This document shows positions 1-64,000 of a stretch of 64,000 bases of DNA, in pieces. A program made the position numbers and the translations under genes. Within the stretch, counting starts at the first letter, position 1. Every line of letters begins with the position of its first letter. The notes below the pieces were generated by a model, which saw only the letters and a list, made by a program, of their open reading frames with translations, was not told where the DNA came from and made no database searches. This stretch comes from Patescibacteria group bacterium (GTDB taxonomy: Bacteria; Patescibacteriota; Minisyncoccia; Ryanbacterales; GWA2-47-10b). The stretch is from positions 238,097 to 302,096 of the forward strand of contig JBBTSE010000007.1 of NCBI GenBank assembly GCA_038064855.1, read 5' to 3'.

Positions 1-44
1 CCAACAAAGTAGAAAACTCGGATTCGTCTGGTACCGTATATGTT

Positions 45-476
45 ATGCGTGGTCGTATGCGTGGTGACTTTACATCAGTGGCCGCAGGCAAGATTGAAAA
101 CAGCCATATGATTGTCGAAAATGACAAGAGCTATGTCTGGTCCGAATCAATGGCACAAGGTATGATGATGAACTTCGCAGATTTCGATAAACCGGAAAAC
201 AAGCAACAAGGTACTACTGATGTAAACAAAGAAGTTGATTACTCGTGTAGCGCGTGGTCACCCGATGAGGGCGTATTCCAGCGCCCCGCCAATGTGGAGT
301 TTGTAGATCTCAAAGCCATGATGGGTGATGGTATGATGCAAGGTGGCATGATGGACAAGCAACCGACTGGAGGCGCGCCTACTGGCGGCGCAGACATCAA
401 AGCGATGCAATGCAAATCATGCGATGGTCTGCAAGAACCGGCGAAGACACAATGTAAGACAGCACTCGCCTGCTAG
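45..476 (+). CDS. Met/Gly-rich hypothetical protein; probably 5'-partial, since the reading frame stays open back to nt 3
   Basis: 143-aa ORF with no in-frame stop upstream of the first ATG back to the window edge. Low-complexity GMM repeats and a Cys-rich C-terminus. Confidence 0.4.
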   Translation: MRGRMRGDFTSVAAGKIENSHMIVENDKSYVWSESMAQGMMMNFADFDKPENKQQGTTDVNKEVDYSCSAWSPDEGVFQRPANVEFVDLKAMMGDGMMQGGMMDKQPTGGAPTGGADIKAMQCKSCDGLQEPAKTQCKTALAC

Positions 477-1783
477 CGGCCACCGAAACCTTCGCCACCT
501 CCACTATCTCGTCTACGAAAACGGCTTTGGGAACTTGGGCGACTTCTGTTTGCAAACGGACTCGGCGAGCGAGGTGTGCGCCTACGCACATTACCGCGTG
601 GTGGGAATGGTTTGCTCTCGTCATAGTTTGGCTTGTTGTCCGCACGAGGTCGGTCAGGTGGAAGTTCGGGTAGTGGCAAGCGATCCAAATTTTTGCGGAT
701 CAAGCGCTCGATATCACGGATATCGCGCTGTTCCTCGGGCAACGCAAATGAGATAGCTCTGCCTGATGCGCCAGCGCGCGCGGTGCGACCAATACGGTGC
801 ACATAATCAGCGGCGGTTGATGGAAGATCATAGTTGATGACAAGTTCAATACCAGTGACATCAATGCCACGCGCGGCGATATCAGTCGCGACCAGTACTT
901 TGTATTTTCCCGATTTGAAACCTTCGAGCGCTTCTCGGCGCTGACCGAGCGTACGGTTTGAATGAATCTCCGCGGCGCTATGACCCATGGTACGCACCGC
1001 ACGCATCACGCGTGATGCGCCATGTTTGGTGCGCGTAAAGACCAGCGTTGAGGTATGATACTCGGTCAAAATTTTCTCGAGCAAACGGTTTTTGGAATCT
1101 TTTCTGACGATAAACAATTCTTGCATCACGCGCTCGGAGGTCGTGCCTTGTGGGGCAATCTCAATACGCACAGGCAACTTCATCGTAGATGACGCGATCT
1201 TCATGATTTCTGGCGAGAGTGTGGCTGAAAAAAGCATGGTTTGTTTTTCTTGGGGCAACATTTTGAGGATGCGCTGAATCTGCGGCAAAAAGCCCATATC
1301 GAGCATACGATCTGCCTCGTCGAGTACCAGCATATGTACATTGGAGAGTGAAAGTGTTTTTTGCTCCAAATGATCATTGAGGCGTCCGGGAGTTGCTACA
1401 ATCACATGCGGATTGCGCCTAATGGCTTGGATCTGCGGACCGATTGACGCGCCACCGATAAGTACGGCTGTACGAAGCCCGAGCGATTTGCCAACGGTAT
1501 GCAAAACCTCATCTACCTGCAATGCGAGTTCACGCGTGGGAAGGAGCACCAACCCTCTACCCTTTGACTGCGCAAGTCGTTGCACCATTGGAATACCAAA
1601 CGCAAGCGTTTTACCGGTACCCGTCTGTGCGATACCGACGACATCTTTACCTTCAACGCCCACAGGAATTGCTTGGCGCTGGATCGGCGTAGGAGTGATA
1701 AATTTTAATTTTTCTAAAATCTGCAAAAGCCCTGGCGCAATGCCAAGACCGTAAAAACCTTCGGAAGAATTTTGTTGTGTCAT
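473..1783 (-). CDS. DEAD-box ATP-dependent RNA helicase with an Arg/Gly/Ser-rich C-terminal tail
   Basis: Q-motif, AQTGTGKT (Walker A), DEAD, SAT and HRIGRTAR motifs. C-terminal RRRTPRSPSPFANRSRPSSQSRFRRRDSGGGEGFGGR tail. Confidence 0.9.
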   Translation of the reverse strand: MTQQNSSEGFYGLGIAPGLLQILEKLKFITPTPIQRQAIPVGVEGKDVVGIAQTGTGKTLAFGIPMVQRLAQSKGRGLVLLPTRELALQVDEVLHTVGKSLGLRTAVLIGGASIGPQIQAIRRNPHVIVATPGRLNDHLEQKTLSLSNVHMLVLDEADRMLDMGFLPQIQRILKMLPQEKQTMLFSATLSPEIMKIASSTMKLPVRIEIAPQGTTSERVMQELFIVRKDSKNRLLEKILTEYHTSTLVFTRTKHGASRVMRAVRTMGHSAAEIHSNRTLGQRREALEGFKSGKYKVLVATDIAARGIDVTGIELVINYDLPSTAADYVHRIGRTARAGASGRAISFALPEEQRDIRDIERLIRKNLDRLPLPELPPDRPRADNKPNYDESKPFPPRGNVRRRTPRSPSPFANRSRPSSQSRFRRRDSGGGEGFGGR

Positions 1784-1803
1784 TTATATATAGTCTAGCA
1801 CGC

Positions 1804-3591
1804 TTATTTCTTGCGTGCGCGGATACGGTCGGCTTCCGTCAAATACATCTTGCGGATGCGTGTGCTAATAGGCGTGATCTCAAGATATTCGTCTTCGGCC
1901 ATCACTTCCAAACCGCGCTCGATGGTAATCTCTTGTGGAGGAGTTAGATCAATCGCATCGTCAGACGATTTTGATCGCATGTTGGTCAATTGCTTGCCTT
2001 TGGTAGGATTCACCATCATCTCTTCACCCTTAGCGGTGTTACCGATAACCATACCTTCATATACTTCGGTGCTCGGACCAATATAGAGCGTGCCTCGGTC
2101 CTGCAAATTCCAAAGCGCAAACCCCAGCGCCTTGCCCGTAGTCATCGAGATCATAGAGCCGACAGCGCGTTTTTTGATCTCGCCGGCATGTTCACGAAAT
2201 TCTACAAAGCGCGAAGCCAAAATACCTTCACCCTTGGTATCGACGACAAACGAGCTGCGATATCCCAAAAGACCGCGCGTAGGTCCTTCAAAAATCATAC
2301 GAACCGTCTCGCCTTCCATGCGCAAATCTTTCATGACAAATTTGCGAAGCCCGAGCTTTTCGATGACAGAGCCCTGAAATTCAGTAGGTACATCTGCTAC
2401 TACTTCCTCAAATGGTTCGAATTTTTTACCACCCTGCTCGCGGATGATAACTTGTGGTTGTGATACCTGAAGCTCGTAGCCTGCGCGACGCATATTTTCG
2501 AGCAAGATTGCTACATGCAATTCACCTCGGCCAAACACGCGATAACTATCAGCAGCAGAAAAATCAATACGCAAACCCACATTGACCTCAAGCTCACGCT
2601 CAAGATACTCACGGATTTGTCGTGAAGTCACAAACTTACCTTCGCGACCCGCGAGCGGTGAACTATTTACCAAAAAGTTGAGCGCGATAGTTGGCTCGTC
2701 AACCGCGATTGCCGGCAAGGGTTCGGCATCAGCGCTCTCGGCGACCGTCTCACCGATATCAATATCAGCAAATCCGGCGACCAACGCGATATCTCCTGCA
2801 GAAACACTCTCGGCCTCAACGCGGTCAAGTCCTTTGAATGTAAAAAGTTTGGTTACCTTGCCTGCGCGTGTCTCGCCAGTAGGTTTTTTGATAAATACCT
2901 GCTTGCCTACTGACACGGTGCCTTCGTAAATACGAGTGACAGCAAGACGCCCCAAAAAATTATCGTACGCGAGGTTAAACGGCTGGAGGCGAAGCGGCAA
3001 TGCTGCGCGCTCGGCAGATGACGCAACAGCTACATGCGAGATGATAGTCTCGAGCAGTGGCGTGAGATCTTTTGATTCGTCAGTGAGTTTTTTCTTGGCG
3101 ATACCCTCTCTGCCGATCGCGTACACTACGGGGAAATCTGCCTGCGCATCTGACGCGCCAAGCTCCAAAAAGAGTTCGAGTACCTGCTCTTCGCATCTAT
3201 CAGGATCAGCGGCGGGTTTATCAATCTTGTTGATGATGACAATCGGCTTGAGACCGAGTTCGAGTGATTTTTTGAGTACAAAACGAGTTTGAGGCATAGG
3301 GCCTTCTTGCGCGTCGACAACCAGCAATACCGAGTCAATCGAGCGAAGCACGCGCTCTACTTCAGAACCAAAATCTGCGTGACCAGGCGTGTCTACTATA
3401 TTGATCTTCGTATCATTCCAAAAAATAGCCGTGTTTTTAGCATAGATGGTAATACCGCGCTCAAGCTCCAGCGCGTTTGAATCCATCGAGATGCCTTCGG
3501 CGACAACACCTGTTTGACGCATCAAAGCATCGGTCAAGGTAGTCTTGCCGTGGTCCACATGCGCGATAATTGCAATATTTCTGATGTCCAT
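1804..3591 (-). CDS. typA: Translational GTPase TypA/BipA
   Basis: N-terminal IAIIAHVDHGKTTL G1 motif and DTPGHADF G3 motif. 595 aa with EF-G-like domain order, typical of BipA. Confidence 0.9.
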   Translation of the reverse strand: MDIRNIAIIAHVDHGKTTLTDALMRQTGVVAEGISMDSNALELERGITIYAKNTAIFWNDTKINIVDTPGHADFGSEVERVLRSIDSVLLVVDAQEGPMPQTRFVLKKSLELGLKPIVIINKIDKPAADPDRCEEQVLELFLELGASDAQADFPVVYAIGREGIAKKKLTDESKDLTPLLETIISHVAVASSAERAALPLRLQPFNLAYDNFLGRLAVTRIYEGTVSVGKQVFIKKPTGETRAGKVTKLFTFKGLDRVEAESVSAGDIALVAGFADIDIGETVAESADAEPLPAIAVDEPTIALNFLVNSSPLAGREGKFVTSRQIREYLERELEVNVGLRIDFSAADSYRVFGRGELHVAILLENMRRAGYELQVSQPQVIIREQGGKKFEPFEEVVADVPTEFQGSVIEKLGLRKFVMKDLRMEGETVRMIFEGPTRGLLGYRSSFVVDTKGEGILASRFVEFREHAGEIKKRAVGSMISMTTGKALGFALWNLQDRGTLYIGPSTEVYEGMVIGNTAKGEEMMVNPTKGKQLTNMRSKSSDDAIDLTPPQEITIERGLEVMAEDEYLEITPISTRIRKMYLTEADRIRARKK

Positions 3592-3694
3592 AAAAAAAAT
3601 CTCGCCCCGCGAGACGTGTATATAAAATACACGAAAAGTGCCGGGAAGTCAAATGATACTATTGAGCACGACATCTGTTATACTATCAGTGATG

Positions 3695-4237
3695 CACAAG
3701 ACAGATTCACAATTGGTTAGTGAATATATCGTGGGCGATGATGCCGCGCTCGAAGTACTTGTCGCGCGTCATCTTACACTCACCTATCGCTTTGTCTATA
3801 AAATGACCGGCAACGCACAAGACGCCGAAGATATCACCCAAGAGACATTTATCAAAGCATGGCGTGCACTCAAAACTTTTGACCAACATAAAAACTTTAC
3901 TACATGGCTTCTCACTATCGCCAAACGAACGGCGATTGATATGCTTCGCAAAAAGCGTGGGCTTTCGTTTGCAGATTTCCAAGATGATGACGGGGCCAAC
4001 CGTCTTATCGATATGCTCGCTGCCGATTCCCGCTCGCCACTCGCCGAGGCTGAAGGTATCGAGGTTCGCGCGGCCGCAGAAAATCTCTCCGATCCCTATC
4101 GCGAGATTATCTCACTTCACTACGATGACGGCCTTTCCCTCGAAGAGATTAGTATGCGACTTGAAAAGCCCGCCAACACTATCAAAAGCCAGCATCGCCG
4201 AGCGCTCATAGCTCTTCGTAAACTGCTCCATATATAG
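3695..4237 (+). CDS. ECF-type sigma-70 family RNA polymerase sigma factor
   Basis: Region 2 (DAEDITQETFIKAWRAL) and region 4 (LSDPYREIISLHYDDGLSLEEISMRLEKPANTIKSQHRRALIALRKLL). Start moved to the internal Met (MHKTD), giving an ECF-typical ~180 aa. Confidence 0.8.
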   Translation, partial: HKTDSQLVSEYIVGDDAALEVLVARHLTLTYRFVYKMTGNAQDAEDITQETFIKAWRALKTFDQHKNFTTWLLTIAKRTAIDMLRKKRGLSFADFQDDDGANRLIDMLAADSRSPLAEAEGIEVRAAAENLSDPYREIISLHYDDGLSLEEISMRLEKPANTIKSQHRRALIALRKLLHI

Positions 4238-4298
4238 AAGATATAAAGAGATACCAAAGACGTGCACCCTAATGCGCGTCTTTTACGTATAAGGAGAT

Positions 4299-4685
4299 AT
4301 GGACCAAAACCCTTGGCACGCAAGTCCCCCGCCACATCTTTCGGGCTCCATCGTCAAAAACATCAAGCGTGAGGCGCGACGTAAAGCCGCTCTCACCATG
4401 AGTTTGTATAGTACGGTCGCACTTGGCGCACTTGGCGCCTTCATTCCTGCATATTCATATATGAGCTCAGAGATAGCACGCACAGGTTTTTCTGAGTTTC
4501 TCTATCTTATGTATTCAGATAGCACACTCGTCATAATCAACTGGCAAGAAATGGTTTTTACTATTCTTGAATCGCTCCCCATCGTCGGCATGGTGGTGAT
4601 CCTTACTCTTGCGTTGACACTTTTGGCGTCGCTCCGCATGATCGCGCGCACATCACGCGGCAAAATGCGCATAAAAACTATTTAA
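4299..4685 (+). CDS. Membrane protein downstream of the ECF sigma; possible anti-sigma factor
   Basis: 128 aa with 2-3 predicted TM helices, immediately 3' of the sigma gene. No recognisable zf-HC2 motif, so the role is inferred from position only. Confidence 0.35.
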   Translation: MDQNPWHASPPPHLSGSIVKNIKREARRKAALTMSLYSTVALGALGAFIPAYSYMSSEIARTGFSEFLYLMYSDSTLVIINWQEMVFTILESLPIVGMVVILTLALTLLASLRMIARTSRGKMRIKTI

Positions 4686-4688
4686 TCT

Positions 4689-5171
4689 ATGAACATCGAA
4701 GAAATCGTTCAGTCAAAAATATTTACTGGCATCCTCTCTGGTATCGCTATCACGATCGTAGCGCTTCTTATTTTCCAGGCAGGCATCATGGTCGGACACC
4801 GCAAGGCAGCTTACTCATACCACTTTGGTGAAACTTACTACCGCACCTTCGGTAGATCAGGAGATGCCGTGCGCGATGCATTTCCAGGCGAACTTGCGGG
4901 CGGCCATGGAGCGGTAGGACGCATTATTAAACTCGAACCACCCACTATCGTTGTGGAGGGTCCTGACAACATCGAGAAGATTATCACAATCGGCGACCAA
5001 ACAATCATCAAACGCTTTCGCGACACCATCACAGTAAACGACCTCAAACTTGAAGATCATATTATCGTAATCGGTGAGCCTTATGACACGGGCACTATCA
5101 ACGCCCGACTCATACGCGTCATGCCCGGTGATATGCCACCACCTTTTCTTATTAAGCTAAAAGAACAATAA
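4689..5171 (+). CDS. Hypothetical N-terminally anchored protein, paralogous to 8940-9359
   Basis: N-terminal TM helix. C-terminal region aligns with the 8940-9359 product (G.II....ITI....KII..DQT.I.....I.vG..V...G....dG...A..I...P). Confidence 0.5.
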   Translation: MNIEEIVQSKIFTGILSGIAITIVALLIFQAGIMVGHRKAAYSYHFGETYYRTFGRSGDAVRDAFPGELAGGHGAVGRIIKLEPPTIVVEGPDNIEKIITIGDQTIIKRFRDTITVNDLKLEDHIIVIGEPYDTGTINARLIRVMPGDMPPPFLIKLKEQ

Positions 5172-5175
5172 TCAT

Positions 5176-6975
5176 ATGCTCAATCGCATCAAATATGTTG
5201 TGCGCAAACTATGTGTCCTTGCCAAGACACACAAAAAAATCAGTATCGCGCTTTCAGCTTTTCTTGTACTTGGTGGGTATTGGATATACTCCTCGCTCAC
5301 CTCTGGCGATGAAGCAACGCACTATATCCTTGCATCCGCAGAAAAGCAAACAATCATCTCAACCGTCACGGGTAGCGGACAGGTATCTGCATCAAACCAA
5401 ATCGATCTCAAGCCGAAAGCGTCGGGCAACGTGGTCTATATGGGAGTTACCGCAGGAGCACAGGTAAAAACGGGTGCACTCATAGCGCAACTCGACGCGC
5501 GTGATGCACAAAAAGCGGTGCGCGACGCAGAAGTGAATCTTGAGAGTGCAAAACTCTCGCTTGAAAAACTACAAAAACCAGCTGATACGCTTTCTACCAT
5601 ACAAGCAGAAAATACACTTGCACGCGCCAAGGAGTCGAGACAGCAGGCTGAAGATGATCTGGTAAAAGCCTTTGAAGACGGGTTTAATGATGTCGCTGAC
5701 GCATTTCTTGATCTTCCTGACATTATGACGGGCCTACAAGAAATATTCTATAATCAAACAGCGGGCCTCGGCAACAGCGGGCAAAACAACATCTCCTACT
5801 ATACTGATAAGACAAAGCAGTACAATGAAAAAGCGATAGACTTTAAAACAGATCTAGAAACAAAATTCCAAATAGCACGCGAAGCATACGATGCCAACTT
5901 CCAAAATTATAAGCTAGTCACGCGCTCATCAGACAAAGAAGCCATAGAAAAAATAATTGCGGAGACCTATGAGACGGCGAAAACTATCGCGGAAGCTACC
6001 AAAAGCGGCAACAACCTCATCCAACTCTATCGAGATGAGCTCACAATACGCAATGTCGTCCCCGCATCAGTCTCCACCACCCATCTCGCAAACCTCAACA
6101 CCTATACTGGCAAAATAAATACTCACCTTTCGGGCTTGCTGGCTGCGAAAAAGGCTATCACTGACAGCCGCGATACTATTCTCAATGCTGACCGCTCAAT
6201 CCAGGAAAATACCGAGTCGCTCGCAAAACTCCGAGCCGGCGCCGATGCGCTCGATCTCAAATCAGCCGAACTCACCGTGCAACAGCGCCAGAATGCGCTC
6301 GTCGATGCCAAAGAAAAACTTGCTGATTATTTTATACGCGCGCCGTTCGATGGCACGGTTGCAAAGCTCAATATCAAAAAGGCAGATTCGGTTACCAGCG
6401 GCACTGCTGTTGCGACATTTATCACCAAACAGCAGCTTGCCGAACTTTCACTCAACGAAGTCGACGTGGCAAAAATTAAAATAGGACAAAAGGCGACTCT
6501 CACATTTGACGCTATTGAAGGATTGGAAATTTCTGGCTCGGTAGTCGAGATTGATACTGTTGGAACCGTCACACAGGGTGTAGTCACCTACAACATCAAA
6601 ATTGGCTTTGATACCCAAGATGATCGTATTAAACCTGGTATGAGTACGAGCGCATCCATTATCACCGACGTACGCCAAGACGTAATCGCAGTACCGTCAG
6701 CTGCCGTTAAATCACAAGGCAACGTTTCTTATGTAGAGATTCTCGAGAGTACAGCATCAGCTGAAGAGATTATCGCGGGGATTACTTCATCAGTAGCGCC
6801 GCGCCAACAACAGGTGGAAGTAGGCATCTCGAGCGACACCATGACAGAGATACGTTCTGGTATCGATGTAGGTATCAAGGTCGTCACGCGCATGGTCACC
6901 GACACAACCGCTACTACCCAGCAAGCACCAAGCTTGATTGGTGGCGGCAGTGGCGGTGTACGCATCCCCCGCTAA
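5176..6975 (+). CDS. Efflux periplasmic adaptor subunit (HlyD/MacA family) with a long coiled-coil
   Basis: N-terminal TM anchor, beta-barrel/lipoyl-like segments around a ~250-aa coiled-coil, and a C-terminal Gly-rich tail. Immediately upstream of a MacB-like ATPase and permease. Confidence 0.75.
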   Translation: MLNRIKYVVRKLCVLAKTHKKISIALSAFLVLGGYWIYSSLTSGDEATHYILASAEKQTIISTVTGSGQVSASNQIDLKPKASGNVVYMGVTAGAQVKTGALIAQLDARDAQKAVRDAEVNLESAKLSLEKLQKPADTLSTIQAENTLARAKESRQQAEDDLVKAFEDGFNDVADAFLDLPDIMTGLQEIFYNQTAGLGNSGQNNISYYTDKTKQYNEKAIDFKTDLETKFQIAREAYDANFQNYKLVTRSSDKEAIEKIIAETYETAKTIAEATKSGNNLIQLYRDELTIRNVVPASVSTTHLANLNTYTGKINTHLSGLLAAKKAITDSRDTILNADRSIQENTESLAKLRAGADALDLKSAELTVQQRQNALVDAKEKLADYFIRAPFDGTVAKLNIKKADSVTSGTAVATFITKQQLAELSLNEVDVAKIKIGQKATLTFDAIEGLEISGSVVEIDTVGTVTQGVVTYNIKIGFDTQDDRIKPGMSTSASIITDVRQDVIAVPSAAVKSQGNVSYVEILESTASAEEIIAGITSSVAPRQQQVEVGISSDTMTEIRSGIDVGIKVVTRMVTDTTATTQQAPSLIGGGSGGVRIPR

Positions 6976-6979
6976 ACCT

Positions 6980-7669
6980 ATGATTGAAGTCCGTAATATT
7001 TCAAAAACCTACAGCACCGGCGCCATCGATTTTCAAGCGCTCAGAGGTGTAAGTTTTGATATTCAGGACGGTGAATTTGTCGCCATTATGGGCCCGTCGG
7101 GTTCGGGTAAATCGACACTCATGCATATTTTGGGCGCGCTCGACACACCCACCTCGGGAACCTACCGCCTTGATGACAAAGATGTCTCAACTCTTTCTGA
7201 TGATGAGCTCGCGGATATTCGTAGAAATAAAATTGGCTTCGTCTTCCAATCGTTCAATCTCCTGCCTCGCGCGTCAGTGCTGCGCAATGTCGAGCTCCCC
7301 CTGGTTTACGCAGGTGTTGCGCCCGATGAGCGCAACCTGCGCGCAAACCAAGCACTCATTGCCTCGGGCCTTGATACCGAACATTTCCACCATCTCTCAA
7401 ATCAGCTCTCGGGCGGACAGATTCAACGTGTTGCTATCGCACGCGCGCTTGTTAACAATCCTTCGCTCATCTTGGCCGATGAACCGACTGGCAATCTTGA
7501 TTCAAAGACAGGCGAAATCGTCTTGAATGCGTTTCAAAAACTCAATCGCGAAAAACACTGCACCGTCGTTATTATCACTCACGAACAAGAGGTCGCCGAA
7601 TATACTGACAGAATTTTATTTATGAAAGACGGAATGCTGGTGAGCGATAGCAAAACGCGCGTATCATAA
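6980..7669 (+). CDS. ABC transporter ATP-binding protein (MacB/LolD-like)
   Basis: GPSGSGKST Walker A, LSGGQIQRVAIARAL signature, ILADEPTGNLD Walker B. Start placed at MIEVRNISKTY (internal Met of the 6938 ORF). Confidence 0.9.
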   Translation: MIEVRNISKTYSTGAIDFQALRGVSFDIQDGEFVAIMGPSGSGKSTLMHILGALDTPTSGTYRLDDKDVSTLSDDELADIRRNKIGFVFQSFNLLPRASVLRNVELPLVYAGVAPDERNLRANQALIASGLDTEHFHHLSNQLSGGQIQRVAIARALVNNPSLILADEPTGNLDSKTGEIVLNAFQKLNREKHCTVVIITHEQEVAEYTDRILFMKDGMLVSDSKTRVS

Positions 7670-7677
7670 AAAAAATC

Positions 7678-8901
7678 ATGAAATCGGGCGACATTCTCAA
7701 AGAAACATATATAGCGCTATCAGCAAACAAGGCGCGCTCCGGCCTTACGGTTTTGGGTATTGTTATCGGCATCAGCTCGGTGATCGCTATGGTATCTATC
7801 GGCGCGGGCGCACAAAATTCAATCCAATCGAGTATCCAATCGATCGGATCGAACCTCATCATGATCATGCCCGGTGCACAACGTGGCCTTGGATCTCAAG
7901 TCAGTACTGGTAGAGGAGCTGCGCGTACACTCACCCAAGAAGATGCTGACGCGATACGCGAGCAGGTAAGCTTGGCACAGCGTGTCGCACCCGAACTCTC
8001 GGGTCGCTACCAAGTAACCGCAAAGGGTAAAAATACAAATACATCCGTTGTTGGCACTACAGCCGCATATCCCGACGTACGCAATATACAAATTGATACC
8101 GGCTCGTTTATATCCGACCAGCACGTTCGTAGTCTCTCAAAGGTTGCGGCGCTGGGGCCTACCGCGCGTGACGATCTTTTTGGCGAAGGAGTAGACCCTC
8201 TTGGGCAAACCATTCGCATTAAAAATATCGAGTTTAAAATCATTGGTGTCACTAAAACAAAGGGCGGGTCGGGATTTGGCAGCCAAGATGATATGATTTT
8301 TGTCCCCCTCTCAAGTGCCCAGCGTTTCTTGGCTGGAGATACTTATATATCAACCATCAGCGTACAAGCGGCCGATCCCGAATCAATGACGGAGATACAA
8401 ACGCAAATTACTACACTACTGCTCGATCGCCATCATATTGATGACCCGCAACTCGCGGATTTCTCAACACTTAATCAAGCTGATATTGTATCGGCGGCAT
8501 CAAGCGTGACACAAACGTTTACGATTCTCTTGGGTGCGGTTGCGGGTATTTCGCTTGTCGTCGGCGGTATTGGCATTATGAATATGATGCTCACCACTGT
8601 CACGGAGCGTACGCGTGAGATTGGGCTGCGCAAAGCAATCGGCGCCAAACGCCATGACATCAACCGCCAATTTCTCGCAGAAGCCGTAGCTCTCACATTC
8701 ATCGGTGGACTGATAGGCGTAGCGCTTGGATGGAGTATATCCTACGGCATCAGTTATTTTGGCATCCTGCAGACAAAAGTTTCTGTATCGTCAGTTCTTC
8801 TGGCATTTGGGGTGTCTGCGGGTATTGGTATTGTCTTTGGCTATTATCCAGCGCGTCGAGCATCTCATTTGAACCCAATCGACGCGTTGCGATATGAGTA
8901 A
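7678..8901 (+). CDS. ABC transporter permease, FtsX/MacB type with periplasmic domain
   Basis: 407 aa with an N-terminal TM, a large extracytoplasmic domain and three C-terminal TM helices of FtsX-like topology. Follows the ATPase by 9 nt. Confidence 0.85.
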   Translation: MKSGDILKETYIALSANKARSGLTVLGIVIGISSVIAMVSIGAGAQNSIQSSIQSIGSNLIMIMPGAQRGLGSQVSTGRGAARTLTQEDADAIREQVSLAQRVAPELSGRYQVTAKGKNTNTSVVGTTAAYPDVRNIQIDTGSFISDQHVRSLSKVAALGPTARDDLFGEGVDPLGQTIRIKNIEFKIIGVTKTKGGSGFGSQDDMIFVPLSSAQRFLAGDTYISTISVQAADPESMTEIQTQITTLLLDRHHIDDPQLADFSTLNQADIVSAASSVTQTFTILLGAVAGISLVVGGIGIMNMMLTTVTERTREIGLRKAIGAKRHDINRQFLAEAVALTFIGGLIGVALGWSISYGISYFGILQTKVSVSSVLLAFGVSAGIGIVFGYYPARRASHLNPIDALRYE

Positions 8902-8939
8902 TTATTAAAAAGTCATTTATTATTAAAAGAAATCATTAT

Positions 8940-9359
8940 ATGAATAAAATCATTTCAGGAACAGTTATTGGAGGCATAGTACTTGTCACAGGAGCATACT
9001 GGGCGGGCGCACACTTTGGCATTCCGGGTAGCAACCGGGGAGCATTTTCTGACGGACAAGTGCGCACAATGCGCCTTCGCGATGGAAGCGGTGGGCGCAT
9101 GATGGGTGGCGACTTCGCTACAGGAGAGATTATTGCCTCCGACGATAAGAGTATCACCATCAAACTTCCTACTGGCGGCTCAAAAATCATCTTCTTGACC
9201 GACCAAACACCGATCATGAAGAGCACTGCTAGCGCACGCACGGACATCACTGTCGGCACCAACGTCATGATTAATGGCAAACCAAACCAGGATGGTAGCT
9301 TGAGTGCCGAGTCGATACAGATTCGTCCCTTGCCGCCAGCACAAAAATCCGTAGAATAA
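8940..9359 (+). CDS. Hypothetical N-terminally anchored protein, paralogous to 4689-5171
   Basis: TM helix at the N-terminus. C-terminal half shares the G.II..DDKSITIKL..G.KII.LTDQT.I pattern with the 4689 product. The two paralogs flank the MacAB-like operon. Confidence 0.5.
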   Translation: MNKIISGTVIGGIVLVTGAYWAGAHFGIPGSNRGAFSDGQVRTMRLRDGSGGRMMGGDFATGEIIASDDKSITIKLPTGGSKIIFLTDQTPIMKSTASARTDITVGTNVMINGKPNQDGSLSAESIQIRPLPPAQKSVE

Positions 9360-9409
9360 ACCATTATCCTTTCTTCTTGTGGGATTTTTGTTTTACCTCT
9401 ATTTTGAGA

Positions 9410-9958
9410 TTATTTGCGTCCGCGTAAGTACTTGAGCATCGTCTCTGCGTCACTGACCTCAAATGGATCGGTAGGACAGTTGTCGGTAAAACCGGCTTCG
9501 GCAAAGATTTCTTTGATCTCGCCGTCTTCGACATACATACTATACCTCCATGAGCGTTCGCCAAAGCCAAGATCATCTTTTTTGACAAGCATACCCATCT
9601 GTCGGGTAAACTCACCCGAACCATCGGGGATCAGTCTTACCTTTTCTGCTTTCTGATGCTTACCCCATTGGTTCATGACAAAAGCATCATTGACGCTCAC
9701 GCAATAAACTTCATCAACGCCAAGTTGGCGAAATTCATCATATGATTTTTCATACCCGGGCAAGTGGGTCGCGGAACAAGTTGGCGTAAACGCGCCCGGC
9801 AATGAAAAGACTACTATCTTTTTGCCCTTGAACAATTCGTCAGAGGTGACATCTTGCCAGCGGTATGGATTGTCACCGCCTACTGACTCGTCGCGTACGC
9901 GAGTTTTAAAGATTACCTGTGGTACGCGTGTTGGTGTTTTTGGTGTGATTTCTGCCAT
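9410..9958 (-). CDS. Peroxiredoxin, Prx5-like (AhpC/TSA superfamily)
   Basis: PGAFTPTCS peroxidatic-Cys motif and a [14 protein letters not shown] context typical of the PRX5 subfamily. Confidence 0.85.
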
Positions 9959-10138
9959 ATTTTTTTTGATAGCTTATAAAATACCGAGCGACATTAGTAC
10001 AACGCATTATACATGAAAAAAAGTCTCGGGGCAATGATTATTTTTCTTTATGCACACGCGCCCAGCACCTGCAAGCTGTATACTAAATATAAAAGGTCTC
10101 TTTACTTCTCCAATATTATCAATCTTTTATATACCTCT

Positions 10139-10495
10139 ATGACAAATATACAACGCGCGGAATGGGCTCTCCGCATCGGCGTCGCTGGCGAATTTATCGG
10201 CCATGGCGTATTTGCGCTCCAAGGCAAAAAGGACTGGATTGCTTGGTTTAAAGTTTTTGGCGTAGCTGACGCAAGTGTCGCCACGCAACTCCTCTTTCTT
10301 ATCGGACTTATGGATATTGCACTCGGCATCGTGGTGCTCATCCGACCCATCAAACCACTTCTTTTGTGGATGGTATTTTGGGGCTTTTGGACGGCACTCT
10401 TGCGACCAATCGTGGGCCAACCCGTATGGGACTTTATCGAACGCTGGGCAAATTGGGGCGCGCCACTTGCCCTTTATTATTTAGCAAAGAAATAA
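10139..10495 (+). CDS. Small multi-pass membrane protein
   Basis: Three hydrophobic helices (IGVAGEFIGHGVFAL, LLFLIGLMDIALGIVVLI, LLLWMVFWGFWTALL). Start chosen at MTNIQ. The longer 10013 start adds a non-protein-like N-terminus. Confidence 0.5.
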   Translation: MTNIQRAEWALRIGVAGEFIGHGVFALQGKKDWIAWFKVFGVADASVATQLLFLIGLMDIALGIVVLIRPIKPLLLWMVFWGFWTALLRPIVGQPVWDFIERWANWGAPLALYYLAKK

Positions 10496-10508
10496 AGCGC
10501 GTTAAAAT

Positions 10509-10537
10509 AAAAAAAGCCCCTCAAAGGGGCTTTTTTA
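10509..10537. terminator. Rho-independent terminator, bidirectional
   Basis: AAAAAAAGCCCCT-CAA-AGGGGCTTTTTT: 7-bp GC stem with an A-run and a T-run on either side. Confidence 0.8.
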
Positions 10538-10921
10538 TTCTGTTGTCTTACCGTCAAAGTGTTCTTCGCGCTCATCTGCTTTAGTGTGATGCACTGTGCC
10601 ATCTTTGTGCTCAGGTGGTGAATAGATCGAGTAAAGTTTGAGCGAACCCATGCCTGTATTGATAACATTGTGCCGTGTACCCTTGGGGATGATTACAGCG
10701 TCATCTCCCTCTACCGCATGCTCGACACCGTCCAAAATCACCTTACCACTACCCTCTTCAAAGCGTATAAACTGATCGAGCTCGTGTACTTCTTCGCCGA
10801 TCTCCTCGCCTGCCTGCAAGCACATGAGTACCAACTGGCTATGATGTGCTGTGTACAGTACGCGCCTGTAATCAGTATTTTCCAGCGTCGCCTTCTCAAT
10901 ATTTATTTTGTATCCCTTCAT
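10535..10921 (-). CDS. Cupin domain protein
   Basis: Cupin motifs (HSQLVLMCLQAGEEIGEEVH, PKGTRHNVIN). Start at MKGYKI. Confidence 0.75.
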   Translation of the reverse strand: MKGYKINIEKATLENTDYRRVLYTAHHSQLVLMCLQAGEEIGEEVHELDQFIRFEEGSGKVILDGVEHAVEGDDAVIIPKGTRHNVINTGMGSLKLYSIYSPPEHKDGTVHHTKADEREEHFDGKTTE

Positions 10922-10943
10922 ACATCCACAGTATACTACCACT

Positions 10944-11165
10944 ATGACTATGCGAAATACTCTCACCCTGCGCTATTTTGCGCACAACCTCTCTATTGTG
11001 GTCGGCCTTGTGCTTATTTGGCGTGGCGTCTGGTATGTACTTGACGAACTCGATATACTCTTTTTCGGTGGCGGCCACGCCTATACGGCAATAGGCGGCA
11101 TCATATTAGGTCTACTCATTCTCTATCTTCCTGACCGCGATCTAAAAGAAATTCAAAAGCTCTAG
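10944..11165 (+). CDS. Small membrane protein (2 TM)
   Basis: Two hydrophobic helices, LSIVVGLVLIWRGVWYVL and AIGGIILGLLILYL. Start codon uncertain. Confidence 0.4.
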   Translation: MTMRNTLTLRYFAHNLSIVVGLVLIWRGVWYVLDELDILFFGGGHAYTAIGGIILGLLILYLPDRDLKEIQKL

Positions 11166-11182
11166 ATAGCAATTCGCTTTTT

Positions 11183-11216
11183 AAAAAAAATGAGACCCTA
11201 TACGGCTAGGGTCTCG
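11183..11216 (-). terminator. Intrinsic terminator, minus-strand orientation
   Basis: GAGACCCTA-TACGGC-TAGGGTCTC hairpin followed on the minus strand by TTTTTTTT. It overlaps the last codons of 11198-11494. Confidence 0.6.
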
Positions 11217-11494
11217 GGCGGTTTAGGGCGAGCGGCATCTCGCGCAAGGCGCCTTTCCATCTCGCGTGCAATCGAGAGCGCACAGAGCACCCGCCGCAGA
11301 TAGAAGTCGGCGGAATCATGCCTACCTTCAGGCGTTGGAATAGCATCCGCTATAGTGTTTTGGGGGTCGCGCATCTGGTACCACTTTTTCCTGCGGTGCT
11401 TTCTAGCCGCGTCATCCTCATCGAAGTTTTCTGCGATGTAGCGCCCCAAGTTGATCGCTGCAAACATCCTTGTCCAAGAAAGTATTGGACGCAT
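11198..11494 (-). CDS. Hypothetical protein
   Basis: 98-aa ORF, charged, with no recognisable motif. Retained because nothing stronger overlaps it. Confidence 0.35.
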   Translation of the reverse strand: MRPILSWTRMFAAINLGRYIAENFDEDDAARKHRRKKWYQMRDPQNTIADAIPTPEGRHDSADFYLRRVLCALSIAREMERRLARDAARPKPPETLAV

Positions 11495-11576
11495 TACTCC
11501 TCCACTCTTTGGCGAGTAGCAGTTACAAGTTCAAACGCAAACTACCACGCTCAAATGAAAAAGTCAAGAAATCTAT

Positions 11577-12497
11577 TTAGCGAAAAGTTACCGTACCGCT
11601 ATCAAACTTGAGATCCAAGATAAGCTCGCCGCGAGAGGTAAACTTATAGTGCGAAGTATCTCTGAGAAGCTTGATAAATTCGCTTTCTTGCGAGCCTTGG
11701 CAAGCTCTTTTTGTAGAAATGAGCGCGTTAAAAGTAATCGCACCATCGGCGCCCACCGCATAGTCGCCCCCCACTTGATTGCAGTCAGTGGTAGCGGCAA
11801 AACGCCCAAACTCAAGAAACTCGAGAGTAAAGGCTTCTTTCTGTTTTGGTTTTACTACGCGCTCATCATTGTACAGCGCCTCAACCCACACCCAAACTTT
11901 CATATTGAGCTTCATCACACTTGGGTCAGCCTCACCTTCAAACTCGGGTACAATCTCGCCAAAACTGTTTGACGCTACATCATACCTAAGGTGCAAGCTT
12001 TCACCCACGGTAGGTTCAGCGGTCATGGGCTCGCCACGCTCGCGATCAGCATAGTTTACGATCACATTGCCATTGCGATATTCAGTTGTTTGCGGAGCAA
12101 TGCGATCACCGATCAACACACCCGAAGTACCGCGATATCCACTCACCTCCTTGATAGCACCTACGAGGTAATAAAAAGTACCTGATCCACCGGTATTGTG
12201 CGTGACCAAAAACGCCGTATCAGCATCACCGTCATTGTCCAAGTCTGCCTCAACCGCATTGCCAAAATATCGCGTAGTGATCATGGTGGCAGATCCGGGA
12301 GCTGCGGATACTTCTGATACGCCGTCTTTGAGCGTGACATACTGACCATCGATGAGATAGGTACTATTTTTATAATCAAAACTAAATGTTTCTTGCTTTG
12401 GCTTTCCGCGGTATATAAAGAGAAAAAGACCAACCACAAGCGCGAGAATAATGAACAATAACGCCGCCAACCATCCGTAAGATTTCTTTTGTTCCAT
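11577..12497 (-). CDS. Hypothetical membrane-anchored extracytoplasmic protein
   Basis: Start at MEQKK, then a TM helix (WLAALLFIILALVVGLFLFIY) and a ~270-aa soluble domain. The longer 12533 start would run through an upstream terminator. Confidence 0.6.
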   Translation of the reverse strand: MEQKKSYGWLAALLFIILALVVGLFLFIYRGKPKQETFSFDYKNSTYLIDGQYVTLKDGVSEVSAAPGSATMITTRYFGNAVEADLDNDGDADTAFLVTHNTGGSGTFYYLVGAIKEVSGYRGTSGVLIGDRIAPQTTEYRNGNVIVNYADRERGEPMTAEPTVGESLHLRYDVASNSFGEIVPEFEGEADPSVMKLNMKVWVWVEALYNDERVVKPKQKEAFTLEFLEFGRFAATTDCNQVGGDYAVGADGAITFNALISTKRACQGSQESEFIKLLRDTSHYKFTSRGELILDLKFDSGTVTFR

Positions 12498-12521
12498 ATG
12501 CGCACCATACCACAAAAAAAA

Positions 12522-12560
12522 GCTGCCCGCCAAGGGCAGCTTTTTTAAAAACTATTAGAG
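12522..12560. terminator. Rho-independent terminator, bidirectional
   Basis: AAAAAAAAGCTGCCC-GCCAA-GGGCAGCTTTTTT. Confidence 0.8.
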
Positions 12561-12566
12561 CGATAT

Positions 12567-12899
12567 TTACGCACCCATCGACATGCACTCCATGATCTCG
12601 ACATATGCGCCCGGCATTTTGAGATGCGGACTGTCGGCCATGATTGCGGCTGCGGCATCTTGTGATTCTGCTTCCAAGAGTGAATATCCGCCGATTTCGT
12701 TTGAAACATCAGTCGTGCCAGTTGCGGCCACTCGCTTGTTTTTACCAAGTGGTGCACCAAGGTCAACAATTTCTTTATGTGACTTTGCCCATGTCATCCA
12801 TACATCCATCTCAGCCTTCATATCTTCATGGGTTCTACCCTTCATCATCTCTGCCATTGCTGAAGCGGGCATCATATACAATGCTATAAACTTTTTCAT
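12567..12899 (-). CDS. Small conserved protein of unknown function, paralog of 38217-38552
   Basis: 110 aa. Aligns over its full length with the 38217 product (MK.F....M.PA..MAE.MK...W..W...HK..V..LGK.KRV.A.G..DV.N...PH...PGA..EIME). Confidence 0.6.
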   Translation of the reverse strand: MKKFIALYMMPASAMAEMMKGRTHEDMKAEMDVWMTWAKSHKEIVDLGAPLGKNKRVAATGTTDVSNEIGGYSLLEAESQDAAAAIMADSPHLKMPGAYVEIMECMSMGA

Positions 12900-12938
12900 A
12901 TATATAATCTTTTTAATTAATAATGTCTCAATATTTTA

Positions 12939-13250
12939 TTATACCTTTATTTCTATCGAAAAAGTAACAATATCATCTTTTGCTATATCCTCTTTTCTAC
13001 GAATATCGGCTTTTAACGGCAAAAGATACGCGCCCGTTTTTTTGTCTGGAAATATTGAGGTTCTCCAGCTTGTTTTGCCGATAGCAACCTCGACCGGCAA
13101 ACTCCCCCACCCGCGCGCCACGCCGCCAAATATTTTTTTGATCTGGCTCGATTGTTTTTTTGGAAGAGTTATAAAATGCCACGCACTAGGCCCGTGATAA
13201 AGCCATACCTTGGCCCGCATAGTAAATGTATTGTTTTGCATATCTCTCAC
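12939..13250 (-). CDS. DUF1905-like small protein
   Basis: ~100 aa with the WHFITLPKK...IGKTSWRTSIFPDKKTGAYLLPLKADIRRKEDIAKDD pattern recalled for DUF1905 proteins. Assignment is from memory of the family, not a search. Confidence 0.5.
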   Translation of the reverse strand: MRDMQNNTFTMRAKVWLYHGPSAWHFITLPKKQSSQIKKIFGGVARGWGSLPVEVAIGKTSWRTSIFPDKKTGAYLLPLKADIRRKEDIAKDDIVTFSIEIKV

Positions 13251-13256
13251 AACATC

Positions 13257-13278
13257 CTCACATTCTTAAGTTTGTTGG
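13257..13278. promoter_or_regulatory. Palindromic element copy 1 (CTCACATTCTTAAGTTTGTTGG)
   Basis: 19/19 core match with one substitution. Lies just 3' of the winged-helix regulator gene. Confidence 0.35.
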
Positions 13279-13282
13279 TATG

Positions 13283-13570
13283 TCATTGCACAGCTTGAAA
13301 TGATTTGAGAAATTGAACAAAGGTTTTGCCGTAGGGTGAGAGTGAGTGTTCTACAAATTTGCCACGATAGGTCTTGTTGATGAGTCCTGCCAGATGCAGA
13401 CGCCGCGTGTGCTCGCCGATTGTCTTTCCGTTTGCCTCGAGTTCGTCAACGATGCCATCGAGAGTCACACCGTCGCGTTTTGCGATCAAAAGTAATATCG
13501 CAATACGATAATGATTGGCGATCCCCTTCAAGTGCCGTTCCATCTGCTTTGGTGATTTCATCTTTGCCAT
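13283..13570 (-). CDS. Winged-helix transcriptional regulator (ArsR/HxlR-like)
   Basis: 95 aa with [32 protein letters not shown]...[13 protein letters not shown], an HTH and wing pattern. Flanked on both sides by the CCAACA-N10-TGTTGG palindrome. Confidence 0.65.
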
Positions 13571-13591
13571 ACATTCATGATAAACGATATA

Positions 13592-13613
13592 CCAACATTC
13601 TCAAGTTTGTTGG
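13592..13613. promoter_or_regulatory. Palindromic element CCAACA-N10-TGTTGG, copy 2 of 3; candidate operator
   Basis: CCAACATTCTCAAGTTTGTTGG. Near-identical copies at 15336-15357 and 13257-13278 (one mismatch each). Lies between the regulator gene and the DHFR remnant. Confidence 0.45.
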
Positions 13614-13700
13614 CCTGTTGTGTTGTGTAAAGATTAAATGGGACCGTCCAACCTCCATACTTAAAACCGCCCGATACATCTTCCTCCGGCCCTCCTGGCG

Positions 13701-13752
13701 CCTGCATCACACCGTCTAACGTCACAAATTCAATTACAATTATTTTTCTCAT
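13701..13752. repeat. 52-bp direct repeat, copy 1, carrying the DHFR-like gene start
   Basis: CCTGCATCACACCGTCTAACGTCACAAATTCAATTACAATTATTTTTCTCAT is ~94% identical to 15372-15423. Confidence 0.8.
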
Positions 13753-13764
13753 GATGATATTTTA

Positions 13765-14154
13765 TTATAAATTGACTTCTTTAAATTCGAGCTGGGCCTT
13801 ACCTTCTTTTTTGCCGGGTTGTTGAAAGTTTATGAGCAAACCTTGCTTGATCTTGAGACGCCTCATATAGTTTCTGATCTGTGTATCTTCTGCGACTCCG
13901 AGCTCGCTCGATACCGCCTTTAATTCAACGAGCACCCTTTCTTTGCCGATATGCGCAATCAAATCCAAATACCCCTCGCCTACATAATGCCCTTTGTACA
14001 AAAGCTCTACTACTTTTTGTGAATCATACCTGATCTTTGCAGAACGAAGCCCGACCTGCATGGCCTTGTCATACACCGACTCGGTGAACCCCGACCCCAG
14101 CACCTTATAAACATCTTTTGCTATTGCTTTGATTTTTGATATATTTTTGTTCAT
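13765..14154 (-). CDS. GxxExxY family protein (PD-(D/E)XK nuclease superfamily)
   Basis: GFTESVY (GxxExxY) motif, then GYLDLIAH...VLVELKAV...GLLINF, matching the conserved core of GxxExxY proteins. Its ATG overlaps the upstream gene's stop (TAATG). Confidence 0.8.
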   Translation of the reverse strand: MNKNISKIKAIAKDVYKVLGSGFTESVYDKAMQVGLRSAKIRYDSQKVVELLYKGHYVGEGYLDLIAHIGKERVLVELKAVSSELGVAEDTQIRNYMRRLKIKQGLLINFQQPGKKEGKAQLEFKEVNL

Positions 14155-14546
14155 TATAAAATACTCGAATATTCAGAATAATTTTCTTTGATCAATCTTT
14201 TCCAATTCGTGGTTTCGTTTCCGCCGCCTAAATCATTTTTATGATATACGAGTAGAACACGAACTTTGCTTTCATCTCTATGAATCGCGATGATACATCT
14301 ATTGCCCGAGCCGTGACGAGACTCTTGGATGCCAGCGATCTTAAATTCAGTTTTACAAATCTTTATGCTCCTGTCACCTGAAACATATATGGTCTCTGCA
14401 ATACTTTTCTCAAACAACAAATCAACATAGGTAAACTCAAGCATTAAACCTTTTAGCGTTCGATCCCATGCGCCCTTATACTTCTTAGCAAAAGTTCGGA
14501 TGAAATGCCTTTCAGTGAAAGACCTAAAAACAACATCGTACTTCAT
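14154..14546 (-). CDS. Putative toxin, RelE/ParE-like, partner of the Panacea-domain protein
   Basis: 130 aa. The C-terminal GNRCIIAIHRDESKVRVLLVYHKNDL resembles the RelE/ParE GYRIIY...V.IL.IGHRKDIY core. Sits 2 nt after the Panacea gene and overlaps the GxxExxY gene start. Confidence 0.5.
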   Translation of the reverse strand: MKYDVVFRSFTERHFIRTFAKKYKGAWDRTLKGLMLEFTYVDLLFEKSIAETIYVSGDRSIKICKTEFKIAGIQESRHGSGNRCIIAIHRDESKVRVLLVYHKNDLGGGNETTNWKRLIKENYSEYSSIL

Positions 14547-14548
14547 GG

Positions 14549-15223
14549 CTAATATATCTCATCAGGATTCTCTTGGGTAAAAATATCGTATGAGACGATA
14601 TCGTTGTCTCCTGCAAACATGTACGGCATTTGTTTATGCGTGAATGCCACGATATCAACCGTTCGCCTTCCTTTCCATTTTTCATTGATTTTTTCAATTA
14701 ACTTCAACTCTCCTTTTGAGATTTCGGCTAGACTTGCCCTTGCACCACTCCGAGTTTGAGAAACGAGCATTGCACCATTTCCAGTTTGTTCTATAGAAAC
14801 CTCTCCAGCGTCAAACATCTCGTCAATAAGACGAAAATAGGTATCAGCGACTGGACCGTATTGGATTTTTCTATACTGCATGCCACTCATACTCTTGAGG
14901 TGTACATAAAACCAGCCAAAATCGGCGAAATAAAGCAACTTAGCCAATTTAGTCTTTGGTATATTTTTATTGATTCGCAAAAAAGCGTGTATCATTTGTT
15001 TATATTTCTCGTAGTTAGGAAGTTCCCCATGCTCTAAGTCATCGAGTGAGATGTTTAAAACTCCCGAGAGCTTCTCAAATTCTCCAAGCGTAAGCTCGCG
15101 CTTACCTTGCTCAATAGCAATATAGGAAGGCCGGGAAATGCCTAACTTCAAAGCCAAATCAGCCTGGGAAAGCGCTTTTTTAGATCGAGCGTCTTTAACC
15201 AATTTTGCATATTTTGTAACCAT
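14549..15223 (-). CDS. HTH-XRE + Panacea (DUF4065) domain protein; putative antitoxin and autoregulator
   Basis: N-terminal Cro/C1-type HTH (LSQADLALKLGISRPSYIAIEQGKRELTLGEFEKLSGVL). C-terminal TKLAKLLYFADFGWFYVHL...YGPV matches the Panacea/DUF4065 signature (KLqKLLYyA). Confidence 0.75.
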   Translation of the reverse strand: MVTKYAKLVKDARSKKALSQADLALKLGISRPSYIAIEQGKRELTLGEFEKLSGVLNISLDDLEHGELPNYEKYKQMIHAFLRINKNIPKTKLAKLLYFADFGWFYVHLKSMSGMQYRKIQYGPVADTYFRLIDEMFDAGEVSIEQTGNGAMLVSQTRSGARASLAEISKGELKLIEKINEKWKGRRTVDIVAFTHKQMPYMFAGDNDIVSYDIFTQENPDEIY

Positions 15224-15252
15224 ATCTACAGTGTATATTGATATGTAAAAAA

Positions 15253-15284
15253 GTCAAACATTGATGTTGATAAACTTGACATCA
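15253..15284. promoter_or_regulatory. Overlapping inverted repeats upstream of the Panacea operon; candidate operator
   Basis: GTCAA-N18-TTGAC and TGATGT-N11-ACATCA palindromes sit 30-60 nt upstream of the 15223 start codon (minus strand). Confidence 0.35.
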
Positions 15285-15335
15285 TAAATAGCTGGGAGCA
15301 TAGCTCTGTCTACAGTTTTCATCGTATGCAACATC

Positions 15336-15357
15336 CCTACATTCTCAAGTTTGTTGG
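15336..15357. promoter_or_regulatory. Palindromic element copy 3 (CCTACATTCTCAAGTTTGTTGG)
   Basis: Same element, sitting 14 nt from the second DHFR-remnant repeat. Confidence 0.4.
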
Positions 15358-15360
15358 GTT

Positions 15361-15423
15361 GTCCTAGTAAGCCTGCATCACGCCATCTAACGTCACAAAT
15401 TCAATTACAATGATTTTTCTCAT
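15361..15423 (-). pseudogene. Second, 21-codon remnant of the DHFR-family gene start
   Basis: [19 protein letters not shown], then directly the palindromic element. Confidence 0.55.
15372..15423. repeat. 52-bp direct repeat, copy 2
   Basis: CCTGCATCACGCCATCTAACGTCACAAATTCAATTACAATGATTTTTCTCAT. On the minus strand it encodes [19 protein letters not shown] (21 codons). Confidence 0.8.
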
Positions 15424-15944
15424 GGGCCTATATTATCACCCCTCATCCAACAATCTATGGAGGATCGTAAAAATTTAGCACCCCAAGACACCGATTCAGC
15501 GTCTCGAACATTTTTTATATTTTTTGCTCCGTGAAAAAGATTGCAACGAATTTGGTAGACAAAATCAAAGACCTGTTCTAAGTTACTTTCATCTTGCAGA
15601 TAAACCAGTGTATTTGCACCTGGTCGCATATCTTGGATTGGAGAAAACTCTTTTAATTTAACTGCGTAGTTTGCCGACAAATTCCACCTAGTTAAAATAC
15701 AATCCTTAAAATCACTCTTATTTTGGTAAAAATAATTTAGTTTATCTCGATCCCGACCACACCGAGAAATCTCGGTTAAATATGCATCGAATATCATCCA
15801 GCACAGCATGAAGTCAAGCCATGGATCTTGCCATATTTTAAGCTTTACATTATTTAACTTGGCATTCCACCAAAACATTCTTTCTTTAAAGTCTTGATTA
15901 ACTTCATTTGTATACGAAAGAACCATAAAACTATTTTGCTTCAA
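15420..15944 (-). CDS. Hypothetical protein with R-x4-H (HEPN-like) motif, 3'-overlapping the Type IIG RM gene
   Basis: 174 aa. YQIRCNLFHGAKN carries an R-x4-H spacing. Its start overlaps the last 14 nt of the RM gene, suggesting co-transcription. The HEPN call is inference. Confidence 0.45.
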   Translation of the reverse strand: MKQNSFMVLSYTNEVNQDFKERMFWWNAKLNNVKLKIWQDPWLDFMLCWMIFDAYLTEISRCGRDRDKLNYFYQNKSDFKDCILTRWNLSANYAVKLKEFSPIQDMRPGANTLVYLQDESNLEQVFDFVYQIRCNLFHGAKNIKNVRDAESVSWGAKFLRSSIDCWMRGDNIGP

Positions 15945-18744
15945 TCGTCTTAATTTCCACAGGAGTGAGAGTGTAGAGTTTATATACCCGCTGATCTATT
16001 TCATTTTCCAGTCTTTCAACTTCGGCTTTGAGTGCATGCCATTTGTCAGTGTTTGCCGAAGTCTTGTTTAGTTCAGCATTACGAGCCGCAACCGTATCAA
16101 CGAGGTATGCAATTTTGCTCTGTTCGCTTTCGCCGACCTTGAGCAACGGAATGTCCATCAACGGTTCTTTATCAATTTGTAACTGCTCGCCCTGTTTTTT
16201 GCCTTTATGCTTGAGCCAGAAGTAGGCAAGATTTGAGTTTAGTATGCCCGTCAAGTATTTCAGGTTGATGTTTTCAAGCTTCAAGATAAGGAACGCTCGC
16301 GTAACATAGCAAGGAAAATCAACATAGGTGAATGCCGGATGCATTGTTTTTCGCAACAAGAAAATCGCTTGTCCTTTGAAAAACTTTTCTTCGCGCGGAC
16401 GATGTAAGCCATAAGGAGCAAACGCCGAAGTTAGGATTTTCTTGAAGCGATCAAGGTGATTTTTGAGATTTGGAAACTCACCAATATGTTCCCTGAAATA
16501 CTTGTCGGCGTAAATGATTTTGTACTGGCTTTCTCTGTCGCTTAAATACCTGTTTATCTGTGAAGTGCCGTAGTAAGGTTTTAGGTACTCACGCTCTTTT
16601 TCGTTGAGGTTCATTCCGGCAATCACCGAGTTCCCCAAGACGAACACCCCATCTCCTTTCTTGATGGTGTCGTCTTTCAATTTCGCCAAATGTGATTCCG
16701 AGACGAAATCTTGCAAGACATCTATCCCGTTTCCAATATCGTCCTTTGATAGTTTGAAGTTGCCCACTTTCTCTATCTTTTCCAAGACCTCGGAAACTGT
16801 GTCGTTTGAAAAACTGATGGATTTCCCGCCAGCGTTTACCGATTTTATAGCCGCTTCGTAAACAACTGAGTTTTCAACCTTTTTTTGCAAACCAGAGGAC
16901 AGAAGTGTGGCAACTTCTTCACTTGTCGTATTCTTGCCCGTGATCTTTGCATATTGAACCTTATATGATTTTCGCGGCTTTCTCTTTTGGAAAACGAAAA
17001 TCATTGTTTGAATGCTCGCGTCTTTGAAAACTCGGAAGTCATTGAAATCAACAAACTTGATGATTTCGCCGCTACTCAAAATCTTCTCGCGGAAAATACT
17101 TGCTCCGGCACTTCCGAGCCAACTTGAAGGTGCGATAAAGCTGAAATATCCGCCATCTTTGAGTTGGTCAATGGCGCGGGCGGCGAAAAGCGTCCAGATG
17201 TCCATTTTGCCCTGGTAGTAGGGACTTTCGTGCAAACCATTGAACGCGGCACGATTGGTGTCTTCCTTAATGTACGGTGGGTTGCCAATAATGACATCGA
17301 AGCCGCCCTGCTCGGCAACTCCCGCAAACTCTTTTTCAATATCAAACGGCTTCTGTTCCAACTCACCTTCAGCGAGAAGCGAGTTTCCGACGCGAAGGTT
17401 ATTTTGAAGCACTGGCAGTTTCGTCCTTTGTTGTAAAACTTTCAGAAGAAGGTTGAGCTGGGCGATTTCTACAGCTTGTCCGTCCAAATCGATACCATAG
17501 ATGTTGTCTTTCAAAATATCAAACTTGGTGAACAGCGAGCGTTTGTCTACACTTCCCAAAATCGTGTCGTAGGCGACGGTCAGGAACGAGCCAGAACCGC
17601 ACGCGGGGTCTAGGACTTTGACTTTGTGCATGTCTTTTGGTTTTGTCTTTTTCAATACTTCGCCGAGCGTTTCGCGGACGATAAACTCCACGATGTATTT
17701 CGGCGTGTAGTAAATACCTTGTGATTTGCGCTTTGATTTTACTTTCTCCTCGCCCTTGCGGACTTGGACGAAAGAAAGATATTGCTCGTAGATGCCGCCG
17801 AGCACGTCGGCGGAGATAGCGGAAAAATCGTAGCGATAGCCATCTTTTGTTTCGTACAGTCCTTTTAAGATTTCGGCGAAAACTTTGTCGTCAGCTTCCC
17901 ATTCTTCGCAGTAGTGGAGAGCAAACAGTTTTGAATTGTAGTGTTCGTCAAACCAACGGAAGCCCCGTATCATTCGCTTCCAGATATTCGTGCGCTTCGT
18001 CTCGTATTCGCGCAACAACGCTTGCAAAATAACTTGCTCAATTTTGCGATCTTCGGCAGTGCGGATGAAAATGAGGCGATCAAGAATACGCTGGACGCCC
18101 TCGTCTATTTCGTCAGTGGAAAGGTTGTTGCGCTTTTTGAACTCGGCAGAAAGCGCCACCCGCCAACTCATCAAATCCTCAAACAGTTTTTCGCCGACTT
18201 GCTTGCGCTTAGTGAGTTTGCCCCATTTTTCGGCTTCCTTATCCAAGAGCCGCTGTTCAAAACTCTCTTTTGAGAGAAGCCAAAGCTGATCAAAGCGGTC
18301 TAGGAACTCGTGGACGCCGATTTCAATGAACAGGTTGCGCGATACATCTTTCGGCGAGATTTCGGCGTTGAAAATCTTGATGGTCTCAAAGTCGGTGAGT
18401 ATTGCCCACGTCGCGCTTTTGTTCCAAGCATAATTTATTGCCTGTTCCGCCCATTTCCACTCGTCCAAATCAACTTTCATCGCTTTTGCTTCAAGGAAAA
18501 ATGTTGGGATACCACTCAAACGGAACGCGAGATCCACTCTGCCACCGGATACGTTCTCCTCAGTAGTAACTTCGCCGTCATTGGTGAGGTTACGCATATC
18601 CCAACCCAAAAACTCGAACAGCGGCTCTATGAACTCATTGCGAGTCTGTGCCTCGTTGTACGATTTGATTTTGCCATCCTGCAAGACGCGCTGATATTTC
18701 TCAACGAGTTTTTGTATTGATTGTTTTGCGTCTTGCTTGTTCAT
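15931..18744 (-). CDS. Type IIG/IIL restriction-modification enzyme (MmeI-like fused endonuclease and N6-adenine methyltransferase)
   Basis: 937 aa. N-terminal PD-(D/E)XK-like module (GGRVDLAF...FLEAKAMK), motif I VLDPACGSGSFL, motif IV IIGNPPY, and a long C-terminal target-recognition region. Size matches MmeI-family enzymes. Confidence 0.8.
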   Translation of the reverse strand: MNKQDAKQSIQKLVEKYQRVLQDGKIKSYNEAQTRNEFIEPLFEFLGWDMRNLTNDGEVTTEENVSGGRVDLAFRLSGIPTFFLEAKAMKVDLDEWKWAEQAINYAWNKSATWAILTDFETIKIFNAEISPKDVSRNLFIEIGVHEFLDRFDQLWLLSKESFEQRLLDKEAEKWGKLTKRKQVGEKLFEDLMSWRVALSAEFKKRNNLSTDEIDEGVQRILDRLIFIRTAEDRKIEQVILQALLREYETKRTNIWKRMIRGFRWFDEHYNSKLFALHYCEEWEADDKVFAEILKGLYETKDGYRYDFSAISADVLGGIYEQYLSFVQVRKGEEKVKSKRKSQGIYYTPKYIVEFIVRETLGEVLKKTKPKDMHKVKVLDPACGSGSFLTVAYDTILGSVDKRSLFTKFDILKDNIYGIDLDGQAVEIAQLNLLLKVLQQRTKLPVLQNNLRVGNSLLAEGELEQKPFDIEKEFAGVAEQGGFDVIIGNPPYIKEDTNRAAFNGLHESPYYQGKMDIWTLFAARAIDQLKDGGYFSFIAPSSWLGSAGASIFREKILSSGEIIKFVDFNDFRVFKDASIQTMIFVFQKRKPRKSYKVQYAKITGKNTTSEEVATLLSSGLQKKVENSVVYEAAIKSVNAGGKSISFSNDTVSEVLEKIEKVGNFKLSKDDIGNGIDVLQDFVSESHLAKLKDDTIKKGDGVFVLGNSVIAGMNLNEKEREYLKPYYGTSQINRYLSDRESQYKIIYADKYFREHIGEFPNLKNHLDRFKKILTSAFAPYGLHRPREEKFFKGQAIFLLRKTMHPAFTYVDFPCYVTRAFLILKLENINLKYLTGILNSNLAYFWLKHKGKKQGEQLQIDKEPLMDIPLLKVGESEQSKIAYLVDTVAARNAELNKTSANTDKWHALKAEVERLENEIDQRVYKLYTLTPVEIKTIEAK

Positions 18745-18774
18745 AACCTATTTTAGTTCAAATTTTGGGAACTT

Positions 18775-19086
18775 CTAATTACAGGGCGGCTCTTTCACTT
18801 TGATAGTACCATCTGGCATTTTTATATAACAGTAATCGTTAACGAACTGCTGAAATCTAGCTGTATTACCCGATAACTCCTCAATCTTCCCTATCCTTGC
18901 TTTCATAGTATCAATTTCTGCACTTTGTGCTTTGATATCGGTTAAGTCAACGTGGATATTATTTCCGATAATGGCGATTACTACTGCAATAATGACACCT
19001 ATGCCTGTTACTACAACTTGTCCTAATTGAATTTTTTGATCTCGAGTCCATGACTGTTTCGTAGTCTTTGCCTCATCCATAAACAA
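18775..19086 (-). CDS. Small membrane protein with C-terminal coiled-coil
   Basis: TM helix VVVTGIGVIIAVVIAIIG followed by a heptad-like region. Confidence 0.45.
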   Translation of the reverse strand: MFMDEAKTTKQSWTRDQKIQLGQVVVTGIGVIIAVVIAIIGNNIHVDLTDIKAQSAEIDTMKARIGKIEELSGNTARFQQFVNDYCYIKMPDGTIKVKEPPCN

Positions 19087-19207
19087 ACTTTAATTTCCTT
19101 AATAATAGTGACTTTTTTAAAAACAAAAACCCGAACAGACGCATATACATCCCCTCGGGTCTTTGTTCAAACTAAGCTTTGAGCGTGATCGGAGGAAATA
19201 TGTAAGG

Positions 19208-19229
19208 TTGCGTAAAAAAATTTGCGTAA
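19208..19229. promoter_or_regulatory. Direct repeat TTGCGTAA-N6-TTGCGTAA in a 350-bp non-coding region
   Basis: GGTTGCGTAAAAAAATTTGCGTAACCCC, about 120 nt upstream of the 19086 start (minus strand). Confidence 0.3.
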
Positions 19230-19442
19230 CCCCCGATAATTTTGTGCTGCGTCCGTATTCAGTTTTTGCTTCTGTAGTCTATTATAGCAGATTTATACTC
19301 CTACTGCAAGAAACCCGAGCTATCTTTTTTACTTCTTTTTATTCTCCCCGTGCCTAAAGCAATGATCGCTACCCTCACGCGCGGGGACGATACATTTTTT
19401 GCCTTTGGTGTTTATGGCCTTGCAGATCTTCTTTGGCATATA

Positions 19443-19841
19443 TCACCTATTCAACCATGTTATGGTCAATTGCAACACTGTCGCAAACGAAACCCATAAA
19501 ACATACGGGATATTGGCGAGGGCGATCCACTTGGCATACGGCCAAATAGCCACCAGTGCCCAGACGAGCGTGCCAAGCACCAATATAATATCTATCGAAG
19601 CCAACAGATTATTCTTGAGCCCGAACTGGATCGGCGTAAAGATAAAATTAAACGCAAGATTGAGCGCAAACGGTAGCGCTACCATCCACGAAATCTTGCC
19701 GGTAAACGCTTTGTAAAACACCGCACCAAAAGTAACCGCAATGATCGCATAGAGCGCGCTCCATACGGGGCCAAACAGCCAGCTTGGCGGCGCCCACGAT
19801 GGCCTGATCAATGTCTGATACCAGCTATATGCTTCATTCAT
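19443..19841 (-). CDS. tspO: TspO/MBR family tryptophan-rich sensory protein
   Basis: 132 aa with Trp-rich TM segments (WYQTLIRPSWAPPSWLFGPVWSALY...) characteristic of TspO. Confidence 0.85.
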   Translation of the reverse strand: MNEAYSWYQTLIRPSWAPPSWLFGPVWSALYAIIAVTFGAVFYKAFTGKISWMVALPFALNLAFNFIFTPIQFGLKNNLLASIDIILVLGTLVWALVAIWPYAKWIALANIPYVLWVSFATVLQLTITWLNR

Positions 19842-19846
19842 AACCT

Positions 19847-19873
19847 AAAAATCGCACTTTTGGTGCGATTTTT
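19847..19873 (-). promoter_or_regulatory. Conserved hairpin AAAAATCGCAC-N5-GTGCGATTTTT, 5 nt upstream of the tspO ATG
   Basis: Arms are identical to the 22407-22432 element. On the minus strand both are followed by TTTTTA(G/A)GTTATG. Confidence 0.55.
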
Positions 19874-19951
19874 CAAGGGTAAAAACCTACCTTGACTTTT
19901 GGCGAATATTTGATAGGATCTGTGTATTACGACGAAAGGGGCTCCAAACGG

Positions 19952-20491
19952 TTAACTGCCTAAGGAGCCCTTTTCTTTTCTCTCGATTTTGCTCCGTACT
20001 CCGGAGGAGTTTAGAGCATCAAAATATACTGCTCCGATTTTCTTGTACAAAGAAGAAGCCCTACTACGATCAGGAAACAAGATTTTTGCAAACTTATTTT
20101 CTTCAATCAAAAAATCGACGAGGGGCTTGTAGTCACCGTCACCTGATATCAGAACGATCTTGCCGAAATCTTCATGCTTGTACATCTTTTTCATTATGTT
20201 AAAAATGATGTCTGAGTCTACATTGCCCTTCTTTTTTCCTATCATCGCCGGGTTGTGCTCGCGAAATATCAATATGAATCCGGCTTTTTGGATTTCCTCA
20301 TAGAGATCTTGATTTGCCTCTTGCACATAACCTAGAAAATAATACGCTTCGCCGACGCTATATTTTTGCTCAAGATATACACGAAAGCGCGCCAAATCAA
20401 CCCTCCATGGATCAATCTCCCGCTTTGCGGTACCCATGTAAAGATTTTGGCCGTCTATATACGCAAGGTTGTTTCTTGCTTGCTTCGCCAT
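19952..20491 (-). CDS. NYN domain (LabA/PIN-like) protein
   Basis: AYIDGQNLY ... DSDIIFNIM ... LISGDGDY motifs of NYN/DUF88 nucleases. Confidence 0.75.
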   Translation of the reverse strand: MAKQARNNLAYIDGQNLYMGTAKREIDPWRVDLARFRVYLEQKYSVGEAYYFLGYVQEANQDLYEEIQKAGFILIFREHNPAMIGKKKGNVDSDIIFNIMKKMYKHEDFGKIVLISGDGDYKPLVDFLIEENKFAKILFPDRSRASSLYKKIGAVYFDALNSSGVRSKIERKEKGSLGS

Positions 20492-20503
20492 CCTCTGTAA
20501 AAA

Positions 20504-20884
20504 TTATTTCTTCTCTTCTTTGCTGTAGTCGTACCAGACTACTTCAATATTGTGCCCGTCAGCATCGTGTACAAACGCGGCGTAGTAACCGGGCCAGTAT
20601 TCGGTGCGGTATCCGGGGGCGCCGTTGTCTGCCGCACCCGCGGCCAGTGCTACTTTGTAAAACTCATCTACCTGCTCTTTATTTTTTGCCTCAAAGGCAA
20701 CGTGTAGTGGGACCACGCCCTTGGGGTTCTTCCCTATCCAAAAGCTGGTATGCCCGCCCTCTATGAAGCCTGCGGCCTCGCCGTATTCCATATTGTTCTC
20801 GTAGCCGAGTGGTGCGAGTGCTTTGATATAAAACTCTTTTGCTTTTTTGTAGTCGCTCACGGGGAGCCCTGTATGTGCAATCAT
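20504..20884 (-). CDS. VOC family protein (glyoxalase/bleomycin-resistance fold)
   Basis: 126 aa with a MIAHTGLPVSDYKKAKEFY...HVAF...FVHDADGHNIEVV pattern. Confidence 0.75.
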   Translation of the reverse strand: MIAHTGLPVSDYKKAKEFYIKALAPLGYENNMEYGEAAGFIEGGHTSFWIGKNPKGVVPLHVAFEAKNKEQVDEFYKVALAAGAADNGAPGYRTEYWPGYYAAFVHDADGHNIEVVWYDYSKEEKK

Positions 20885-20920
20885 GCAAAAATTATAACAT
20901 ATTTAAACTTATAAAAAGAA

Positions 20921-20960
20921 AAAAGCCAGCCTGATAATGGACTGGCTTTGACATGCGTTA
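20921..20960 (-). terminator. Intrinsic terminator, minus orientation
   Basis: AGCCAG-N12-CTGGCT hairpin followed on the minus strand by TTTTTTCTTTTT. Confidence 0.6.
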
Positions 20961-21407
20961 CGCCGGATGTGCTTTCTGTAGGCGTTCTGCGTGTGCGGCA
21001 ACAAACGAGAACATACGATGTAGGAATTCACGACTTGAACGCCGAGCGCGAATATCGCTAAGTGCCGCGCCAAGCGCTGAGTGTAGTGCTTCAGCGCTTT
21101 CGTAGGAAAGCTTGTAATGCATCACGCGTTTGCCACCTCTTCGCTTGAGATCTTCGCGCGCCAGTGGCACAAGTCTACCGTCCTTGATGTCGGATGATTC
21201 GACTTTACGCTCAAACCTAAACACGAGCGCAGCCAGATCGTCGTCCGAGACATAGACCGAAACAGCACGGCCAGCTCCAAGGCGATTGAAATAGCGCATC
21301 GGCTTCTGGGAAAAGGAGAGGTCTTTACGCTGACTGAAGAGAGCCTTCGCGAGCTGCCATAAACCCCCAATATTCACTTTGAGTACCTCCAAAAAGTAGC
21401 CTAGCAC
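20958..21407 (-). CDS. Hypothetical protein
   Basis: 149-aa ORF with no recognised motif. Retained as the only long ORF here. Confidence 0.4.
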   Translation of the reverse strand: MLGYFLEVLKVNIGGLWQLAKALFSQRKDLSFSQKPMRYFNRLGAGRAVSVYVSDDDLAALVFRFERKVESSDIKDGRLVPLAREDLKRRGGKRVMHYKLSYESAEALHSALGAALSDIRARRSSREFLHRMFSFVAAHAERLQKAHPA

Positions 21408-21448
21408 GACTTGCCAAACAAAGAAAAGATTAGATAGTTTTACTCCCT

Positions 21449-22222
21449 TTATTTACACACAAACACGATCTCGTGGTTTTTCTGTGCGCCGAGGGCTACC
21501 TGTGTAGTTTTTTTGAGAAGCGTCTGGCCATTGAGTGTCACATCTTTGATATTGTTTGGAATTTGAAATGACAGATCGAGCTTGAGTGCGCGCAGGTAGA
21601 TAGCGCCGGGCTGAGTGCCGTCAATAGTGACAGTGACGGCAGGCAGTGTGGCGACTGCCGATCCCCCGCTCGCGATTGGTTCGCCAGGCAACTTGAGGCC
21701 GGGCAGTGGTATCGGCAGTGAGCCGGGTATCATGGGGCCGCAGCCGTTGTTTTTGATGGTCATACTCACGGATGTGGCCTGTAATACTACGGCGGCACCT
21801 ACGGCGACAATAGTTATCAGGCCAAATGGACCCTTGGCGGCGCCAAATATTTTACTCCATACAGATTTTTGATTGGGAACTTTTTGCCCTATCTCGTTCG
21901 CATAGAGTTCTGCCTCGACGCGCGAAATCTCGCTGCGCAAATTTTTCCAAAACTGTATGAGAAGCAACAATGCCCTTTTGCGCCCTTTCCTGTCTTCGGT
22001 ATCATCAGGCAAGTGTTCAGCGGCGAGTTCGGAGTATTCGCCATTATCAAGCTTGTCGAGATGAGAAAATGCCTCATCACACGCCTTGAGCTTTTCATCG
22101 ATACCCGCATGCATGCCGCCCACAAGATCGCGCACCGCGCTAAACTTTTCGCGTGATGTAGTGTCGCCTACAAACAGTGCGTGTGCGGCCTCAAGGCGCT
22201 TTTTGGCATCTTTGTAATCCAT
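21449..22222 (-). CDS. Hypothetical membrane protein, co-operonic with the Cys-rich mini-ORF
   Basis: Start at MDYKDAKKR, 5 nt after the mini-ORF stop. Soluble N-terminal domain, central TM (GPFGLITIVAVGAAVVLQA) and a Pro/Gly-rich C-terminal domain. Confidence 0.55.
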   Translation of the reverse strand: MDYKDAKKRLEAAHALFVGDTTSREKFSAVRDLVGGMHAGIDEKLKACDEAFSHLDKLDNGEYSELAAEHLPDDTEDRKGRKRALLLLIQFWKNLRSEISRVEAELYANEIGQKVPNQKSVWSKIFGAAKGPFGLITIVAVGAAVVLQATSVSMTIKNNGCGPMIPGSLPIPLPGLKLPGEPIASGGSAVATLPAVTVTIDGTQPGAIYLRALKLDLSFQIPNNIKDVTLNGQTLLKKTTQVALGAQKNHEIVFVCK

Positions 22223-22230
22223 ATAAAAAA

Positions 22231-22401
22231 TTATTTGTCTTCTGGTGCGGGTGCGTCGTGGTCTTGGCAACCGTTGTGCTTGCCATCAGTGCAATCGCAT
22301 GCCTCGAGCGACATGTTGTGCTTTGGGCACATCTCGGCGCCGCAAACTCCTTCTTTGTCTGATACCCCCTTGCAGGTGCCCGTACATATATAGTGTGTCA
22401 T
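22231..22401 (-). CDS. Unannotated 56-aa Cys-rich small protein; putative metal-binding
   Basis: Hand translation on the minus strand gives MTHYICTGTCKGVSDKEGVCGAEMCPKHNMSLEACDCTDGKHNGCQDHDAPAPEDK*: 7 Cys and 4 His in 56 aa. Absent from the ORF track, which appears limited to ORFs of at least 60 aa. Preceded by the conserved hairpin. Confidence 0.5.
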   Translation of the reverse strand: MTHYICTGTCKGVSDKEGVCGAEMCPKHNMSLEACDCTDGKHNGCQDHDAPAPEDK

Positions 22402-22406
22402 AACTT

Positions 22407-22432
22407 AAAAATCGCACAGAAGTGCGATTTTT
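22407..22432 (-). promoter_or_regulatory. Conserved hairpin AAAAATCGCAC-N4-GTGCGATTTTT, 5 nt upstream of the Cys-rich ORF ATG
   Basis: Second copy of the element at 19847-19873. Loops differ (TTCT vs CAAAA) while the arms and downstream context are identical. Confidence 0.55.
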
Positions 22433-22450
22433 ACAAACAGAGTTTCGAGT

Positions 22451-23101
22451 TTATTTCTTTTTAGCCTTTTTGGGGGCTGCTGCTTTTTTGGCTGGAGACT
22501 TCTTTGCCTCAACGATCTTGGGAGTCTCAGCTACGGGCTTTGCAGTTTCTTTTTGAGATACTGCTGGTGTCAATATACTGATGAGTTTATCGAGCTTGGC
22601 ATTGAGTGAAGCAAAATCTGCTTTGTAATCTGCTGGCTTTGAGCCACTTCGGTCAGTAAATTTGCGATCATCGAAGCTGCGCTTTGGGCGCTCATCACGA
22701 GCTGGGCCGTCGAGCGAGAGATCTCCGCCAGCACCATCGAAACAATCTTTGCAGAAAGTTGGGCGTCCACCGGTAGGCAAAAATGGTACTTCGCATTTTT
22801 TGCCACATTTACTGCAGACCGCTGCATACATACGACGCTCTTCAAAGCGTGAGTTACCACGATCGTTGCGGTCAAAAGTGCGTCCGCCACCATCGCGCTC
22901 GGACCCGCCGTCGCGTTCTTTATCAAAACAGTCACTGCAGTACACAGGACGCTCGCCGGTAGGGCGAAACGGCACTTGGCAGCGCTTGCCACACTTGCCA
23001 CACACAGCGTCATGCATCTGGGGACGGTCATTGCGTCCGCCAAAACTTCGTTTGCCGAACTTGTTGCCGCCGCCTCGGTTGTCTTTGTTGAAATAGGCCA
23101 T
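22451..23101 (-). CDS. Tandem CxxC-x17-CxxC zinc-ribbon protein with Lys/Ala-rich tail
   Basis: Two repeats of C-x2-C-G-K-x-C-x-V-P-F-x-P-T-G-x-R-P-x-x-C-x-x-C-F. The tail (KKSPAKKAAAPKKAKKK) is histone-H1-like. Confidence 0.7.
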   Translation of the reverse strand: MAYFNKDNRGGGNKFGKRSFGGRNDRPQMHDAVCGKCGKRCQVPFRPTGERPVYCSDCFDKERDGGSERDGGGRTFDRNDRGNSRFEERRMYAAVCSKCGKKCEVPFLPTGGRPTFCKDCFDGAGGDLSLDGPARDERPKRSFDDRKFTDRSGSKPADYKADFASLNAKLDKLISILTPAVSQKETAKPVAETPKIVEAKKSPAKKAAAPKKAKKK

Positions 23102-23150
23102 ATATTAGGTAGAACGCAACTATATACTATTTGGCAAAAAATAGCAAGGG

Positions 23151-24830
23151 CTAGCCACGCTCCAAGAAAAGTCGCGCCAAACGGAGCTCCTCAAAGTCAT
23201 AACTCTCGCCCAGCATGGAACGGGCGGGGGCGAGCTGTAATGTGTCGCTATAACTGCGTATTTGTTCAAATGCTTCGCAGATTTTCTCAAATCGCGCGCC
23301 TGACGGCTTGAAATGCGCGCAGTCAGCCTCGATATCAATCAACCCTTTGCGCAAGAGTTTTTCCAAATGCTCGATGACCGTGCCTACGGTGACACCTCGC
23401 GTCTTGGCGATCTCGCGCGGAGTGAGCTTTTGCATCAAAAGTTCGCGTGTGGCCTCGTGAGTTGGTATTTTCTTTTTTGATATCTTCGCTGTGCCTTTTT
23501 CAATAGTACCGCCGCAGGCGCGGATAAAATTGTGATGCATGTCTTGTAGGTCGGGCGTGCTCATGGCGGTAAATACTTCGCGCGCTTGGTCTGATGAATC
23601 ATGAAATGCCGCGTCGTGCTCCAAAATACGGGGGTGTACCTGCAAAGATTTTTCGTTGTATCCACGCAGATACAAACCTGCGAGCGAGCGTACGCGAGAG
23701 AGCGCTACATATCCCTGCCCATATTCAAAGGTAGCTGAGAGATCCATGAGTGCTGCATCGAGTGACATACCTTGGCTTTTGTGAATGGTGATAGCCCACG
23801 CAAGCCGCAAAGGGACTTGGATGATTTTGGCGAGTGTCTTGCCGCCTTCTTCTACCGCCCACTCCATGGGAAATACTTTGATCGTCTCACCGGTGCCGAT
23901 GCGAACCTCGGGTAAACCGTCGTCTTCGGCAAAGCCGGTGACAACGCCAAGCGTGCCATTGAAAAAACCGTTTTCAAAATCATTTTTGGTAAACATCACG
24001 CGTGCGCCTTCTTTTAAGAAGAGCGTTTCGGGCGAGAGACACCCGCGCTTGAGTGAGTCAGCGAGCGCCTTGGAACCTTTTGTATGCATATCAAAAATGC
24101 GCGCGTTGCCGGGGATCTTTGAAAGTTCGCCTTTGTTGATATGATCGACATCGGCATTGTGCGAAAAGAGTTGCGGCATGACATCAACATTGTCAGGCAC
24201 AATGTTGCGCGCTTTTAAATGTTTGTGAAGATTTTTGGTCACCTCACCTTTGCGAATCGAGAGCAACATATCGAGAAATACCGGATCTTCTTGGCGATGC
24301 TGCTCGGATAGATAACAAGTCAGTAAACCCGCCGCACTCCATGATGGCGCTTCGAATGCGAAGCGTGATGCGCGGCCTCCGCGCGCGATGGGTGGGAGCT
24401 GAAAAAAGTCGCCTACAAAAATCACCTGCATACCACCGAAGGGCGCGGGGTTTCGTCGCAACGCCCGCAAGATCGTATCGATCATGCCGAGAGTGTGTGC
24501 GTCGAGCATTGAGATCTCGTCGATAATCAGCACATGAGTTTTGCGCGCGCGCTCGACGAGTTTTTCTTTTTGTGTCAAAAAATCAAGATCGTAGTCGGTG
24601 AGCGCGTCGCGGATACCAAGACCACTCCATGAATGAATCGTCATGCCACCGATATGGGTCGCGGCAATGCCGGTCGATGCGGTAATAGCCGGTTCAATAC
24701 CGTGCTCGCGCAGATACCCGATGTACTGACCTATAAGATATGACTTGCCAGAGCCCGGCTCGCCGGTGATGCATACATTGGCGCCGGTTTTTAATATAGA
24801 AAGTGCGGTGTCTTGGGTCATAAGATGCAC
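23151..24830 (-). CDS. AAA_30/PIF1-RecD-like DNA helicase with C-terminal HTH domain
   Basis: Walker A GEPGSGKSYL, Walker B VLIIDEISML, SF1 motifs (VFVGDFFQLPPI) and a C-terminal helix-turn-helix-like segment. Confidence 0.75.
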   Translation of the reverse strand: MHLMTQDTALSILKTGANVCITGEPGSGKSYLIGQYIGYLREHGIEPAITASTGIAATHIGGMTIHSWSGLGIRDALTDYDLDFLTQKEKLVERARKTHVLIIDEISMLDAHTLGMIDTILRALRRNPAPFGGMQVIFVGDFFQLPPIARGGRASRFAFEAPSWSAAGLLTCYLSEQHRQEDPVFLDMLLSIRKGEVTKNLHKHLKARNIVPDNVDVMPQLFSHNADVDHINKGELSKIPGNARIFDMHTKGSKALADSLKRGCLSPETLFLKEGARVMFTKNDFENGFFNGTLGVVTGFAEDDGLPEVRIGTGETIKVFPMEWAVEEGGKTLAKIIQVPLRLAWAITIHKSQGMSLDAALMDLSATFEYGQGYVALSRVRSLAGLYLRGYNEKSLQVHPRILEHDAAFHDSSDQAREVFTAMSTPDLQDMHHNFIRACGGTIEKGTAKISKKKIPTHEATRELLMQKLTPREIAKTRGVTVGTVIEHLEKLLRKGLIDIEADCAHFKPSGARFEKICEAFEQIRSYSDTLQLAPARSMLGESYDFEELRLARLFLERG

Positions 24831-24970
24831 CCATTGTAGCGGTCTGCTACTTTTTTACAAAGGTGCCAACTATTACTTTTGGTAAATGATTAACTTTTTT
24901 GATGGATATGGTAAAAATCACACTAGACCGATGCGCAAGCATCCATAGTACAAAGGGGAGAAATCCGAAG

Positions 24971-25246
24971 ATGTTCAGAACACTCTGGCTCGTGATCGAC
25001 TGGCTCGACATGGTTGCATGGCTCATCACGCTCGGCGCCATCGTCTGGCGCGAAAGCATCTGGCCGGCCAACAAGCTCGTAACCTTCGCGGTCGCCGTCT
25101 TCAGCGGCCCGATCTTCGCCCTCGGCTGGTTCTGCACCGGCTGGGACGCGACCTACAGAGCCTATCTCGTCCTCGGCACGTTCATCAGTGACGCCATCGC
25201 CAGAGCGTTCCGAGTGGAGGAACGCCTCGACCCCGCCGCCGAGTAA
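24971..25246 (+). CDS. Small membrane protein in a locally high-GC cassette
   Basis: Strong RBS (AAAGGGGAG) 8 nt upstream. Two TM helices. GC clearly above the ~50% background, with G/C-ending codons. Followed by a 12-bp-stem terminator. Confidence 0.55.
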   Translation: MFRTLWLVIDWLDMVAWLITLGAIVWRESIWPANKLVTFAVAVFSGPIFALGWFCTGWDATYRAYLVLGTFISDAIARAFRVEERLDPAAE

Positions 25247-25273
25247 CCGCCGGCCAACACTGGCACCGCACTA

Positions 25274-25306
25274 CAGCTTGCACGATTCGTCGTGCAAGCT
25301 GTTTTT
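25274..25306 (+). terminator. Rho-independent terminator
   Basis: CAGCTTGCACGA-TTCG-TCGTGCAAGCTG followed by TTTTTCTTTT. Confidence 0.85.
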
Positions 25307-25322
25307 CTTTTTATAAAACCGT

Positions 25323-25814
25323 CTACGAGACTACTTCGATACGATCGCCCATGAGCTTGAGAAACTCTTCGCGGCGACTTTCCATATCTACCTCATGCAT
25401 ATGCCACATCGGATAACACTCAGGCGTATACTCAAAATGCGCCCGCACCTCGCCATCTTCAAACACACGAATATGATACTGATGCATGAAACTTACTACA
25501 AAACGCAAACTCACGAGCTCGCCGTCATCGCGCCACGCCACAAAGTGGTTGCCGTACCCAAGCTCTACCAGATGTGCAATAAACTCTTTGACAGATGTAT
25601 GCGGAGCAATTTTGCCCAGCAAAAAGTTCTGCCTGCCCTCATGGCGCAGAATACGAAGCTTGAGCAGAAGGTCGCGCACATACGGATGAACGGGCGTAAT
25701 AATACGCCAAAAAAAATACTTCACACGCGCTGCAAACGACTGCGGATATTGCATGCGTGATCGCGGCAATTTCTGTATCCAGCGCTTCATAGTATCGAGA
25801 GATTCGGACTGCAT
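25323..25814 (-). CDS. Hypothetical protein
   Basis: 163 aa, His/Trp-rich, with no recognised motif. Confidence 0.45.
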   Translation of the reverse strand: MQSESLDTMKRWIQKLPRSRMQYPQSFAARVKYFFWRIITPVHPYVRDLLLKLRILRHEGRQNFLLGKIAPHTSVKEFIAHLVELGYGNHFVAWRDDGELVSLRFVVSFMHQYHIRVFEDGEVRAHFEYTPECYPMWHMHEVDMESRREEFLKLMGDRIEVVS

Positions 25815-25845
25815 AAAATAGAATCTAATAGAATAAGTATATCAT

Positions 25846-25880
25846 ACCAAACAAAAAACGCCCCGCAACTGCGGGGCGTT
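25846..25880. terminator. Rho-independent terminator, bidirectional
   Basis: AAAAAACGCCCCGC-AACT-GCGGGGCGTTTTTT. Confidence 0.85.
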
Positions 25881-25894
25881 TTTTGGTATAACGC

Positions 25895-26092
25895 TTATAC
25901 GCGTGATACGTTGGTCGCGGCGGGACCCTTTGGTCCGTCTGATACCTCGAAGGTGACATTGTCGCCAACTTTGAGCTCATCATACATGACGCCGTTCAAC
26001 TCTTTGGAGTGAAAGAAAAGATCCTTCTCTTCGCCATTGCGAGCGATGAATCCATATCCCTTGTCCGTAAGAGTTTTGATTGTTCCGTTCAT
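25895..26092 (-). CDS. cspA: Cold-shock protein (CspA family)
   Basis: MNGTIKTLTDKGYGFIARNGEEKDLFFHSKEL is a cold-shock domain with RNP1-like KGYGFI. 65 aa. Confidence 0.9.
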   Translation of the reverse strand: MNGTIKTLTDKGYGFIARNGEEKDLFFHSKELNGVMYDELKVGDNVTFEVSDGPKGPAATNVSRV

Positions 26093-26194
26093 CATAAACT
26101 TTATTTACATGCTTACGCTAAAAAAACCCGACTTAGTTTCTATACTCAGCACATGTCCATTGTAACCTATGTAAAGAATTTTGTCAAATACCCC

Positions 26195-27643
26195 CTACTT
26201 TTCGAGGTCGAGTGCCTGATCAATGCGGATTTGTTTGACAAACTCGGGTACGTGGCTGACCAAGATCATGGCGCCATCGTATTTGTTTAAAGCCTCAGCA
26301 ATAACAGGGATATGACGAAAATTGATGTGGTTGGTAGGCTCATCAAGGATCAAAAGGCCTGGTTTTTGGAGCACCAAACGCGCAAATGCGACGAGACCCT
26401 TTTGCCCTTCTGACAACCTGCCGATTTTGGTACCGATAATCTCAGAGGTTATCAAAAAGCGTGCCGCGGTCCCCCGCATATTTTCTTCTACTTTTTTATC
26501 CATCACCTCCATGAGCGATTCACGCACGGTGTCTTCAAAATTGAGCGTTGAGAAATCTTGGCGATAGTACCCTACGATAATATCATCCATAATCTTGGTG
26601 CCCTTGGCGCCGCGCGCAATCGTCTCGAGCAGCGTAGTCTTGCCAATACCATTTGGCCCCTTGATCAAAAGATGCGTATTGCGCTTGAGCTTGATATCAG
26701 ACTTGTGCGTGACGGGTTTGTGATTTTTGATCGTGATGTATGAAGTAATATACAAGATATCACCCACGATCTCTGGCTGTGATGGGATGACAAACTGCCT
26801 GATGGTCTTATCTTCTTGGCGGACATCCATCATCTCGCTCTCTAACGACTCAGTTTTGTCACGCATCTTTTTGGCGACATTGCGCATCTTGCCACCTTTT
26901 TGTGCAAAGAAGTTTGCCTTATCTTTATTTTCTTGAATCTCTTTGGCGAGCTGAGCATTCTTTTTGTTTTCGCGCTCGATACGCGCAGTGATGTCTTTGA
27001 CTACATCAAAGTAGTTACCTACATACTGCTCGATGGTGCGTTTGAATACATCGAGATACAACACGCCTGTACTAAACGCGTTGAGAAAATCCGCATCGTG
27101 CGAGATGACGATGCAAGTCTTTTTGTAATCAATAAGAAATTGCGTGAGATGCTCGATGCCAGCTTTATCAAGATTGTTGGTCGGCTCGTCGAGCAGCAAA
27201 AGATCGGGATCTTGGATGAGTGCTGATGCGAGCAAAAGCCGCGCTTGCTGACCACCAGAAAATGTCTTGATCACCTTATCGAGCGGAGCTGTCAGATGCA
27301 CGACCTCGAGTACTTTAGCGATACGCGGATCGATGTCATACACTTTTTTAGTAAAACATTTTTCAAAAAATTCGCGCACCGTCAGATCCATCTGATCGCG
27401 CGGGATTACTTGGCGTGCAGTAGCGATAGTCAGGCCATGCGCGATATGAATCTGCCCTGACTCGGGTTTGTGCGCGCCCATGATGAGTCCAAAGAGCGTA
27501 CTCTTGCCTGCGCCATTTTGACCCATGAGGGTGATCTTGGCGCCACGGCGAATAGGAAAACTGACCTCCTTGATAATGGGGTATTTGTGCCCGTATTCAA
27601 ACGAGACTTCTTCAAACCGAACAATAACTTCGTCGCGCGACAT
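26195..27643 (-). CDS. ABC-F family ATPase (two fused ABC domains, no TMD)
   Basis: Two Walker A motifs (GQNGAGKST, GPNGIGKTT) and two signatures (LSGGQQARL, LSEGQKGLVAFARL) with a charged linker. Confidence 0.85.
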   Translation of the reverse strand: MSRDEVIVRFEEVSFEYGHKYPIIKEVSFPIRRGAKITLMGQNGAGKSTLFGLIMGAHKPESGQIHIAHGLTIATARQVIPRDQMDLTVREFFEKCFTKKVYDIDPRIAKVLEVVHLTAPLDKVIKTFSGGQQARLLLASALIQDPDLLLLDEPTNNLDKAGIEHLTQFLIDYKKTCIVISHDADFLNAFSTGVLYLDVFKRTIEQYVGNYFDVVKDITARIERENKKNAQLAKEIQENKDKANFFAQKGGKMRNVAKKMRDKTESLESEMMDVRQEDKTIRQFVIPSQPEIVGDILYITSYITIKNHKPVTHKSDIKLKRNTHLLIKGPNGIGKTTLLETIARGAKGTKIMDDIIVGYYRQDFSTLNFEDTVRESLMEVMDKKVEENMRGTAARFLITSEIIGTKIGRLSEGQKGLVAFARLVLQKPGLLILDEPTNHINFRHIPVIAEALNKYDGAMILVSHVPEFVKQIRIDQALDLEK

Positions 27644-27713
27644 AATGCTGACAACAATAACACATATTTGTACTTTATTCTATTATATCTGCTTTTGCGC
27701 TATACTCCGTCTC

Positions 27714-28469
27714 ATGAAACCGCCTCGAAAACCCGAGCCATCAAAGCCCGCTAATAGCTATCCAATGCGCATCAATAAATATCTTGCGCTTAAAAACTAC
27801 GCAACGCGGCGTGGCGCTGATGAAATCATCACCAAAGGCCTCGTATTTATCAACGGACACAAAGCAGTGCTGGGCGATAAAGTCACCGAAAATGATGAAG
27901 TGGAGGTACAAGCAAAAGGACCTGCTAAAAAATATGTATATCTTGCCTACAATAAACCCAAAGGTATTGTGACAAGCTTGCCGCAACTAGGTGATATGGA
28001 TATCAAGACCCAGCTCAAAAATACACCGGTGGCATCTGATATATTTCCGCTCGGGCGCCTCGATAAAGACTCGCGTGGACTCATCATCTTGACTAATGAT
28101 GGCCGCGTCACCGATCGGCTTTTGAATCCCGAATTTGAACATGAGAAAGAATACGAAGTACGCACCCAAGAACACCTGCGCGAAAGCTTTGAAAAACACA
28201 TGTCAGAAGGTGTTGATATCGGTGAGGGAGTCATGACCAAGCCGTGTACCGTAAAGCGAGTGAGTGACAATGCGTTTCGCATTGTTTTAGGAGAAGGTAA
28301 AAAACACCAAATCCGCCGTATGGTCACCGCACTTCACAATACCGTCACTGACTTGCGCCGCATTCGGGTACTCAATATCAAACTCGGCCCACTCACCGAA
28401 GGTACCTACCGTAAGATAGAAGGCAAAGAACTTGCAGATTTTTTGAGCTCGCTCGGCATCGATAGGTAA
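27714..28469 (+). CDS. rRNA pseudouridine synthase (RsuA/RluB family)
   Basis: S4 domain (MRINKYLALKNYATRRGADEIITKGLVFING) plus catalytic GRLDKDSRGLIILTNDG. Start moved to MKPPRKP. Confidence 0.85.
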   Translation: MKPPRKPEPSKPANSYPMRINKYLALKNYATRRGADEIITKGLVFINGHKAVLGDKVTENDEVEVQAKGPAKKYVYLAYNKPKGIVTSLPQLGDMDIKTQLKNTPVASDIFPLGRLDKDSRGLIILTNDGRVTDRLLNPEFEHEKEYEVRTQEHLRESFEKHMSEGVDIGEGVMTKPCTVKRVSDNAFRIVLGEGKKHQIRRMVTALHNTVTDLRRIRVLNIKLGPLTEGTYRKIEGKELADFLSSLGIDR

Positions 28470-29155
28470 ACTTTGCGTTTTTTCTCAGAAAATTTTTCTA
28501 TCGCATAGCGCAGCATCGTGCGTGGCATCACAAATGCGTGTTTTTGTAAAAATTGTTCAAGCTGGCGCTGGTCACGCTTGCCTACTTCGCGCAGCATCCA
28601 GCCCGTAGCTTTGTGTATAAGATCATGCCCGTCTGATATGAGTATTTGTGCGATCTTAAAGGTATCTGCAAAATCATCACGCCGGATAAATGCATGGGTG
28701 GAGACAATCGCTATGCGCCGCTCCCACAAATTTTTTGACCGCGCGAGTTTGTATAACATAGTGCGTTTTTTATCAGCAAGCTCAGTGCCCAAAATATAGC
28801 TCGCTGAGGCATCAACTAAATCCCAATTATTTATTTGTTTTGCGCGCGAGACATAAAATTTGGCAATACGCATCTTTGTTTTTTCGTCAGCGCGCTGATA
28901 TTGCCCCACCAAAATCAAAAGTGCCATCAGCCGACACTCGTGGACAGGATTTGCCAAAAGCTTGACAATTTCTGCGGGCGGTAAATCTTTGAACTCTTTT
29001 GCTACGCGTCGCTGTTCGGGTACCGTGACGCCATAAAAAATATCACCGTGGCCATAGTGCCCCTCGCCTGTTTTAAAAAACCACGCTGATGATTTTGCTT
29101 TGGCGGGTGTGCCAAGACACTTGAGAGCTACTTCTACCTCGCGAGCATGTTGCAT
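28406..29155 (-). CDS. DNA alkylation repair enzyme (AlkD-like, HEAT-repeat glycosylase family)
   Basis: 249 aa with the conserved W..RR.AI....F pattern of PF08713 members. Its 3' end overlaps the convergent pseudouridine synthase gene by 64 nt. Confidence 0.7.
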   Translation of the reverse strand: MQHAREVEVALKCLGTPAKAKSSAWFFKTGEGHYGHGDIFYGVTVPEQRRVAKEFKDLPPAEIVKLLANPVHECRLMALLILVGQYQRADEKTKMRIAKFYVSRAKQINNWDLVDASASYILGTELADKKRTMLYKLARSKNLWERRIAIVSTHAFIRRDDFADTFKIAQILISDGHDLIHKATGWMLREVGKRDQRQLEQFLQKHAFVMPRTMLRYAIEKFSEKKRKVYLSMPSELKKSASSLPSILR

Positions 29156-29223
29156 AAAGAGATGATTGATTTTTGTACTATTTTAGACTAGCATGGAGAC
29201 GAAAAGTTCCCCAAGGAGGAAGC

Positions 29224-29400
29224 ATGGAGATTGTTCGACTGATACTCGTCATGGTATTGTTAGTGGCGGGACTCGCCAGCTACGAGCACATGAAGTGCAC
29301 TATGCCCGACCCCTATGCGGTCTGCGCCAGTAAGACATCTCTGCTCGAGCGTAAGCAGTGCCATTCAATCGTGAGCTTCGCGCTCACCGCAGGCCTGTAA
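29224..29400 (+). CDS. Small membrane protein
   Basis: Strong RBS (AAGGAGGA) 6 nt upstream of MEIVRL. One TM helix, then a Cys-containing tail. Confidence 0.45.
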   Translation: MEIVRLILVMVLLVAGLASYEHMKCTMPDPYAVCASKTSLLERKQCHSIVSFALTAGL

Positions 29401-29433
29401 CCCCACACTATCATAGTGTGGAATTTTTTTATC

Positions 29434-30672
29434 TTAGCAACTATTACCTGCGACATAACCGGTAGTCCAGCAAAGCTGAAGACTATATCCGCCCGATGGC
29501 CGATCAATATTGAGCATGTCACCTACTATATAGAGCTGCAGCACTACACGCGACTGCATAGTCTTGAAATCAATCTGACTAAGCTCAACGCCTCCCGATG
29601 ATACGATTGCTTTGTCTTTACCGAGCAACCCTGCAACATGCAATGGAATCGCCTTGAGAAGCGCAGCAAGTGTTTTGCGCTCGTCTGTGCGCACGCTATG
29701 ACTTGGCGTCTCGCTATCAATGCCGGCCTCTGCGAGCAGTGGTAAAACAAGAGCGGGCTGGATAAATGGTGAAAGAACATTTTTTATTTTTTTATTGCTA
29801 TCCGCCACCAAGATTGCCTGCAATCTTGCGCGTAATGTGCCCGCATCAAGTGTTGGGAACAGATCGAGCATGATAGTGACTTCTTCTTCGTCACGCAGTA
29901 GCTCGCCTACATCTCTACTCATATTAAGCACTGCGGGACCGCTGATACCGACATGGGTAAAGAGCATCTTACCCTTGTATGCTTTTTGTTTTTTGCCATT
30001 TTGAAATGTGGTCAGTTTGATATCAGTGAGCGCTACGCCCGCGCATTTTTTCACCCATGCGTCTTTGAGCGCAATGGGTACGAGCGCCATATCATTGGCG
30101 ATGACTTTATGACCGAGCTTCGAGAGCCAACCAAATCCATCACCAGTAGAGCCTGTCTCGGGACGCGAGGTGCCGCCTGAAGCAACGATGCATGACTGCG
30201 TGCGTATTTCTGATTTGTCAGCGAGCGTGATGGCGATCTCGCCAGTAGATTTTTCTGTGGCGATACTCGTGACCTTTGCTTTAGGCTGGATCTGTACGCC
30301 ACCTTCTTTCATATACTTTACCAACACATCGTAGACTGACTGTGCTTTATTTGATACGGGGAATACGCGACCCTCGGCCTCTTCTTTTGTGGGCATGCCC
30401 CGTGCATGAAAAAAATCAAGCGTCTCTGCCACGCCAAATTGAGTAAAGGCAGAAAATAAAAACTTGTCACTCTTTTTGTATCGCGCGAGCATGGTGCGCA
30501 CCTCGGGCTTGTTGTTGGTCACATTGCACCGCCCACCTCCGGTGATGAGAAGTTTTTTGCCGAGTGTTGGATTTTTCTCAAACAACAACACACGCCGCCC
30601 GCGCGCACCCGCGCGACCTGCCGCAATCATTCCAGCGGGACCACCGCCAATAATCACTACATCCCATACCAT
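29434..30672 (-). CDS. HI0933/YhiN family FAD-dependent oxidoreductase
   Basis: VVIIGGGPAGMIAA dinucleotide-binding motif, LLITGGGRCNVTN, and the C-terminal GG...G....A..LV.P.L motif of the family. Confidence 0.85.
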   Translation of the reverse strand: MVWDVVIIGGGPAGMIAAGRAGARGRRVLLFEKNPTLGKKLLITGGGRCNVTNNKPEVRTMLARYKKSDKFLFSAFTQFGVAETLDFFHARGMPTKEEAEGRVFPVSNKAQSVYDVLVKYMKEGGVQIQPKAKVTSIATEKSTGEIAITLADKSEIRTQSCIVASGGTSRPETGSTGDGFGWLSKLGHKVIANDMALVPIALKDAWVKKCAGVALTDIKLTTFQNGKKQKAYKGKMLFTHVGISGPAVLNMSRDVGELLRDEEEVTIMLDLFPTLDAGTLRARLQAILVADSNKKIKNVLSPFIQPALVLPLLAEAGIDSETPSHSVRTDERKTLAALLKAIPLHVAGLLGKDKAIVSSGGVELSQIDFKTMQSRVVLQLYIVGDMLNIDRPSGGYSLQLCWTTGYVAGNSC

Positions 30673-30691
30673 GGAGGCACTGTAGCAAAAA

Positions 30692-30715
30692 AGCTCGCGT
30701 AAAACGAGCTTTTTA
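30692..30715 (-). terminator. Intrinsic terminator
   Basis: AGCTCG-CGTAAAA-CGAGCT followed by TTTTT. The A-run and T-run give a palindromic context. Confidence 0.6.
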
Positions 30716-30723
30716 TGATGCGT

Positions 30724-30858
30724 TTATTTTTTTGAAATTTTTTGTGAAAGCCAGATGCCGAGCAAGATCAAGTCGATCAAAATCACAAGCCATGTGACCA
30801 GACCAAACAATCCCATGCCACCCATCATACCTCCGCTTCCGTATCCATATTCCATCAT
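30724..30858 (-). CDS. Tiny Met/Gly-rich membrane protein downstream of the multicopper oxidase
   Basis: MMEYGYGSGGMMGGMGLFGLVTWLVILIDLILLGIWLSQKISKK, 44 aa: a Met-rich head plus one TM. Start chosen to avoid overlap with the oxidase gene. Confidence 0.4.
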   Translation of the reverse strand: MMEYGYGSGGMMGGMGLFGLVTWLVILIDLILLGIWLSQKISKK

Positions 30859-30919
30859 ATTGTTATGTTTGTTATTTCTACGATAATGGACCTTTCGTTT
30901 AGTATACGCCCGCGAAAGA

Positions 30920-32482
30920 CTATCGCACAGTAAAATCAAACATCATGCCGCTCTCAAGATGCTCGGAGATGTGGCAGTGAGCCATCCATTCACCTGGATT
31001 TGAGGGATCAAGGATGATATCAACCGTTTCGCCAGATCTTACCAAGGTCGTATCTTTCCATACGAGATTAGTCTGCTGAACTCCATTGCGTGCGACGACC
31101 AAAAATCGCTGACCGTGGAAATGAATCGGGTGCTGCATCGGGTGCATCGACTTTGGATCGTTGAAGATTCTTATCTTGACTGGCTCACCCCTCTTGAATG
31201 CCCAATCAATATCCATATTTGCCTTGCCCGTATCTTGATCAACGATTTTCCATTTGACCATCGCGGAATCCATCATGTGATTCATCATTTGACCAGCATC
31301 ATCCCACTCAATACCGTCGGGGCTTCCTCCCATCATGCCACCGCCCATCATTTGCCCATTTGGCATCATATGACTACCTTGCGCACCCATCATGCCGCCA
31401 GCCATATCAAGCGTTAGCGCGATACGCTTTTCGGGCTCTTTATTAAACAATGATCGGAGCCGATCGATACTATCTATGGTCGCCTGACTTTTTTGCAAAA
31501 GGGTAAAAGCTTGCCCATGTGACACTTCTACTCGATCTTCGGCTACTGACAAAGTACCAAGGGGATATATTTTTTTGGGTGTTTGGTGCTGTATCTCGTA
31601 TATTCCTGCAAGCGGAATTAATACATCAATGATAGCTCGCTCTGACGGCATAAGCATGACACTATCAACCAACGATGCTTGCTCGTACGCACCGCTATCG
31701 GCGCCAATAAGTTTAAGCTTTAAGCCCTTGATGGCGACATTGAAAGGGCGCGCGTTGGCAGCATTGACGATATACAAACGCAGTACCTCACCTGCCTTGG
31801 CTTCGATATTTGGCATCTCTTCACCATTGACAAGCATTATATTGCCATAGTGACCCATGAGAGAATGGCTCGGCGTATCTTTATCAAGCTCAATGACGCC
31901 GTTTTCAATGGGTAAGTCGGAAAGAAAAAGTGGCATCTCGCGGTTTACAGGGGGAAAGTAGTTTGAATCGGCAGGACTGACGATAAATGCACCATACAGC
32001 CCGAGCCCCTGACCATAGACTTCTTTTGCATGCGGATGATACCAATACACGCCTGCATCAGGGAACTTGAGTTTGTACGAGAACGATTCTCCTGGATTCA
32101 TCTCTTTTTGCTGCAATTGCGATCCGTCAAAAGCATTGTCCATGCGTACACCGTGCGAATGCAATAATGCGGGTAAGTCAGTATTATTTTTAAAATTGAT
32201 AGTCACCTCCGCCCCCTGTGGTACGCGAATGGTGGGTCCTGGGATGGAGCCATTATATGCGAGCATTTTCTGATCCTGCCCACCGATATTCTTTTTGACA
32301 TAACTTGCAGTCAGGTCATACGTGTCGCCATCTTTGAGCTCGATAGTCGTGGCGGGTTTTGCTAGCGATAAATCTGAGATATTCGTAGAGGGTACATTGC
32401 GCGCACTTTGATTGAATAAGGCGCTATACAGCACAAATACTCCGACGACGACAGCTAACGCAATGCCAAGGATTTTATTCAT
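30920..32482 (-). CDS. Multicopper oxidase (CueO/CopA-like) with Met-rich insert
   Basis: Signal peptide. Copper-ligand motifs HPIHFHG and HCHISEHLESGMM. Met-rich segment GGMMGAQGSHMMPNGQMMGGGMMGG. Confidence 0.9.
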   Translation of the reverse strand: MNKILGIALAVVVGVFVLYSALFNQSARNVPSTNISDLSLAKPATTIELKDGDTYDLTASYVKKNIGGQDQKMLAYNGSIPGPTIRVPQGAEVTINFKNNTDLPALLHSHGVRMDNAFDGSQLQQKEMNPGESFSYKLKFPDAGVYWYHPHAKEVYGQGLGLYGAFIVSPADSNYFPPVNREMPLFLSDLPIENGVIELDKDTPSHSLMGHYGNIMLVNGEEMPNIEAKAGEVLRLYIVNAANARPFNVAIKGLKLKLIGADSGAYEQASLVDSVMLMPSERAIIDVLIPLAGIYEIQHQTPKKIYPLGTLSVAEDRVEVSHGQAFTLLQKSQATIDSIDRLRSLFNKEPEKRIALTLDMAGGMMGAQGSHMMPNGQMMGGGMMGGSPDGIEWDDAGQMMNHMMDSAMVKWKIVDQDTGKANMDIDWAFKRGEPVKIRIFNDPKSMHPMQHPIHFHGQRFLVVARNGVQQTNLVWKDTTLVRSGETVDIILDPSNPGEWMAHCHISEHLESGMMFDFTVR

Positions 32483-32494
32483 ATACTATAAAGT

Positions 32495-34561
32495 TTAGCT
32501 TAAAAGCTCTGATTCAACTCGTCTTAATAATACCGCGTTTGTAGCAACTATGATGGATGAGGCCGACATAAGCAACGCGGAAATCTCGGGGCGCAGTGAC
32601 CAACCGAGCGATGTATAAAACACTCCAGCAGCCACCGGAATCGCTAGTATATTATAAATTGCTGCCCAAAAAAGATTTTGCTTCATCTTGCGTACCGTTG
32701 CCTTGCTCAGACGAATGGCAGCGACTATATCATATGGATCGGATTTCATGAGGACAATATTACCCGTCTCTATAGCAACGTCCGTACCAGCGCCAATCGC
32801 AATACCAATATCTGACTGCGCGAGCGCTGGAGCGTCGTTGACGCCGTCGCCTACCATGGCGACAAATCTTCCTTCACTTTGAAGTTTTTTTATAAAACTC
32901 GCCTTATCTTCTGGCAACACTTCGGCAAATACACGATCAATGCCGAGCTCCGCCCCTACTGCTTCTGCTATTTTTTTGTTGTCTCCGGTAATCATGGCGG
33001 TTTGAATGCCGAGTTTTTTTAATTCGGTTATGGTCTTTTTTGATGATGCGCGAATAGAATCAGAAATACCAATGATACCCGCGACCACACCATCAACAGC
33101 TACGATACTCAATGTCTTCCCCTTTGCTAAGAGGCTCTCGATCTCACCTCTCATACTCTCAAACGCGACACCTTTGTCGCGCAGTAAACGCTCAGTGCCG
33201 ATAAGAACTTTTTTGCCATCTACGACTGCCTCGAGGCCTAAACCGGAAAGTGACTGGAAATTTTCCACCACAGATACATCGATGCTGTGTTTTTTTGCCT
33301 CGGCAATAATGGCCATTGAGAGCGGATGGCTTGATTTTGCCTCAACGCTTGCGGCAAACCGAAGAACATCTTTGTCAGAAAACCCACTGGCCGCGATAAC
33401 GTCTGTCACCTTTGGCTTGCCTTCGGTAAGCGTACCTGTTTTATCGAGCACGATGGCGTCTATCTTTGATGCGCCTTCGAGCGTTGTAGCATCTTTGATA
33501 AGAATATTGTGTTTTGCGCCAAGCCCCGTACCCACCGTGACTGCTGTTGGCGTAGCAAGGCCAAGGGCGTCTGGACAAGCAATCACAATAGCCGAGATAG
33601 CAAATGTAAGCGCCACAACGAACGGCGCGCCAGCAAAGACATACCAGCCAAAAAATGCGGCGATGCCAGACCCAATCGCGAGCACTACAAGCCATGAGGC
33701 GGCTTTATCAGCGATACGCTGCCCGGGCGCTTTGGAATTTTGTGCTGTTTCTACCATCTTGATGATAGAAGCAAGTACCGTATCTGCGCCAACTTTTGTC
33801 GCGCGAAATTGTACCGAACCGGCTTGGTTGATAGAACCACCAATCACCGCGTCTCCTATTTTTTTTGAAACTGGTAGTGATTCTCCTGTGACAAGTGATT
33901 CGTCGATCGCCGTCTCGCCCTCTATAACAATGCCATCAACCGGAGCCTTATCCCCCGGCTTTAACACCACCGTATCGTCCCGTAGCACCTCTGCGCTCGG
34001 TATCAAAACTTCTTTACCGTCACGCAAGACTCGGGCTTGCGGCGGCACCAGATCAAAAAGCGCGCGTAGTGAATCTGAAGTACCACGGCGTGATTTCATC
34101 TCCATCCAATGCCCAAAAAGAACGAAGGTGATAAGCATCGCCGCCGCCTCGTAAAACACTTCACCTCCCCCGATCAAAGAAAGCGCGATGCTACCGAGAT
34201 ACGCCGCCAACACACCGGTAGCGATCAAGACTGACATATTGAGTTTTTTCGCTCGGAGCGAGTAGTAGGTGCCTGTAATAAAAATAGATCCCGCCCAAAA
34301 CACGACTGGAGTCGTCAACAAAAAAAGAAGCAGGGTCTTTGGTATCGGTGACCACAGGGAAATATGAAAAAGCATCTCTCCCATGGGCGAGTAAAAAACA
34401 ATAGGAATAGTAAGCGCGAGCGCGACAAAAAAACGCCGACGCATATCTACCTCCATTTGTTTTGCCATTTGTGGGTTGGTCATCGCGGCCTCATGATCCG
34501 CATGAGACATCGCGGACATATCATGGCCGGCGTGTTGATGCTTGTGACGATCCTGATCCAT
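32495..34561 (-). CDS. Heavy-metal (copper-type) P1B ATPase with His-rich N-terminus
   Basis: DKTGTLT phosphorylation site, GDGVNDAPAL hinge, and TM6 motif IACPDALGLATP (CPx with x=D). His-rich N-terminal HKHQHAGHDMSAMSHADHE. Confidence 0.85.
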   Translation of the reverse strand: MDQDRHKHQHAGHDMSAMSHADHEAAMTNPQMAKQMEVDMRRRFFVALALTIPIVFYSPMGEMLFHISLWSPIPKTLLLFLLTTPVVFWAGSIFITGTYYSLRAKKLNMSVLIATGVLAAYLGSIALSLIGGGEVFYEAAAMLITFVLFGHWMEMKSRRGTSDSLRALFDLVPPQARVLRDGKEVLIPSAEVLRDDTVVLKPGDKAPVDGIVIEGETAIDESLVTGESLPVSKKIGDAVIGGSINQAGSVQFRATKVGADTVLASIIKMVETAQNSKAPGQRIADKAASWLVVLAIGSGIAAFFGWYVFAGAPFVVALTFAISAIVIACPDALGLATPTAVTVGTGLGAKHNILIKDATTLEGASKIDAIVLDKTGTLTEGKPKVTDVIAASGFSDKDVLRFAASVEAKSSHPLSMAIIAEAKKHSIDVSVVENFQSLSGLGLEAVVDGKKVLIGTERLLRDKGVAFESMRGEIESLLAKGKTLSIVAVDGVVAGIIGISDSIRASSKKTITELKKLGIQTAMITGDNKKIAEAVGAELGIDRVFAEVLPEDKASFIKKLQSEGRFVAMVGDGVNDAPALAQSDIGIAIGAGTDVAIETGNIVLMKSDPYDIVAAIRLSKATVRKMKQNLFWAAIYNILAIPVAAGVFYTSLGWSLRPEISALLMSASSIIVATNAVLLRRVESELLS

Positions 34562-34564
34562 CGA

Positions 34565-34786
34565 TTAGATAATCTCTCCACGCTTTTCAAGCATCATATG
34601 ATGAATCGTTGCGAGTTGAACCCAAACAGCGATTAGAACAAGAATGCCAGCGCAGAGCAATGCATCGATTTTTGTAATCCCAAATACCTGATCGTCGCCA
34701 CCGCCAAGGAGCGCGCCTGCAAATGCGATGACCCCAGCAAAACCTACAACGACGCTTACAACATGCATCAATTTTGATAGCTTCAT
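34565..34786 (-). CDS. Small 2-TM membrane protein immediately upstream of the P-type ATPase
   Basis: Start at MKLSKL. Its stop lies 3 nt before the ATPase start codon, consistent with co-transcription. Confidence 0.45.
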   Translation of the reverse strand: MKLSKLMHVVSVVVGFAGVIAFAGALLGGGDDQVFGITKIDALLCAGILVLIAVWVQLATIHHMMLEKRGEII

Positions 34787-34946
34787 ATTTTTTATACTTT
34801 TATTTAGCGAATAATCCAACCCCTTTATTATAACCCTTAAATGACTCAGAACCCATCGAGTCATCAGCGCTCATACCAGTGGGGCGGCCTAAAATTTGCT
34901 ATTATATTTAAATGAAATGTATTGTTTTTTCCTTTAGTATTTTAGT

Positions 34947-35486
34947 TCATGCTTTTTTGACGGCCCTTCTCAATTCTTTGTGATTTGGCAATGTTTTCGC
35001 GACTAACGCCCAAAAATTTTTTGAGTGATTGAGCTCTCCGAGATGACAGAGCTCATGCACGATAATATAATCAGCCAACTCTGCGGGCAATAGTACAATG
35101 CGATAGTTAAAATTGAGATTACCTTTTGCCGAACAGCTCCCCCACTTTGTTTTTTGATTGCGAATAACTATTTTATTGTACGCAAAACCATACGATTGGT
35201 TGAAGTGTTGCAATCTCCGTGTAGCAAGCGCTTTTGCCTCCAAAGATAAGCGGATTTTTTCTACCCTAGAGTGTTGTATCGGTTGCGTGACGGGAGGTAA
35301 TGTACCTACATAACGCAACCGTTCTGTAACCCATGCAATATTGCTCTCGAGAAACGTAAGAAAGTGACGAGTAGCGAGCCGCGCCGGTTGGGTAGCTCTC
35401 ACCGATCCATCTCGGTGTACTGAGATACGCATGCGCTTTGCGCGCGCGCTTTTATAAATCTTTACGGTGATGGCATCACCCATCAC
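34947..35486 (-). CDS. YgjP-like metal-dependent hydrolase (DUF45/SprT-like, HExxH)
   Basis: IIVHELCHL zinc-binding motif in a YgjP family context (YRIVLLPAEL). Confidence 0.8.
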   Translation of the reverse strand: MMGDAITVKIYKSARAKRMRISVHRDGSVRATQPARLATRHFLTFLESNIAWVTERLRYVGTLPPVTQPIQHSRVEKIRLSLEAKALATRRLQHFNQSYGFAYNKIVIRNQKTKWGSCSAKGNLNFNYRIVLLPAELADYIIVHELCHLGELNHSKNFWALVAKTLPNHKELRRAVKKA

Positions 35487-35505
35487 GAATGAGATGATCA
35501 GAAAT

Positions 35506-35931
35506 TTACATTGATAAGATAAACGCAGCCAGCATCAAGCCCACCAATTGATAGGTAATCATCACGAAGATTTGTTTTGCCCAAAACTGCTTTTTGGTAT
35601 TTGCCCACACAACTCCAGCTATCTGTGTAGGCGCTATAAAACCGAACCATATCCATCCGGCAACGCCATACGCATGAAAGCCTACATTGGCCATTTGTAA
35701 GTAGTGAACAAACATGGCCAATACAAAAGTGAAAATGACTGTCAATAAAAACTGAAGACCATAAAACGGTGCCATCTCTTTTTGCATCTTCTGTAACTCT
35801 TCTTTTGATAGGCGATCAGCCCCCATGATTTGCATCCACCATTTGCCGAACATCAAAGGTGAATACCATACCGCACCCAACACGAACTGCGCCAGTGCAG
35901 CCCCCAATATCAATGTGTAGTTTATTTCCAT
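35506..35931 (-). CDS. DUF1761-like membrane protein
   Basis: 141 aa, four TM helices, GAVWYSPLMFGKWW N-terminal motif. Confidence 0.55.
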   Translation of the reverse strand: MEINYTLILGAALAQFVLGAVWYSPLMFGKWWMQIMGADRLSKEELQKMQKEMAPFYGLQFLLTVIFTFVLAMFVHYLQMANVGFHAYGVAGWIWFGFIAPTQIAGVVWANTKKQFWAKQIFVMITYQLVGLMLAAFILSM

Positions 35932-35964
35932 ATAAATACTATAGCAATATTTTAATCTGTATAT

Positions 35965-36171
35965 CTAGGATTCCACTACAGGATGCCGTTTTCCGGCTGC
36001 AAGCATAACGCAAACTTTTGCGATACGAACGCCTCGCGCCTCCGATTCTTTAGCTAAGTCTATCCAACGGACAAAATCTCTACGCGCGTCTGGTGTGAGA
36101 CCCTCCCAAATAACCTTTGCTTTTGGCGTACTGACAAGTACGCGACGAAGATCAATTGGTATTTTCCCCAT
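35965..36171 (-). CDS. YdeI/OmpD-associated (OmdA-like) small protein
   Basis: LTPDARRDFVRWIDLAKESEARGVRIAKV matches the OmdA C-terminal domain pattern. Its start overlaps the upstream gene stop (TGATG). Confidence 0.55.
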   Translation of the reverse strand: MGKIPIDLRRVLVSTPKAKVIWEGLTPDARRDFVRWIDLAKESEARGVRIAKVCVMLAAGKRHPVVES

Positions 36172-37352
36172 CAAACCTCGCTGACGCGTTTTCGCATAAG
36201 GCGGCGTACAAAAAAGAATCCGACAACGAGTACCACCGCGATACCACCATAGGTCATAACAGCACCCCAAGAGCCGCCGCGAGAGCTTTTGTAGTCGCCA
36301 ACGAGATCTCCCGTATATGCTACCTCGGTCGGATTTACAGCGTCGGGGTCAATGAACGCAAATGGAGTAATCTTGGGCGGCTCTGAAAAATCGCCCGCTT
36401 CAAGACCGTGCTTTTGCAAAAGAGCATCCCACTCGTAGGGTGCCTCGGCGATACCTGAGGCACTCGCCACTGCTGCGGTACCCGTGGTGATTACCTTTTT
36501 CTTTTGTGGGCTATCTTTGAGCCATACATCGATCGCGCCTTCCTGTACCGCGTACTGTGCTTTGCCATCTTCTGAGGTGATCATAAATGTCGTCCCCTTT
36601 CTGCCGGTGATAGAATGCGCACCTCCTTCCTCAATTTCCAGCATGTCATTGGTCACCAAGCGCTTGAGTGCGCTCCATATAAAAAGCGTACCGCGCTCGA
36701 GAAGCGTACGCTCTTGCTGGGGTGATGGCATGCGCAAGGTGGAGCGCTCAAGAAGATAAAAGTTGGAACTGCCAAAGCGGAGCTGGGCGCGCCCCTTGAT
36801 GGTTGTATACAATACATCGCCCTCAAAAATCTGTAGCCCGCCCCCTGATATGGGGCCCGTCCACTTGCCGCGCCCTGGTGAGTAGAGAAAAAATTCGCCT
36901 TCGCCGAGTACCACATACCCCACGATCTGGGTACCGCCGACTGTTTCAACTTTTGGAAGATTATATATTTCCTCGATTGATCGAACATCTTTTGGGTTTT
37001 TACACACGCCTTCACTCCGTACTTCATTTGCCTCGCAATACCCACACTCTGCATTTAATACAGAATAAATACCGCCGCTAGCCATGCAGCTCCTGCCAAA
37101 CATTTCTTTTTGGCCCTTTACATATTCATCAAATGCCGCGTAAAGCTTGTCACTGGCAGCGTTTCGCTCCATGCCGATGTCTTTACACATCTGATTGTGC
37201 CGCGCGCACTTACAAATACGATAATCGATTTTTGCCCCACAAAAATCGTTATGCACTTCGGGATACTTAAAATAATCAGTTTTCGCGTACGCGGACGGTA
37301 TGACAAATGGAAAGAGTAACGCGCAGGCAAATAAAACACGCTTGATTTGCAT
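36171..37352 (-). CDS. Secreted Cys-rich protein with C-terminal TM anchor
   Basis: Signal peptide (LFACALLFPFVIPSAYA), a Cys-rich N-terminal third, and a C-terminal TM plus basic tail (GGIAVVLVVGFFFVRRLMRKR). Confidence 0.55.
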   Translation of the reverse strand: MQIKRVLFACALLFPFVIPSAYAKTDYFKYPEVHNDFCGAKIDYRICKCARHNQMCKDIGMERNAASDKLYAAFDEYVKGQKEMFGRSCMASGGIYSVLNAECGYCEANEVRSEGVCKNPKDVRSIEEIYNLPKVETVGGTQIVGYVVLGEGEFFLYSPGRGKWTGPISGGGLQIFEGDVLYTTIKGRAQLRFGSSNFYLLERSTLRMPSPQQERTLLERGTLFIWSALKRLVTNDMLEIEEGGAHSITGRKGTTFMITSEDGKAQYAVQEGAIDVWLKDSPQKKKVITTGTAAVASASGIAEAPYEWDALLQKHGLEAGDFSEPPKITPFAFIDPDAVNPTEVAYTGDLVGDYKSSRGGSWGAVMTYGGIAVVLVVGFFFVRRLMRKRVSEV

Positions 37353-37519
37353 GTCCTTATACTACTATTCCTCCCCCTCCCCATCAAACATCAATGGAGC
37401 TAGCTAACCAAAGACGGGTTTGACCGAGTGAGCTCATGTAACTTTTCTACAAACCATATAGTTATAAATAACAATAAATATATATTGAAAAACGATATAT
37501 ACTAATATAAAATAAAGCT

Positions 37520-38002
37520 ATGAAAAAAAGCTCAACAATATTTCTCCAAATAATTATTGTACTCATCGGCATTGGTGCGCTCGCTCTCTTGCTCTGGGAG
37601 CCTCACCTCGAAGGTGTGAATGCTAACGCAACTTCCCTCTCTGAAATATATTTTGATGATCCCTTTTTAATACTTGTCTATATGGGGTCTATTCCCTTCT
37701 TCGTAGCATTATATCAGGCGTTTGCGTTGCTCGGACTCATCGGACACGACAAGACATTCTCGACAGAAGCGGTAAAATGTTTGCGAACCATAAAATATTG
37801 CGCGCTGGGCATCATTGGTTTTGTCGCCATAGAAGAAATGATCATCATACTCAACCACGGTAATGATGATATCGCGGGCGGTGTCGCCATGGGTGTTATG
37901 ATTACATTTGGCTCGATCATCATTGCCACAGCCGCAGCCGTATTTGAAAAACTTTTACAAAACGCTGTAGATATAAAGTCTGAAAATGACTTAACCGTTT
38001 AA
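37520..38002 (+). CDS. DUF2975-family membrane protein
   Basis: Four TM helices. Conserved pairing with a downstream XRE regulator, 4 nt apart. Confidence 0.6.
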   Translation: MKKSSTIFLQIIIVLIGIGALALLLWEPHLEGVNANATSLSEIYFDDPFLILVYMGSIPFFVALYQAFALLGLIGHDKTFSTEAVKCLRTIKYCALGIIGFVAIEEMIIILNHGNDDIAGGVAMGVMITFGSIIIATAAAVFEKLLQNAVDIKSENDLTV

Positions 38003-38006
38003 CCCT

Positions 38007-38207
38007 ATGGCAATCATCATTAACATTGATGTGATGTTGGCAAAGCGCAAGATGAGCGTCACCGAGCTTGCAGACAAAGTGGGCATCACGATGGCCAATA
38101 TCTCTGTATTGAAAAATGGCAAAGCAAAAGCGATTCGTCTCTCAACCTTGGATGCGATTTGCAAGGCTCTGAGTTGTCAGCCGGGCGATATTTTGGAGTA
38201 TCAATAA
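38007..38207 (+). CDS. XRE-family HTH transcriptional regulator
   Basis: MSVTELADKVGITMANISVLKNGKAKAIRLSTLDAICKALSCQPGDIL is a Cro/C1-type HTH. 66 aa. Confidence 0.85.
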   Translation: MAIIINIDVMLAKRKMSVTELADKVGITMANISVLKNGKAKAIRLSTLDAICKALSCQPGDILEYQ

Positions 38208-38216
38208 AGAGACGCC

Positions 38217-38552
38217 TTACATTTGGCGGACTTCCATTATCTCAATCGTGGCGCCAGGAATGGTGAAGTGCGGATGATTCTTGAAAAGCTCAGCTACTGC
38301 CTCTGCAGACTCACCCTGCACATACGAAGAAAGCATCATATCGTTTTTTACATCTTCGATGCCCGATGCACTCACGCGCTTTGTCTTGCCCAAGGCAATA
38401 GTGTTGAGCACGGTATCTTTGTGTGCCGCCATCCACGCATCCCAATCTGCTTTCATCTTTGCCTCCTCATCCTTGCGCTCTGCCTCTGGCCTCTTCATCC
38501 ACTCCGCCATAGTTGCTGCAGGCGCCATAAATATAACAGTGAAATTTTTCAT
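38217..38552 (-). CDS. Small conserved protein of unknown function, paralog of 12567-12899
   Basis: 111 aa, collinear with the 12567 product. Confidence 0.6.
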   Translation of the reverse strand: MKNFTVIFMAPAATMAEWMKRPEAERKDEEAKMKADWDAWMAAHKDTVLNTIALGKTKRVSASGIEDVKNDMMLSSYVQGESAEAVAELFKNHPHFTIPGATIEIMEVRQM

Positions 38553-38652
38553 ATACAGAGCGTAGCACGCCGGACTATAAATCTATAGTTGACTAACCTT
38601 TTCGGTCTCGTAAACTTCTCCATCAAGCCCTACGCGGCCTTTCTGATGACTT

Positions 38653-38982
38653 TTATCCTATAATTTTGAATCTAACAATTTTTGCTGGAGTATCGTCACT
38701 GATATTTGGATAATATTTTTTAAGTGTTTGATACATATCATCGTAATCTTTAAACGGCTCGTGGCCTACGAGGTCATCGGCATTTACTTTGGAAAGCGGT
38801 TTTTCTATAACCTCGGTTATGTCTACGCGAGCAAATGTCTCACCAGTATCAGAATTGGTAAGCTCTAGCTCGTCGCCCTTTGTTAAATTTTTGTCATCAA
38901 AAAGCCGAAGAGAAGAAGTCTTGGTTCCCTCCAAAATCATCTTTGCCTTAAAATCTCGAAACTTAAGAGTTTTCATACTCAA
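38653..38982 (-). CDS. ASCH domain (PUA-like) protein
   Basis: ILEGTKTSSLR motif of the ASCH fold. 109 aa. Starts 5 nt after the HNH gene stop. Confidence 0.7.
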   Translation of the reverse strand: MSMKTLKFRDFKAKMILEGTKTSSLRLFDDKNLTKGDELELTNSDTGETFARVDITEVIEKPLSKVNADDLVGHEPFKDYDDMYQTLKKYYPNISDDTPAKIVRFKIIG

Positions 38983-38987
38983 ACTAG

Positions 38988-39701
38988 CTATTCAATTTTG
39001 TCTGATTTTTGTAAATTATGCTTCATGCAAAGCAAACGTACATTTTTTGTGGATAGACTCGTCCCTCCTTTTGAAAACGGCAAATCATGGTCAAAATGCA
39101 AGTTTTTGGTATCGCCACACATAACACACCTACCTTGATCTCGCTTCCAAACCTCCCTTTTTACTTCAGAAGGTATTAGTCTTGTATGCTCAATAATTGC
39201 ACTTGTTATATTAGCCACTCCACTTCGATCAGAAAGCCGTAAAAGATAACGAAATACATTCCTTCTACCATCATGGATTACCTTACAATCAATTAAGTCG
39301 AAAAAGCCTTTTAAAGACCAGACGCCAGGGAATACTTTCTCATACACCTTAACAAGTTCGGGGAGAGATTCGCCCTCTTTAAATTCTTTGACAGCTTTTA
39401 TAAAATAACCATTTTGAGCAAGCTTTCCGCTGGGCAATTTCTCACGTTGGTCTTCTACTTTCGGATTATGACTCTGATCATGCGATTTTTTAGAGACATC
39501 GTGCCCCTCATACTCAATCGTTATCCCATCTTCATGAATCTTATCTTTATACGGCGCGCTAGATCTTTGAGACATTAAAATAACAGAATACTTCGGGTTC
39601 ATTCTGAAATTCATACCGCGTTGGAGTGTCTGAACATTTTCAGCGTCACACATCCCACGATAGCTTAATATATCGTCCTGAATTTTATTCAGATTATCCA
39701 T
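38988..39701 (-). CDS. HNH endonuclease with N-terminal putative modified-base-reading (SRA-like) domain
   Basis: C-terminal HNH (CVMCGDTKNLHFDHDLPFSKGGTSLSTKNVRLLCMKHNLQKSDK). The N-terminal ~150 aa has an SVILMSQRSSAPYKDKIHEDGITIEYEGHD pattern reminiscent of SRA/YDG cores. The SRA call is inference. Confidence 0.6.
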   Translation of the reverse strand: MDNLNKIQDDILSYRGMCDAENVQTLQRGMNFRMNPKYSVILMSQRSSAPYKDKIHEDGITIEYEGHDVSKKSHDQSHNPKVEDQREKLPSGKLAQNGYFIKAVKEFKEGESLPELVKVYEKVFPGVWSLKGFFDLIDCKVIHDGRRNVFRYLLRLSDRSGVANITSAIIEHTRLIPSEVKREVWKRDQGRCVMCGDTKNLHFDHDLPFSKGGTSLSTKNVRLLCMKHNLQKSDKIE

Positions 39702-39853
39702 TTTTTTATTTCTTGGCTGACTGACTCGGTTGTGAACCCTACACCTTGAGACCTTGTAAGGGTTCTTTGAGTACTTTCAGTGTAGCAAATTGAGGCATCT
39801 CAGTCTGGTCTCAATAGACACGATGGACACTATAAAAAGGGGCCGGAAAGTGT

Positions 39854-40564
39854 CTATTCTCTACCTATCTCATCTAGCACCTGTGCGCGCCTCTCGGCGT
39901 TCGGCATATCCAAGACAAGCGTCTCTGTACCACCATTCAAGAGCCTGCGGAAATACAGCGAAACTGAGAAGACATTCAGCGTCTCGAACGGTGCTCGGAC
40001 AAACGTATCGGGCAACCCCAAGTCATGTGTAGGTACTTGGAAAAATGGCTCCGGATTGGCGTCTGTGGAATTGGACATCGGCATCCAGTAAATCACTAAT
40101 GGTTGCACCTTAGACTCGGCGTATTGTTCTGGAAGTCTCATGGCAGTGAAAACCTTCGTGACACTATTTGGATGTACAGCAGACTGAAATGTTTTCAGTT
40201 GACCCTTCCAATAGTGAGCGACAGCTTTCTTGACTTCCTCCTCACTGCAGTCGATTGGGAGCCTGTGCCCGCCGATAGCCGATGCCGCCCAGTTCTTTAT
40301 TTCGCATTGGTACAAAATCTTTTCGCCCGTCTGCTTGTTGCGTGTTTGTATCCATCTGTCCAAACGCTTTCCACTTCTTGTACCGGGTGTCGGGGAGTCT
40401 GCACTTACGGTCGCTTCTCGCACCCCGTCTCTGCCAATGTAGTGCGCAAATGCGGCGGCGTTCAAGTCTTCGCCGATGACACCCGTGATTGCTGACGAAT
40501 GTCTGTTGTCTCCCTTCTTCGGGTCATCGAGAAACGTTAAGAGATTTCGTAGATTTAGATTCAT
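39854..40564 (-). CDS. Hypothetical protein adjacent to tRNA-Gln
   Basis: Start at MNLNLRN, 8 nt downstream of the tRNA. No recognised motif. Confidence 0.45.
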   Translation of the reverse strand: MNLNLRNLLTFLDDPKKGDNRHSSAITGVIGEDLNAAAFAHYIGRDGVREATVSADSPTPGTRSGKRLDRWIQTRNKQTGEKILYQCEIKNWAASAIGGHRLPIDCSEEEVKKAVAHYWKGQLKTFQSAVHPNSVTKVFTAMRLPEQYAESKVQPLVIYWMPMSNSTDANPEPFFQVPTHDLGLPDTFVRAPFETLNVFSVSLYFRRLLNGGTETLVLDMPNAERRAQVLDEIGRE

Positions 40565-40571
40565 AAAGTGT

Positions 40572-40645
40572 TGGCTGGGGGACATGGATTCGAACCATGA
40601 TACTCGCCTCCAAAGGGCGATGTCCTGCCGTTAGACGATCCCCCA
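40572..40645 (-). tRNA. tRNA-Gln (anticodon UUG)
   Basis: Manual fold: acceptor UGGGGGA/UCCCCCA with U1-A72, typical of tRNA-Gln. D-loop with GG. Anticodon stem UCGCC/GGCGA with loop CUUUGGA. T-arm GGTTCGAATCC. Discriminator G followed by CCA. Confidence 0.85.
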
Positions 40646-40717
40646 GTATTACTTGGGAACGCGCTTTTTTGGCGCGTATGTATCATATCCAAAAAAGGCC
40701 TCGCTGGCAACGAGAAG

Positions 40718-41857
40718 CTATTTGAGAAATGCCGGTTTCTCGAGTGTTTTTTGTGGCTCCTGTTCGGAGAGTGACAAGAGTGCGAGCTCGAGCGGTAGAT
40801 CGGGAAAAGTACCACGAAATCCGATGTTGTGGGCTTCGAGCAGTTTTACCAAGAGCTGCTCGATATCTTTTTTGGGAAGCGTATGGTGCGAGGTGAAAAA
40901 TGCCGCGTGGGTTTCTGATAATTCTTTTTGTAGGCGTTCAAGATCTTTGGGATTATATGCCGATACAAAAAGCTCACGCGCTTCGTGTACCAACATGCGC
41001 GAGAGAAGCTTGGGCTCAATACCGTCTTTGCGTATGCCGCCGAGCGCATCGAGTACTCGTACCGGTTCACGCTTGAGTGCGGCATCGAGCAATTCGTGGA
41101 TCTGCCCAATCTTTGGCAGACCAAACAGATTGGTAAGCGCATCTTTGTCAGCGCCCTCAATATACGCATCCATCACCTGCCCCAGCATAGTCTCTGCATC
41201 ACGCATAGAACCATCTGCTAAAAATGCCAGCATCACAGTACCCTCGCTATCAATCTTATATTTCTCACTCTTTGCGACACGCATAAGCTCTTCGCGTATC
41301 ACGCTCTCGCTGATGCGACGAAATTCAAAACTTTGCGAGCGTGACAAAATAGTATCAGGCACGCGATCGAGCTCGGTCGTGGCCATGATAAACATAGCGT
41401 GCGCGGGCGGTTCTTCAAGAGTTTTGAGAAGTGCGTTAAACGCATCTTTGGTGAGCATATGTACCTCGTCGATGATATATACTTTGCGCTTTGCGCGCAT
41501 GGGCGTAAAACGCACCGCCTCTTTGAGCTCACGGATATCATCAATACCGCGATTTGATGCCGCGTCGATTTCAACTAAGTCAAAGGCTTTGCCCGAAGAA
41601 AAATCTTTACATATATCGCATGTATTGCACGGCTCACTGTCCTTACCGCGCTTCTCACAATTGAAAGCTTTGGCGAGCAAGCGCGCGAGTGTAGTCTTGC
41701 CCGTACCGCGCGTGCCAGAAAAAATATATGCGTGGGAAACACGCTCAAGGCGCAAAGCGTTTTTGAGTACATTTACAATATGATCTTGACCTACGACATC
41801 GGAAAATCGCTGGGGACGATACTTGCGATACAAAACAACATGATCGGGCTTTTGCAT
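40718..41857 (-). CDS. dnaX: DNA polymerase III subunit gamma/tau (short form)
   Basis: YRPQRFSDVVGQDHIV, GTRGTGKTT Walker A, and a Cys4 zinc module (CNTCDIC). Confidence 0.9.
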   Translation of the reverse strand: MQKPDHVVLYRKYRPQRFSDVVGQDHIVNVLKNALRLERVSHAYIFSGTRGTGKTTLARLLAKAFNCEKRGKDSEPCNTCDICKDFSSGKAFDLVEIDAASNRGIDDIRELKEAVRFTPMRAKRKVYIIDEVHMLTKDAFNALLKTLEEPPAHAMFIMATTELDRVPDTILSRSQSFEFRRISESVIREELMRVAKSEKYKIDSEGTVMLAFLADGSMRDAETMLGQVMDAYIEGADKDALTNLFGLPKIGQIHELLDAALKREPVRVLDALGGIRKDGIEPKLLSRMLVHEARELFVSAYNPKDLERLQKELSETHAAFFTSHHTLPKKDIEQLLVKLLEAHNIGFRGTFPDLPLELALLSLSEQEPQKTLEKPAFLK

Positions 41858-41897
41858 ACCAGCATCGTATCAGGAAATAGTGGCCTCGACCACTTGC

Positions 41898-42203
41898 CTA
41901 CTTGCAGGCGATAGTGCAAATAAAGCAACCGGCGGCACTATTTTTGCCCTTGCATTGAATATCGACATCGGTGATATCGCCATCAACGCGTTTTGCATTG
42001 GCAATCTCGCATGACAGAGTTGAAGACGATCTTTTTGCTGTATCAAGTATGCTCTGGCATACATCTTCAGGATACCGCGCGCCTTTGTTTGTATCATTTT
42101 GTACGATAACCTCGGTAAATGATTTTGGTTGCAAACTATACCAATACCACCCGCCATATCCAATGGCGATGAGCGCTAAAACCCAAACGACAAGCTTACC
42201 CAT
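41898..42203 (-). CDS. Small anchored Cys-containing extracytoplasmic protein
   Basis: N-terminal TM (LVVWVLALIAIGYGGW) plus an ~80-aa domain with 6 Cys. Confidence 0.45.
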   Translation of the reverse strand: MGKLVVWVLALIAIGYGGWYWYSLQPKSFTEVIVQNDTNKGARYPEDVCQSILDTAKRSSSTLSCEIANAKRVDGDITDVDIQCKGKNSAAGCFICTIACK

Positions 42204-42815
42204 TTATTCTTTGAAGACAATAAATTTGTATCCGAGGAAGTTCCAGAAAAGTGAGACGGCGGTTGCGGCTATCTTCGAGATCGTCAAGATTCTGTCTGCT
42301 GAGAGCGCATCGAGCGCACCGACACCGTGGATAATCGCTACCGAAACAACAGTATTGAGACCAAGCCCGACAAGAGTAACGACTACAAAAGCGATAAACT
42401 CTTTACTGGATGGTGGCGCTTTCTCAGCAAAAGTCCACATACGCTGCCAAAAATAACTATTGATGATAGCAATAGCTGACGCGACAACAAGAATCGGCAA
42501 CATCTCCGCGCTCTTGGGATCAATCTCGTACGCACGGCGCAGAGTCGTGGCGATACCAATATCAACACATACATTCATCAGGCCCACGATGCCAAAGCGC
42601 CCCAGCTGCTTGAGAAACAAAATATGAGAAAAAAGTTTTGACGCGATGATGTAAGCAACAAATTCGGCAATCGGCAAAATGATAAATAACGACCAGAGCG
42701 GCAAAGAAAAACCACCGTACGCAAGCGTCACTTCATTGTTAATCAAAAGTAAACGCCCAAAAAAAGCCGTAACAAGGCCTATGACTGCTGCGTACAGATA
42801 ATCTTTTTTAAACAT
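42204..42815 (-). CDS. GtrA-family membrane protein with N-terminal extension
   Basis: GRFGIVGLMNVCVDIGIATTL ... INSYFWQRMWTF core. Start at MFKKDY. Confidence 0.6.
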   Translation of the reverse strand: MFKKDYLYAAVIGLVTAFFGRLLLINNEVTLAYGGFSLPLWSLFIILPIAEFVAYIIASKLFSHILFLKQLGRFGIVGLMNVCVDIGIATTLRRAYEIDPKSAEMLPILVVASAIAIINSYFWQRMWTFAEKAPPSSKEFIAFVVVTLVGLGLNTVVSVAIIHGVGALDALSADRILTISKIAATAVSLFWNFLGYKFIVFKE

Positions 42816-45267
42816 GCATGTATCGTTTTTTAATTTCTGCCTCCACCTCGATGCGTGGTCGGCCGTAGGTAATGCGCGATATACCAACCGCGCGTTCGCG
42901 TAACGCCGGATCACCCTTTGCTGGTGCGCGCATCTGCATATTGAACGCGCGTGAAGTCTGACCTCCTATGAGCATTTTAACATAGGCATTTCGGTTATCA
43001 ATGTTTAACAGATCGCGTGCGCCAAACACGGGACTAAACTGCTTTTCTAAGAACTCGCCGTCATCAGATCCTACCCGAAACGCGATCATACTCCCCACAT
43101 TGCCAAATACGGCCTTTTTGATATCGTCTTCGAGCTGCCCTAAAAACTGATGCGCCACAATGAGCGAGAGTCGGTACTTGCGTGCCTCTGATAAAATCGT
43201 GGCGATAGACTTGGTGGTGACATTTTGAAACTCGTCGATATAACAGAAAAAGTCTTTGCGCGCTGATTCGTCAGCGATATCTACGCGCGAGAGCGCGGCA
43301 ATGAGTATACGCCCTACGATAATAAGACCCAACAATGATGAGTTGAGCTCGCCCAAGCGTCCTTTTGAAAGATTGATAAGCAAAATCTTTTGGGTATCCA
43401 TCGCCTCACGAAAACTAAAAGCGCTTTTTTCCTGCGCGATAATCGGGCGCATAATATCATTGGATAAAAAGGTATCGAACTTGGAGGTGATGTACGGCAC
43501 CATGTTGGCCAAGCTTGACTCGCCTCCTGCCTTCTCTGCTATTTTTTGCCAAAAACTATTGACCACCATATTTGAAGATCGCGAAAGTTTATAATCACGA
43601 AACTCTTTGTCGACAAGCACACGGCTCACCTCCATGAGCGTGTTGCCTGACTGCGGGTCTTCCATGACGAGCATAGTGGCGTTGCGAAAATACTGCTCAA
43701 ACATCGGACCACCCGCGGTTTTCATATCATAGAGTTTATTGAAAATATCTAAGAGTTCGTTGACGATGAGAGATTTTTGCTCGGGGAAGCGCGTATCATA
43801 CTCCAAAAAGTTAAGCCCCATGGGTCGCTCGATATCGCCCGGGTTAAAGTAGATCACATCTTCAGCGCGCTCGGGCGGGATTGATTCAAGAAGTGACTCG
43901 ATATCAGAACCATGCGGATCAATAAAACAAACACCGCGCCCTGCTAAAATATCTTGACGCGCGAGTTCTTTGAGAAAGGTTGATTTGCCAGTGCCGGTCT
44001 GCCCGATGACATACATATGGCGTCTGCGATCATCATCAGCCATATACACAGATCGGGTCTCGCCTCGAAATACACTATCGCCGAGCAACATACCTGAAGC
44101 AGGCATGTTGGGAGGTGGCGGCGCCTCGCGCGACTTGAGATACGCTATATTGGGTTGCGAAAAACCCGCGTACGGCAAATGAAAGATGCTCGCGAGCTCG
44201 GATGATGAAAGATAGATTTTTTCTGACTCGCCAAAAAGACGAAATGAAAAACGATATAAAAGATCTTCGAGTGGCTTCGCACCCATGCGCCGAAACGCGA
44301 GCTGATTGCCCTGCGGATTATTAAACTGTTCAAAGGCCGCCTCAAGTCCCGCCATGATATTGGTAGTCTCGGCGGGAGTGGCAGCTGACGCGATGATGCG
44401 AATCACCACATCAAAGGCGGATTGCGAGGCCTTGGTCTCGATCTGTTTTGCGAGATCTTCATCTACGGCTTTTGGTTTTTCCTCTGATTTTTTCTCGTCT
44501 TTGGGCTTTGAGCCGGCGCTAGTAACCGCGTCTTGCAGTTCTTTACCAAAACCGCCGAGCGCATCTTTAAATGAAACACCGCTACGCACCTTGCGCGCGA
44601 CTTCATTGCCTTTTTGATAAAGTGGTATGCGCGCGGGGCGCACGACTACTTGGAGAGCGGCGCCATCACCCTCGGTCTTGAGTTTGGCAAACGCGCCCGT
44701 GATAATCTCGAGCGGATCAAAGCCAAGATCGTTGTAGGTGCGAAGCGACAGTAACATATTTTTGGTGGTAACCGCCACTGACCCCGCGCTCACGCCTGAC
44801 GGATGAAAGATATTATAATCTTTTGATTCTGATACCTTTGCTGATGGGAAAAATGAACTGAGCTGATTTGCAAAAAACTGTGACGCAAAGCGTGGCACTG
44901 CCACATAAAAAATGACCTCAGAGCCAATGTGCGGGAGAGCCGCCTCAAAAGTAATCGACGGGCTCCCAAAACGCATATGATGGATACCACTCGTCTTGAG
45001 CGACGAGAGCGCGGCGTAGAGCTGCTCCATCGCTATCATAATATCTTTGGGTTCTTTTTTCTTTGCTTCGCCCGCGGCTGGATTTTCATCGTGCGGGATG
45101 AGCACCGCATAGAGTACCATACCAAGCGCGCCTGAAACCTCTGCTTCGCGCTGTGGACGCATTACCAAAAAATAAAAAAGCAGAGCCGTGATGAGTACCA
45201 GCCCTATTGTTGCCGCAATAATACCGAGGAGAAGCGGATCCATAATACTATGAATTGCCCGAAGCAA
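42808..45267 (-). CDS. VirD4/TraG/TraD-like P-loop ATPase (T4SS coupling-protein family)
   Basis: N-terminal TM, Walker A YVIGQTGTGKST, Walker B-like CYIDEFQN, ~820 aa with the T4CP-like arrangement. Confidence 0.6.
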   Translation of the reverse strand: MLRAIHSIMDPLLLGIIAATIGLVLITALLFYFLVMRPQREAEVSGALGMVLYAVLIPHDENPAAGEAKKKEPKDIMIAMEQLYAALSSLKTSGIHHMRFGSPSITFEAALPHIGSEVIFYVAVPRFASQFFANQLSSFFPSAKVSESKDYNIFHPSGVSAGSVAVTTKNMLLSLRTYNDLGFDPLEIITGAFAKLKTEGDGAALQVVVRPARIPLYQKGNEVARKVRSGVSFKDALGGFGKELQDAVTSAGSKPKDEKKSEEKPKAVDEDLAKQIETKASQSAFDVVIRIIASAATPAETTNIMAGLEAAFEQFNNPQGNQLAFRRMGAKPLEDLLYRFSFRLFGESEKIYLSSSELASIFHLPYAGFSQPNIAYLKSREAPPPPNMPASGMLLGDSVFRGETRSVYMADDDRRRHMYVIGQTGTGKSTFLKELARQDILAGRGVCFIDPHGSDIESLLESIPPERAEDVIYFNPGDIERPMGLNFLEYDTRFPEQKSLIVNELLDIFNKLYDMKTAGGPMFEQYFRNATMLVMEDPQSGNTLMEVSRVLVDKEFRDYKLSRSSNMVVNSFWQKIAEKAGGESSLANMVPYITSKFDTFLSNDIMRPIIAQEKSAFSFREAMDTQKILLINLSKGRLGELNSSLLGLIIVGRILIAALSRVDIADESARKDFFCYIDEFQNVTTKSIATILSEARKYRLSLIVAHQFLGQLEDDIKKAVFGNVGSMIAFRVGSDDGEFLEKQFSPVFGARDLLNIDNRNAYVKMLIGGQTSRAFNMQMRAPAKGDPALRERAVGISRITYGRPRIEVEAEIKKRYMHV

Positions 45268-45589
45268 ATCGCTCTACGAGCGCGTCATGAAATGCGTCGA
45301 TAAGATAGGGGTTATGCGTCTCGCGCACGCGGGCAATCGCGTCGAGCACGCCCCCTGACATCGCCTGATCAACTAAAAGTGCCACGCTCCGCGACAGTTC
45401 GTCTTGGGGTGGAGCTACGGGCGTAGTCTGTGGCACAAGAGTTGACGGCGCGGGCGCGAAGGTAGCATGCTCGCGTAGCACTTCTGTGGCCGCGTCATGC
45501 GGACCCATCTCACGCTTTTTCTCGGCAATACGCCCCTCTAAATAGCGGATTTCTTCTTCGGGAGTGGAAAACTTTATCTCTCCTTCCAT
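45248..45589 (-). CDS. Hypothetical protein
   Basis: 113 aa. Its stop overlaps the downstream T4CP-like gene start by 20 nt. Confidence 0.4.
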   Translation of the reverse strand: MEGEIKFSTPEEEIRYLEGRIAEKKREMGPHDAATEVLREHATFAPAPSTLVPQTTPVAPPQDELSRSVALLVDQAMSGGVLDAIARVRETHNPYLIDAFHDALVERFASGNS

Positions 45590-45620
45590 TTATTGAGTAT
45601 AGCATACACACGGGGGTGCG

Positions 45621-47189
45621 TTGTATAATAAAAAGGTGAATTTCAAACAGCGTTGGGCAATCCTCGCGGGCATTCTATTGGTAGGGGCGTTTTTGCGCCT
45701 ATCGCAACTCTCGCAGTTTCCGCCGGGCCTCTTTCCTGATGAGGCGATGAATGGTAACAATGTGCACGAAGCCCTTGGTACGGGAAACTTTAAGCTTTTC
45801 TATCCTGAAAACAACGGGCGCGAGGGACTTTTTATTAATCTCCAAGCAATCTCGGTCAGTATCTTTGGCCACACATTCTTTGCATTGCGGCTTATGAGTG
45901 CCCTTTTTGGGATTCTCACGATCGCCGCCGTATATCTTTTTATCCGCGCGTATACGCGTGATACGCGTATCGCACTGATTGGCGGGGCGCTCATGGCTAC
46001 GAGCTTTTGGCATCTCATGTTTTCGCGTATCGGATTTCGCGCGATTATGGCGCCCTTTTTCCTCACCATAGGGTTAGGGCTTTTATATGAGGTGTGGGCC
46101 AAGCGCAATTCAAAACGGCATGATTTGGTGCTCGCCGCATCCGCTCTTGGCGGGCTTTTGTTCGGCCTTGGATTTCATTCGTATATCGCGTATCGCGCCG
46201 CGGTACTACTCCTCATACCGCCGTTGTGGCTTTTTATAAAAAGTGCGCGTGAGGAGCGATCACACTGTATCTTGTGCGTACCCGCGCTTTTTTTACTCTT
46301 TACCTTTGTAGCGGGCGCGCCGCTCGGCTGGTATTTTTTGGAGCGGCCACAAGACTTCTTTGGCCGCACCTCACAAATATCAGTATTCTCGAGTGAAAAT
46401 CCGCTCTTTGGATTTATAAAAAATACGGGCATCACCATACAGATGCTGTACTTTGCGGGCGATTTTAACTGGCGACACAATTTTGCAGGCGCTCCATCAC
46501 TCTGGTGGCCAGTCGCTATCGCGTTTACAGCGGGTATTTGGGAAAGTTGGCGTAAAAAATACTGGGCGCTCTTTTTGTGGTTTTTGGTTATGCTACTCCC
46601 AGTCGCTATTTCATCAGAAGGGTTGCCACACGCGCTTCGCGCCATCATCATGATTCCACCTGTGATCATCTTTGCCGCTATTGGCTTTGACGCGCTCTGG
46701 CGATGGACAGCACGCACGATACACCCTGACTATGCGCGCCTCGTCGCTATCCTCATACTACTCTTAGGCGGTATCCGTACCTATAATATGTATTTTCGCG
46801 AGTGGGCGCCGCGCCCCGAGGTGCGCGCGGCATTTGGTGGAAACCTCTATGATATCGGCGTATTTCTAAAAAACTCGCGCGATGATATCCCCAAATATGT
46901 CATTACCGATGAGGTAGATACCATCGATCGCACAGGCCGACCTATGACACTCCAACCAATTCTTTTTGCATCAGAAACCTATCTACCCGAGCCACCCGGC
47001 GCACGAAATATTTTTTATTATACGCTGCGTGACATAGAAAAAATTGACTGTACGCGTGACTGTATGATTATACCTATCGGCAACGAAGAGCGCGTACTGG
47101 AAGCCGCGCGAGCACGATTCCCCACTCTGCGCGCTACGCGCTATGGATCGGTACTTGTTGCCGAGCCGGCACGCCCTCAATTTGAATAA
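45621..47189 (+). CDS. GT-C glycosyltransferase (family 39/83, ArnT/PMT-like)
   Basis: N-terminal TM, then the FPPGLFPDEA first-loop motif (DE catalytic pair) and more than 10 TM helices. Confidence 0.8.
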   Translation: MYNKKVNFKQRWAILAGILLVGAFLRLSQLSQFPPGLFPDEAMNGNNVHEALGTGNFKLFYPENNGREGLFINLQAISVSIFGHTFFALRLMSALFGILTIAAVYLFIRAYTRDTRIALIGGALMATSFWHLMFSRIGFRAIMAPFFLTIGLGLLYEVWAKRNSKRHDLVLAASALGGLLFGLGFHSYIAYRAAVLLLIPPLWLFIKSAREERSHCILCVPALFLLFTFVAGAPLGWYFLERPQDFFGRTSQISVFSSENPLFGFIKNTGITIQMLYFAGDFNWRHNFAGAPSLWWPVAIAFTAGIWESWRKKYWALFLWFLVMLLPVAISSEGLPHALRAIIMIPPVIIFAAIGFDALWRWTARTIHPDYARLVAILILLLGGIRTYNMYFREWAPRPEVRAAFGGNLYDIGVFLKNSRDDIPKYVITDEVDTIDRTGRPMTLQPILFASETYLPEPPGARNIFYYTLRDIEKIDCTRDCMIIPIGNEERVLEAARARFPTLRATRYGSVLVAEPARPQFE

Positions 47190-47192
47190 TAA

Positions 47193-49013
47193 ATGAAAAC
47201 CCAACCTCGTATCATCGCAGGAATATTGCTCGCCCTCGGATTTATCTTAGCGTTTACTTCCTCGTGGAATGAATCAGCTATCTTTGATGAGACGGCACAT
47301 ATCGGCGCGGGATATTCATATGTAACCCAACGCGACATGCGCCTCAACCCTGAACATCCCCCGCTCGTCAAAGACTTGGCGGGCCTCCCCCTCGCTTTTC
47401 TCGATCTCAAATTTCCACTGACCACCGACGCATGGGAACAAATGGTCAATGGCCAATGGGACCAAGGTGGCGAGTTTATCTTTTCATTTGGCAATGATGC
47501 TGATTTGATACTACGCGCCGCGCGCTTTCCTATCATGGTGTTGGCGCTCCTCGCAGGCATCTTTCTTTTTTGGTGGACCGAACGCCAGTTTGGTAGTATC
47601 GCCGCACTCCTTGCGACTTTTTTCTGGACGCTCTCACCTACCGTCATCGCTCACTCACGCTATGTGACTACTGATATTGCAGCAAGCTTTGGATTTCTTG
47701 TAGGTATTGCGGCATTTGTATGGTTTGTCAAAACGCCAACGATATGGCGTATCGTCACGCTCGGTATCGTGTTCGGTATCACACAATCACTCAAGTTTTC
47801 TCTTTTTCTTTTAATACCGATCTATATCATCCTCGCGGGCGCATGGCTCGTAGTCACGCATCGCGGGCGTGTTAAAGATTTTTTCAAAAATGCGCTTGCG
47901 CTCTACTTCAAAATCGGATGTGCGTTTGCCATAGGAGCTGTGGTCGTCTGGACGATTTATCTTTGGCATGTGTGGGATTACCCACAAGAGCGCCAGCTGC
48001 GCGACGCACAGGTGTTAGTGAGTGGATTTCGACCACAAGCATTTGCCAAGCTTGATTATTGGCTGATCGAACACCGACCGACACGGCCGCTCGGGCAGTA
48101 TCTGTTGGGCGTGATGATGGTGACCCAACGAACAGCGGGCGGCAACAGCGCGTACTTTTGGGGCGATGTTTCATCGGCTGGGTGGGCGTCGTACTTCCCT
48201 ACTGTCTACATTCTCAAAGAAACATTGGCGCTCCATATACTCTCGCTCTTGGCGTTGGTGCTCGCGATTATACGCGTCGTACGCGCGCGATCAAAGTCTT
48301 TTGGTGCCATGCGCGCGTGGATACACAAACACTTCGCAGTATTTGCGAGCATCTTTTTTATAGTATTTTATTGGACTTCATCGGTCGTCAACCCGCTCAA
48401 TATCGGCGTGCGACATGTACTGCCAACTTTTCCTTTTATCTATATGCTCACCGCGCGACAATTAGCACTCTGGATTGTACCGGGTACCGTGATCGCAAAA
48501 AATAAACTTTCGCTCATCTATCAGATATTAGTAAAGCCGCTACCAAAAATACTCTTTGTAACACTCATGCTCGTCTGGATGGGCGGAGCAATGATAGGCT
48601 CGTGGCCACATTATTTGTCATACTACAATGAACTCGCGGGCGGCACGCAAAACGGTTGGTATTATGCTACTGATTCAAACTATGATTGGGGCCAAGACCT
48701 CAAACGGCTACGCGATTTCGCGCGACAACATCCCGATGAAAAAATTCATCTCCACTATTTTGGTGGCTCGGCGGCGGGTGATGCCGCGCAACGCTACTGG
48801 CTCGACAATCAATTTGCGCCGTGGTATTCAAGCTTTGGCGCGCCGCCATCGGGATCCGTTTTTGCTATCTCAATCAACGAACTCGCTGGCAAATGGGCGC
48901 GCCCAACTGATGGTTTTGATCCGGGTCCGGCGCGAGACGCTTACCCATGGCTTCGTGACCTTAAACCCTTCGATCGTGCCGGCACCTCAATCTTCCTCTA
49001 CCGAATGCCGTAG
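47193..49013 (+). CDS. GT-C glycosyltransferase (family 39-like), second tandem copy
   Basis: IFDETAHIGAGYSY...NPEHPPLVK, the characteristic first loop of PMT_2-type enzymes. Multi-TM, 606 aa. Confidence 0.8.
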   Translation: MKTQPRIIAGILLALGFILAFTSSWNESAIFDETAHIGAGYSYVTQRDMRLNPEHPPLVKDLAGLPLAFLDLKFPLTTDAWEQMVNGQWDQGGEFIFSFGNDADLILRAARFPIMVLALLAGIFLFWWTERQFGSIAALLATFFWTLSPTVIAHSRYVTTDIAASFGFLVGIAAFVWFVKTPTIWRIVTLGIVFGITQSLKFSLFLLIPIYIILAGAWLVVTHRGRVKDFFKNALALYFKIGCAFAIGAVVVWTIYLWHVWDYPQERQLRDAQVLVSGFRPQAFAKLDYWLIEHRPTRPLGQYLLGVMMVTQRTAGGNSAYFWGDVSSAGWASYFPTVYILKETLALHILSLLALVLAIIRVVRARSKSFGAMRAWIHKHFAVFASIFFIVFYWTSSVVNPLNIGVRHVLPTFPFIYMLTARQLALWIVPGTVIAKNKLSLIYQILVKPLPKILFVTLMLVWMGGAMIGSWPHYLSYYNELAGGTQNGWYYATDSNYDWGQDLKRLRDFARQHPDEKIHLHYFGGSAAGDAAQRYWLDNQFAPWYSSFGAPPSGSVFAISINELAGKWARPTDGFDPGPARDAYPWLRDLKPFDRAGTSIFLYRMP

Positions 49014-49017
49014 AGCG

Positions 49018-49833
49018 CTATTCGCGATACTTATAAAAAATCTTGTTGCCGAAGCGAAGATCGATATATTCGAGGCGCCCGATGCCGCCTTTGATCTCGC
49101 CTGCGAGTGCTGTCTCCAAATTTTTCCATATATATTCGGGGTCGGCTTTTCCAAGCACCAAAAGCTCCCACCCGGCGCGTGTCTTAACTCTGATCGTCTC
49201 ATCGGTACGCGCTATAGTGAACTCAACACTTTGAATGCGTGTATCGGAAGGCGCTTTTTCATTGAAAAAAGTGATAAGCCGCATCATCTCACCTGATAGC
49301 TGCTGCTCTCGGAGGGTTACCGTCCGCTCACGCTCATCGGTGATCTTGGGCACGATAGCACCTGAAAACCCTGCAGGCGCGGGTTCAAATGCAACGCCCG
49401 CTCGGTCAATCCAAAAACATCCCTCCTCGTTCGTACGGCACAACACACCCCAACCAGCGTACTCTTTGACACTCACTTTGAGCGCGTGAGGAAAATTAGT
49501 CGTAACATTGGCGTGTTCAATCGTAGGAAACGCAGACGCGAGACCCGATGCCAAATCTCCGCGCGATAACATCCAATACGAGCGGACGGGCAAAATGCCC
49601 CATTTTTTTTGCGTGAGCCATTCAGCAAGATAGAGATCTACATCTTCGCGCGATGCGCGCACAACTCCTTCGAGAGAAATATCAACGATATGGAAACGGC
49701 TCGAGGCTAAATACGCACCCGTACCCACCAGACACACGGCGCTTGTAATCACGGTGATAGTAAGACGACGCGTGCGCGCCCGCTGCCGCCTTTTTTTCTG
49801 CGATTCAATATAGTTTTTTTTGATGGTGGCCAT
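49018..49833 (-). CDS. FtsQ/DivIB-like cell-division protein (POTRA domain)
   Basis: Basic N-terminus, one TM, then a POTRA-like segment (FHIVDISLEGVVRASREDVDLYL). Confidence 0.55.
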   Translation of the reverse strand: MATIKKNYIESQKKRRQRARTRRLTITVITSAVCLVGTGAYLASSRFHIVDISLEGVVRASREDVDLYLAEWLTQKKWGILPVRSYWMLSRGDLASGLASAFPTIEHANVTTNFPHALKVSVKEYAGWGVLCRTNEEGCFWIDRAGVAFEPAPAGFSGAIVPKITDERERTVTLREQQLSGEMMRLITFFNEKAPSDTRIQSVEFTIARTDETIRVKTRAGWELLVLGKADPEYIWKNLETALAGEIKGGIGRLEYIDLRFGNKIFYKYRE

Positions 49834-51098
49834 CAGCGCCTGATGACATCGGTACCAATATACGGTTGGAGTACTTCGGGTATGCGGATCGATCCGTCAG
49901 CTTGTTGGTTTTGTTCGAGCAAGCTAATAAGAATGCGCGGTGTAGCTACCGCTGTATTGTTGAGTGAGTGCGCAAAACGAGTAGTACCGTCAGCGTCACG
50001 GTATTTGAGATTGAGACGGCGTGTTTGAAAATCATGGAAGTACGATGCTGAATGTGTCTCGCCAAATCTTTCCTGTGATGGTATCCATGTCTCGATGTCA
50101 TATTTTTTCACTTGTCCCAAACCAGTATCGGCACCGCAATTGAGCACTACCCGATAATGGAGTCCGAGCTTTTGCAAAAGGTCTTCAGAGTTTGCGAGCA
50201 CCTCTTCGTGGAGGCGCACTGATTCCATGTGGTCAGCCTTGCACACAATCACCTGTTCTACTTTACGAAACTCGTGCACACGATAAAGTCCCTTGGTATC
50301 CTTGCCATGACTTCCTGCCTCCCTACGAAAACAAGGTGAGAGCGCTACAAATTTTTTAGGCAACTCATCTTCGGTAAGAATTTCATTTTGTAGCATGCCC
50401 ATGACAGAGACCTCGGCCGTGCCCACCAGATAGGTACCGTCTTGTGTTTGATATACATCTTCTTTGCCTTGCGGAAAATAACCAGTGCCGATAAAATTTT
50501 CTTCGCGCACAAGTGACGGCGCGTTGATCGGCACATATCCTTTGCCGGAGAGTTCGCGCATCGCAAACTGCCAGAGCGCGATTTCGAGTAGTACCGCTTC
50601 ACGCTTGAGAAAGTACCCACGGAAACCCGCTACCTTGATACCGTTGTCAAAATCAGCGAGATCCAAATCACGCAAAATAGTAATATGATCTTTTGGCACA
50701 AAAGAAAACTCTGGCACCTGACCCCATCGCTTGATCTCACGATTATCAGCATCAGAGGCACCATCCGGTACCGATGGATCGGGAATATTGGGCGCCTGAT
50801 ACATCAAAAATTCAAATTCAGCGGTAGCATCAGTAAAAAACTTTTCTTTGTCGCCTAACTCTTTTTTGAGCTCACGCATTGCCTCAATGAGACGCTTTTT
50901 TGCCTCCGCGTCTTGCATGCGACCGATCTCCTCGGATGTCGCATTGAGCTGGGTGCGCAACGCATCTACCTCGACTTGGCGTTCGCGCCTGACTCGATCA
51001 GCTTCAAGGAGCTTTTCGACATCAAACGGAATATGCTTTTTGCGAGCAGCATCTCGCAAAAGACTTGGATTTTCACGGATGAACTTGATATCGAGCAT
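49833..51098 (-). CDS. serS: Seryl-tRNA synthetase
   Basis: N-terminal coiled-coil arm. Class II motifs (RREAGSHGKDTKGLYRVHEF, GETHSASYFHDFQTRRL). Confidence 0.9.
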   Translation of the reverse strand: MLDIKFIRENPSLLRDAARKKHIPFDVEKLLEADRVRRERQVEVDALRTQLNATSEEIGRMQDAEAKKRLIEAMRELKKELGDKEKFFTDATAEFEFLMYQAPNIPDPSVPDGASDADNREIKRWGQVPEFSFVPKDHITILRDLDLADFDNGIKVAGFRGYFLKREAVLLEIALWQFAMRELSGKGYVPINAPSLVREENFIGTGYFPQGKEDVYQTQDGTYLVGTAEVSVMGMLQNEILTEDELPKKFVALSPCFRREAGSHGKDTKGLYRVHEFRKVEQVIVCKADHMESVRLHEEVLANSEDLLQKLGLHYRVVLNCGADTGLGQVKKYDIETWIPSQERFGETHSASYFHDFQTRRLNLKYRDADGTTRFAHSLNNTAVATPRILISLLEQNQQADGSIRIPEVLQPYIGTDVIRR

Positions 51099-51162
51099 TT
51101 CTTTATTATACTCAAAAACCCTCTGCTTGCCAGAGGGTTTTTGGAGGAACCGCTATATAATA

Positions 51163-51636
51163 CTATTCAACCGCGATGCCACCGAATCGGCCCGATACCA
51201 CATGATCATGATACTTCCATGCGCCCTTTTCGGTGAACACAAATGACCATGACTCGCCATCGGCAAGATCACGACATGCGTCAAAAAGTTTTGGTTCATC
51301 GACAGTGTTACATTTTTTGATATCAGACCCTGGATACACCGTATGGGTCGGGTGCATGGCTGACGCAGGCCAGCTTGCCGCACCACTCTCGTTTTGAAAG
51401 CGAACAGCTTCACCTGCCTCGATAACTATATCCTTTGGCATAAAACCGTCTTTAGTAATTTTGATGACAGTCTCTTTGACCATTACTTTTTCCGTCTCTT
51501 CTTCCACTTCTTTCTTTGCTTCCATAGCTACTTTGTCATCGGTCTTTGACTGTTCGGGAGCGTTACCAGTCAATACGACAAAACCACCAATACCAATAAG
51601 TACTACAATGACAATTCCTATAAGAAATTTATTCAT
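51163..51636 (-). CDS. Exported protein, possibly cupredoxin-like
   Basis: N-terminal TM or signal, then a ~120-aa domain with His, Cys and His candidates (PTHTVYP, KKCNT, KYHDH). Fold assignment is speculative. Confidence 0.4.
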   Translation of the reverse strand: MNKFLIGIVIVVLIGIGGFVVLTGNAPEQSKTDDKVAMEAKKEVEEETEKVMVKETVIKITKDGFMPKDIVIEAGEAVRFQNESGAASWPASAMHPTHTVYPGSDIKKCNTVDEPKLFDACRDLADGESWSFVFTEKGAWKYHDHVVSGRFGGIAVE

Positions 51637-51693
51637 AGTTTTTAGATTCCTAGTCTTTTTAGTTTTAGATGAAACCTACTAAAAGTCAATGGA

Positions 51694-52122
51694 CTAGAGT
51701 CCCGTGGTACCGAACCCGCCCCTGTCGGGCGCACCGAGATCATCAACTTCTTCGAATTCTATAGCATCAGCTTTGAGCACGATACCCTGTGCGATACGTT
51801 CACCACGCTCGATGGTCACCGGCAAATCCGTATAGTTATAGACAAAAGCTTTATACTCGTCGTTGTTGCCACAAAAATCCCGATCAACAATACCAACGCT
51901 GTTTGCAAAAAAAATACCGCGCTTGGGAGTCGAAGACCGCGGCGCGAGCAGAACCATATGACCCTCGGGTATTTGGATGGCTACATTAAGTGGCACAAAT
52001 CCGAGTGAGTGTGATTCAATGGTCACCGTCTCGCGTGAGGCAAGATCAAACGCAACCGCCCCGCCCGTGTGGTATACGGGAAGCGGTAAACTTTTATCAA
52101 TACGGCGAATACGGATTTTCAT
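51694..52122 (-). CDS. dut: dUTP diphosphatase
   Basis: Motifs AVAFDL, RSSTPKRG, GIVDRDFCG, RIAQGIV, GGFGTTG. Confidence 0.9.
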   Translation of the reverse strand: MKIRIRRIDKSLPLPVYHTGGAVAFDLASRETVTIESHSLGFVPLNVAIQIPEGHMVLLAPRSSTPKRGIFFANSVGIVDRDFCGNNDEYKAFVYNYTDLPVTIERGERIAQGIVLKADAIEFEEVDDLGAPDRGGFGTTGL

Positions 52123-52125
52123 TTT

Positions 52126-52956
52126 TTAATTTATCTCTTTTGATGCCTCTGTGCGGGCAATCTCGATCGCACCATAAAGTCCGCTTGTAGATTCGAGCGA
52201 TGCAAGAGTAATCTTGGGAAGAGTTGGTAATACTAAAATAATCTGTCCTAAGCGTTCAGCCAGTACCGTCAGCGACAACCTATCTTTGAGTGCTCCTCCT
52301 ACCACCACGATATCAGGTGCCCAAAAAAGAATTGTGTTTGCGACGCCGATTGCAAATTTTTCTGAAACCTCTTGCCACACTGCTTTATCAGATATCATCT
52401 CAGGTTTTTTACCCAATCGCCGTTCGATACCCGAACCCGATACAAGCGATTCGAGCGTGATATAACTTTGGTCATGATGAGCAATAATTTGATGTCCCGG
52501 TTCAAATCCAATACGGTGAGCATCAATCTTGCCGTTTACAATGCGTACACCGCCAACACCAGTACTTACGGTTAGATACGCCACAATGCCATTCCCCTTG
52601 CCCGCACCGCGTACAGCCTCACCGAGACCCGCAAGCGCGGCATCATTTTCAACAAGTACTCTCACGCCGAGTGCCGCAGAAAGGTCAGCGACAAACGGTT
52701 TGTCTACCCAACCTTCAAGATGCGGCGCGCGTACCAAAGCGCCTTGAACTTGATCGATCACGCCAGGAAGTCCGCCTGCTGCAATTTTGAACTGACCTGA
52801 TGCGGCATATTTTTTTGCGGTATCAGCCAACAGGGCAATACCGTCTTCGTAGCGCAAAGGTGTTTGGGTGATGACAGGACTGCCCTCAAGAGACATGTCG
52901 TCGCGCGAAAAGCCAATGCGCGTATGCGTGCCTCCTACATCAAAGACAAAAAACAT
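52126..52956 (-). CDS. ROK-family/BadF-type sugar kinase (glucokinase-like)
   Basis: FDVGGTHTRIG N-terminal ATPase motif, GVGGVRIVNG, and an actin-like ATPase fold pattern. Confidence 0.7.
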   Translation of the reverse strand: MFFVFDVGGTHTRIGFSRDDMSLEGSPVITQTPLRYEDGIALLADTAKKYAASGQFKIAAGGLPGVIDQVQGALVRAPHLEGWVDKPFVADLSAALGVRVLVENDAALAGLGEAVRGAGKGNGIVAYLTVSTGVGGVRIVNGKIDAHRIGFEPGHQIIAHHDQSYITLESLVSGSGIERRLGKKPEMISDKAVWQEVSEKFAIGVANTILFWAPDIVVVGGALKDRLSLTVLAERLGQIILVLPTLPKITLASLESTSGLYGAIEIARTEASKEIN

Positions 52957-53262
52957 CTAGAAGAGAACCTGCTTGCCGACAATAATCTTGTAGACATTTT
53001 CAATGAAATCGCCGCCAGCATACCCCACAATAAACGCGATGCCAGGAGTCACCATGCCGCCAAGTATAGGAATGCCTGCTTCGCGTATAGCAATAGCAGT
53101 GAGTACGCCAACAACACCTGAAAGAAACATGGTTCCCAAAAAATACGGGAGGTTGAACTTTGTGTCTTTAAACTGAAATTGGTATTTAATAAAACCGACA
53201 AGCCCACGCACAACCCCGCCGCCGAAGCCTGCAATCAAGATGTATACATAAAAACTCTCCAT
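52957..53262 (-). CDS. Small 3-TM membrane protein
   Basis: Hydrophobic helices. Preceded about 59 nt upstream by the 32-bp repeat. Confidence 0.5.
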   Translation of the reverse strand: MESFYVYILIAGFGGGVVRGLVGFIKYQFQFKDTKFNLPYFLGTMFLSGVVGVLTAIAIREAGIPILGGMVTPGIAFIVGYAGGDFIENVYKIIVGKQVLF

Positions 53263-53323
53263 GATATTTTTAGTGTATCATGAGGGGCAAATGCAGCACA
53301 TGTGCTGATGTGTGTATTATATA

Positions 53324-53355
53324 GCGACAGCAAGGCGAGGCCTTGATAATAACAT
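53324..53355. repeat. 32-bp perfect direct repeat, copy 1
   Basis: GCGACAGCAAGGCGAGGCCTTGATAATAACAT is identical to 54777-54808. Contains the CAAGGC-GAG-GCCTTG mini-palindrome. Confidence 0.9.
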
Positions 53356-53482
53356 CCCCGAGATCGCATCGCCCCTGCCTGTCGGCAGGGATCATCGCAT
53401 CAACAAAAAGTGGCACAATATAGAAAAGATTCTAGCCGGCGACCTCGACCCCATCATCAAAGCGTTTGAAAAACAAGCCTAA

Positions 53483-54718
53483 TTATTGCGCCACAACAAT
53501 ACTAAACGACGCGTCGCTAGAATCACATAACGGCTTTCCGGGAACAGTTGGGCTATCTTTGCTATTGTCGCAAAGAGTAATTTTATACTGTCCGGGTAAG
53601 ATATTAGTCCAATTTGACGGCAGTAAGAAACTGTTTTTCCCGTCACTTCCGTTGACCTTAATTGAATATACATTGCCACTTACGGGACTATACAACATTG
53701 CGTCGAGATATTCACCATAGTAATTCTGAGACCAAACTAAATTTATAGAAGAGTTTTGGATGTATTGCTCTCCCCCATTCGGTGAAAGAACTTTGATAGA
53801 GGGCAAACTGTTTTGCTGACCAACTTTTACTGTAATTGAAGAACGAACGGTTTGCGCACTATCATCAGTAACAGTAAACGTCGCTGTATATGTTCCAACA
53901 CTTTGATAGGCATGCTGAAAAGTAGCAGATTGTGCTCGTGTTCTCCCGTCGTATGCTTGGCCGAATCCGCCTAGCATACCGCAACTGTTATCTCCCCAGC
54001 AAACATCATATGCGAGGTTGCCCTTTTCGGAATCGCTTGCTTTTATGGTCCACGTACCAGTCTCCCCAACGCCGAGACCGGTCGGACCGCTTATCTCGCC
54101 AATAACTGGCGGCTGGTTGCCACCTTGACCGGGACACGCGGCAAACTCACACTTAGGTCCCGTGCGGCTTACATAGGAACCATCAGGGCAGAGTTTTGCT
54201 TCTTGTGTGCAGGCGATAGGTGGAGTAACGACCTTAATACCACACCCATACAGCTGATTCAATTTCTTGCGTGTGGCGGGGCCCACATAGCCCGTGCCAT
54301 GCGCGAGACCCACTGGCGTAAGAATCTCGCTTTTGTATTTTTCTTGAAAACCGACGACTGCGGAAGCCGTGTCTTCTCCGAACGTGTCTCTGAAATTATC
54401 GCTGTCCGGATGAATTGGATTTGCCCCAATTATATTTTCTAGATTAAAAATTTTATGGAGCGCTTCCGTGTCACCACCTTGATCACCGATCCTCAAATTT
54501 GTGTTAAATGTATGACACCATGCCGCTGGAACAGCAGGTACCGTCTTGCCCGTCAATGCTGACTCGACATTAGCGACTACCGTGGTATCTGCGCCGAATG
54601 AGCGGAGTAAACCAAGTATTGCATCAATCTGCTGCTGTGTGAGCCCTGCTGCAGATGCTACGGGGGCGATGGCGAAAAGGCTTATGACAACCCCAAAAAT
54701 GAGTTTTTTCATATGCAT
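53483..54718 (-). CDS. Secreted protein with peptidoglycan-binding-like domain and C-terminal beta-rich repeat domains
   Basis: Signal peptide. PG_binding_1-like segments (GDTEALHKIFNLENIIG, VVGFQEKYK...VGPATRKKLNQLYG). Downstream Cys-rich and Ig/PKD-like segments. Confidence 0.6.
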   Translation of the reverse strand: MHMKKLIFGVVISLFAIAPVASAAGLTQQQIDAILGLLRSFGADTTVVANVESALTGKTVPAVPAAWCHTFNTNLRIGDQGGDTEALHKIFNLENIIGANPIHPDSDNFRDTFGEDTASAVVGFQEKYKSEILTPVGLAHGTGYVGPATRKKLNQLYGCGIKVVTPPIACTQEAKLCPDGSYVSRTGPKCEFAACPGQGGNQPPVIGEISGPTGLGVGETGTWTIKASDSEKGNLAYDVCWGDNSCGMLGGFGQAYDGRTRAQSATFQHAYQSVGTYTATFTVTDDSAQTVRSSITVKVGQQNSLPSIKVLSPNGGEQYIQNSSINLVWSQNYYGEYLDAMLYSPVSGNVYSIKVNGSDGKNSFLLPSNWTNILPGQYKITLCDNSKDSPTVPGKPLCDSSDASFSIVVAQ

Positions 54719-54776
54719 CTAGTGTACCTCCCCCAACGCAACTTTGAAAGCCCCTTGTGGACAAAATATTTCTGTG

Positions 54777-54808
54777 GCGACAGCAAGGCGAGGCCTTGAT
54801 AATAACAT
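54777..54808. repeat. 32-bp perfect direct repeat, copy 2
   Basis: Identical to 53324-53355. Lies 12 nt from the tRNA-Ala 3' end and ~57 nt upstream of the 54718 start. Confidence 0.9.
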
Positions 54809-54820
54809 GATGATTCGGTT

Positions 54821-54891
54821 GTGGACCTGCGGAGAATCGAACTCCGACACCTCGGATGCAAACCGAGTGCACTGCCACTATGCTACAGGCC
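54821..54891 (-). tRNA. tRNA-Ala (anticodon UGC)
   Basis: Manual fold: acceptor GGGCCUG/CAGGUCC with the G3:U70 alanine identity pair. Anticodon stem CUCGG/CCGAG with loop UUUGCAU. T-arm GGTTCGATTCC. CCA not encoded. Confidence 0.85.
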
Positions 54892-54978
54892 CATTTGAAA
54901 AACGCCCCCGAGGGAGCGTTTTGATAGTATCATATATTGGCTTATCGGCAAACTATATCCACTACCCACGCAATAAGC

Positions 54979-55590
54979 TTATTCAAGATCCATCATAGGA
55001 GTAGTCTCATCGTCTTCAAAATCATCTTCGAGTCTCCAATCGTCAACGCTACGCGAATCAGTCGGCTCCGCGCGCTCGATAACTGACGCACCAGATCTAT
55101 CAACCCTCACAAAGACTTTCAGGCGACCTCGGCGTTCGAGCTCTTTACCTTGACCTGCCTCCACAAAGTACCGCTCGATACCATACTCAATGCCAAGACC
55201 AGAGACTCCCCTATCCCAAACATTTCTCGGTGTGTCCTTGGGGATACTGGTCACCTTACCCTTGATGGCCGTGCTGTAATCAGTCGGCTGATTTTTTGAA
55301 ACACCAGTCGCGCGCCAAACATCATCATAACTATTTTTCTCAAGCGTCACATAGACTGTATCTCCTACCGAAAACTTTTCATCTGAAAGATACTGACTTA
55401 TCGTCGATATTTCATAGCGCAATGCTACATATTCACCGCGAATCAAATCACGCGGGTCAACGGGTACGGTACGCAACACTACCTGAGTACCGGTAGAAAG
55501 CGTGTAGAGTCGCTGGGCGAAAAAACCACCGATCACTGCGAGTTGCAAAGCGACAAAGACGATAAAGAGTAAAAGTTTTTTGTTGCTCAT
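54979..55590 (-). CDS. GDYXXLXY domain protein (membrane-anchored)
   Basis: LIRGEYVALRYEI, a variant of the GDYXXLXY motif, after an N-terminal TM. Overlaps the upstream DUF2157 gene by 4 nt. Confidence 0.6.
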   Translation of the reverse strand: MSNKKLLLFIVFVALQLAVIGGFFAQRLYTLSTGTQVVLRTVPVDPRDLIRGEYVALRYEISTISQYLSDEKFSVGDTVYVTLEKNSYDDVWRATGVSKNQPTDYSTAIKGKVTSIPKDTPRNVWDRGVSGLGIEYGIERYFVEAGQGKELERRGRLKVFVRVDRSGASVIERAEPTDSRSVDDWRLEDDFEDDETTPMMDLE

Positions 55591-57020
55591 AGTGCAGGAC
55601 TGCTATTCATTTTTGTGATAAGTGATCTGCGAAAGCGTTCAAGGGCTACCGCCAGAACCAAGAGGAGCAAGCCACCCGCGATAAAGGCAAGAGAAGTCGG
55701 GATCTCGAGCGCGAAGAAATCAATATAGCGCGAGATAACATGTACCAAGAAAAAGAGAAGGCCGAGATTTACAAAAAGTCTGCGGCGCTCAAAATATCCG
55801 AGAATGATCAACATAATATTGAACGCGAGAAGCACCGCATTCCACGGCAACACATAGGGATGAAAGTAAGTGTCACCATATCCAAACCCACCCATGAGCG
55901 CCTGCCGAGCAGACTGGCCAGCATCTATAGGGAAAAGAGCGAATACCAAACCAAACACAGCAAAAACCGCGAGCAACCCGCCCTCACGAAGAGTAAGACG
56001 ACGCTCCTCTGGCGTACCATGCATCATAAAGAATGCCGCAAGCAAAACCCCCGTCAGCACCACCAGCCCCCAAAAAACATAGAGCGCAACGCCAGTAAGA
56101 GCAAAGGGTTTATCCCACAAAAAGAGCATAGTATTCCAACTTAAGATATAGGTTGGCACCGCAAACGCCGCACCGCCCAAAAAGCGCGTAGTAAAACTGA
56201 AATCTTCTCCGTTTGGCAACGCACGCATAAGACGCCCTGCGAGCATAAGTACGATGCCTAAAAAGAAATAATTGAGCATGACCTGTACGACGACAGCCTC
56301 ATTGAGATTTTCGATATTCCAATGCCACGCGGCATTGGCAACACCGAACCACCCTAAAAACGCGAGGAGTGCAAATACATATGCGACACGAAAACGGAAA
56401 TACACGATAACTGGCAAAACGATGACAGCCAGTAAAAGTATGAAAAGATAATTGGGAATCGGCTGCGTATTATTGAAAAAGCCTACATCAAAGAAACTGC
56501 GTGAAAGCGACCATATGGCAAATACTACCGTTGAGAGCACCATGAGCCATTCGTCAGCAAGGAGAAGTACGAGTGGCAAAAGTCCCCCGGCCCACATCAA
56601 AAAGAGAGTTGCTGGATTGGCATTGGTATGAAAGAGCTGCGCTACCAAAAAGAGGCCTGTGCCATACAGAATGCCGCCGATAAGAATAACTGCTTGTCCA
56701 ATCTTTGCGTAGTCTTTGATGTACTTGAGCCAATAGCCAACACCGTACGCAAACGCCGTGGACGCAAGGATAATAGCTATCTTCCCTACGACTGGAATCT
56801 CCTGCCAGTTTGAAGCAAAAAACAAAAGCGCGCCGAGACCGATAAGTACGGCGCCCAAAATAGCGATAACCGTCACTACGCGGTTGCCTGCACGCGCCTG
56901 CAACGCCTCCTCGGCATTGATACCCTCTGCCTGCAAAATGCGGCGAGCCGTGCGGAGCGAGATGACCCCCCGCTCGACCCACGATTCTACTTTTTGAGAA
57001 AGTTCATTCATGGAATACAC
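55587..57020 (-). CDS. DUF2157/DUF4401-like polytopic membrane protein
   Basis: 477 aa. Soluble N-terminal ~50 aa, then more than 10 TM helices. Canonical partner of GDYXXLXY proteins. Confidence 0.6.
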   Translation of the reverse strand: MYSMNELSQKVESWVERGVISLRTARRILQAEGINAEEALQARAGNRVVTVIAILGAVLIGLGALLFFASNWQEIPVVGKIAIILASTAFAYGVGYWLKYIKDYAKIGQAVILIGGILYGTGLFLVAQLFHTNANPATLFLMWAGGLLPLVLLLADEWLMVLSTVVFAIWSLSRSFFDVGFFNNTQPIPNYLFILLLAVIVLPVIVYFRFRVAYVFALLAFLGWFGVANAAWHWNIENLNEAVVVQVMLNYFFLGIVLMLAGRLMRALPNGEDFSFTTRFLGGAAFAVPTYILSWNTMLFLWDKPFALTGVALYVFWGLVVLTGVLLAAFFMMHGTPEERRLTLREGGLLAVFAVFGLVFALFPIDAGQSARQALMGGFGYGDTYFHPYVLPWNAVLLAFNIMLIILGYFERRRLFVNLGLLFFLVHVISRYIDFFALEIPTSLAFIAGGLLLLVLAVALERFRRSLITKMNSSPAL

Positions 57021-57023
57021 CCA

Positions 57024-57998
57024 CTATACCACGCCGCTCAATTTTACCAAATGATGAACAAGACCAGGAAACTCGAGTCCTGCATGACGCGCCGCGCGTG
57101 GGAAGAGCGACTCTGTGGTAAGCCCGGGCAAGGTGTTTACTTCGAGTACATAGAGTTCGGGGGCGCGGCGCGTATACTCAGGCGTTTTGATGATCATATC
57201 AGTACGCGAATAGTGACGAAGACCAAGCGCATGATGTGCTACGAGCGCCGTCTCTTGGATCTTTTTCAACATCGCACCGTAAAACTCTGCAGGGCAGATT
57301 TCTTGTGTCTTACCATTGTATTTTACCTGATAGTTAAAAAATGGAGCGTCTGCCGGAGGTATGATCTCGATTGGTGCGAGCGCGGCATGCGCCTTTCCAC
57401 CAAAATTTTCAAGCACGCCGCAAGTAATCTCTCTACCTGGTATAAATTCTTGTACGATCAAATGCGTATCGACAGCAAGCGCCTTTGCAAATGCCTCGGG
57501 TAACCCGTCGCGCGTCTGTACTTTTGACACGCCTACCGATGACCCGCGCGATCGCGGCTTTACGATCCATGGTGGCGCACCAAACGCGAGTACCGCGCGT
57601 GGATCAAGGCTGTCTTTACTCATCACCATGCTTTTCGGTATACGAAGCCCTGCTTTTGCCAAAATATCATGCGCCATGGCTTTATTCATGGCTATAGCTG
57701 ACGCAAGCCCGCACGCTCCCGTATACGGTATATGCGCGCGTTCGAGAATATGCTGAACATGACCATCTTCCCCATATTCACCATGCAGTGCATTGAATAC
57801 GCCATCGACGCGTAGGAGCGCTTCGATGGGACTGAGCCATTGGCGCTGACCCCCAAAGAGCCACTCGCCCGTGCGCGTGATAAAAATAGGCACTGCTTCA
57901 TACGCACCTTCGAGCGCGCGAATCACATTGAGCCCCGAGAGTACCGAGACATCATGCTCGACAGACGGCCCACCTAACAGCACACCAATGCGTTTCAT
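57024..57998 (-). CDS. ddl: D-alanine--D-alanine ligase
   Basis: IGVLLGGPSVEHDVSVLSG N-terminus, ATP-grasp motifs (GSSVGVSKV, EVNTLPGLT). Confidence 0.9.
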   Translation of the reverse strand: MKRIGVLLGGPSVEHDVSVLSGLNVIRALEGAYEAVPIFITRTGEWLFGGQRQWLSPIEALLRVDGVFNALHGEYGEDGHVQHILERAHIPYTGACGLASAIAMNKAMAHDILAKAGLRIPKSMVMSKDSLDPRAVLAFGAPPWIVKPRSRGSSVGVSKVQTRDGLPEAFAKALAVDTHLIVQEFIPGREITCGVLENFGGKAHAALAPIEIIPPADAPFFNYQVKYNGKTQEICPAEFYGAMLKKIQETALVAHHALGLRHYSRTDMIIKTPEYTRRAPELYVLEVNTLPGLTTESLFPRAARHAGLEFPGLVHHLVKLSGVV

Positions 57999-60163
57999 TA
58001 GAGTGCGGGGCCTATATCGTAGAGCGTATTTGCAGGATTGGCGTCTCGTTTGAGAATGGGATTTTTCTTGTCTTCAATATCTGCAGACAAAAGATATCCT
58101 TTGGCGCTTCGCGTATAACGGTATTGTTTTTTGGTGAGCGGATCGGCAGGTAATGTCGCCATATATTCGGAAACAAGTTCGGAAAGTTTTACCGGATACG
58201 ATCCTTCGCGTTTTTTATAAAGTTCAAGCGCGGTACGCATGCGTGAGAGATCAGAGAGACGACGCGCGTCTCTGGCATCAGCATTGTCGCTGGCGAAACC
58301 TTGGCGCGCATAGGCAAAAAGATTCTCGAGCAATTTCCGTACATCATAATGATCAGCGGGCGCCGCGATACTAATTGGCTTATCAATATCTGAAAGTTCA
58401 GTCGTGAGATTAAACTCAATGACCCCCTCTTTACCAACTTCTTCGGGCAAGGAGCTTGTGGCACTAACCACAAACCGGACAAGCTTGCCCGAATTTTTAT
58501 CAACCCATGCGTTCACTTCGACATTGCCGATTTGAGAGAAAAGCTCTTCGGTACTCTTTTGATTTTCCTCATTCTCCTGACCGGTAAGGCCACCTGTCAT
58601 ACGCATCGCCTGCATGACAAAACGCTTGAAGGAATCTTCATCGAATGACCCCTTGATGCGATATCGATCAGTACCATTTTCCTGTTCGCGCACAATTTCG
58701 TCACTCCAGACAACAAGCCGCGTCTCTTCCCATAGTTTTTCGATATCTTTGGTTTGTTTCTCGGTTATCAAGTCTTGCCGTTCATTGAAATCAAGGTGAT
58801 ATCCGACAAACGACGGCTCAAGCTCGGAGAGTTCTTTGACATAATTATTAAAATCAGTTTCAAAGGTATCAAAATTGATCGAGACCCATCTACCGGTGAT
58901 ATCGGCAGAGGTAAATCGCGGGATAGATGGATCAACCGTAGCAGAATCAAAATAAGGTAATTTGGTTATCTGAAAATAATAGGTATCGTCGACGAGTTTT
59001 GATTCAAACTCTGTATTGGAGCTTGGAAAACCGGGCGTGATAAAATCTTTGGTACCGAGGGTAAAGGTTGTCTCACTTTTTGGTTTTTCTAAATCATGCA
59101 TATCAACCGCCCCCTTGGCACGCATAGTAAAAGAGTAGTTCATATCAATATCAGAGACAGTATCCCCTGCTGTCATAGCGCCCAACGCAAAGCCCGCGAG
59201 CGGAGGTATGAAAGGGCGCACCGCTCTGCCAAGCGTCGCCTCGGATTCTCGTATTTTCATTTTCAATTCAGCATCATAGGTATATGATTTCATGCCCTGC
59301 GCCTCAAGAAGGGCACTCTTAACGATCGCTTGGGGTTTTAAGGCGGTCTGATAGTACCAAAAACCCGCGGCCGCACCTGATGCGGAAAGGAAAAAGATCG
59401 TGACAAGAACACCAGCGAGTACACGGTGGCTGCGAGTGCGCGGCGGTACACCGATAGATTCTAAGACGGGCGAATGAGCGACCGATGAGCTAACGCGAGC
59501 TGACGCAAGTCCGCCCTCAATAAGATTCGATACGACTTCCTCTTGCATTGGTTTGAAGCGGGGCGGAAGAGTGGACTCTGGCTTTATTTCAGGTTGAGGC
59601 GTGACAATCTTTGGTTGTTCTATCTTAGCTGTTTCTGCACGAGGTAGTGGCTTGATAAGCTGTGACTCGGATACACCCATGATGAGTGGTTCGGGCGTTG
59701 GCTTTTTTAGTTCAGAAATTTTTGTATCAAGCGATATCGTCTTTGCGACATCAGGAGTACCCATACGGGGCAGCTCTTTGAGATGCGTAGGTTCGGCAAG
59801 TTCGTTGCCTGGCGTAATGGTTATTTTTTGTACCTGGGTGATGCGTGGCGCTGTAATCGTACCGGTGGGAACGCCGAGGGAAACTGGCTGGGCAAAACTT
59901 GATTTGGTAAAATCGATTGGTTTTGGTTGTCCCGCAACTGTCTGTGTATTTTTTTCTTCCCATTGTGGTTGGGCGCGAGACGCAGATTGCGCGGGTGGCG
60001 GCTCTACTGCTGGCTTTTGATCGGTCGCGCGCGACTCAATAAACGCAAGATCAATCTCGCTCGCGGGCCAACCGGACTTTTCAAGCTCTCTTCGTAATAC
60101 GGCATCAGAAAAACCTGAGACTCGTGTTTTTTTAATGTAATCAATGGCGATTTGACGCATCAT
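57998..60163 (-). CDS. Large membrane-anchored surface protein with C-terminal type-IV-pilin-like globular domain
   Basis: Pro-rich linker, one TM (VLAGVLVTIFFLSASGAAAGFWYY), ~450-aa ectodomain. C-terminus DARDARRLSDLSRMRTALELYKKREGSYP...LPADPL...YRYTRS..GYLLSADIE matches the pilin/pseudopilin core motif but lacks a prepilin leader. Confidence 0.55.
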   Translation of the reverse strand: MMRQIAIDYIKKTRVSGFSDAVLRRELEKSGWPASEIDLAFIESRATDQKPAVEPPPAQSASRAQPQWEEKNTQTVAGQPKPIDFTKSSFAQPVSLGVPTGTITAPRITQVQKITITPGNELAEPTHLKELPRMGTPDVAKTISLDTKISELKKPTPEPLIMGVSESQLIKPLPRAETAKIEQPKIVTPQPEIKPESTLPPRFKPMQEEVVSNLIEGGLASARVSSSVAHSPVLESIGVPPRTRSHRVLAGVLVTIFFLSASGAAAGFWYYQTALKPQAIVKSALLEAQGMKSYTYDAELKMKIRESEATLGRAVRPFIPPLAGFALGAMTAGDTVSDIDMNYSFTMRAKGAVDMHDLEKPKSETTFTLGTKDFITPGFPSSNTEFESKLVDDTYYFQITKLPYFDSATVDPSIPRFTSADITGRWVSINFDTFETDFNNYVKELSELEPSFVGYHLDFNERQDLITEKQTKDIEKLWEETRLVVWSDEIVREQENGTDRYRIKGSFDEDSFKRFVMQAMRMTGGLTGQENEENQKSTEELFSQIGNVEVNAWVDKNSGKLVRFVVSATSSLPEEVGKEGVIEFNLTTELSDIDKPISIAAPADHYDVRKLLENLFAYARQGFASDNADARDARRLSDLSRMRTALELYKKREGSYPVKLSELVSEYMATLPADPLTKKQYRYTRSAKGYLLSADIEDKKNPILKRDANPANTLYDIGPAL

Positions 60164-60259
60164 TACCCATAGTATTGCAAAATGTTGCCAAATATGCTAG
60201 AGTGCCTATGTCCCTCGCAAAGGGATTTTTTGTTGCCCACAAGGCGATAAATACCTTTT

Positions 60260-60697
60260 ATGGATATGACAATCCTTGCGGCCTTTATCGGGTCGTTCCT
60301 GGGGAAAGTTGGAGTGGTCTCTGTACCCCCTCCACCGCCTCCCCCTCCTGCTGTAGTAGTAGAACTACCACAAATCGAGAAAGAATATGACTGCGAGGTT
60401 ACTGGGTACTCGTCTCGACCAGAAGAGACAGACGATACACCATTTATCGCGGCATCGGGGCACACCGTACACTGGGGCATGGTGGCATCAAACGCCTATC
60501 CCTTCGGTACACAGCTCCGCTTTCCGGATCTTTACGGAGACAAAGTCTTCGTAGTGAAGGATCGGATGAATTCGCGCTACACAAGCCGAATGGACATCTG
60601 GTTTCCGGAATATGAAAAGGCAAAGTCGTTTGGTTTAAAGAAGACCAAAGTCCAAGTGCTCCGTGAGCGCTGGTCGCCTGAAGTCTCGATGAAGTAG
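60260..60697 (+). CDS. 3D-domain protein (MltA-like cell-wall hydrolase fold) with poly-Pro linker
   Basis: TM/signal, a PPPPPPPP linker, and a 3D domain (TGYSSRPEETDDTPFIAASGHTVHWGMVASNAYPFGTQLRF...DRMNSRYTSRMDIWF). Confidence 0.75.
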   Translation: MDMTILAAFIGSFLGKVGVVSVPPPPPPPPAVVVELPQIEKEYDCEVTGYSSRPEETDDTPFIAASGHTVHWGMVASNAYPFGTQLRFPDLYGDKVFVVKDRMNSRYTSRMDIWFPEYEKAKSFGLKKTKVQVLRERWSPEVSMK

Positions 60698-60743
60698 ATT
60701 GAATCTACCGGGAAAGGAAAACACTAAAATTGAATACTGACCG

Positions 60744-60770
60744 GAAAGCCCCCGCAAGGGGGCTTTTGTG
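60744..60770 (+). terminator. Rho-independent terminator
   Basis: AAGCCCCC-GCAA-GGGGGCTT followed by TTTGTGTT. Confidence 0.8.
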
Positions 60771-61790
60771 TTACTCTTCCTCTAATTTATCGCGTAATGC
60801 TTTCTCGAGGTTTTTGCGTTCTTGTTTGTTTTCTTTTAGAAACAGACGCGCGGCGTCATACCCATGCCCGAGCTTAAGATCACCGAAGGTATGTGAAGCA
60901 CCATTCTTTTTGACCACGCCGAGCTTTACGCCGAGGTTGAGCAAATCTGCCTCATATGAGATGCCTTCATTGAACATGATATCAAACTCGCCTGCGCGAA
61001 AAGGAGCGGCAACTTTGTTTTTTACCACCTTAACCTTTACACGATTACCGATTGTTTCTTCAGCTTTTTTGATCTGCGCCATGCGCCGCACATCAATGCG
61101 TACCGATGAGTAAAATTTGAGTGCTTTGCCACCTGGCGTCGTCTCAGGGTTACCAAACATCATACCAATCTGCATGCGGATTTGGTTGATAAAGATAACA
61201 GTAGTATCAGTTTTAGAAACAATGGCCGTGAGCTTACGAAGCGCGTGCGACATCAGTCGCGCCTGCAAGCCTATATGTTGCTGACCCATATCGCCCTCTA
61301 TCTCCGCTCTAGGTGTGAGTGCTGCGACAGAATCAATGACAATAACGCTCATACCGCCCGAACGCACTAGACTTTCGACAATATCAAGCGCCTGTTCACC
61401 GGTGTCAGGTTGCGAGATAAGAAGCTCGTTGAGATTGACGCCGATCTTCTTTGCGTAATCAGGATCAAGCGCATGCTCAGCATCAATAAACGCTGCAACG
61501 CCTCCTTGCTTTTGAGATTCACGGATAATATGCAAACAGAGTGTTGTCTTGCCTGATGATTCAGGACCAAAAATTTCAATGACACGCCCTCGTGGTACAC
61601 CTCCTACGCCAAGCGCCCAATCGAGAGAAAATGAGCCGGTAGGGATTGCCTTAATAGCAACTTTGGTGACATCGCCGAGTCGCATGAGCGATCCTTCGCC
61701 AAATTTTGACTGTATCGCCTTAACTGCCATATCTACTACGCCAGATCGTGAGTCTCCTTCGGGTTTTGCTTGTTTTTTTACCATACCCAC
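60771..61790 (-). CDS. recA: Recombinase RecA
   Basis: GPESSGKTT Walker [10 protein letters not shown] Walker B, L1/L2 loops. 339 aa. Confidence 0.95.
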
Positions 61791-61793
61791 ATA

Positions 61794-62192
61794 CTACTCG
61801 ACGACTATATGACGCACAACCTTGGCCTCGCGACCAATACGATTTTTAACACGGATGTCAAGGATATGAATCCCTTTCTGTACTGGCAATTCGAGCCGAA
61901 AATCGCCGACATCATCACTAAAAACTTCATACCCATTTACCTCAATGCGTGATTTTGGATCAGTCTCGCCCGCTATCGCCACCGAATCTGCGCGTACCAA
62001 AGCGCCATCAGCGGGTTCTAAAACATATAAATCTGGCACTGAAAAAAATGTTGACGAGTGAAAAAGAATATATCCGACACCTAAAATGCCTATAAAAAAA
62101 GCGATCATGACTGCCGCGCTCTTGTGGCGTAAAGGATAGCGTGATACTCCATCCCGAAAAAGATAATCGGGCTGACGAATATTAAGAGACAT
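61794..62192 (-). CDS. Small anchored protein with Ig-like C-terminal domain
   Basis: Start at MSLNIRQ. TM (AVMIAFFIGILGVGYILF), then a beta-rich domain. Confidence 0.45.
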   Translation of the reverse strand: MSLNIRQPDYLFRDGVSRYPLRHKSAAVMIAFFIGILGVGYILFHSSTFFSVPDLYVLEPADGALVRADSVAIAGETDPKSRIEVNGYEVFSDDVGDFRLELPVQKGIHILDIRVKNRIGREAKVVRHIVVE

Positions 62193-64000
62193 AGCGCCCA
62201 TCCTCAGTATTTCTGCTAGCCAAAATCTCGCGCGCCTTGGCGCCATCACCCGGCCCTACGACACCGCGCTTTTCGAGTAAATCAATGATGCGCGCGGCGC
62301 GTGCGTAACCAACACGCAAGTGGCGTTGTAAGAGCGTCGTCGATGCTTTGCCGGTATCCATGACTACCGCGTATGCTTCTTCGTAGAGTGGATCATCTTC
62401 GTCGTCACCATCGCCGCTGCGACCGTTTGCCTGTGCTTTTGCATTAAGGATTTCTTCATTGTACGCGGGCTCGTTTTCTTGAGTATGGATAAATGCCGTC
62501 ACTTTCTTTACCTCACCATCAGAGACAAACGCTCCTTGTACGCGCTTTGGCTTGCCCGCGTCCCCTGACAGAAAGAGCATGTCGCCATTACCCAAAAGTT
62601 TTTCAGCACCCGCCATATCGATAATCGTACGCGAGTCGATCTGTGAGGCGACCTGAAACGCCATACGGCTTGTGATGTTTGCCTTGATGAGTCCTGTGAT
62701 AACCTCGACCGATGGACGCTGGGTGGCGATGATCAAATGAATGCCAACCGCGCGTGCCATCTGCGCGATACGCACGATTGACGCCTCAACTTCCCTACCA
62801 AATGACGCCATCAAATCCGCAAGCTCATCGATAACAATGACGATATAGGGCATGAACTCATGCGAGCCCGTTGAGTTATATGAAACAATATCGCGAGCCT
62901 TTGCCATCTGTAGGATTTTATAGCGCTCCTCCATCTCGCGTACTGCCCAGCGAAGCGCGGATATTGATTCTTTTGATTCGGTAATAACAGGCGTAAGGAG
63001 ATGCGGCAAATCTTGATAGTGCGCGAGCTCTACGCGCTTTGGGTCAATCATCAAAAGACGAAGCGAGAGTGGGGTATTTTTATATAAAAGACTCATGAGC
63101 ACCGAATGGATGGCAACTGACTTACCGGATCCCGTGGATCCCGCGATAAGCATGTGTGGCATCTTTGCTAAGTCCGCATAGGTCGCCTCGCCTGCTACAT
63201 TTTTACCGAGCGAAAAGGTCAGCGGACCACCACGCTGATATTCTTCTCTTTCAAGAAGACTTCGCAAACCTACCAATGAGATCGTACGGTTCGGAATCTC
63301 AATACCGACAAATGATTTACCCGGTATCGGCGCCTCGATGCGAATGGGATGTGCGGCAAGCGCGAGTGCGAGATCGTTTTGAAGTCCTATGATGCGGGCA
63401 AGTTTCATGCCCTGCGCAGGCTTGAGCGTGTACTGTGTGACTGATGGGCCAACACTCACCTCACCCATCTCAACGGGAATACCAAAATCTTGGAGTGTAC
63501 GCGCGATGATATTGCTATTTGCCTTAATGTCACCTGGTGATGGCTTGCCACGATCATTATCTAAAAGATTGAGTGGTGGCAATACATAATCAGCCGCCTT
63601 GCGCTTGAGCTCTTTCATAATCTCGGGGGAGACATTTTTACGATCATCTTTTTTTACCTCGCGGACCGGCTCAGATGCAGCCATTATCGGCTCGTCATCA
63701 GTAAATGAGGGCGTGGCAAGGATGGGGGCAATCATCTTGATCGGCGCGTTTTCTTCATCTTCCTCATTTCCTTGCAACATTCTTGGCATACGCCTAAGTG
63801 ACGCGTTGAATGTGATGAGCATAGATATCAGAATGAGCGAGACAAAAATAACACCGCTCGCAAATGAATCAAAAAAATAAAGCATGGGTTTGGCCGCATA
63901 CGCGCCTATCAGACCCCCCGTGCGCTCACCAAATCCAATGTCAGCCAAAGCCAAGCTTGATACCAAAAAGAGACCTGCGCCGATAAGCGGCAAGCTGACA
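62182..64000 (-). CDS. ftsK: DNA translocase FtsK/SpoIIIE, C-terminal part; the 5' end lies beyond the window
   Basis: Motor domain Walker A GSTGSGKSV, Walker B IVVIDELADLM, gamma-domain wHTH. The ORF is open to the window edge, with TM segments at its N-terminal side. Confidence 0.9.
   Translation of the reverse strand, partial: VSLPLIGAGLFLVSSLALADIGFGERTGGLIGAYAAKPMLYFFDSFASGVIFVSLILISMLITFNASLRRMPRMLQGNEEDEENAPIKMIAPILATPSFTDDEPIMAASEPVREVKKDDRKNVSPEIMKELKRKAADYVLPPLNLLDNDRGKPSPGDIKANSNIIARTLQDFGIPVEMGEVSVGPSVTQYTLKPAQGMKLARIIGLQNDLALALAAHPIRIEAPIPGKSFVGIEIPNRTISLVGLRSLLEREEYQRGGPLTFSLGKNVAGEATYADLAKMPHMLIAGSTGSGKSVAIHSVLMSLLYKNTPLSLRLLMIDPKRVELAHYQDLPHLLTPVITESKESISALRWAVREMEERYKILQMAKARDIVSYNSTGSHEFMPYIVIVIDELADLMASFGREVEASIVRIAQMARAVGIHLIIATQRPSVEVITGLIKANITSRMAFQVASQIDSRTIIDMAGAEKLLGNGDMLFLSGDAGKPKRVQGAFVSDGEVKKVTAFIHTQENEPAYNEEILNAKAQANGRSGDGDDEDDPLYEEAYAVVMDTGKASTTLLQRHLRVGYARAARIIDLLEKRGVVGPGDGAKAREILASRNTEDGRYVS

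Follow-up and report, generated by a model that had tools for sequence, protein, structure and literature searches.

Why does the start of a dihydrofolate reductase (DHFR)-family gene occur twice at this locus, once on either side of a toxin-antitoxin cassette? A preliminary description of the window (the whole stretch of 64,000 nucleotides that was analysed) had reported a 52-bp direct repeat of ~94% identity. The repeat is real and lies where it was described, and gapped alignment refined it to a single ungapped block of 54 nt (13700-13753 and 15371-15424) in which 51 of 54 positions are identical (94.4%) and the longest perfect run is 26 nt. A 53-nt pattern derived from copy 2 matched only 15371-15423 (no mismatches) and 13700-13752 (three mismatches), both on the minus strand and in direct orientation, with no match expected by chance (100 shuffles); no third or weaker copy was found within the 64-kb window. 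The edges are sharp: before the ATG and past the operator, the two copies resemble each other no more than shuffled sequence does. The features of the locus are as follows.

13252..13283, minus strand: op3, operator/promoter directly past the regulator stop codon, upstream of DUF1905-YCII-META
13283..13570, minus strand: ArsR/SmtB-like winged-helix regulator, 95 aa, no cysteine (profile search, relatives)
13587..13618, minus strand: op1, operator/promoter of the ArsR-like gene, ACAGGCCAACAAACTTGAGAATGTTGGTATAT, with TTGAGA-16 nt-TATCAT; same arrangement in relatives
13636..13753, minus strand: copy 1 of the DHFR start, made up of the 54-nt repeat (13700-13753) and codons 19-39
13765..14154, minus strand: PDDEXK_3/GxxExxY nuclease-fold protein, 129 aa, its start overlapping the toxin stop (TAATG)
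14154..14546, minus strand: presumed toxin, 130 aa, partner of the antitoxin, which it adjoins in ~50 of 58 related loci
14549..15223, minus strand: antitoxin, HTH_3 + SocA_Panacea, 224 aa (profile search; 58 related loci)
15230..15293, minus strand: the cassette's own control region, TGTCAAG...ATCAACA...TGTTTGACT, then TTGACT-16 nt-TACACT (cassette comparison)
15331..15362, minus strand: op2, operator/promoter, ACAACCCAACAAACTTGAGAATGTAGGGATGT, with TTGAGA-16 nt-TACGAT, 8 nt past copy 2 and facing into the toxin-antitoxin cassette
15371..15424, minus strand: DHFR-start copy 2 (pattern search, gapped alignment, tblastn with residues 1-18 of full-length homologues)
15420..15926, minus strand: HEPN-like protein, 168 aa, of a family typically 164 aa long with an invariant RCNLFHG (Rx4H) motif
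15931..18744, minus strand: type IIG restriction-modification enzyme with Eco57I/MmeI-type methylase domains, the upstream part of a defence gene cluster

The first 39 residues of copy 1 match residues 1-39 of PDB chain 8jsv ('Dihydrofolate reductase family protein', 203 aa; E 1e-18) and show 74-79% identity to four full-length homologues of 178-213 aa, which bears out the view that both segments are genuine relics of a DHFR-family gene start. Certain database matches of the remnant also carry the source name dihydrofolate reductase. Only positions 1-28 of 197 in the RibD_C profile match (14 bits against a cut-off of 24.1), a low score explained by the remnant being a fragment. In tblastn searches, full-length homologues matched the window only with residues 1-39/40 (copy 1) and 1-18 (copy 2), and residues 41-203 of the ~200-aa RibD_C/DHFR-family protein were found nowhere in the window. 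The partial profile match and the absence of these residues identify both copies as fragments, not genes. Both 54-nt repeats are dead relics without a function of their own, with no sign of present function, and we infer that at this locus the DHFR-family gene is no longer functional. The database search yielded no close orthologue, the best identity over the fragment being 90% (P0337; 85 aa with a non-DHFR C-terminus). A recurrent truncation, suggested by the many short DHFR matches, was rejected, as most of these are contig-end or frameshifted calls; the DHFR gene at L118 spans the full length and contains an in-frame TGA.

The two copies end at different points. Copy 2 consists of a C, the ATG and 17 further codons, the ATG sharing bases with the TGA that ends the HEPN-like gene upstream; past the shared block its frame reads Tyr-TAG and ends at 15364, so that it holds 18 codons rather than the 21 described. 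Copy 1 had been said to decay after ~35 codons. It retains 39 recognisable codons followed by an abrupt switch to unrelated sequence, with the open frame passing through the operator to 13558 (64 aa). The ends are thus nested, copy 1 remaining DHFR to codon 39 and copy 2 stopping exactly where the shared block ends, as predicted for a crossover within a short shared block. All three mismatches between the copies are synonymous third-position changes (P ~0.0075 under uniform substitution), which makes it probable that both copies were still coding as they diverged, an argument that depends on just three sites. This pattern would fit two copies diverging as working genes in different lineages.

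A palindrome had been reported after each copy, and it is present after both. It is perfect (CCAACA-N10-TGTTGG, 13592-13613) in op1 and carries one mismatch in op2 (15336-15357); the version in op3 (13257-13278) is more degenerate. These are the three operator sites of the whole 64 kb, and two of them (op1 and op2) have a DHFR remnant 8-14 nt away. Judged from sequence, the palindrome is a predicted promoter/operator of ~32 nt; in ~35 Patescibacteria species it occurs on either side of a conserved ArsR-like gene of 95 aa. Its reading as the end of a mobile element was rejected, given that it is the promoter/operator of the next gene and is kept in relatives, as was that of a known RNA or terminator (no Rfam match, no terminator-like site). 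A second remnant-operator fusion suspected at P0008 (a peptide with KLEN) was likewise dismissed, the DNA there not being operator. Since the palindrome lies downstream (3') of each remnant and serves the next gene, it cannot control them, and the DHFR gene was not regulator-controlled as had been proposed; a DHFR N-terminus near the regulator was seen in 0 of 37 related species (up to 6 kb of flank fetched per side). Between op1 and op2, 5 of 32 positions differ, against a median of 4 for within-genome operator pairs in other genomes. With a difference at this usual level, the operator need not belong to the duplicated block.

The DNA between the copies has a GC content of 35-41%, compared with 45-52% in the flanks. 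Its antitoxin matches SocA_Panacea (E 8e-12) in addition to HTH_3, and the 130-aa partner has no match to any known family. In ~50 of 58 metagenome loci the antitoxin is paired with a full or partial toxin, and the surroundings are unrelated across the 58 loci, the Panacea cassette being a portable two-gene unit; nucleotide homology to other such cassettes begins at ~15293. The PDDEXK_3/GxxExxY gene occurs in none of the 58. What had been called a three-gene Panacea module therefore resolves into this pair, an unrelated GxxExxY gene and a stray operator. The low GC and the occurrence of the cassette in unrelated contexts elsewhere agree with the view that the copies bracket DNA that looks horizontally acquired. 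PanAT toxin-antitoxin systems are those with Panacea/DUF4065 antitoxins (Kurata et al. 2022, PMC8832971). The cassette resembles them in that the antitoxin combines an HTH with SocA_Panacea, a conserved small gene follows immediately downstream, and the pair has its own promoter/operator region; it differs in that the partner has no described family and is only presumed to be the toxin, and in that the neighbouring GxxExxY gene stands outside the system.

Beyond copy 2, the HEPN-like gene has lost its native stop and runs for 4 extra codons to the TGA that overlaps the copy 2 ATG; none of its homologues has a DHFR gene behind it. The window encodes RecA (60771-61790). The absence of an integrase or transposase noted before holds for the called genes within 10 kb on either side, where no other recombinase was found either; it extends to 20 additional window ORFs (for three ORFs no family was matched). 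The insert ends carry no terminal inverted repeats. Four aligned contigs of the same population are 100% identical, and gene order is unchanged in the other contigs that encode the same proteins. Exact-protein look-ups of the regulator, the GxxExxY protein and the antitoxin returned the same arrangement only, and that of the DUF1905 protein gave no record.

The locus is best described as a recombination scar, the term already used for it, and with somewhat more confidence than doubt we attribute it to recombination across the DHFR start (homologous or att-like) followed by deletion of the gene body. The site lies within an acquired defence-gene cluster, just upstream of a conserved, self-contained operator-regulator-operator unit. 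Originally, a DHFR-family gene would have stood directly upstream of op1 and the ArsR-like gene. A segment of ~1.6 kb would then have arrived with the stray operator, the Panacea antitoxin and toxin, the GxxExxY gene and its own first 54 nt of a related DHFR gene, and would have recombined with the resident gene over these 54 nt of homology, leaving one copy on each side. RecA may have integrated a circular intermediate through a single crossover, or a recombinase encoded at another place may have carried out an att-like reaction. A later deletion would have removed the gene body (codons 40-203) up to the edge of the operator needed by the regulator. The insert had been held to have destroyed the gene. 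Had nothing but an insertion between the repeats taken place, copy 1 would still be followed by codons 19-203; as codons 41-203 occur nowhere in the window, a separate deletion is needed besides the insertion. The model explains the operator beside copy 1, where the deletion would have halted at an indispensable promoter, and that beside copy 2 only if the incoming DNA came from a similar locus. Against it stand the longest perfect identity of 26 nt, a length at the minimum for recombination by RecA, the need for at least two events (insertion and deletion), and the finding of no empty site, circular junction or donor locus among the available contigs and no recombinase in the window. As a consequence of the present arrangement, we infer that the toxin-antitoxin cassette is preceded by an ArsR-type promoter besides its own, and the direct repeats could permit RecA-mediated loss of the 1.67-kb segment.

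Several other histories have to be weighed against this scar. The truncated DHFR start and its operator (~13753 to 13587) might have been duplicated in tandem in situ, by unequal crossing-over or replication slippage beside the palindrome, with the toxin-antitoxin and GxxExxY DNA entering at or near the junction and copy 2 losing ~70 nt (codons 19-39). Such a duplication directly accounts for an operator beside both remnants when there are only three such sites in 64 kb; both of these operators also have degenerate outer left arms (ACAGG and ACAAC versus the usual ACAT[C/A]), and the mismatch rates of the two parts, 3/54 and 5/32, look similar by eye. It is nevertheless unlikely. Three events are required with the insert falling exactly between the copies, the 14-nt and 8-nt joints and the sequence past the operator lack detectable similarity, and op1 and op2 are no more alike than any within-genome operator pair, so that remnant and operator as one duplicated block is weakened and kept only as a rival. 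Nor does the neutral decay of a dead fragment predict that three of three changes are synonymous. Synonymous-only divergence would suit two once-functional genes, i.e. two separate DHFR-family genes (paralogues, or a native one and one imported with the restriction-modification and HEPN-like genes), each truncated independently up to the nearest indispensable promoter/operator. Under selection, deletions would stop at the border of a needed promoter, and in other genomes of candidate phyla (L012, L117, L118) DHFR-family genes or their truncated remnants adjoin other small genes of a stress or defence type. Independent genes should hardly share a block that begins at the same position in both copies (-1 relative to the ATG), with the end of a foreign gene 12-13 nt upstream of each, an unlikely coincidence. 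Moreover, 94% nucleotide identity is high for paralogues compared with 78% to the nearest other fragment available (L012), and the remaining 160+ codons of either gene have left no trace. We regard an origin from two genes as distinctly unlikely.

Transposon target duplications are exact and ~2-15 bp long. An insert flanked by direct repeats had suggested a target duplication, and might also arise as an assembly artefact. The first does not survive comparison with the repeat itself, which at 54 nt and with three mismatches is far beyond the usual range and encloses an insert with neither terminal inverted repeats nor a transposase; the second conflicts with the recovery of the same sequence at 100% identity in independent ENA and three Logan run assemblies. 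We consider this pair of explanations effectively refuted, with very little probability left to either.

The arrangement was also compared with known integration systems. Campbell-type integration by a single crossover duplicates the shared homology, and the locus shows the same order of repeat, insert and repeat, a repeat that corresponds to a sharply bounded block of shared homology, direct orientation and RecA in the window; it departs from that type in having only 54 nt of homology with a longest perfect run of 26 nt, and the circular donor is hypothetical. In integrase-less cassettes and genomic islands, the end of a target gene can give rise to imperfect direct repeats on both flanks, as in att-type repeats, cis-mobilisable elements and the pseudo-SCC elements beside orfX in staphylococci. 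Here, too, the end of a protein gene has supplied imperfect repeats, tens of bases long, which bracket an acquired, low-GC segment with defence and toxin-antitoxin cargo that contains no recombinase, and a second defence module follows immediately past one repeat. Unlike in those elements, no integrase or Ccr-type recombinase was found in or beside the segment and the upstream module is not closed off by a third repeat; the target gene has not been restored, as it lacks everything from codon 40 on, and no empty or excised form is known. A bolder reading would make the first 54 nt of the DHFR gene, or the edge of the adjacent ~32-nt palindrome, a docking site reused to stack integrase-less defence cassettes (restriction-modification/HEPN-like, PanAT, GxxExxY) via a recombinase in trans, with the operator-regulator-operator unit marking such sites. 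We think this very improbable; if true, it would be a cassette-accretion system undescribed in Patescibacteria.

The recombination scar itself matters little. It documents the assembly, in an uncultured bacterium from groundwater, of a small acquired defence and toxin-antitoxin cluster that cost the locus a DHFR-family gene, and it corrects the annotation: the palindrome is a regulon-wide promoter/operator and not an element end, the DHFR remnant was not controlled by that regulator, and the Panacea system comprises two genes.

The regulator of op1 has 64-81% identity across 35 full-length loci of other species and 88% to its best database homologue. Its family scores are below the cut-offs (HTH_5, 19.2 bits versus 22; HTH_metalloreg, 29.7 versus 55), so 'ArsR-like' denotes a fold class only, and its binding to the palindrome is putative. 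Because it lacks cysteine, classical metal sensing is unlikely. As in autoregulated ArsR/SmtB repressors, a small winged-helix protein is encoded behind an imperfect ~32-nt palindrome over a -35-like TTGAGA and spacer in ~35 species, and the palindrome overlaps the promoter of the regulator's own gene, a feature conserved across species. It differs from these repressors in the sub-threshold Pfam/NCBIfam scores, the missing cysteine, a second operator copy right after the stop codon at fixed spacing, and the lack of conserved neighbours around the whole ~370-nt unit. A search of the available literature for the regulator and the palindrome found nothing. Upstream of the regulator, L005, L006, L007, L100 and the window are rich in defence genes, and the designation of this region as a general defence hot spot proved only partly true, as 143 upstream ORFs from 38 loci match 148 Pfam families, housekeeping ones included. 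The 95-aa regulator and its two flanking palindromes form a discrete unit whose sequence, but not its neighbours, is kept in many Patescibacteria, and this unit may be worth more than the scar.

The genome is that of a Patescibacteria member from Hainich groundwater (contig Hain_H51_01um_R3_113). All relevant genes lie on the minus strand and are listed here in order of transcription; op1 to op3 are copies of a palindromic promoter/operator.

15931-18744, minus: type IIG restriction-modification gene
15420-15926, minus: gene of a 168-aa Rx4H protein
15371-15424, minus: DHFR-family gene start, copy 2
15331-15362, minus: operator op2
14549-15223, minus: antitoxin (HTH_3 + SocA_Panacea)
14154-14546, minus: 130-aa antitoxin partner
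13765-14154, minus: PDDEXK_3/GxxExxY gene
13636-13753, minus: DHFR-family gene start, copy 1
13587-13618, minus: operator op1
13283-13570, minus: 95-aa ArsR-like gene (the regulator)
13252-13283, minus: operator op3
after op3, minus: DUF1905, YCII and META genes

The duplicated gene start noted in the preliminary description is real: two matches were found in the 64 kb and none in 100 shuffled versions, and chance cannot account for it. By gapped alignment and low-stringency search it is a single ungapped, sharply edged block of 54 nt rather than 52, identical at 51 positions, with no third copy in the window. Similarity in the 48 nt 5' of the ATG and in the 57 nt 3' of the operator was no higher than in shuffled sequence. 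An A/T-rich, -10-like stretch 10-19 nt 5' of both ATGs shows weak similarity, which was not significant and recurs in two unrelated DHFR-family genes. The three mismatches are all synonymous third-position changes (ATA/ATC, GAC/GAT, GGT/GGC). Synonymous changes make up 19.6% of the possible single substitutions in the block, giving P ~0.0075 for three out of three under a uniform model, a value from a tiny sample that transition bias would push up somewhat. These three sites suggest that both copies were still being translated as DHFR when they diverged, as opposed to a dead fragment having been duplicated first.

Over their whole length the 39 residues of copy 1 match the first 39 of the 203-aa 8jsv (E 1e-18), a solved structure named ‘dihydrofolate reductase family protein’, and full-length homologues of 178-213 aa align to them as well. 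Against Pfam RibD_C, the match is confined to profile positions 1-28 and stays below threshold, which a fragment would be expected to do. Past codon 39, at 14 nt from op1, the sequence changes abruptly to non-DHFR; in copy 2 the 18 residues are followed by Tyr and TAG, 8 nt short of op2. Both are thus remnants as originally described, but the counts of ~35 decaying codons and of 21 codons have to be replaced. With four full-length homologues as tblastn queries, no trace of residues 41-203 was found in the whole window. The window's own ORF excepted, the best match to the 39-residue fragment had at most 87% identity in a database of 5.8 billion sequences, and the best in a second library was a protein of 85 aa (P0337; 90% identity) with a non-DHFR C-terminus. 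Hence neither source provided an intact orthologous locus for comparison. A further truncated DHFR-family start of 54 codons adjoins a glyoxalase gene on a 1.33 Mb contig (L012, 8001-8165). A full-length DHFR-family gene (L118, 5001-5591) has TGA in frame at a position that is conserved, and TGA is therefore probably translated as an amino acid in that organism.

The reading of the repeat as a scar next to acquired DNA is borne out by GC content, which is 35-41% at 13.8-16.0 kb versus 45-52% in the flanks, and by the portability of the cassette. Relatives of the antitoxin, whose Panacea domain is a described hyperpromiscuous antitoxin domain (PMC8832971), were found at 58 loci in metagenome contigs (52-85% identity), and the next gene downstream in ~50 of them is the 130-aa one, complete or truncated at a contig end. 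Nucleotide homology to this set spans ~15293 to ~14150, comprising a ~65-nt control region (with inverted repeats and a promoter-like site of its own) and two genes, and then ends in unrelated flanks. The GxxExxY gene is present at none of the 58 loci; the Panacea system therefore has two genes and not three. The 130-aa protein, 59-75% identical where it adjoins the antitoxin (~50 of the 58 loci, L050-L107), had no match in Pfam, NCBIfam, PADLOC, PHROG or PDB and may represent an undescribed toxin family. On another Patescibacteria contig (L100, 168-9400) two operator copies enclose a PanAT cassette of this kind, ~2.7 kb upstream of an ArsR-like gene; next to the cassette are genes for a type I restriction subunit, a RhuM/Fic protein and a PDDEXK_1 (Cas4-like) protein.

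On the other side of copy 2, the 168-aa protein belongs to a family, typically of 164 aa, with an invariant RCNLFHG motif (Rx4H), from which it appears HEPN-like; no library searched gave a family assignment. Its homologues come after restriction or toxin-antitoxin genes, and no DHFR gene was seen after them at the loci examined. The family ends in ...WMKGE; the window copy lacks that stop and continues for four codons to a TGA overlapping the copy 2 ATG. It follows that foreign genes end 12-13 nt 5' of both remnant ATGs. The family follows restriction-modification genes in the window and in L112, and occurs twice in tandem among toxin-antitoxin genes in L108 (loci L108-L112).

The palindrome had been taken to place the DHFR gene under the regulator. 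Among the closest relatives carrying a homologous regulator, that gene has the same motif on both sides; in most of 37 species-representative genomes the copies share its orientation and lie ~335 nt apart (start to start). The consensus, ACAT[C/A]C[C/T][A/T]A[C/T]A-AACTTGAGAA-T[G/A]T[A/T][A/G]G[G/T]ATGT, has TTGAGA at its centre and, after 16-18 nt, a -10-like hexamer (TATAAT in L006; TATCAT at op1 and in L005). This placement and these elements identify it, as judged from sequence, as a putative promoter with overlapping operator serving the downstream gene. Both remnants lie upstream of a palindrome, which therefore cannot regulate them. No operator precedes either remnant or the DHFR-family gene of a Moranbacteria contig, and at all 37 loci the regulator's flanks, covered to at most 6 kb on each side, lack a DHFR-family N-terminus. 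Five of 32 positions differ between op1 and op2, and likewise five between op2 and op3; the median for within-genome pairs elsewhere is 4 (n=59). There is no evidence of recent copying among the operators.

Gene order is the same in every contig found to carry the identical regulator, antitoxin or GxxExxY protein, and the four aligned were 100% identical over up to 8.5 kb. An independent assembly of the same population (L003, Logan ERR3858113) breaks at the toxin/antitoxin boundary (window ~14584), inside the insert and at neither repeat, which could be due to coverage or strain heterogeneity. As previously stated, no integrase or transposase, and no other recombinase, was found among the called genes within 10 kb on each side, nor in 20 further ORFs, three of them without family match. 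RecA is encoded at 60771-61790.

Gene-fragment repeats flanking acquired DNA are of an already familiar kind. We lean towards a crossover, Campbell-type or att-like, within a short block common to the resident DHFR gene and incoming DNA carrying its own version of the gene start. It is favoured by the sharply bounded block, the synonymous-only divergence and the nested structure, in which copy 1 runs on as DHFR and copy 2 does not. Such an insertion, by itself, would still have an intact gene running on from copy 1 and so cannot be the cause of the gene loss as proposed; codons 40-203 would have to have been removed separately and later, by a deletion that ended just before the regulator's promoter. 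The weak point is op2, 8 nt after copy 2, which the model can explain only if the incoming DNA derived from a similar locus.

The main rival, in which a remnant-plus-operator block, truncated beforehand, was duplicated in tandem in situ, would account for that adjoining operator; it requires more events, draws no support from the joints or operator similarity, and seems unlikely. Independent truncation of two DHFR paralogues is hard to reconcile with a left edge that is the same in both copies and with neighbouring genes ending at equal distance from them, and we regard it as unlikely too. An artefact or a target duplication is very improbable; the preliminary description had suggested a target duplication, and one of transposon type is ruled out by a repeat of this length with mismatches, and by the absence of both inverted repeats and a transposase.

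The ArsR-like gene with a ~32-nt palindrome on each side forms a discrete unit of ~370 nt (13252-13618; also L005-L049 and L100), on which nothing was found in the literature searched. Its nucleotide homology to 40+ loci of other species stops at the outer edges of the palindromes. The first gene downstream varies in nearly every species (32 Pfam families for 32 genes), and the genes upstream are equally varied. The regulator, which has no cysteine, is 64-81% identical across candidate-phyla lineages (best database homologue 88%). In L005 (3342-4110) a tRNA gene, the only feature recognised there by Rfam, is followed within ~20 nt by an operator copy and then by ~600 nt of little coding potential before the regulator. 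Operator-like palindromes lie within called TspO/MBR ORFs (L006 5204; L008 1446; L009 and L011 1637; L010 2529), pointing either to a split or fused gene or to an internal promoter at that site. PDDEXK_1 genes lie directly 5' of the regulator in L006, L007, L010 and L100.

What the first reader, a model, noticed from the sequence alone, without database searches (positions are those of the whole stretch)
19847..22432. Identical-arm hairpin immediately upstream of two unrelated start codons (tspO and the Cys-rich ORF)
Minus-strand sequences AAAAATCGCAC-CAAAA-GTGCGATTTTTAGGTTATG (tspO) and AAAAATCGCAC-TTCT-GTGCGATTTTTAAGTTATG (Cys-rich ORF) share identical 11-nt arms and an almost identical 8-nt tail ending in the start codon. 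The loops differ in sequence and length.

The variable loop spacing argues for an RNA structure rather than a dimeric protein operator. The hairpin followed by a U-run resembles an intrinsic terminator placed in the 5' leader. That placement points to an attenuator or riboregulatory element, or a structure masking the ribosome-binding region, shared by two genes that may respond to the same signal (porphyrin, metal or redox stress).
Basis: seen in the sequence. Interest (0 to 1): 0.55.

Follow-up and report, generated by a model that had tools for sequence, protein, structure and literature searches.

The report
Shared promoter doubling as a terminator
The two identical hairpins are real, but they are most likely two copies of a short, reused promoter that starts transcription exactly at the ATG; in these copies it also folds into a terminator for the gene upstream, so it is not a regulatory RNA leader.

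Summary
Two perfect hairpins with identical arms lie 4-5 nt before the ATGs of tspO and a 56-aa Cys-rich ORF (2 found, 0.07 expected).

The interpretation as a 5' leader attenuator is not supported. This groundwater Patescibacteria genome places -10 hexamers at exactly -12..-7 from ATG starts, which is the sequence signature of leaderless mRNAs (P about 4e-6). Both elements fit that geometry: TTGAAA or TTGTAA at -35, a 17-nt spacer, TG at -15/-14, GATTTT at -12..-7, then six bases and the ATG.

Ten copies of this module, from this genome and two relatives, align without a gap. They precede seven different genes. Promoter positions are invariant, while the left arm of the hairpin is present in only some copies and shows no compensatory change.

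So the right arm is the promoter's extended -10 and the A-run of the left arm overlaps the -35. Where the left arm is present, the palindrome most likely terminates the tandem upstream gene. The same hairpin sequence in 120 unrelated genomes sits mainly at gene 3' ends.

The closest known kind is the promoter-coupled terminator, here in an unusually compact form. All functional claims are inferred from sequence.

The parts
19847..19873 (-). Hairpin 1: AAAAATCGCAC / CAAAA / GTGCGATTTTT, an 11-bp perfect stem
   Evidence: -12.0 kcal/mol; 6-bp core -7.3. It lies 78 nt after the NYN stop at 19952 and 5 nt before the tspO ATG.
19871..19876 (-). Predicted -35 hexamer TTGAAA of the tspO promoter; it overlaps the A-run of the left arm
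   Evidence: It occupies -35..-30 relative to A19841, with a 17-nt spacer. TTG is invariant in all 10 module copies.
19848..19856 (-). Predicted extended -10 (TG at -15/-14, C, GATTTT at -12..-7); this is the 3' arm of hairpin 1
   Evidence: Other genes in the window show the same TGC + hexamer + 6 nt + ATG layout.
19443..19841 (-). tspO (132 aa, TspO/MBR); predicted leaderless, with transcription starting at A19841
   Evidence: Pfam E 1e-28. Homologues are 131-133 aa.
19952..20491 (-). Upstream tandem gene (NYN domain) whose transcript hairpin 1 would terminate
22406..22433 (-). Hairpin 2: TAAAAATCGCAC / TTCT / GTGCGATTTTTA, a 12-bp perfect stem
   Evidence: -14.5 kcal/mol. It starts 17 nt after the stop at 22451 and ends 4 nt before the ATG at 22401.
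22431..22436 (-). Predicted -35 hexamer TTGTAA of the Cys-ORF promoter, shifted 1 nt relative to the arm so that the spacer stays 17 nt
22408..22416 (-). Predicted extended -10 (TG, C, GATTTT at -12..-7); this is the 3' arm of hairpin 2
22231..22401 (-). 56-aa Cys-rich ORF, a real conserved small protein; predicted leaderless
   Evidence: It has 7 homologues and 22 invariant columns, including six Cys. There is no Pfam hit.
22451..23101 (-). Upstream tandem gene (two zf_Tbcl_2 treble-clef zinc fingers) whose transcript hairpin 2 would terminate
30679..30714 (-). Comparison case: hairpin AAAAAGCTCG..CGAGCTTTTT followed directly by TGC-TACAGT-gcctcc-ATG (ATG at 30672)
51105..51143 (-). Comparison case: hairpin CAAAAACCCTCTG..CAGAGGGTTTTTG followed by TATAAT-aaagaa-ATG (serS, ATG at 51098)
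12504..12546 (-). Comparison case: hairpin plus T8 followed by TGG-TATGGT-gcgcat-ATG (ATG at 12497), but in a divergent intergenic region

Best explanation
Each element is a sigma-70-type promoter for a leaderless mRNA, and in these two copies it also encodes an intrinsic terminator for the gene just upstream (a promoter-coupled terminator).

The shared sequence is the promoter. It consists of -35 TTGAAA or TTGTAA, a 17-bp spacer, TG at -15/-14, a -10 hexamer GATTTT, a 6-bp stretch TARGTT, and the A of the ATG as the transcription start. This roughly 50-bp module has been copied in front of several unrelated genes in this lineage.

The right arm of the hairpin (GTGCGATTTTT) is the extended -10 region. 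The A-run of the left arm overlaps the -35. The rest of the left arm and the loop fill the spacer, which is otherwise free to vary.

Once the right arm is fixed by promoter function, any hairpin built on it must carry the left arm AAAAATCGCAC. That accounts for identical arms with unrelated loops.

In RNA made from the upstream tandem gene, the stem followed by UUUUU should release the transcript about 2-4 nt before the next gene's start. The downstream mRNA itself does not contain the hairpin.

What is shown: the sequences, the geometry, the enrichment statistics, and the conservation pattern across copies. What is inferred: the transcription start at the ATG, actual termination at the hairpin, and how the left arm arose.
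For: (1) Leaderless geometry is a property of this genome.
- TAnnnT sits at -12..-7 in 9 of 47 ATG genes, against 1.27 at other offsets (P 8e-6).
- TAnnnT-N6-ATG opens a long ORF at 15 of 38 sites, against a mean of 3.45 for other spacings (P 4e-6).
- TGnnAnnnT-N6-ATG does so at 8 of 19 sites, against 0.9 (P 5e-6).
- Examples are TGC-TATAGT-N6-ATG (35931), TGC-TATACT-N6-ATG (45589), TGT-TATAAT-N6-ATG (20884) and TTGACT-N16-TACACT-N6-ATG (15223).

(2) Ten module copies from the window, L141, L140 and L134 align without any gap.
- TTG at -35..-33, GATT at -12..-9, T at -7 and -6, T at -1 and the ATG are invariant. TG at -15/-14 is kept in 9 of 10 copies and T at -8 in 9 of 10.
- Spacer columns 18-29 vary freely.
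- The 1-nt loop difference between the two window copies is offset by a 1-nt shift of the -35, so the spacer stays 17 nt.

(3) The copies precede seven different genes: tspO, the Cys ORF, CYTH, a RhuM-like gene, DUF2177 and two short ORFs.

(4) The hairpin is optional. The GC core pairs form in only 2-4 of 10 copies, there are no changes on both sides of a pair, and the 3' side is invariant while the 5' side varies.

(5) The hairpin behaves like a terminator.
- Both hairpins follow co-directional genes.
- Their stability matches other A-run/stem/T-run hairpins in the window, including two between convergent genes.
- The same sequence in 120 other genomes lies between convergent genes 33 times and divergent genes 8 times. 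In 44 tandem cases it sits a median of 36 nt after the upstream stop.
- The L141 CYTH copy lies about 10 nt after a strong GC-rich terminator, and its A-run has decayed.

(6) Hairpin, T-run and -10 placed immediately before an ATG recur at 30672, 51098, 20884 and 12497.

(7) Overlapping terminators and promoters with dual-use DNA were reported for tandem genes in several bacteria (bioRxiv 10.64898/2026.08.19.745784).
Against: - There are no transcript 5' or 3' end data, so the start at the ATG and termination at the hairpin are both inferred.
- GATTTT matches TATAAT at only 3 of 6 positions. It does keep the two key bases, A-11 and T-7, and has TG at -15/-14.
- The stems are weak for terminators: a 6-bp core of about -7.3 kcal/mol, with the rest A-U pairs.
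- Three hairpin-less copies (L141 1245, 3879, 5230) sit at junctions with no other obvious terminator. Hairpin presence therefore does not track need cleanly.
- Two similar hairpins, at 12516-12546 and about 3600-3614, lie between divergent genes where no tandem upstream gene needs terminating.
- The module is conserved beyond what a promoter usually needs (G-16, C-13, TARGTT). That may reflect recent copying or an additional function.
Confidence: 0.6

Rival explanations
1. A palindromic operator. A dimeric regulator binds AAAAATCGCAC..GTGCGATTTTT across the -35/-10 spacer and represses both genes together. The hairpin potential is incidental, or it serves both uses.
For: The palindrome sits where repressors commonly bind, over the core promoter. 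Terminator palindromes that are also transcription-factor sites have been described, for example LexA at yobI/ruvA. A shared module in front of two genes fits co-regulation.
Against: Half-site spacing differs, at 5 versus 4 bp. Six of ten module copies carry only the right half-site. No DNA-binding regulator gene lies in the neighbourhood apart from an HTH_40 tail on the PIF1-like helicase. The A/T runs are typical of bidirectional terminators in this window.
Confidence: 0.13
2. A by-product without function. The two elements are copies of a duplicated promoter. The left arm arose by a template-switch mutation that made an imperfect palindrome (the A-run in the -35 against the T-run in the -10) perfect, or by gene conversion between copies. 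It is neutral in the spacer.
For: Spacer positions are otherwise unconstrained. Every module copy already pairs AAA of the -35 with TTT of the -10. The left arm differs from hairpin-less alleles as a block rather than by scattered substitutions. Template switching at imperfect palindromes is an established mutational mechanism (my own knowledge).
Against: The perfect 11-12 bp stems are kept unchanged in separate metagenomes: window, L140, L142 and L141 copy 3. The 1-nt loop change is compensated at the -35. The stem has decayed only in the copy that already follows a strong terminator.
Confidence: 0.15
3. The hairpin is transcribed as part of the 5' leader of tspO and the Cys ORF, and acts as an attenuator, riboregulator or mask of the translation start that responds to a common signal.
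For: The hairpin with its U-run lies 4-5 nt before both ATGs. In read-through transcripts from the upstream gene, the hairpin would indeed sit directly before an AUG that has no usable Shine-Dalgarno sequence. A weak alternative pairing between GGUUUUU (19884-19890) and the left arm exists in the tspO copy (read from the sequence).
Against: The predicted transcription start is downstream of the hairpin. Only 17 nt lie between the upstream stop and hairpin 2. There is no Rfam match. The hairpin is absent upstream of the same genes in relatives. There is no covariation. The same hairpin marks gene 3' ends elsewhere.
Confidence: 0.06
4. A recombination or cassette-boundary site. The module or its hairpin is the target of a recombinase that moves gene cassettes, by loose analogy with integron attC sites.
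For: Homology between the window and L141 breaks exactly at module copies. CYTH, and a 2.6-kb segment carrying a 400-aa gene, a RhuM-like gene and a second NYN gene, are present or absent between direct repeats of the module.
Against: Ordinary homologous recombination between 30-45 bp direct repeats explains the same pattern. No integrase is found in the region. The element is far shorter than an attC site, and most copies have no hairpin.
Confidence: 0.05

Closest known systems
Promoter-coupled terminators (Fletcher, Forrest, Cooper, Adams, Kapanidis, Grainger; bioRxiv 10.64898/2026.08.19.745784, August 2026)
   Same: A terminator hairpin and a same-strand promoter overlap between tandem genes. 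The same bases serve both signals. An A-run lies upstream and a T-run downstream of the stem. The arrangement saves intergenic space.
   Different: In the described form, the T-run lies just upstream of the -10, the stem-loop coincides with the -35, and termination falls about 10 bp before the start site.

Here the T-run is part of the -10 hexamer, the stem-loop fills the spacer, and the A-run is part of the -35. The predicted gap between termination and start is only about 2-4 nt, and the start site is the start codon.

The described form does occur elsewhere in this window, at 30672, 51098 and 12497. Nothing here has been measured.
Leaderless mRNA promoters, as mapped in Mycobacterium and modelled by GeneMarkS-2 (Lomsadze et al. 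2018, cited; Cortes et al. 2013, cited)
   Same: A -10 hexamer lies at a fixed distance of about 6-7 nt before an ATG start, and no Shine-Dalgarno sequence is present.
   Different: My searches of the held library found no paper describing this for Patescibacteria. Here one particular promoter sequence is reused in front of many genes.
Bidirectional intrinsic (Rho-independent) terminators
   Same: A perfect palindrome with an A-run, a stem containing G-C pairs, a short loop and a T-run. The same sequence acts like this in many phyla.
   Different: The two elements lie in a run of same-strand genes where only one direction is needed. They abut the next start codon, whereas the tandem cases elsewhere sit a median of about 140 nt before the next start.
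Transcription attenuators and riboswitch expression platforms
   Same: A terminator-like hairpin lies close to the start of a gene.
   Different: There is no upstream leader, sensor or alternative structure. The hairpin is not conserved with the genes, and the predicted transcription start lies downstream of it.

Membership tests
Intrinsic (Rho-independent) terminator | Stem-loop with G-C pairs and a loop of 3-8 nt | tested here: met
   The stems are 11-12 bp perfect with 4 G-C pairs and loops of 5 and 4 nt. Stability is -12.0 and -14.5 kcal/mol. These are at the weak end of the range.
Intrinsic (Rho-independent) terminator | A U-rich tract immediately 3' of the stem | tested here: met
   UUUUUARGUU follows the 6-bp GC core.
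Intrinsic (Rho-independent) terminator | Position downstream of a co-directional gene | tested here: met
   The hairpins lie 17 nt and 78 nt after the upstream stop codons. The same sequence elsewhere is found 33 times between convergent genes, 8 times between divergent genes and 44 times between tandem genes.
Intrinsic (Rho-independent) terminator | RNA 3' ends in the U-tract | not testable with these tools
   This needs Term-seq or 3'-RACE.
Promoter-coupled terminator | Terminator and same-strand promoter overlap, within 35 bp, between tandem genes | tested here: met
   The hairpin occupies -32..-5/-6 of the predicted promoter, and the genes are tandem. This is a sequence prediction only.
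Promoter-coupled terminator | A -10 hexamer immediately downstream of the T-tract, with termination about 10 bp before the start site | tested here: not met
   In the two focal elements the T-tract lies inside the -10 hexamer, and the predicted gap is about 2-4 nt. The feature is met at 30672, 51098 and 12497.
Promoter-coupled terminator | Mapped transcription start and termination sites, and interference between polymerases | not testable with these tools
   This needs Cappable-seq, Term-seq and in vitro transcription.
Sigma-70-type promoter of a leaderless mRNA | A -35 TTGnnn and a -10 with A-11 and T-7, 17 bp apart | tested here: met
   TTGAAA or TTGTAA, N17, GATTTT. The spacing is identical in all 10 copies. 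The -10 matches the consensus at only 3 of 6 positions.
Sigma-70-type promoter of a leaderless mRNA | Extended -10 TG at -15/-14 | tested here: met
   TG is present in 9 of 10 copies. TGn also precedes the hexamer in 7 of 16 window genes with nAnnnT at -12.
Sigma-70-type promoter of a leaderless mRNA | A fixed 6-nt gap from the -10 to the ATG, enriched across the genome | tested here: met
   P values are 8e-6, 4e-6 and 5e-6.
Sigma-70-type promoter of a leaderless mRNA | Transcript 5' end at the A of the ATG | not testable with these tools
   This needs 5'-end mapping.
Transcription attenuator or riboswitch leader | A promoter and leader upstream of the hairpin, with a sensor or alternative structure | tested here: not met
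   Only 17 nt separate the upstream stop from hairpin 2. There is no Rfam match at E<=1 apart from a chance ctRNA hit elsewhere.
Transcription attenuator or riboswitch leader | Structure conserved with the regulated gene, with covariation | tested here: not met
   The hairpin is absent upstream of tspO and Cys-ORF relatives. No pair shows a change on both sides.
Palindromic operator of a dimeric regulator | Constant spacing between half-sites | tested here: not met
   The central spacers are 5 and 4 bp.
Palindromic operator of a dimeric regulator | A cognate regulator | tested here: inconclusive
   No regulator gene lies among the eight neighbours scanned. The rest of the genome was not available.
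ECF-sigma-dependent promoter | A -35 GAAC-like and a -10 CGT-like motif 16-17 nt apart | tested here: inconclusive
   TGAAAA-N15-CGAT can be read in the module, but the spacing is 1-2 nt short of the consensus I recall. An ECF-type sigma gene lies at 3638-4237, and its own upstream region lacks the module.

The most novel reading that the evidence does not exclude
A portable promoter-plus-start-codon module of about 50 bp, running from the -35 to the ATG, has been copied in front of at least seven unrelated genes in a variable gene island of related groundwater Patescibacteria.

It marks the breakpoints where gene cassettes are gained or lost. In some copies it has become a terminator as well, by acquiring an inverted copy of its own -10 region.

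On this reading the island would be a set of self-contained units of terminator, promoter, leaderless start and gene. These units shuffle by recombination between the modules, and may be expressed together.
Probability: 0.25. Interest if true: 0.6.

Novelty: new variant of a known kind. Interest (0 to 1): 0.4.

Why it matters
If correct, this shows how far a very small genome can compress its signals. One 45-bp stretch would carry the end of one transcript, the full promoter of the next, and the start codon.

It would extend the recently proposed promoter-coupled terminator idea to an uncultivated phylum, and to a tighter layout in which the T-run is the -10 and the start site is the start codon.

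It also gives sequence-level evidence that this Patescibacteria lineage relies heavily on leaderless mRNAs. That affects gene-start calling and small-ORF detection in such genomes. For example, the 56-aa ORF was missed in two of three assemblies.

For the finding as first stated, the practical message is that no new riboregulator or shared RNA switch is likely here.

Tried and rejected
(1) A truncated tspO created by an inserted element. Rejected: 131-133 aa is the normal length in Patescibacteria relatives.

(2) A conserved tspO leader. Rejected: seven relatives at 80-86% identity have different neighbours and no hairpin.

(3) A conserved leader of the Cys ORF. Rejected: L008, L009, L010 and L013 have none.

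(4) A known RNA family. Rfam gives nothing at the gathering threshold or at E<=1 in 19300-23200.

(5) A regulon or repeat family within the window. Only the two copies exist, and relaxed searches give chance-level hits.

(6) A genome-wide regulon from the genome collection. It served instead as a test of where this hairpin sits.

(7) TAAGTT/TAGGTT as the -10. Rejected: the start site would fall inside conserved coding sequence, and no -35 fits.

(8) An integron attC-like site. Rejected on length, on the lack of an integrase, and on most copies lacking a hairpin.

(9) The simple terminator scan missed both hairpins, because the stem absorbs the T-run.

(10) Pure chance identity. Unlikely given 0.07 expected, the shared tail, and the additional copies in L141.


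Full report
**1. Observation**

On the minus strand the window reads cccTTGAAAAATCGCACcaaaaGTGCGATTTTTaggttATG, where the ATG at 19841 starts tspO. It also reads gttTTGTAAAAATCGCACttctGTGCGATTTTTaagttATG, where the ATG at 22401 starts a 56-aa Cys-rich ORF.

A search for perfect hairpins returns 19847-19873 (11 bp, loop 5) and 22406-22433 (12 bp, loop 4). TCGCAC-N3-8-GTGCGA occurs twice against 0.07 expected, and no shuffle reached two. The RNA hairpins fold at -12.0 and -14.5 kcal/mol.

Both start codons are reliable.
- TspO matches Pfam at 1e-28, and its relatives are almost all 131-133 aa.
- The Cys-rich ORF has seven homologues with an invariant MTHYICTG start and conserved cysteines.

The organism is a Patescibacteria (CPR) population from Hainich groundwater.

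**2.

All genes from about 15.4 to 24.8 kb are on the minus strand.
- Hairpin 2 begins 17 nt after the stop of a zf_Tbcl_2 gene.
- Hairpin 1 lies 78 nt after the stop of an NYN-domain gene.

The window holds a class of perfect palindromes of the form A5-6 / stem / T5-6, at 10510, 12516, 19847, 22406, 25852, 30688, 51113 and 60745. Two of them lie between convergent genes and are terminators by position. The focal hairpins are as stable as 30688-30714, at -12.4 kcal/mol.

**3. The hairpin does not travel with either gene**

tspO relatives at 80-86% protein identity (L004, L134-L139) sit in different neighbourhoods and have no hairpin upstream. The Cys-ORF homologues in L008, L009 and L010 have none either.

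The closest relative is L013, at 93% identity. It keeps GTGCGATTTTTAAGTTATG exactly but has no complementary left arm.

**4. What the shared sequence is**

Reading the upstream regions of all ORFs showed -10-like hexamers placed exactly six bases before many ATGs, often preceded by TGn:
- TGT-TATAAT-ttttgc-ATG (20884)
- TGC-TATAGT-atttat-ATG (35931)
- TGC-TATACT-caataa-ATG (45589)
- TGC-TACAGT-gcctcc-ATG (30672)
- TATAAT-aaagaa-ATG (51098)
- TTGACT-N16-TACACT-gtagat-ATG (15223)

The pattern holds up quantitatively.
- TAnnnT sits at -12..-7 in 9 of 47 ATG genes, against a mean of 1.27 at other offsets (P 8e-6). nAnnnT does so in 16 of 47, against 4.1 (P 7e-6).
- Without relying on my start calls, TAnnnT-N6-ATG opens a long ORF near its 5' limit at 15 of 38 sites, against 3.45 for other spacings (P 4e-6).
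- TGnnAnnnT-N6-ATG does so at 8 of 19 sites, against 0.9 (P 5e-6).

This is the sequence signature of leaderless transcription, as modelled by GeneMarkS-2 (reference listed).

Both focal elements fit it: TG at -15/-14, GATTTT at -12..-7, six bases, then ATG. Each also has a -35 hexamer (TTGAAA or TTGTAA) exactly 17 nt upstream. The 1-nt difference in loop length is offset by a 1-nt shift of the -35 relative to the arm.

**5. Related copies**

A metagenome scan for GTGCGATTTTTARGTTATGA found L140 and L142. These carry the zf_Tbcl_2 to Cys-ORF junction with the hairpin. It also found L141, a syntenic 278-kb contig with several copies. Relaxed matching and BLAST added more copies.

Ten copies precede tspO, the Cys ORF, CYTH, a RhuM-like gene, DUF2177 and two short ORFs. 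They align without a single gap.
- Invariant: TTG at -35..-33, A at -31, G at -16, T at -15, GATT at -12..-9, T at -7, -6 and -1, and the ATG.
- Kept in 9 of 10 copies: G at -14, C at -13 and T at -8.
- Freely variable: columns 18-29, which correspond to the left arm and loop.

The GC core of the stem pairs in only 2-4 of the 10 copies. No pair shows changes on both sides. The 3' partner is constant while the 5' partner varies. The conserved unit is therefore a promoter, and the hairpin is an optional addition in its spacer.

Given the fixed right arm, any hairpin built on it must have the same left arm. This explains identical arms with unrelated loops.

**6. What the hairpin does where it is present**

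The evidence favours termination of the upstream tandem gene.
- The position fits: it lies after co-directional genes.
- The form fits: a stem followed by U5.
- In 120 unrelated genomes that contain AAAATCGCAC-N3-6-GTGCGATTTT, the hairpin lies between convergent genes 33 times and divergent genes 8 times. In 44 tandem cases it sits a median of 36 nt after the upstream stop and about 140 nt before the next start.
- In L141 the copy before CYTH follows a strong GC-rich terminator by about 10 nt, and its A-run has decayed (AAACGTCGCAC).
- The same layout of hairpin, T-run, -10 and ATG occurs at 30672, 51098 and 20884 in tandem contexts.

A preprint reports that terminators and promoters of adjacent tandem units often overlap, share bases, and influence each other (10.64898/2026.08.19.745784). 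The same authors note that a terminator palindrome can also be a regulator site.

The focal elements are a tighter version of this. The T-run is inside the -10, the stem-loop is in the spacer, the A-run is in the -35, and the predicted start site is the start codon.

**7. Weak points**

- There are no transcript-end data.
- GATTTT is a poor -10.
- The stems are weak.
- Three hairpin-less copies have no alternative terminator.
- Two similar hairpins, at 12516-12546 and about 3600-3614, lie between divergent genes that are real. These genes are typA, an ECF-type sigma factor and a META-domain protein.
- The module is more conserved than a promoter strictly needs. That may reflect recent copying, gene conversion or an extra function.

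**8. Variable island**

BLAST of the window against L141 shows homology blocks that break at the module copies.
- 22418-21447 matches L141 from copy 1 onward.
- 22436-22395 matches the copy in front of CYTH.
- The 45 nt at 19878-19834 match both L141 copy 2 and copy 3.

So CYTH, and a 2.6-kb segment carrying a 400-aa gene, a RhuM-like gene and a second NYN gene, are present or absent between direct repeats of the module. Homologous recombination between the repeats is enough to explain this.

**9. Verdict**

The 5' leader attenuator reading is not supported.

The best explanation, at confidence 0.6, is a reused leaderless promoter module that in these two copies also forms a terminator for the upstream gene. 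The promoter part taken alone I put at about 0.8, and the terminator role at about 0.55.

I classify it as a new variant of a known kind, of moderate interest.

Noticed in passing
window, minus-strand starts 15223, 20884, 30672, 35931, 37352, 41857, 45589, 51098, 12497, 61784; plus-strand start 37520: A -10 hexamer, often with TGn, sits exactly 6 nt before the ATG. This is a strong positional signal for leaderless mRNAs in a Patescibacteria genome. My searches of the held library found no paper describing this for the phylum.
   Followed up: yes
window 12516-12546 and 3592-3637: Terminator-like hairpins with long T-runs lie directly before leaderless-type starts (ATG at 12497 and typA ATG at 3591). 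Both are in divergent intergenic regions, where no tandem upstream gene needs terminating. They may stop antisense read-through, or they may contribute to promoter function.
   Followed up: partly
window 3638-4237 (+): A gene for an ECF-type sigma factor (Sigma70_r2 plus r4_2, 199 aa), divergent from typA. Its upstream region does not carry the repeated module.
   Followed up: partly
window 22231-22401 (-): A 56-aa Cys- and His-rich protein (MTHYICTGTCKGVSD...CDCTDGKH) with only 7 homologues in 5.8 billion clusters and no Pfam family. It was not called as a gene in two of three assemblies of the same population. In L009-L012 its homologues lie near a tyrosine recombinase gene.
   Followed up: partly
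window 19834-22436 compared with L141 594-7055: This is a variable gene island. CYTH, a second NYN gene, a RhuM-like fragment and a 400-aa gene are present in L141 but absent here. The 149-aa gene at 20958-21407 is replaced by a HAD hydrolase in L141. The neighbours include an MmeI-like restriction-modification gene (15931-18744) and a PIF1-like helicase.
   Followed up: partly
L016, L031, L045, L050, L058, L074, L076, L085, L086, L104 (Lachnospiraceae RGIG4182); L023, L037, L039, L075, L107 (Treponema); L027, L030, L070, L083, L054, L099, L110 (Gemmiger/Subdoligranulum): In these unrelated genomes the same AAAATCGCAC..GTGCGATTTT hairpin is embedded in longer multi-copy repeats with conserved flanks, for example agacagccggcaccgcgcagtc...gcaagacttgcgtgcgccaaaa. 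These look like dispersed repeat families.
   Followed up: no
window 19443-19841 (-): The Patescibacteria TspO is 131-133 aa and matches the Pfam profile only from position 20. It appears to lack the first transmembrane helix of canonical TspO proteins.
   Followed up: no
window 18742-18750 and 20326-20334 (-): TAGGTTATG also occurs at the start of the MmeI-like gene (TAAAAT-aggtt-ATG) and inside the NYN coding sequence. TARGTTATG occurs 4 times against 0.67 expected.
   Followed up: no
window 19087-19442: A gap of about 350 nt downstream of tspO has no ORF of 40 aa or more on the gene strand. One assembly calls a 36-aa ORF there (L003).
   Followed up: no

Follow-up and report, generated by a model that had tools for sequence, protein, structure and literature searches.

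The open reading frame at 22231..22401 on the minus strand of the window (the whole 64,000-nucleotide stretch of DNA analysed here) is a genuine protein-coding gene. Its 56-aa product belongs to a family of small proteins, as yet without a name and probably zinc-binding, that extends across the ultra-small CPR/Patescibacteria and the DPANN archaea and is built on a core Cys6His2 ('HC6H') module. HC6H is best described as belonging among the small Cys/His metal-finger proteins, where it stands as a newly described and uncharacterised family of its own.

The mini-gene and its conservation

Translation of the minus strand, from the A of the start codon at 22401 to the TAA stop at 22233-22231, gives a clean frame of 56 codons and exactly the peptide reported in an earlier note on this DNA, MTHYICTGTCKGVSDKEGVCGAEMCPKHNMSLEACDCTDGKHNGCQDHDAPAPEDK*. 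The note's residue counts were likewise correct, namely seven Cys (positions 6, 10, 20, 25, 35, 37 and 45) and four His (positions 3, 28, 42 and 48) with CxxxC, CxxxxC and CxC spacings. Predicted tryptic peptides of the mini-protein include GVSDKEGVCGAEMCPK and HNMSLEACDCTDGK. Given that 92 ORFs of at least 30 aa occur within 7 kb, a length of 56 codons is no more than chance would provide. The reality of the gene rests on comparative evidence, since its ORF length alone is unremarkable.

A word-indexed search returned 7 close homologues with 64-93% identity, every one of them gene-called and 47-58 aa in length. The profile built from these 7 sequences was run against 1.84 billion cluster representatives and matched 465 of them (50%-identity clusters) at E ≤ 1e-3, with 174 at E ≤ 1e-10; nearly all of the 465 matches are 45-90 aa in length, and stand-alone members of the family are ~45-70 aa long. 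A further indexed search, using a profile of 118 sequences, yielded 213 proteins, and E-values of the family profile reach down to 1e-22.

The HC6H core is under strong purifying selection. By the Nei-Gojobori method on the 42-codon core, dN/dS between the window and the nearest genome (L012) is 0.07, with 2 nonsynonymous and 6 synonymous core changes, and the family median is 0.11 over 148 unsaturated pairs. The earlier note had named conservation with a synonymous bias as one of its checks, and both the abundant homologues and the value against L012 answer to it. The start of the protein is equally constrained: the ATG stands exactly two codons before His3 in 89 of 91 loci, and because its position is fixed, the N-terminus M-x-H-Y is itself conserved.

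Loss or interruption of the frame in relatives, which the note had regarded as decisive against the gene, was not found, with a sole exception. In the Jorgensenbacteria genome GW2011_GWA1_48_11 (L067, 5001-5177), a single CAA-to-TAA change places an in-frame TAA at the conserved Gln21, after Cys20. This member is otherwise intact, and the TAA could reflect a pseudogene, an assembly error or read-through.

The gene is also easily missed. It is uncalled in three assemblies (L095, L096 and L097) that represent this genome or a close relative, and since callers passed over it there, the label 'unannotated' is a fair one, even though the gene is called in one Logan assembly (L007/L098). The homologues, the synonymous-biased changes and the calls skipped in related assemblies together bear out the note's view of a genuine gene that is readily overlooked.

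Ligand signature and taxonomic range

Across an alignment of 109 sequences, no column is invariant except H3, C6, C10, C20, C25, C35, C37 and H42, while Y4, G8, G12, L32 and D39 are conserved in at least 90% of sequences. The eight invariant residues follow a near-fixed spacing, H-x2-C-x3-C-x9-C-x4-C-x9-C-x-C-x4-H. This core pattern is matched by 254 of 261 family sequences, among which the individual ligand spacings are kept in 244-253 of the 254 members and His3 in 253. The window protein carries all eight ligand residues at exactly the family spacings, with the motif starting from residue 3, and is a member of the family.

The core module, H3 to H42, is encoded at 22276..22395 on the minus strand and is followed by an acidic C-terminal tail (residues 43-56; 22234..22275, minus strand) that is modelled with low confidence, with pLDDT values of 59 and 47 in its last blocks. 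The tail holds C45 and H48, which, like H28, are not conserved in the family; only 3 of 247 members have a further Cys in this part. Across the family, a median of 15 residues follow H42, and this tail consists of 20% Glu and carries a mean net charge of -2.6. The family core is likewise acidic (mean net charge -3).

The HC6H family is absent from Pfam, NCBIfam, the PDB and the literature searched. For the window protein, Pfam-A (2025 copy) and NCBIfam 20.0 return no family at E ≤ 1 and PHROGs v4 returns 0 matches, and Pfam on 118 family members gave just three isolated sub-threshold matches. Profile searches of the PDB produced chance matches only (a chitinase at E = 0.67; GLI fingers at E = 2.2), no description of the family was found in the literature searched, and the source names of its members are all 'hypothetical protein'.

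A taxonomic scan with one genome per species confirmed 173 loci, and 80 loci were kept. The confirmed loci are mostly from CPR, with additional ones in the Woesearchaeota and Nanoarchaeota (DPANN), and this restriction to CPR and DPANN is a notable trait of the family. Among the loci kept, the CPR carriers are Saccharibacteria, Paceibacteria/Parcubacteria, Doudna-, Kaiser-, Lloyd-, Nomura-, Azam-, Wildermuth-, Roizman-, Magasanik- and Jorgensenbacteria, Microgenomates, and Peregrini-/Peribacteria. The window locus comes from a groundwater Patescibacteria MAG, and the same locus is also found in Hainich assemblies.

On the Nanoarchaeota contig (L026), an archaeal GatD gene lies four genes from the mini-gene; because it is on the same contig, this is not a mis-binned bacterial sequence. 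Archaeal copies of the mini-gene have GGTGA-type Shine-Dalgarno motifs, while most bacterial copies have none. It should also be noted that a 1-Cys peroxiredoxin gene lies directly upstream of the Nanoarchaeota mini-gene (L026, 4362-4925). The mini-gene is not mobile or viral: IMG/VR viral contigs yielded no confirmed relative, and PHROGs no match.

CPR and DPANN account for a large part of microbial diversity, and the majority of the genes conserved in them are without known function. Against this background, HC6H is a compact and sharply defined family, with a fixed eight-ligand signature and at least 465 clusters at 50% identity, which callers often skip. Naming it would mend a recurring annotation gap in CPR and DPANN genomes. 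The small size of the protein makes it easy to test, and the fusions described below offer concrete leads to a partner.

The candidate metal-binding module

A zinc-ribbon-like double-zinc module is the best reading of the mini-protein and, in our judgement, a reasonably likely one. Eight invariant ligands in ~40 residues, with almost no hydrophobic core, are the signature of a two-metal finger, and the mini-protein is very probably metal-binding. The metal is most likely zinc, with the choice of Zn over Fe and the pairing of the ligands being guesses. The protein would consist of two parts, a ~40-residue module with eight invariant putative metal ligands and a disordered acidic tail. The eight ligands would hold two tetrahedral Zn(II) ions, one at Cys6/Cys10/Cys20/Cys25 and the other at His3/Cys35/Cys37/His42, and these ions would pin together a small fold of beta-hairpins, which would be zinc-ribbon-like and nearly devoid of a hydrophobic core. 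So folded, the module would serve as a structural interaction domain, neither a catalyst nor a metal store.

An AlphaFold2 model from the 109-sequence alignment has a mean pLDDT of 76.7, with 81-89 over residues 1-40 and less than 60 in the tail. Only short beta strands and hairpins are predicted, among them strands at residues 3-5 and 33-35, which suggested the tentative ligand pairing of the second site. The best structural neighbours of the predicted model are zinc ribbons, as weak matches. The closest known zinc-ribbon modules are Zn_Ribbon_YjdM (PF08274, the N-terminus of E. coli YjdM/PhnA) and the NOB1 Zn-ribbon (PDB 2con). A classical zinc ribbon has two CxxC knuckles, often CPxCG, which lie on two beta-hairpins and bind one Zn. 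The HC6H module has no CxxC pair, and its CxxxC, CxxxxC and CxC spacings count against the zinc-ribbon reading. Alignment by hhalign to E. coli YjdM, with a sequence that was validated by strong Pfam matches, gave a probability of <3%.

Fusion proteins bear more directly on the role of the module. In three Peregrini-/Peribacteria loci (L037, L045 and L087), an HC6H module is followed by a YjdM/PhnA domain (PF03831), at the position where canonical YjdM has Zn_Ribbon_YjdM (PF08274). Since canonical YjdM has a zinc ribbon at that position, the HC6H module has displaced a structural zinc ribbon. The invariant ligands, this replacement and the weak zinc-ribbon structural neighbours make the note's suggestion of a zinc-ribbon-type metal-binding peptide the best of those it had offered.

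Other fusions join the module to tRNA_bind (PF01588; L056), to an AAA_33/KTI12-like P-loop kinase (P0044 and P0073) and to DJ-1/PfpI (P0010), while transmembrane segments are joined to it in P0045, P0056 and P0100. The module is N-terminal in the fusions with YjdM, tRNA_bind, the KTI12-like kinase and DJ-1/PfpI. The partners are heterogeneous, each being present in only one to three sequences or loci. Furthermore, a stand-alone tRNA_bind gene adjoins the mini-gene in three lineages (L010/L011, L029 and L053). An acidic protein would be unusual as a nucleic-acid binder, and the neighbouring genes offer no hint of a partner.

Small zinc-finger proteins of comparable build are known from haloarchaea, namely the CPxCG-type micro-proteins exemplified by Brz of Halobacterium salinarum (PMC2253796) and by the Haloferax volcanii catalogue (PMC10117724). 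Like HC6H, these are stand-alone proteins of <70 aa that contain little beyond a Cys-based metal site and are often missed by callers, and they are thought to act via macromolecular interactions, as we propose for HC6H. In contrast to them, HC6H has no CPxCG motif, occurs in CPR and DPANN, and shows no detectable homology.

The same eight ligands could serve iron instead. The mini-protein would then be an iron-binding redox protein, with a rubredoxin-like Fe(Cys)4 or a Cys3His Fe-S site, acting as a small acidic electron carrier or oxidative-stress factor in organisms that are mostly anaerobic and have reduced genomes; we consider this unlikely. Rubredoxins resemble HC6H in being ~55 aa long and acidic, in having an N-terminal M-x-x-Y-x-C-T that is common to both, and in having a fold held by Cys knuckles. 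Acidity on this scale (core charge -3, tail charge -2.6) in a small protein recalls clostridial ferredoxins as well. However, the CxxCG and CPxCG knuckles of rubredoxin are absent from HC6H, which has two extra Cys and two His, and no rubredoxin Pfam match was obtained. Alignment by hhalign to a rubredoxin sequence gave a probability of 2.7%, over 7 residues. HC6H is not a rubredoxin.

Six Cys and two His could make two Cys3His sites, and here the comparison is with the CDGSH proteins of the mitoNEET type, which share the C-x-C ... D-G-x-H arrangement and the potential for Cys3His-type ligation. The C-terminal C-x-C-x-D-G-x-H of HC6H resembles the closing C-D-G-S-H of the CDGSH [2Fe-2S] motif, a likeness in favour of iron. 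The full motif, C-x-C-x2-(S/T)-x3-P-x-C-D-G-(S/A/T)-H, is nevertheless not present in HC6H: the window protein has only C35-D-C37-T-D-G-K-H42, in which the third Cys is missing and the distance from Cys to His is +5 versus +4. Pfam zf-CDGSH matches none of the 118 members, and HC6H is not a CDGSH protein.

Anecdotal support for a redox role comes from the peroxiredoxin gene upstream in L026, the one DJ-1/PfpI fusion, and a glyoxalase-family gene two genes downstream in the window. Against it, neither the window protein nor the 118 members have a rubredoxin, CDGSH or ferredoxin match in Pfam, bar a sub-threshold Fer4_RLI match at E = 0.0013, and there is no recurring redox partner among 146 neighbouring genes. 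The module also stands in for a structural zinc ribbon in YjdM, and other fusions join it to the non-redox tRNA_bind domain and P-loop kinase.

A third possibility, to which we assign a distinctly smaller chance than to an iron protein, is a metallothionein-like buffer or metallochaperone that stores or hands over Zn or Cu. The protein is indeed small and Cys/His-rich, and with SmtA/BmtA (PF02069) it shares its length (56 aa), ligation by both Cys and His, and a stretch resembling C-x-D-G-H. A ZIP-family transporter gene lies two genes downstream of the mini-gene in one lineage (L008, L009 and L046). In addition, His3 of nearly every member resembles an N-terminal X-X-His Cu/Ni site. Residue 2 varies, however, between T, A or S, with which Met removal is favoured, and K, E or I, with which it is disfavoured; because residue 2 can be of the Met-retaining as well as the Met-removing kind, a defined X-X-His N-terminus is not conserved, and such a site was set aside.

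SmtA has 9 Cys and 2 His in a Zn4 cluster, whereas HC6H conserves 6 Cys and 2 His at finger-like spacing. With only 6 conserved Cys in ~56 residues (~11%), a rigid spacing, and conserved structural Gly, Pro and Tyr, a folded finger is favoured over a thiolate cluster store. The bacterial metallothionein model of Pfam (PF02069) does not match the window protein, hhalign to an SmtA sequence gave a probability of 0.7%, and HC6H is not a bacterial metallothionein. Moreover, the ZIP gene is confined to one lineage, and no metal-homeostasis family recurs among the 146 neighbours. The 'metallothionein-like' label of the earlier note is therefore an unlikely one.

Returning to the double-zinc module, a bolder version can be imagined, which we hold to be doubtful. 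HC6H might be a new fold, either binuclear Zn or mixed Cys/His Fe or Fe-S, and the protein a lineage-defining, highly expressed factor common to CPR and DPANN, the two large radiations of ultra-small symbionts, that acts as a redox or oxidative-stress switch or as an adaptor working with tRNA-binding or translation proteins. The adaptor option draws on the fusion to tRNA_bind, the three cases of an adjacent tRNA_bind gene and the fusion to the KTI12-like kinase.

Neighbouring genes and the upstream region

In the window, the mini-gene is followed on the same strand by a gene for a 257-aa single-pass membrane protein (21449..22222, minus strand). The gap between the TAA (22233-22231) and the ATG (22222) measures 8 nt rather than the 5 nt given earlier, and the product has 257 residues instead of 258. 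It is 100% identical to NCBI 'AAB417_03545', and its family comprises 22 clusters of hypothetical proteins from a narrow Patescibacteria clade. Its structural model is of low-to-moderate confidence and yields only generic four-helix-bundle matches. After the membrane-protein gene, a consensus scan marks a terminator-like hairpin followed by TACTTTTTGG (21399..21419, minus strand), which might end a two-gene unit; terminator-like sites in the region number 3 versus a shuffle mean of 2.7, which is no excess.

The two genes are probably co-transcribed, in a narrow clade only. The 8-nt juxtaposition is present in the window, L007, L012 and L095. In contrast, the mini-gene is absent beside membrane-protein homologues of 57% and 50% identity (L092/L093 and L094), and in MAG CAYIZO01 the two genes are on separate contigs (L032 and L092). 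Given these distant homologues without a mini-gene and the separate contigs in CAYIZO01, the two-gene unit is recent and local. Upstream of the membrane-protein homologue in L094 there is a 375-nt GC-rich gap (2126-2500) with no called gene, Rfam match or mini-gene.

Across the family, the gene downstream of the mini-gene is often convergent or unrelated. When neighbours were clustered, with four genes per side at 91 loci, the largest cluster covered 6 of the 91 loci, some or all of them near-identical, and Pfam on 146 immediate neighbours from ~75 species found 126 families, none in more than 3. A conserved operon partner was rejected, there being no recurring neighbour in the 91 loci. The operon that the earlier note had proposed thus holds for the 8-nt pairing in L007, L012 and L095 and does not recur across the ~75 species.

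In one Patescibacteria lineage (L008/L009/L046, 5137-6555), the mini-gene is followed by genes for a TPMT-like methyltransferase and the ZIP-family transporter mentioned above, and a ribosomal protein L31 gene is nearby.

The same evidence bears on the note's suggestion of a redox-sensing leader peptide. On a leader-peptide reading, translation of a regulatory uORF would control the downstream membrane-protein gene and the product itself would have no role. Within the window, translational coupling is plausible, because the gap is 8 nt and the downstream gene has no Shine-Dalgarno motif, and the arrangement is kept in L012 and L095. However, the mini-protein sequence is under strong purifying selection (dN/dS about 0.1), the module is also a domain in fusion proteins, and the mini-gene is conserved by itself in hundreds of lineages, where the genes downstream are unrelated or convergent; no downstream gene is conserved in 91 loci. 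The distant membrane-protein homologues without a mini-gene and the separate contigs in MAG CAYIZO01 argue in the same direction. At the family level the leader-peptide reading is refuted, and we regard it as extremely improbable.

The earlier note had also described a conserved hairpin before the start. A strong hairpin is indeed there (22406..22433, minus strand). Its stem is of 12 bp, its loop reads UUCU and its 3' arm includes a U-run; only 4 nt separate it from the ATG, and it resembles a terminator of the upstream gene. Its folding energy is -15.3 kcal/mol (z = -5.2), and it is kept with compensatory changes in L012 (4965-4997; z = -4.2) and L032 (about 1141-1178; z = -5.3). It is lost in L095 (z = -0.2), so that conservation extends to three of four lineages. 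The hairpin was rejected as a repeated element, since it occurs once in the window, and the only Rfam matches in the window are two tRNAs.

What is kept in all four lineages, L095 included, is a promoter-like element that overlaps the hairpin (22408..22436, minus strand). It comprises a -35-like TTGTAA (22431-22436), a 17-nt spacer, a TG (22415-22416) and a -10-like GATTTT (22408-22413), with 6 nt to the A of the ATG. The arrangement TTG(T/A)AA-N17-(TGn)GATTTT-N6-ATG is common to the window, L012, L032 and L095, and the flanks of the four upstream regions are unrelated because the upstream genes differ. In the window, the -10 hexamer agrees with the consensus at 3/6 positions, and a consensus scan did not call the element. 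The block has an extended -10 geometry, would fire at or next to the ATG and would give a leaderless mRNA. The mini-gene would then have its own weak promoter immediately upstream, and the terminator-like hairpin in the promoter spacer would insulate it from the upstream gene.

The upstream region was surveyed across the family in 84 unique sequences, with other ORFs of at least 150 aa and random positions from the same loci as controls. A -10 box matching at least 5/6 positions at 5-11 nt before the ATG is present in 29/84 mini-genes, 13 of them with a TG extension, versus 92/586 (16%) other ORFs and 3.9% of random positions. A Shine-Dalgarno motif is present in 11/84 mini-genes versus 90/586 other ORFs. 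These figures suggest that leaderless mRNAs occur widely in these CPR genomes and are over-represented for the mini-gene, and leaderless-type promoters bear on how translation starts in CPR organisms. The near-consensus -10 boxes of the family read TATACT or TATAAT, often with the TG extension and with no Shine-Dalgarno motif.

Two further observations concern nearby Cys-containing proteins. The gene upstream of the mini-gene (22451-23101, minus strand) codes for a 216-aa protein whose two treble-clef zinc fingers have the form CxxC-x17-CxxC (PF23477 / TIGR04272); the linkers are rich in Gly and Arg, and the C-terminal tail is rich in Lys and Ala. The gene adjoins a Pif1-type helicase gene (23151-24830), and this pairing is conserved in related assemblies. 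Finally, a second small Cys/His-rich ORF of 36 aa, MPKKICKAINTKGKKCIVPAREGSDHCFRHGENKKK, is found at 19329-19439 on the minus strand. It is gene-called in L007, is represented in L012 (7242-7430) by a version of 62 aa that carries a further extension containing CxxC, and may be a second overlooked zinc-finger mini-protein.
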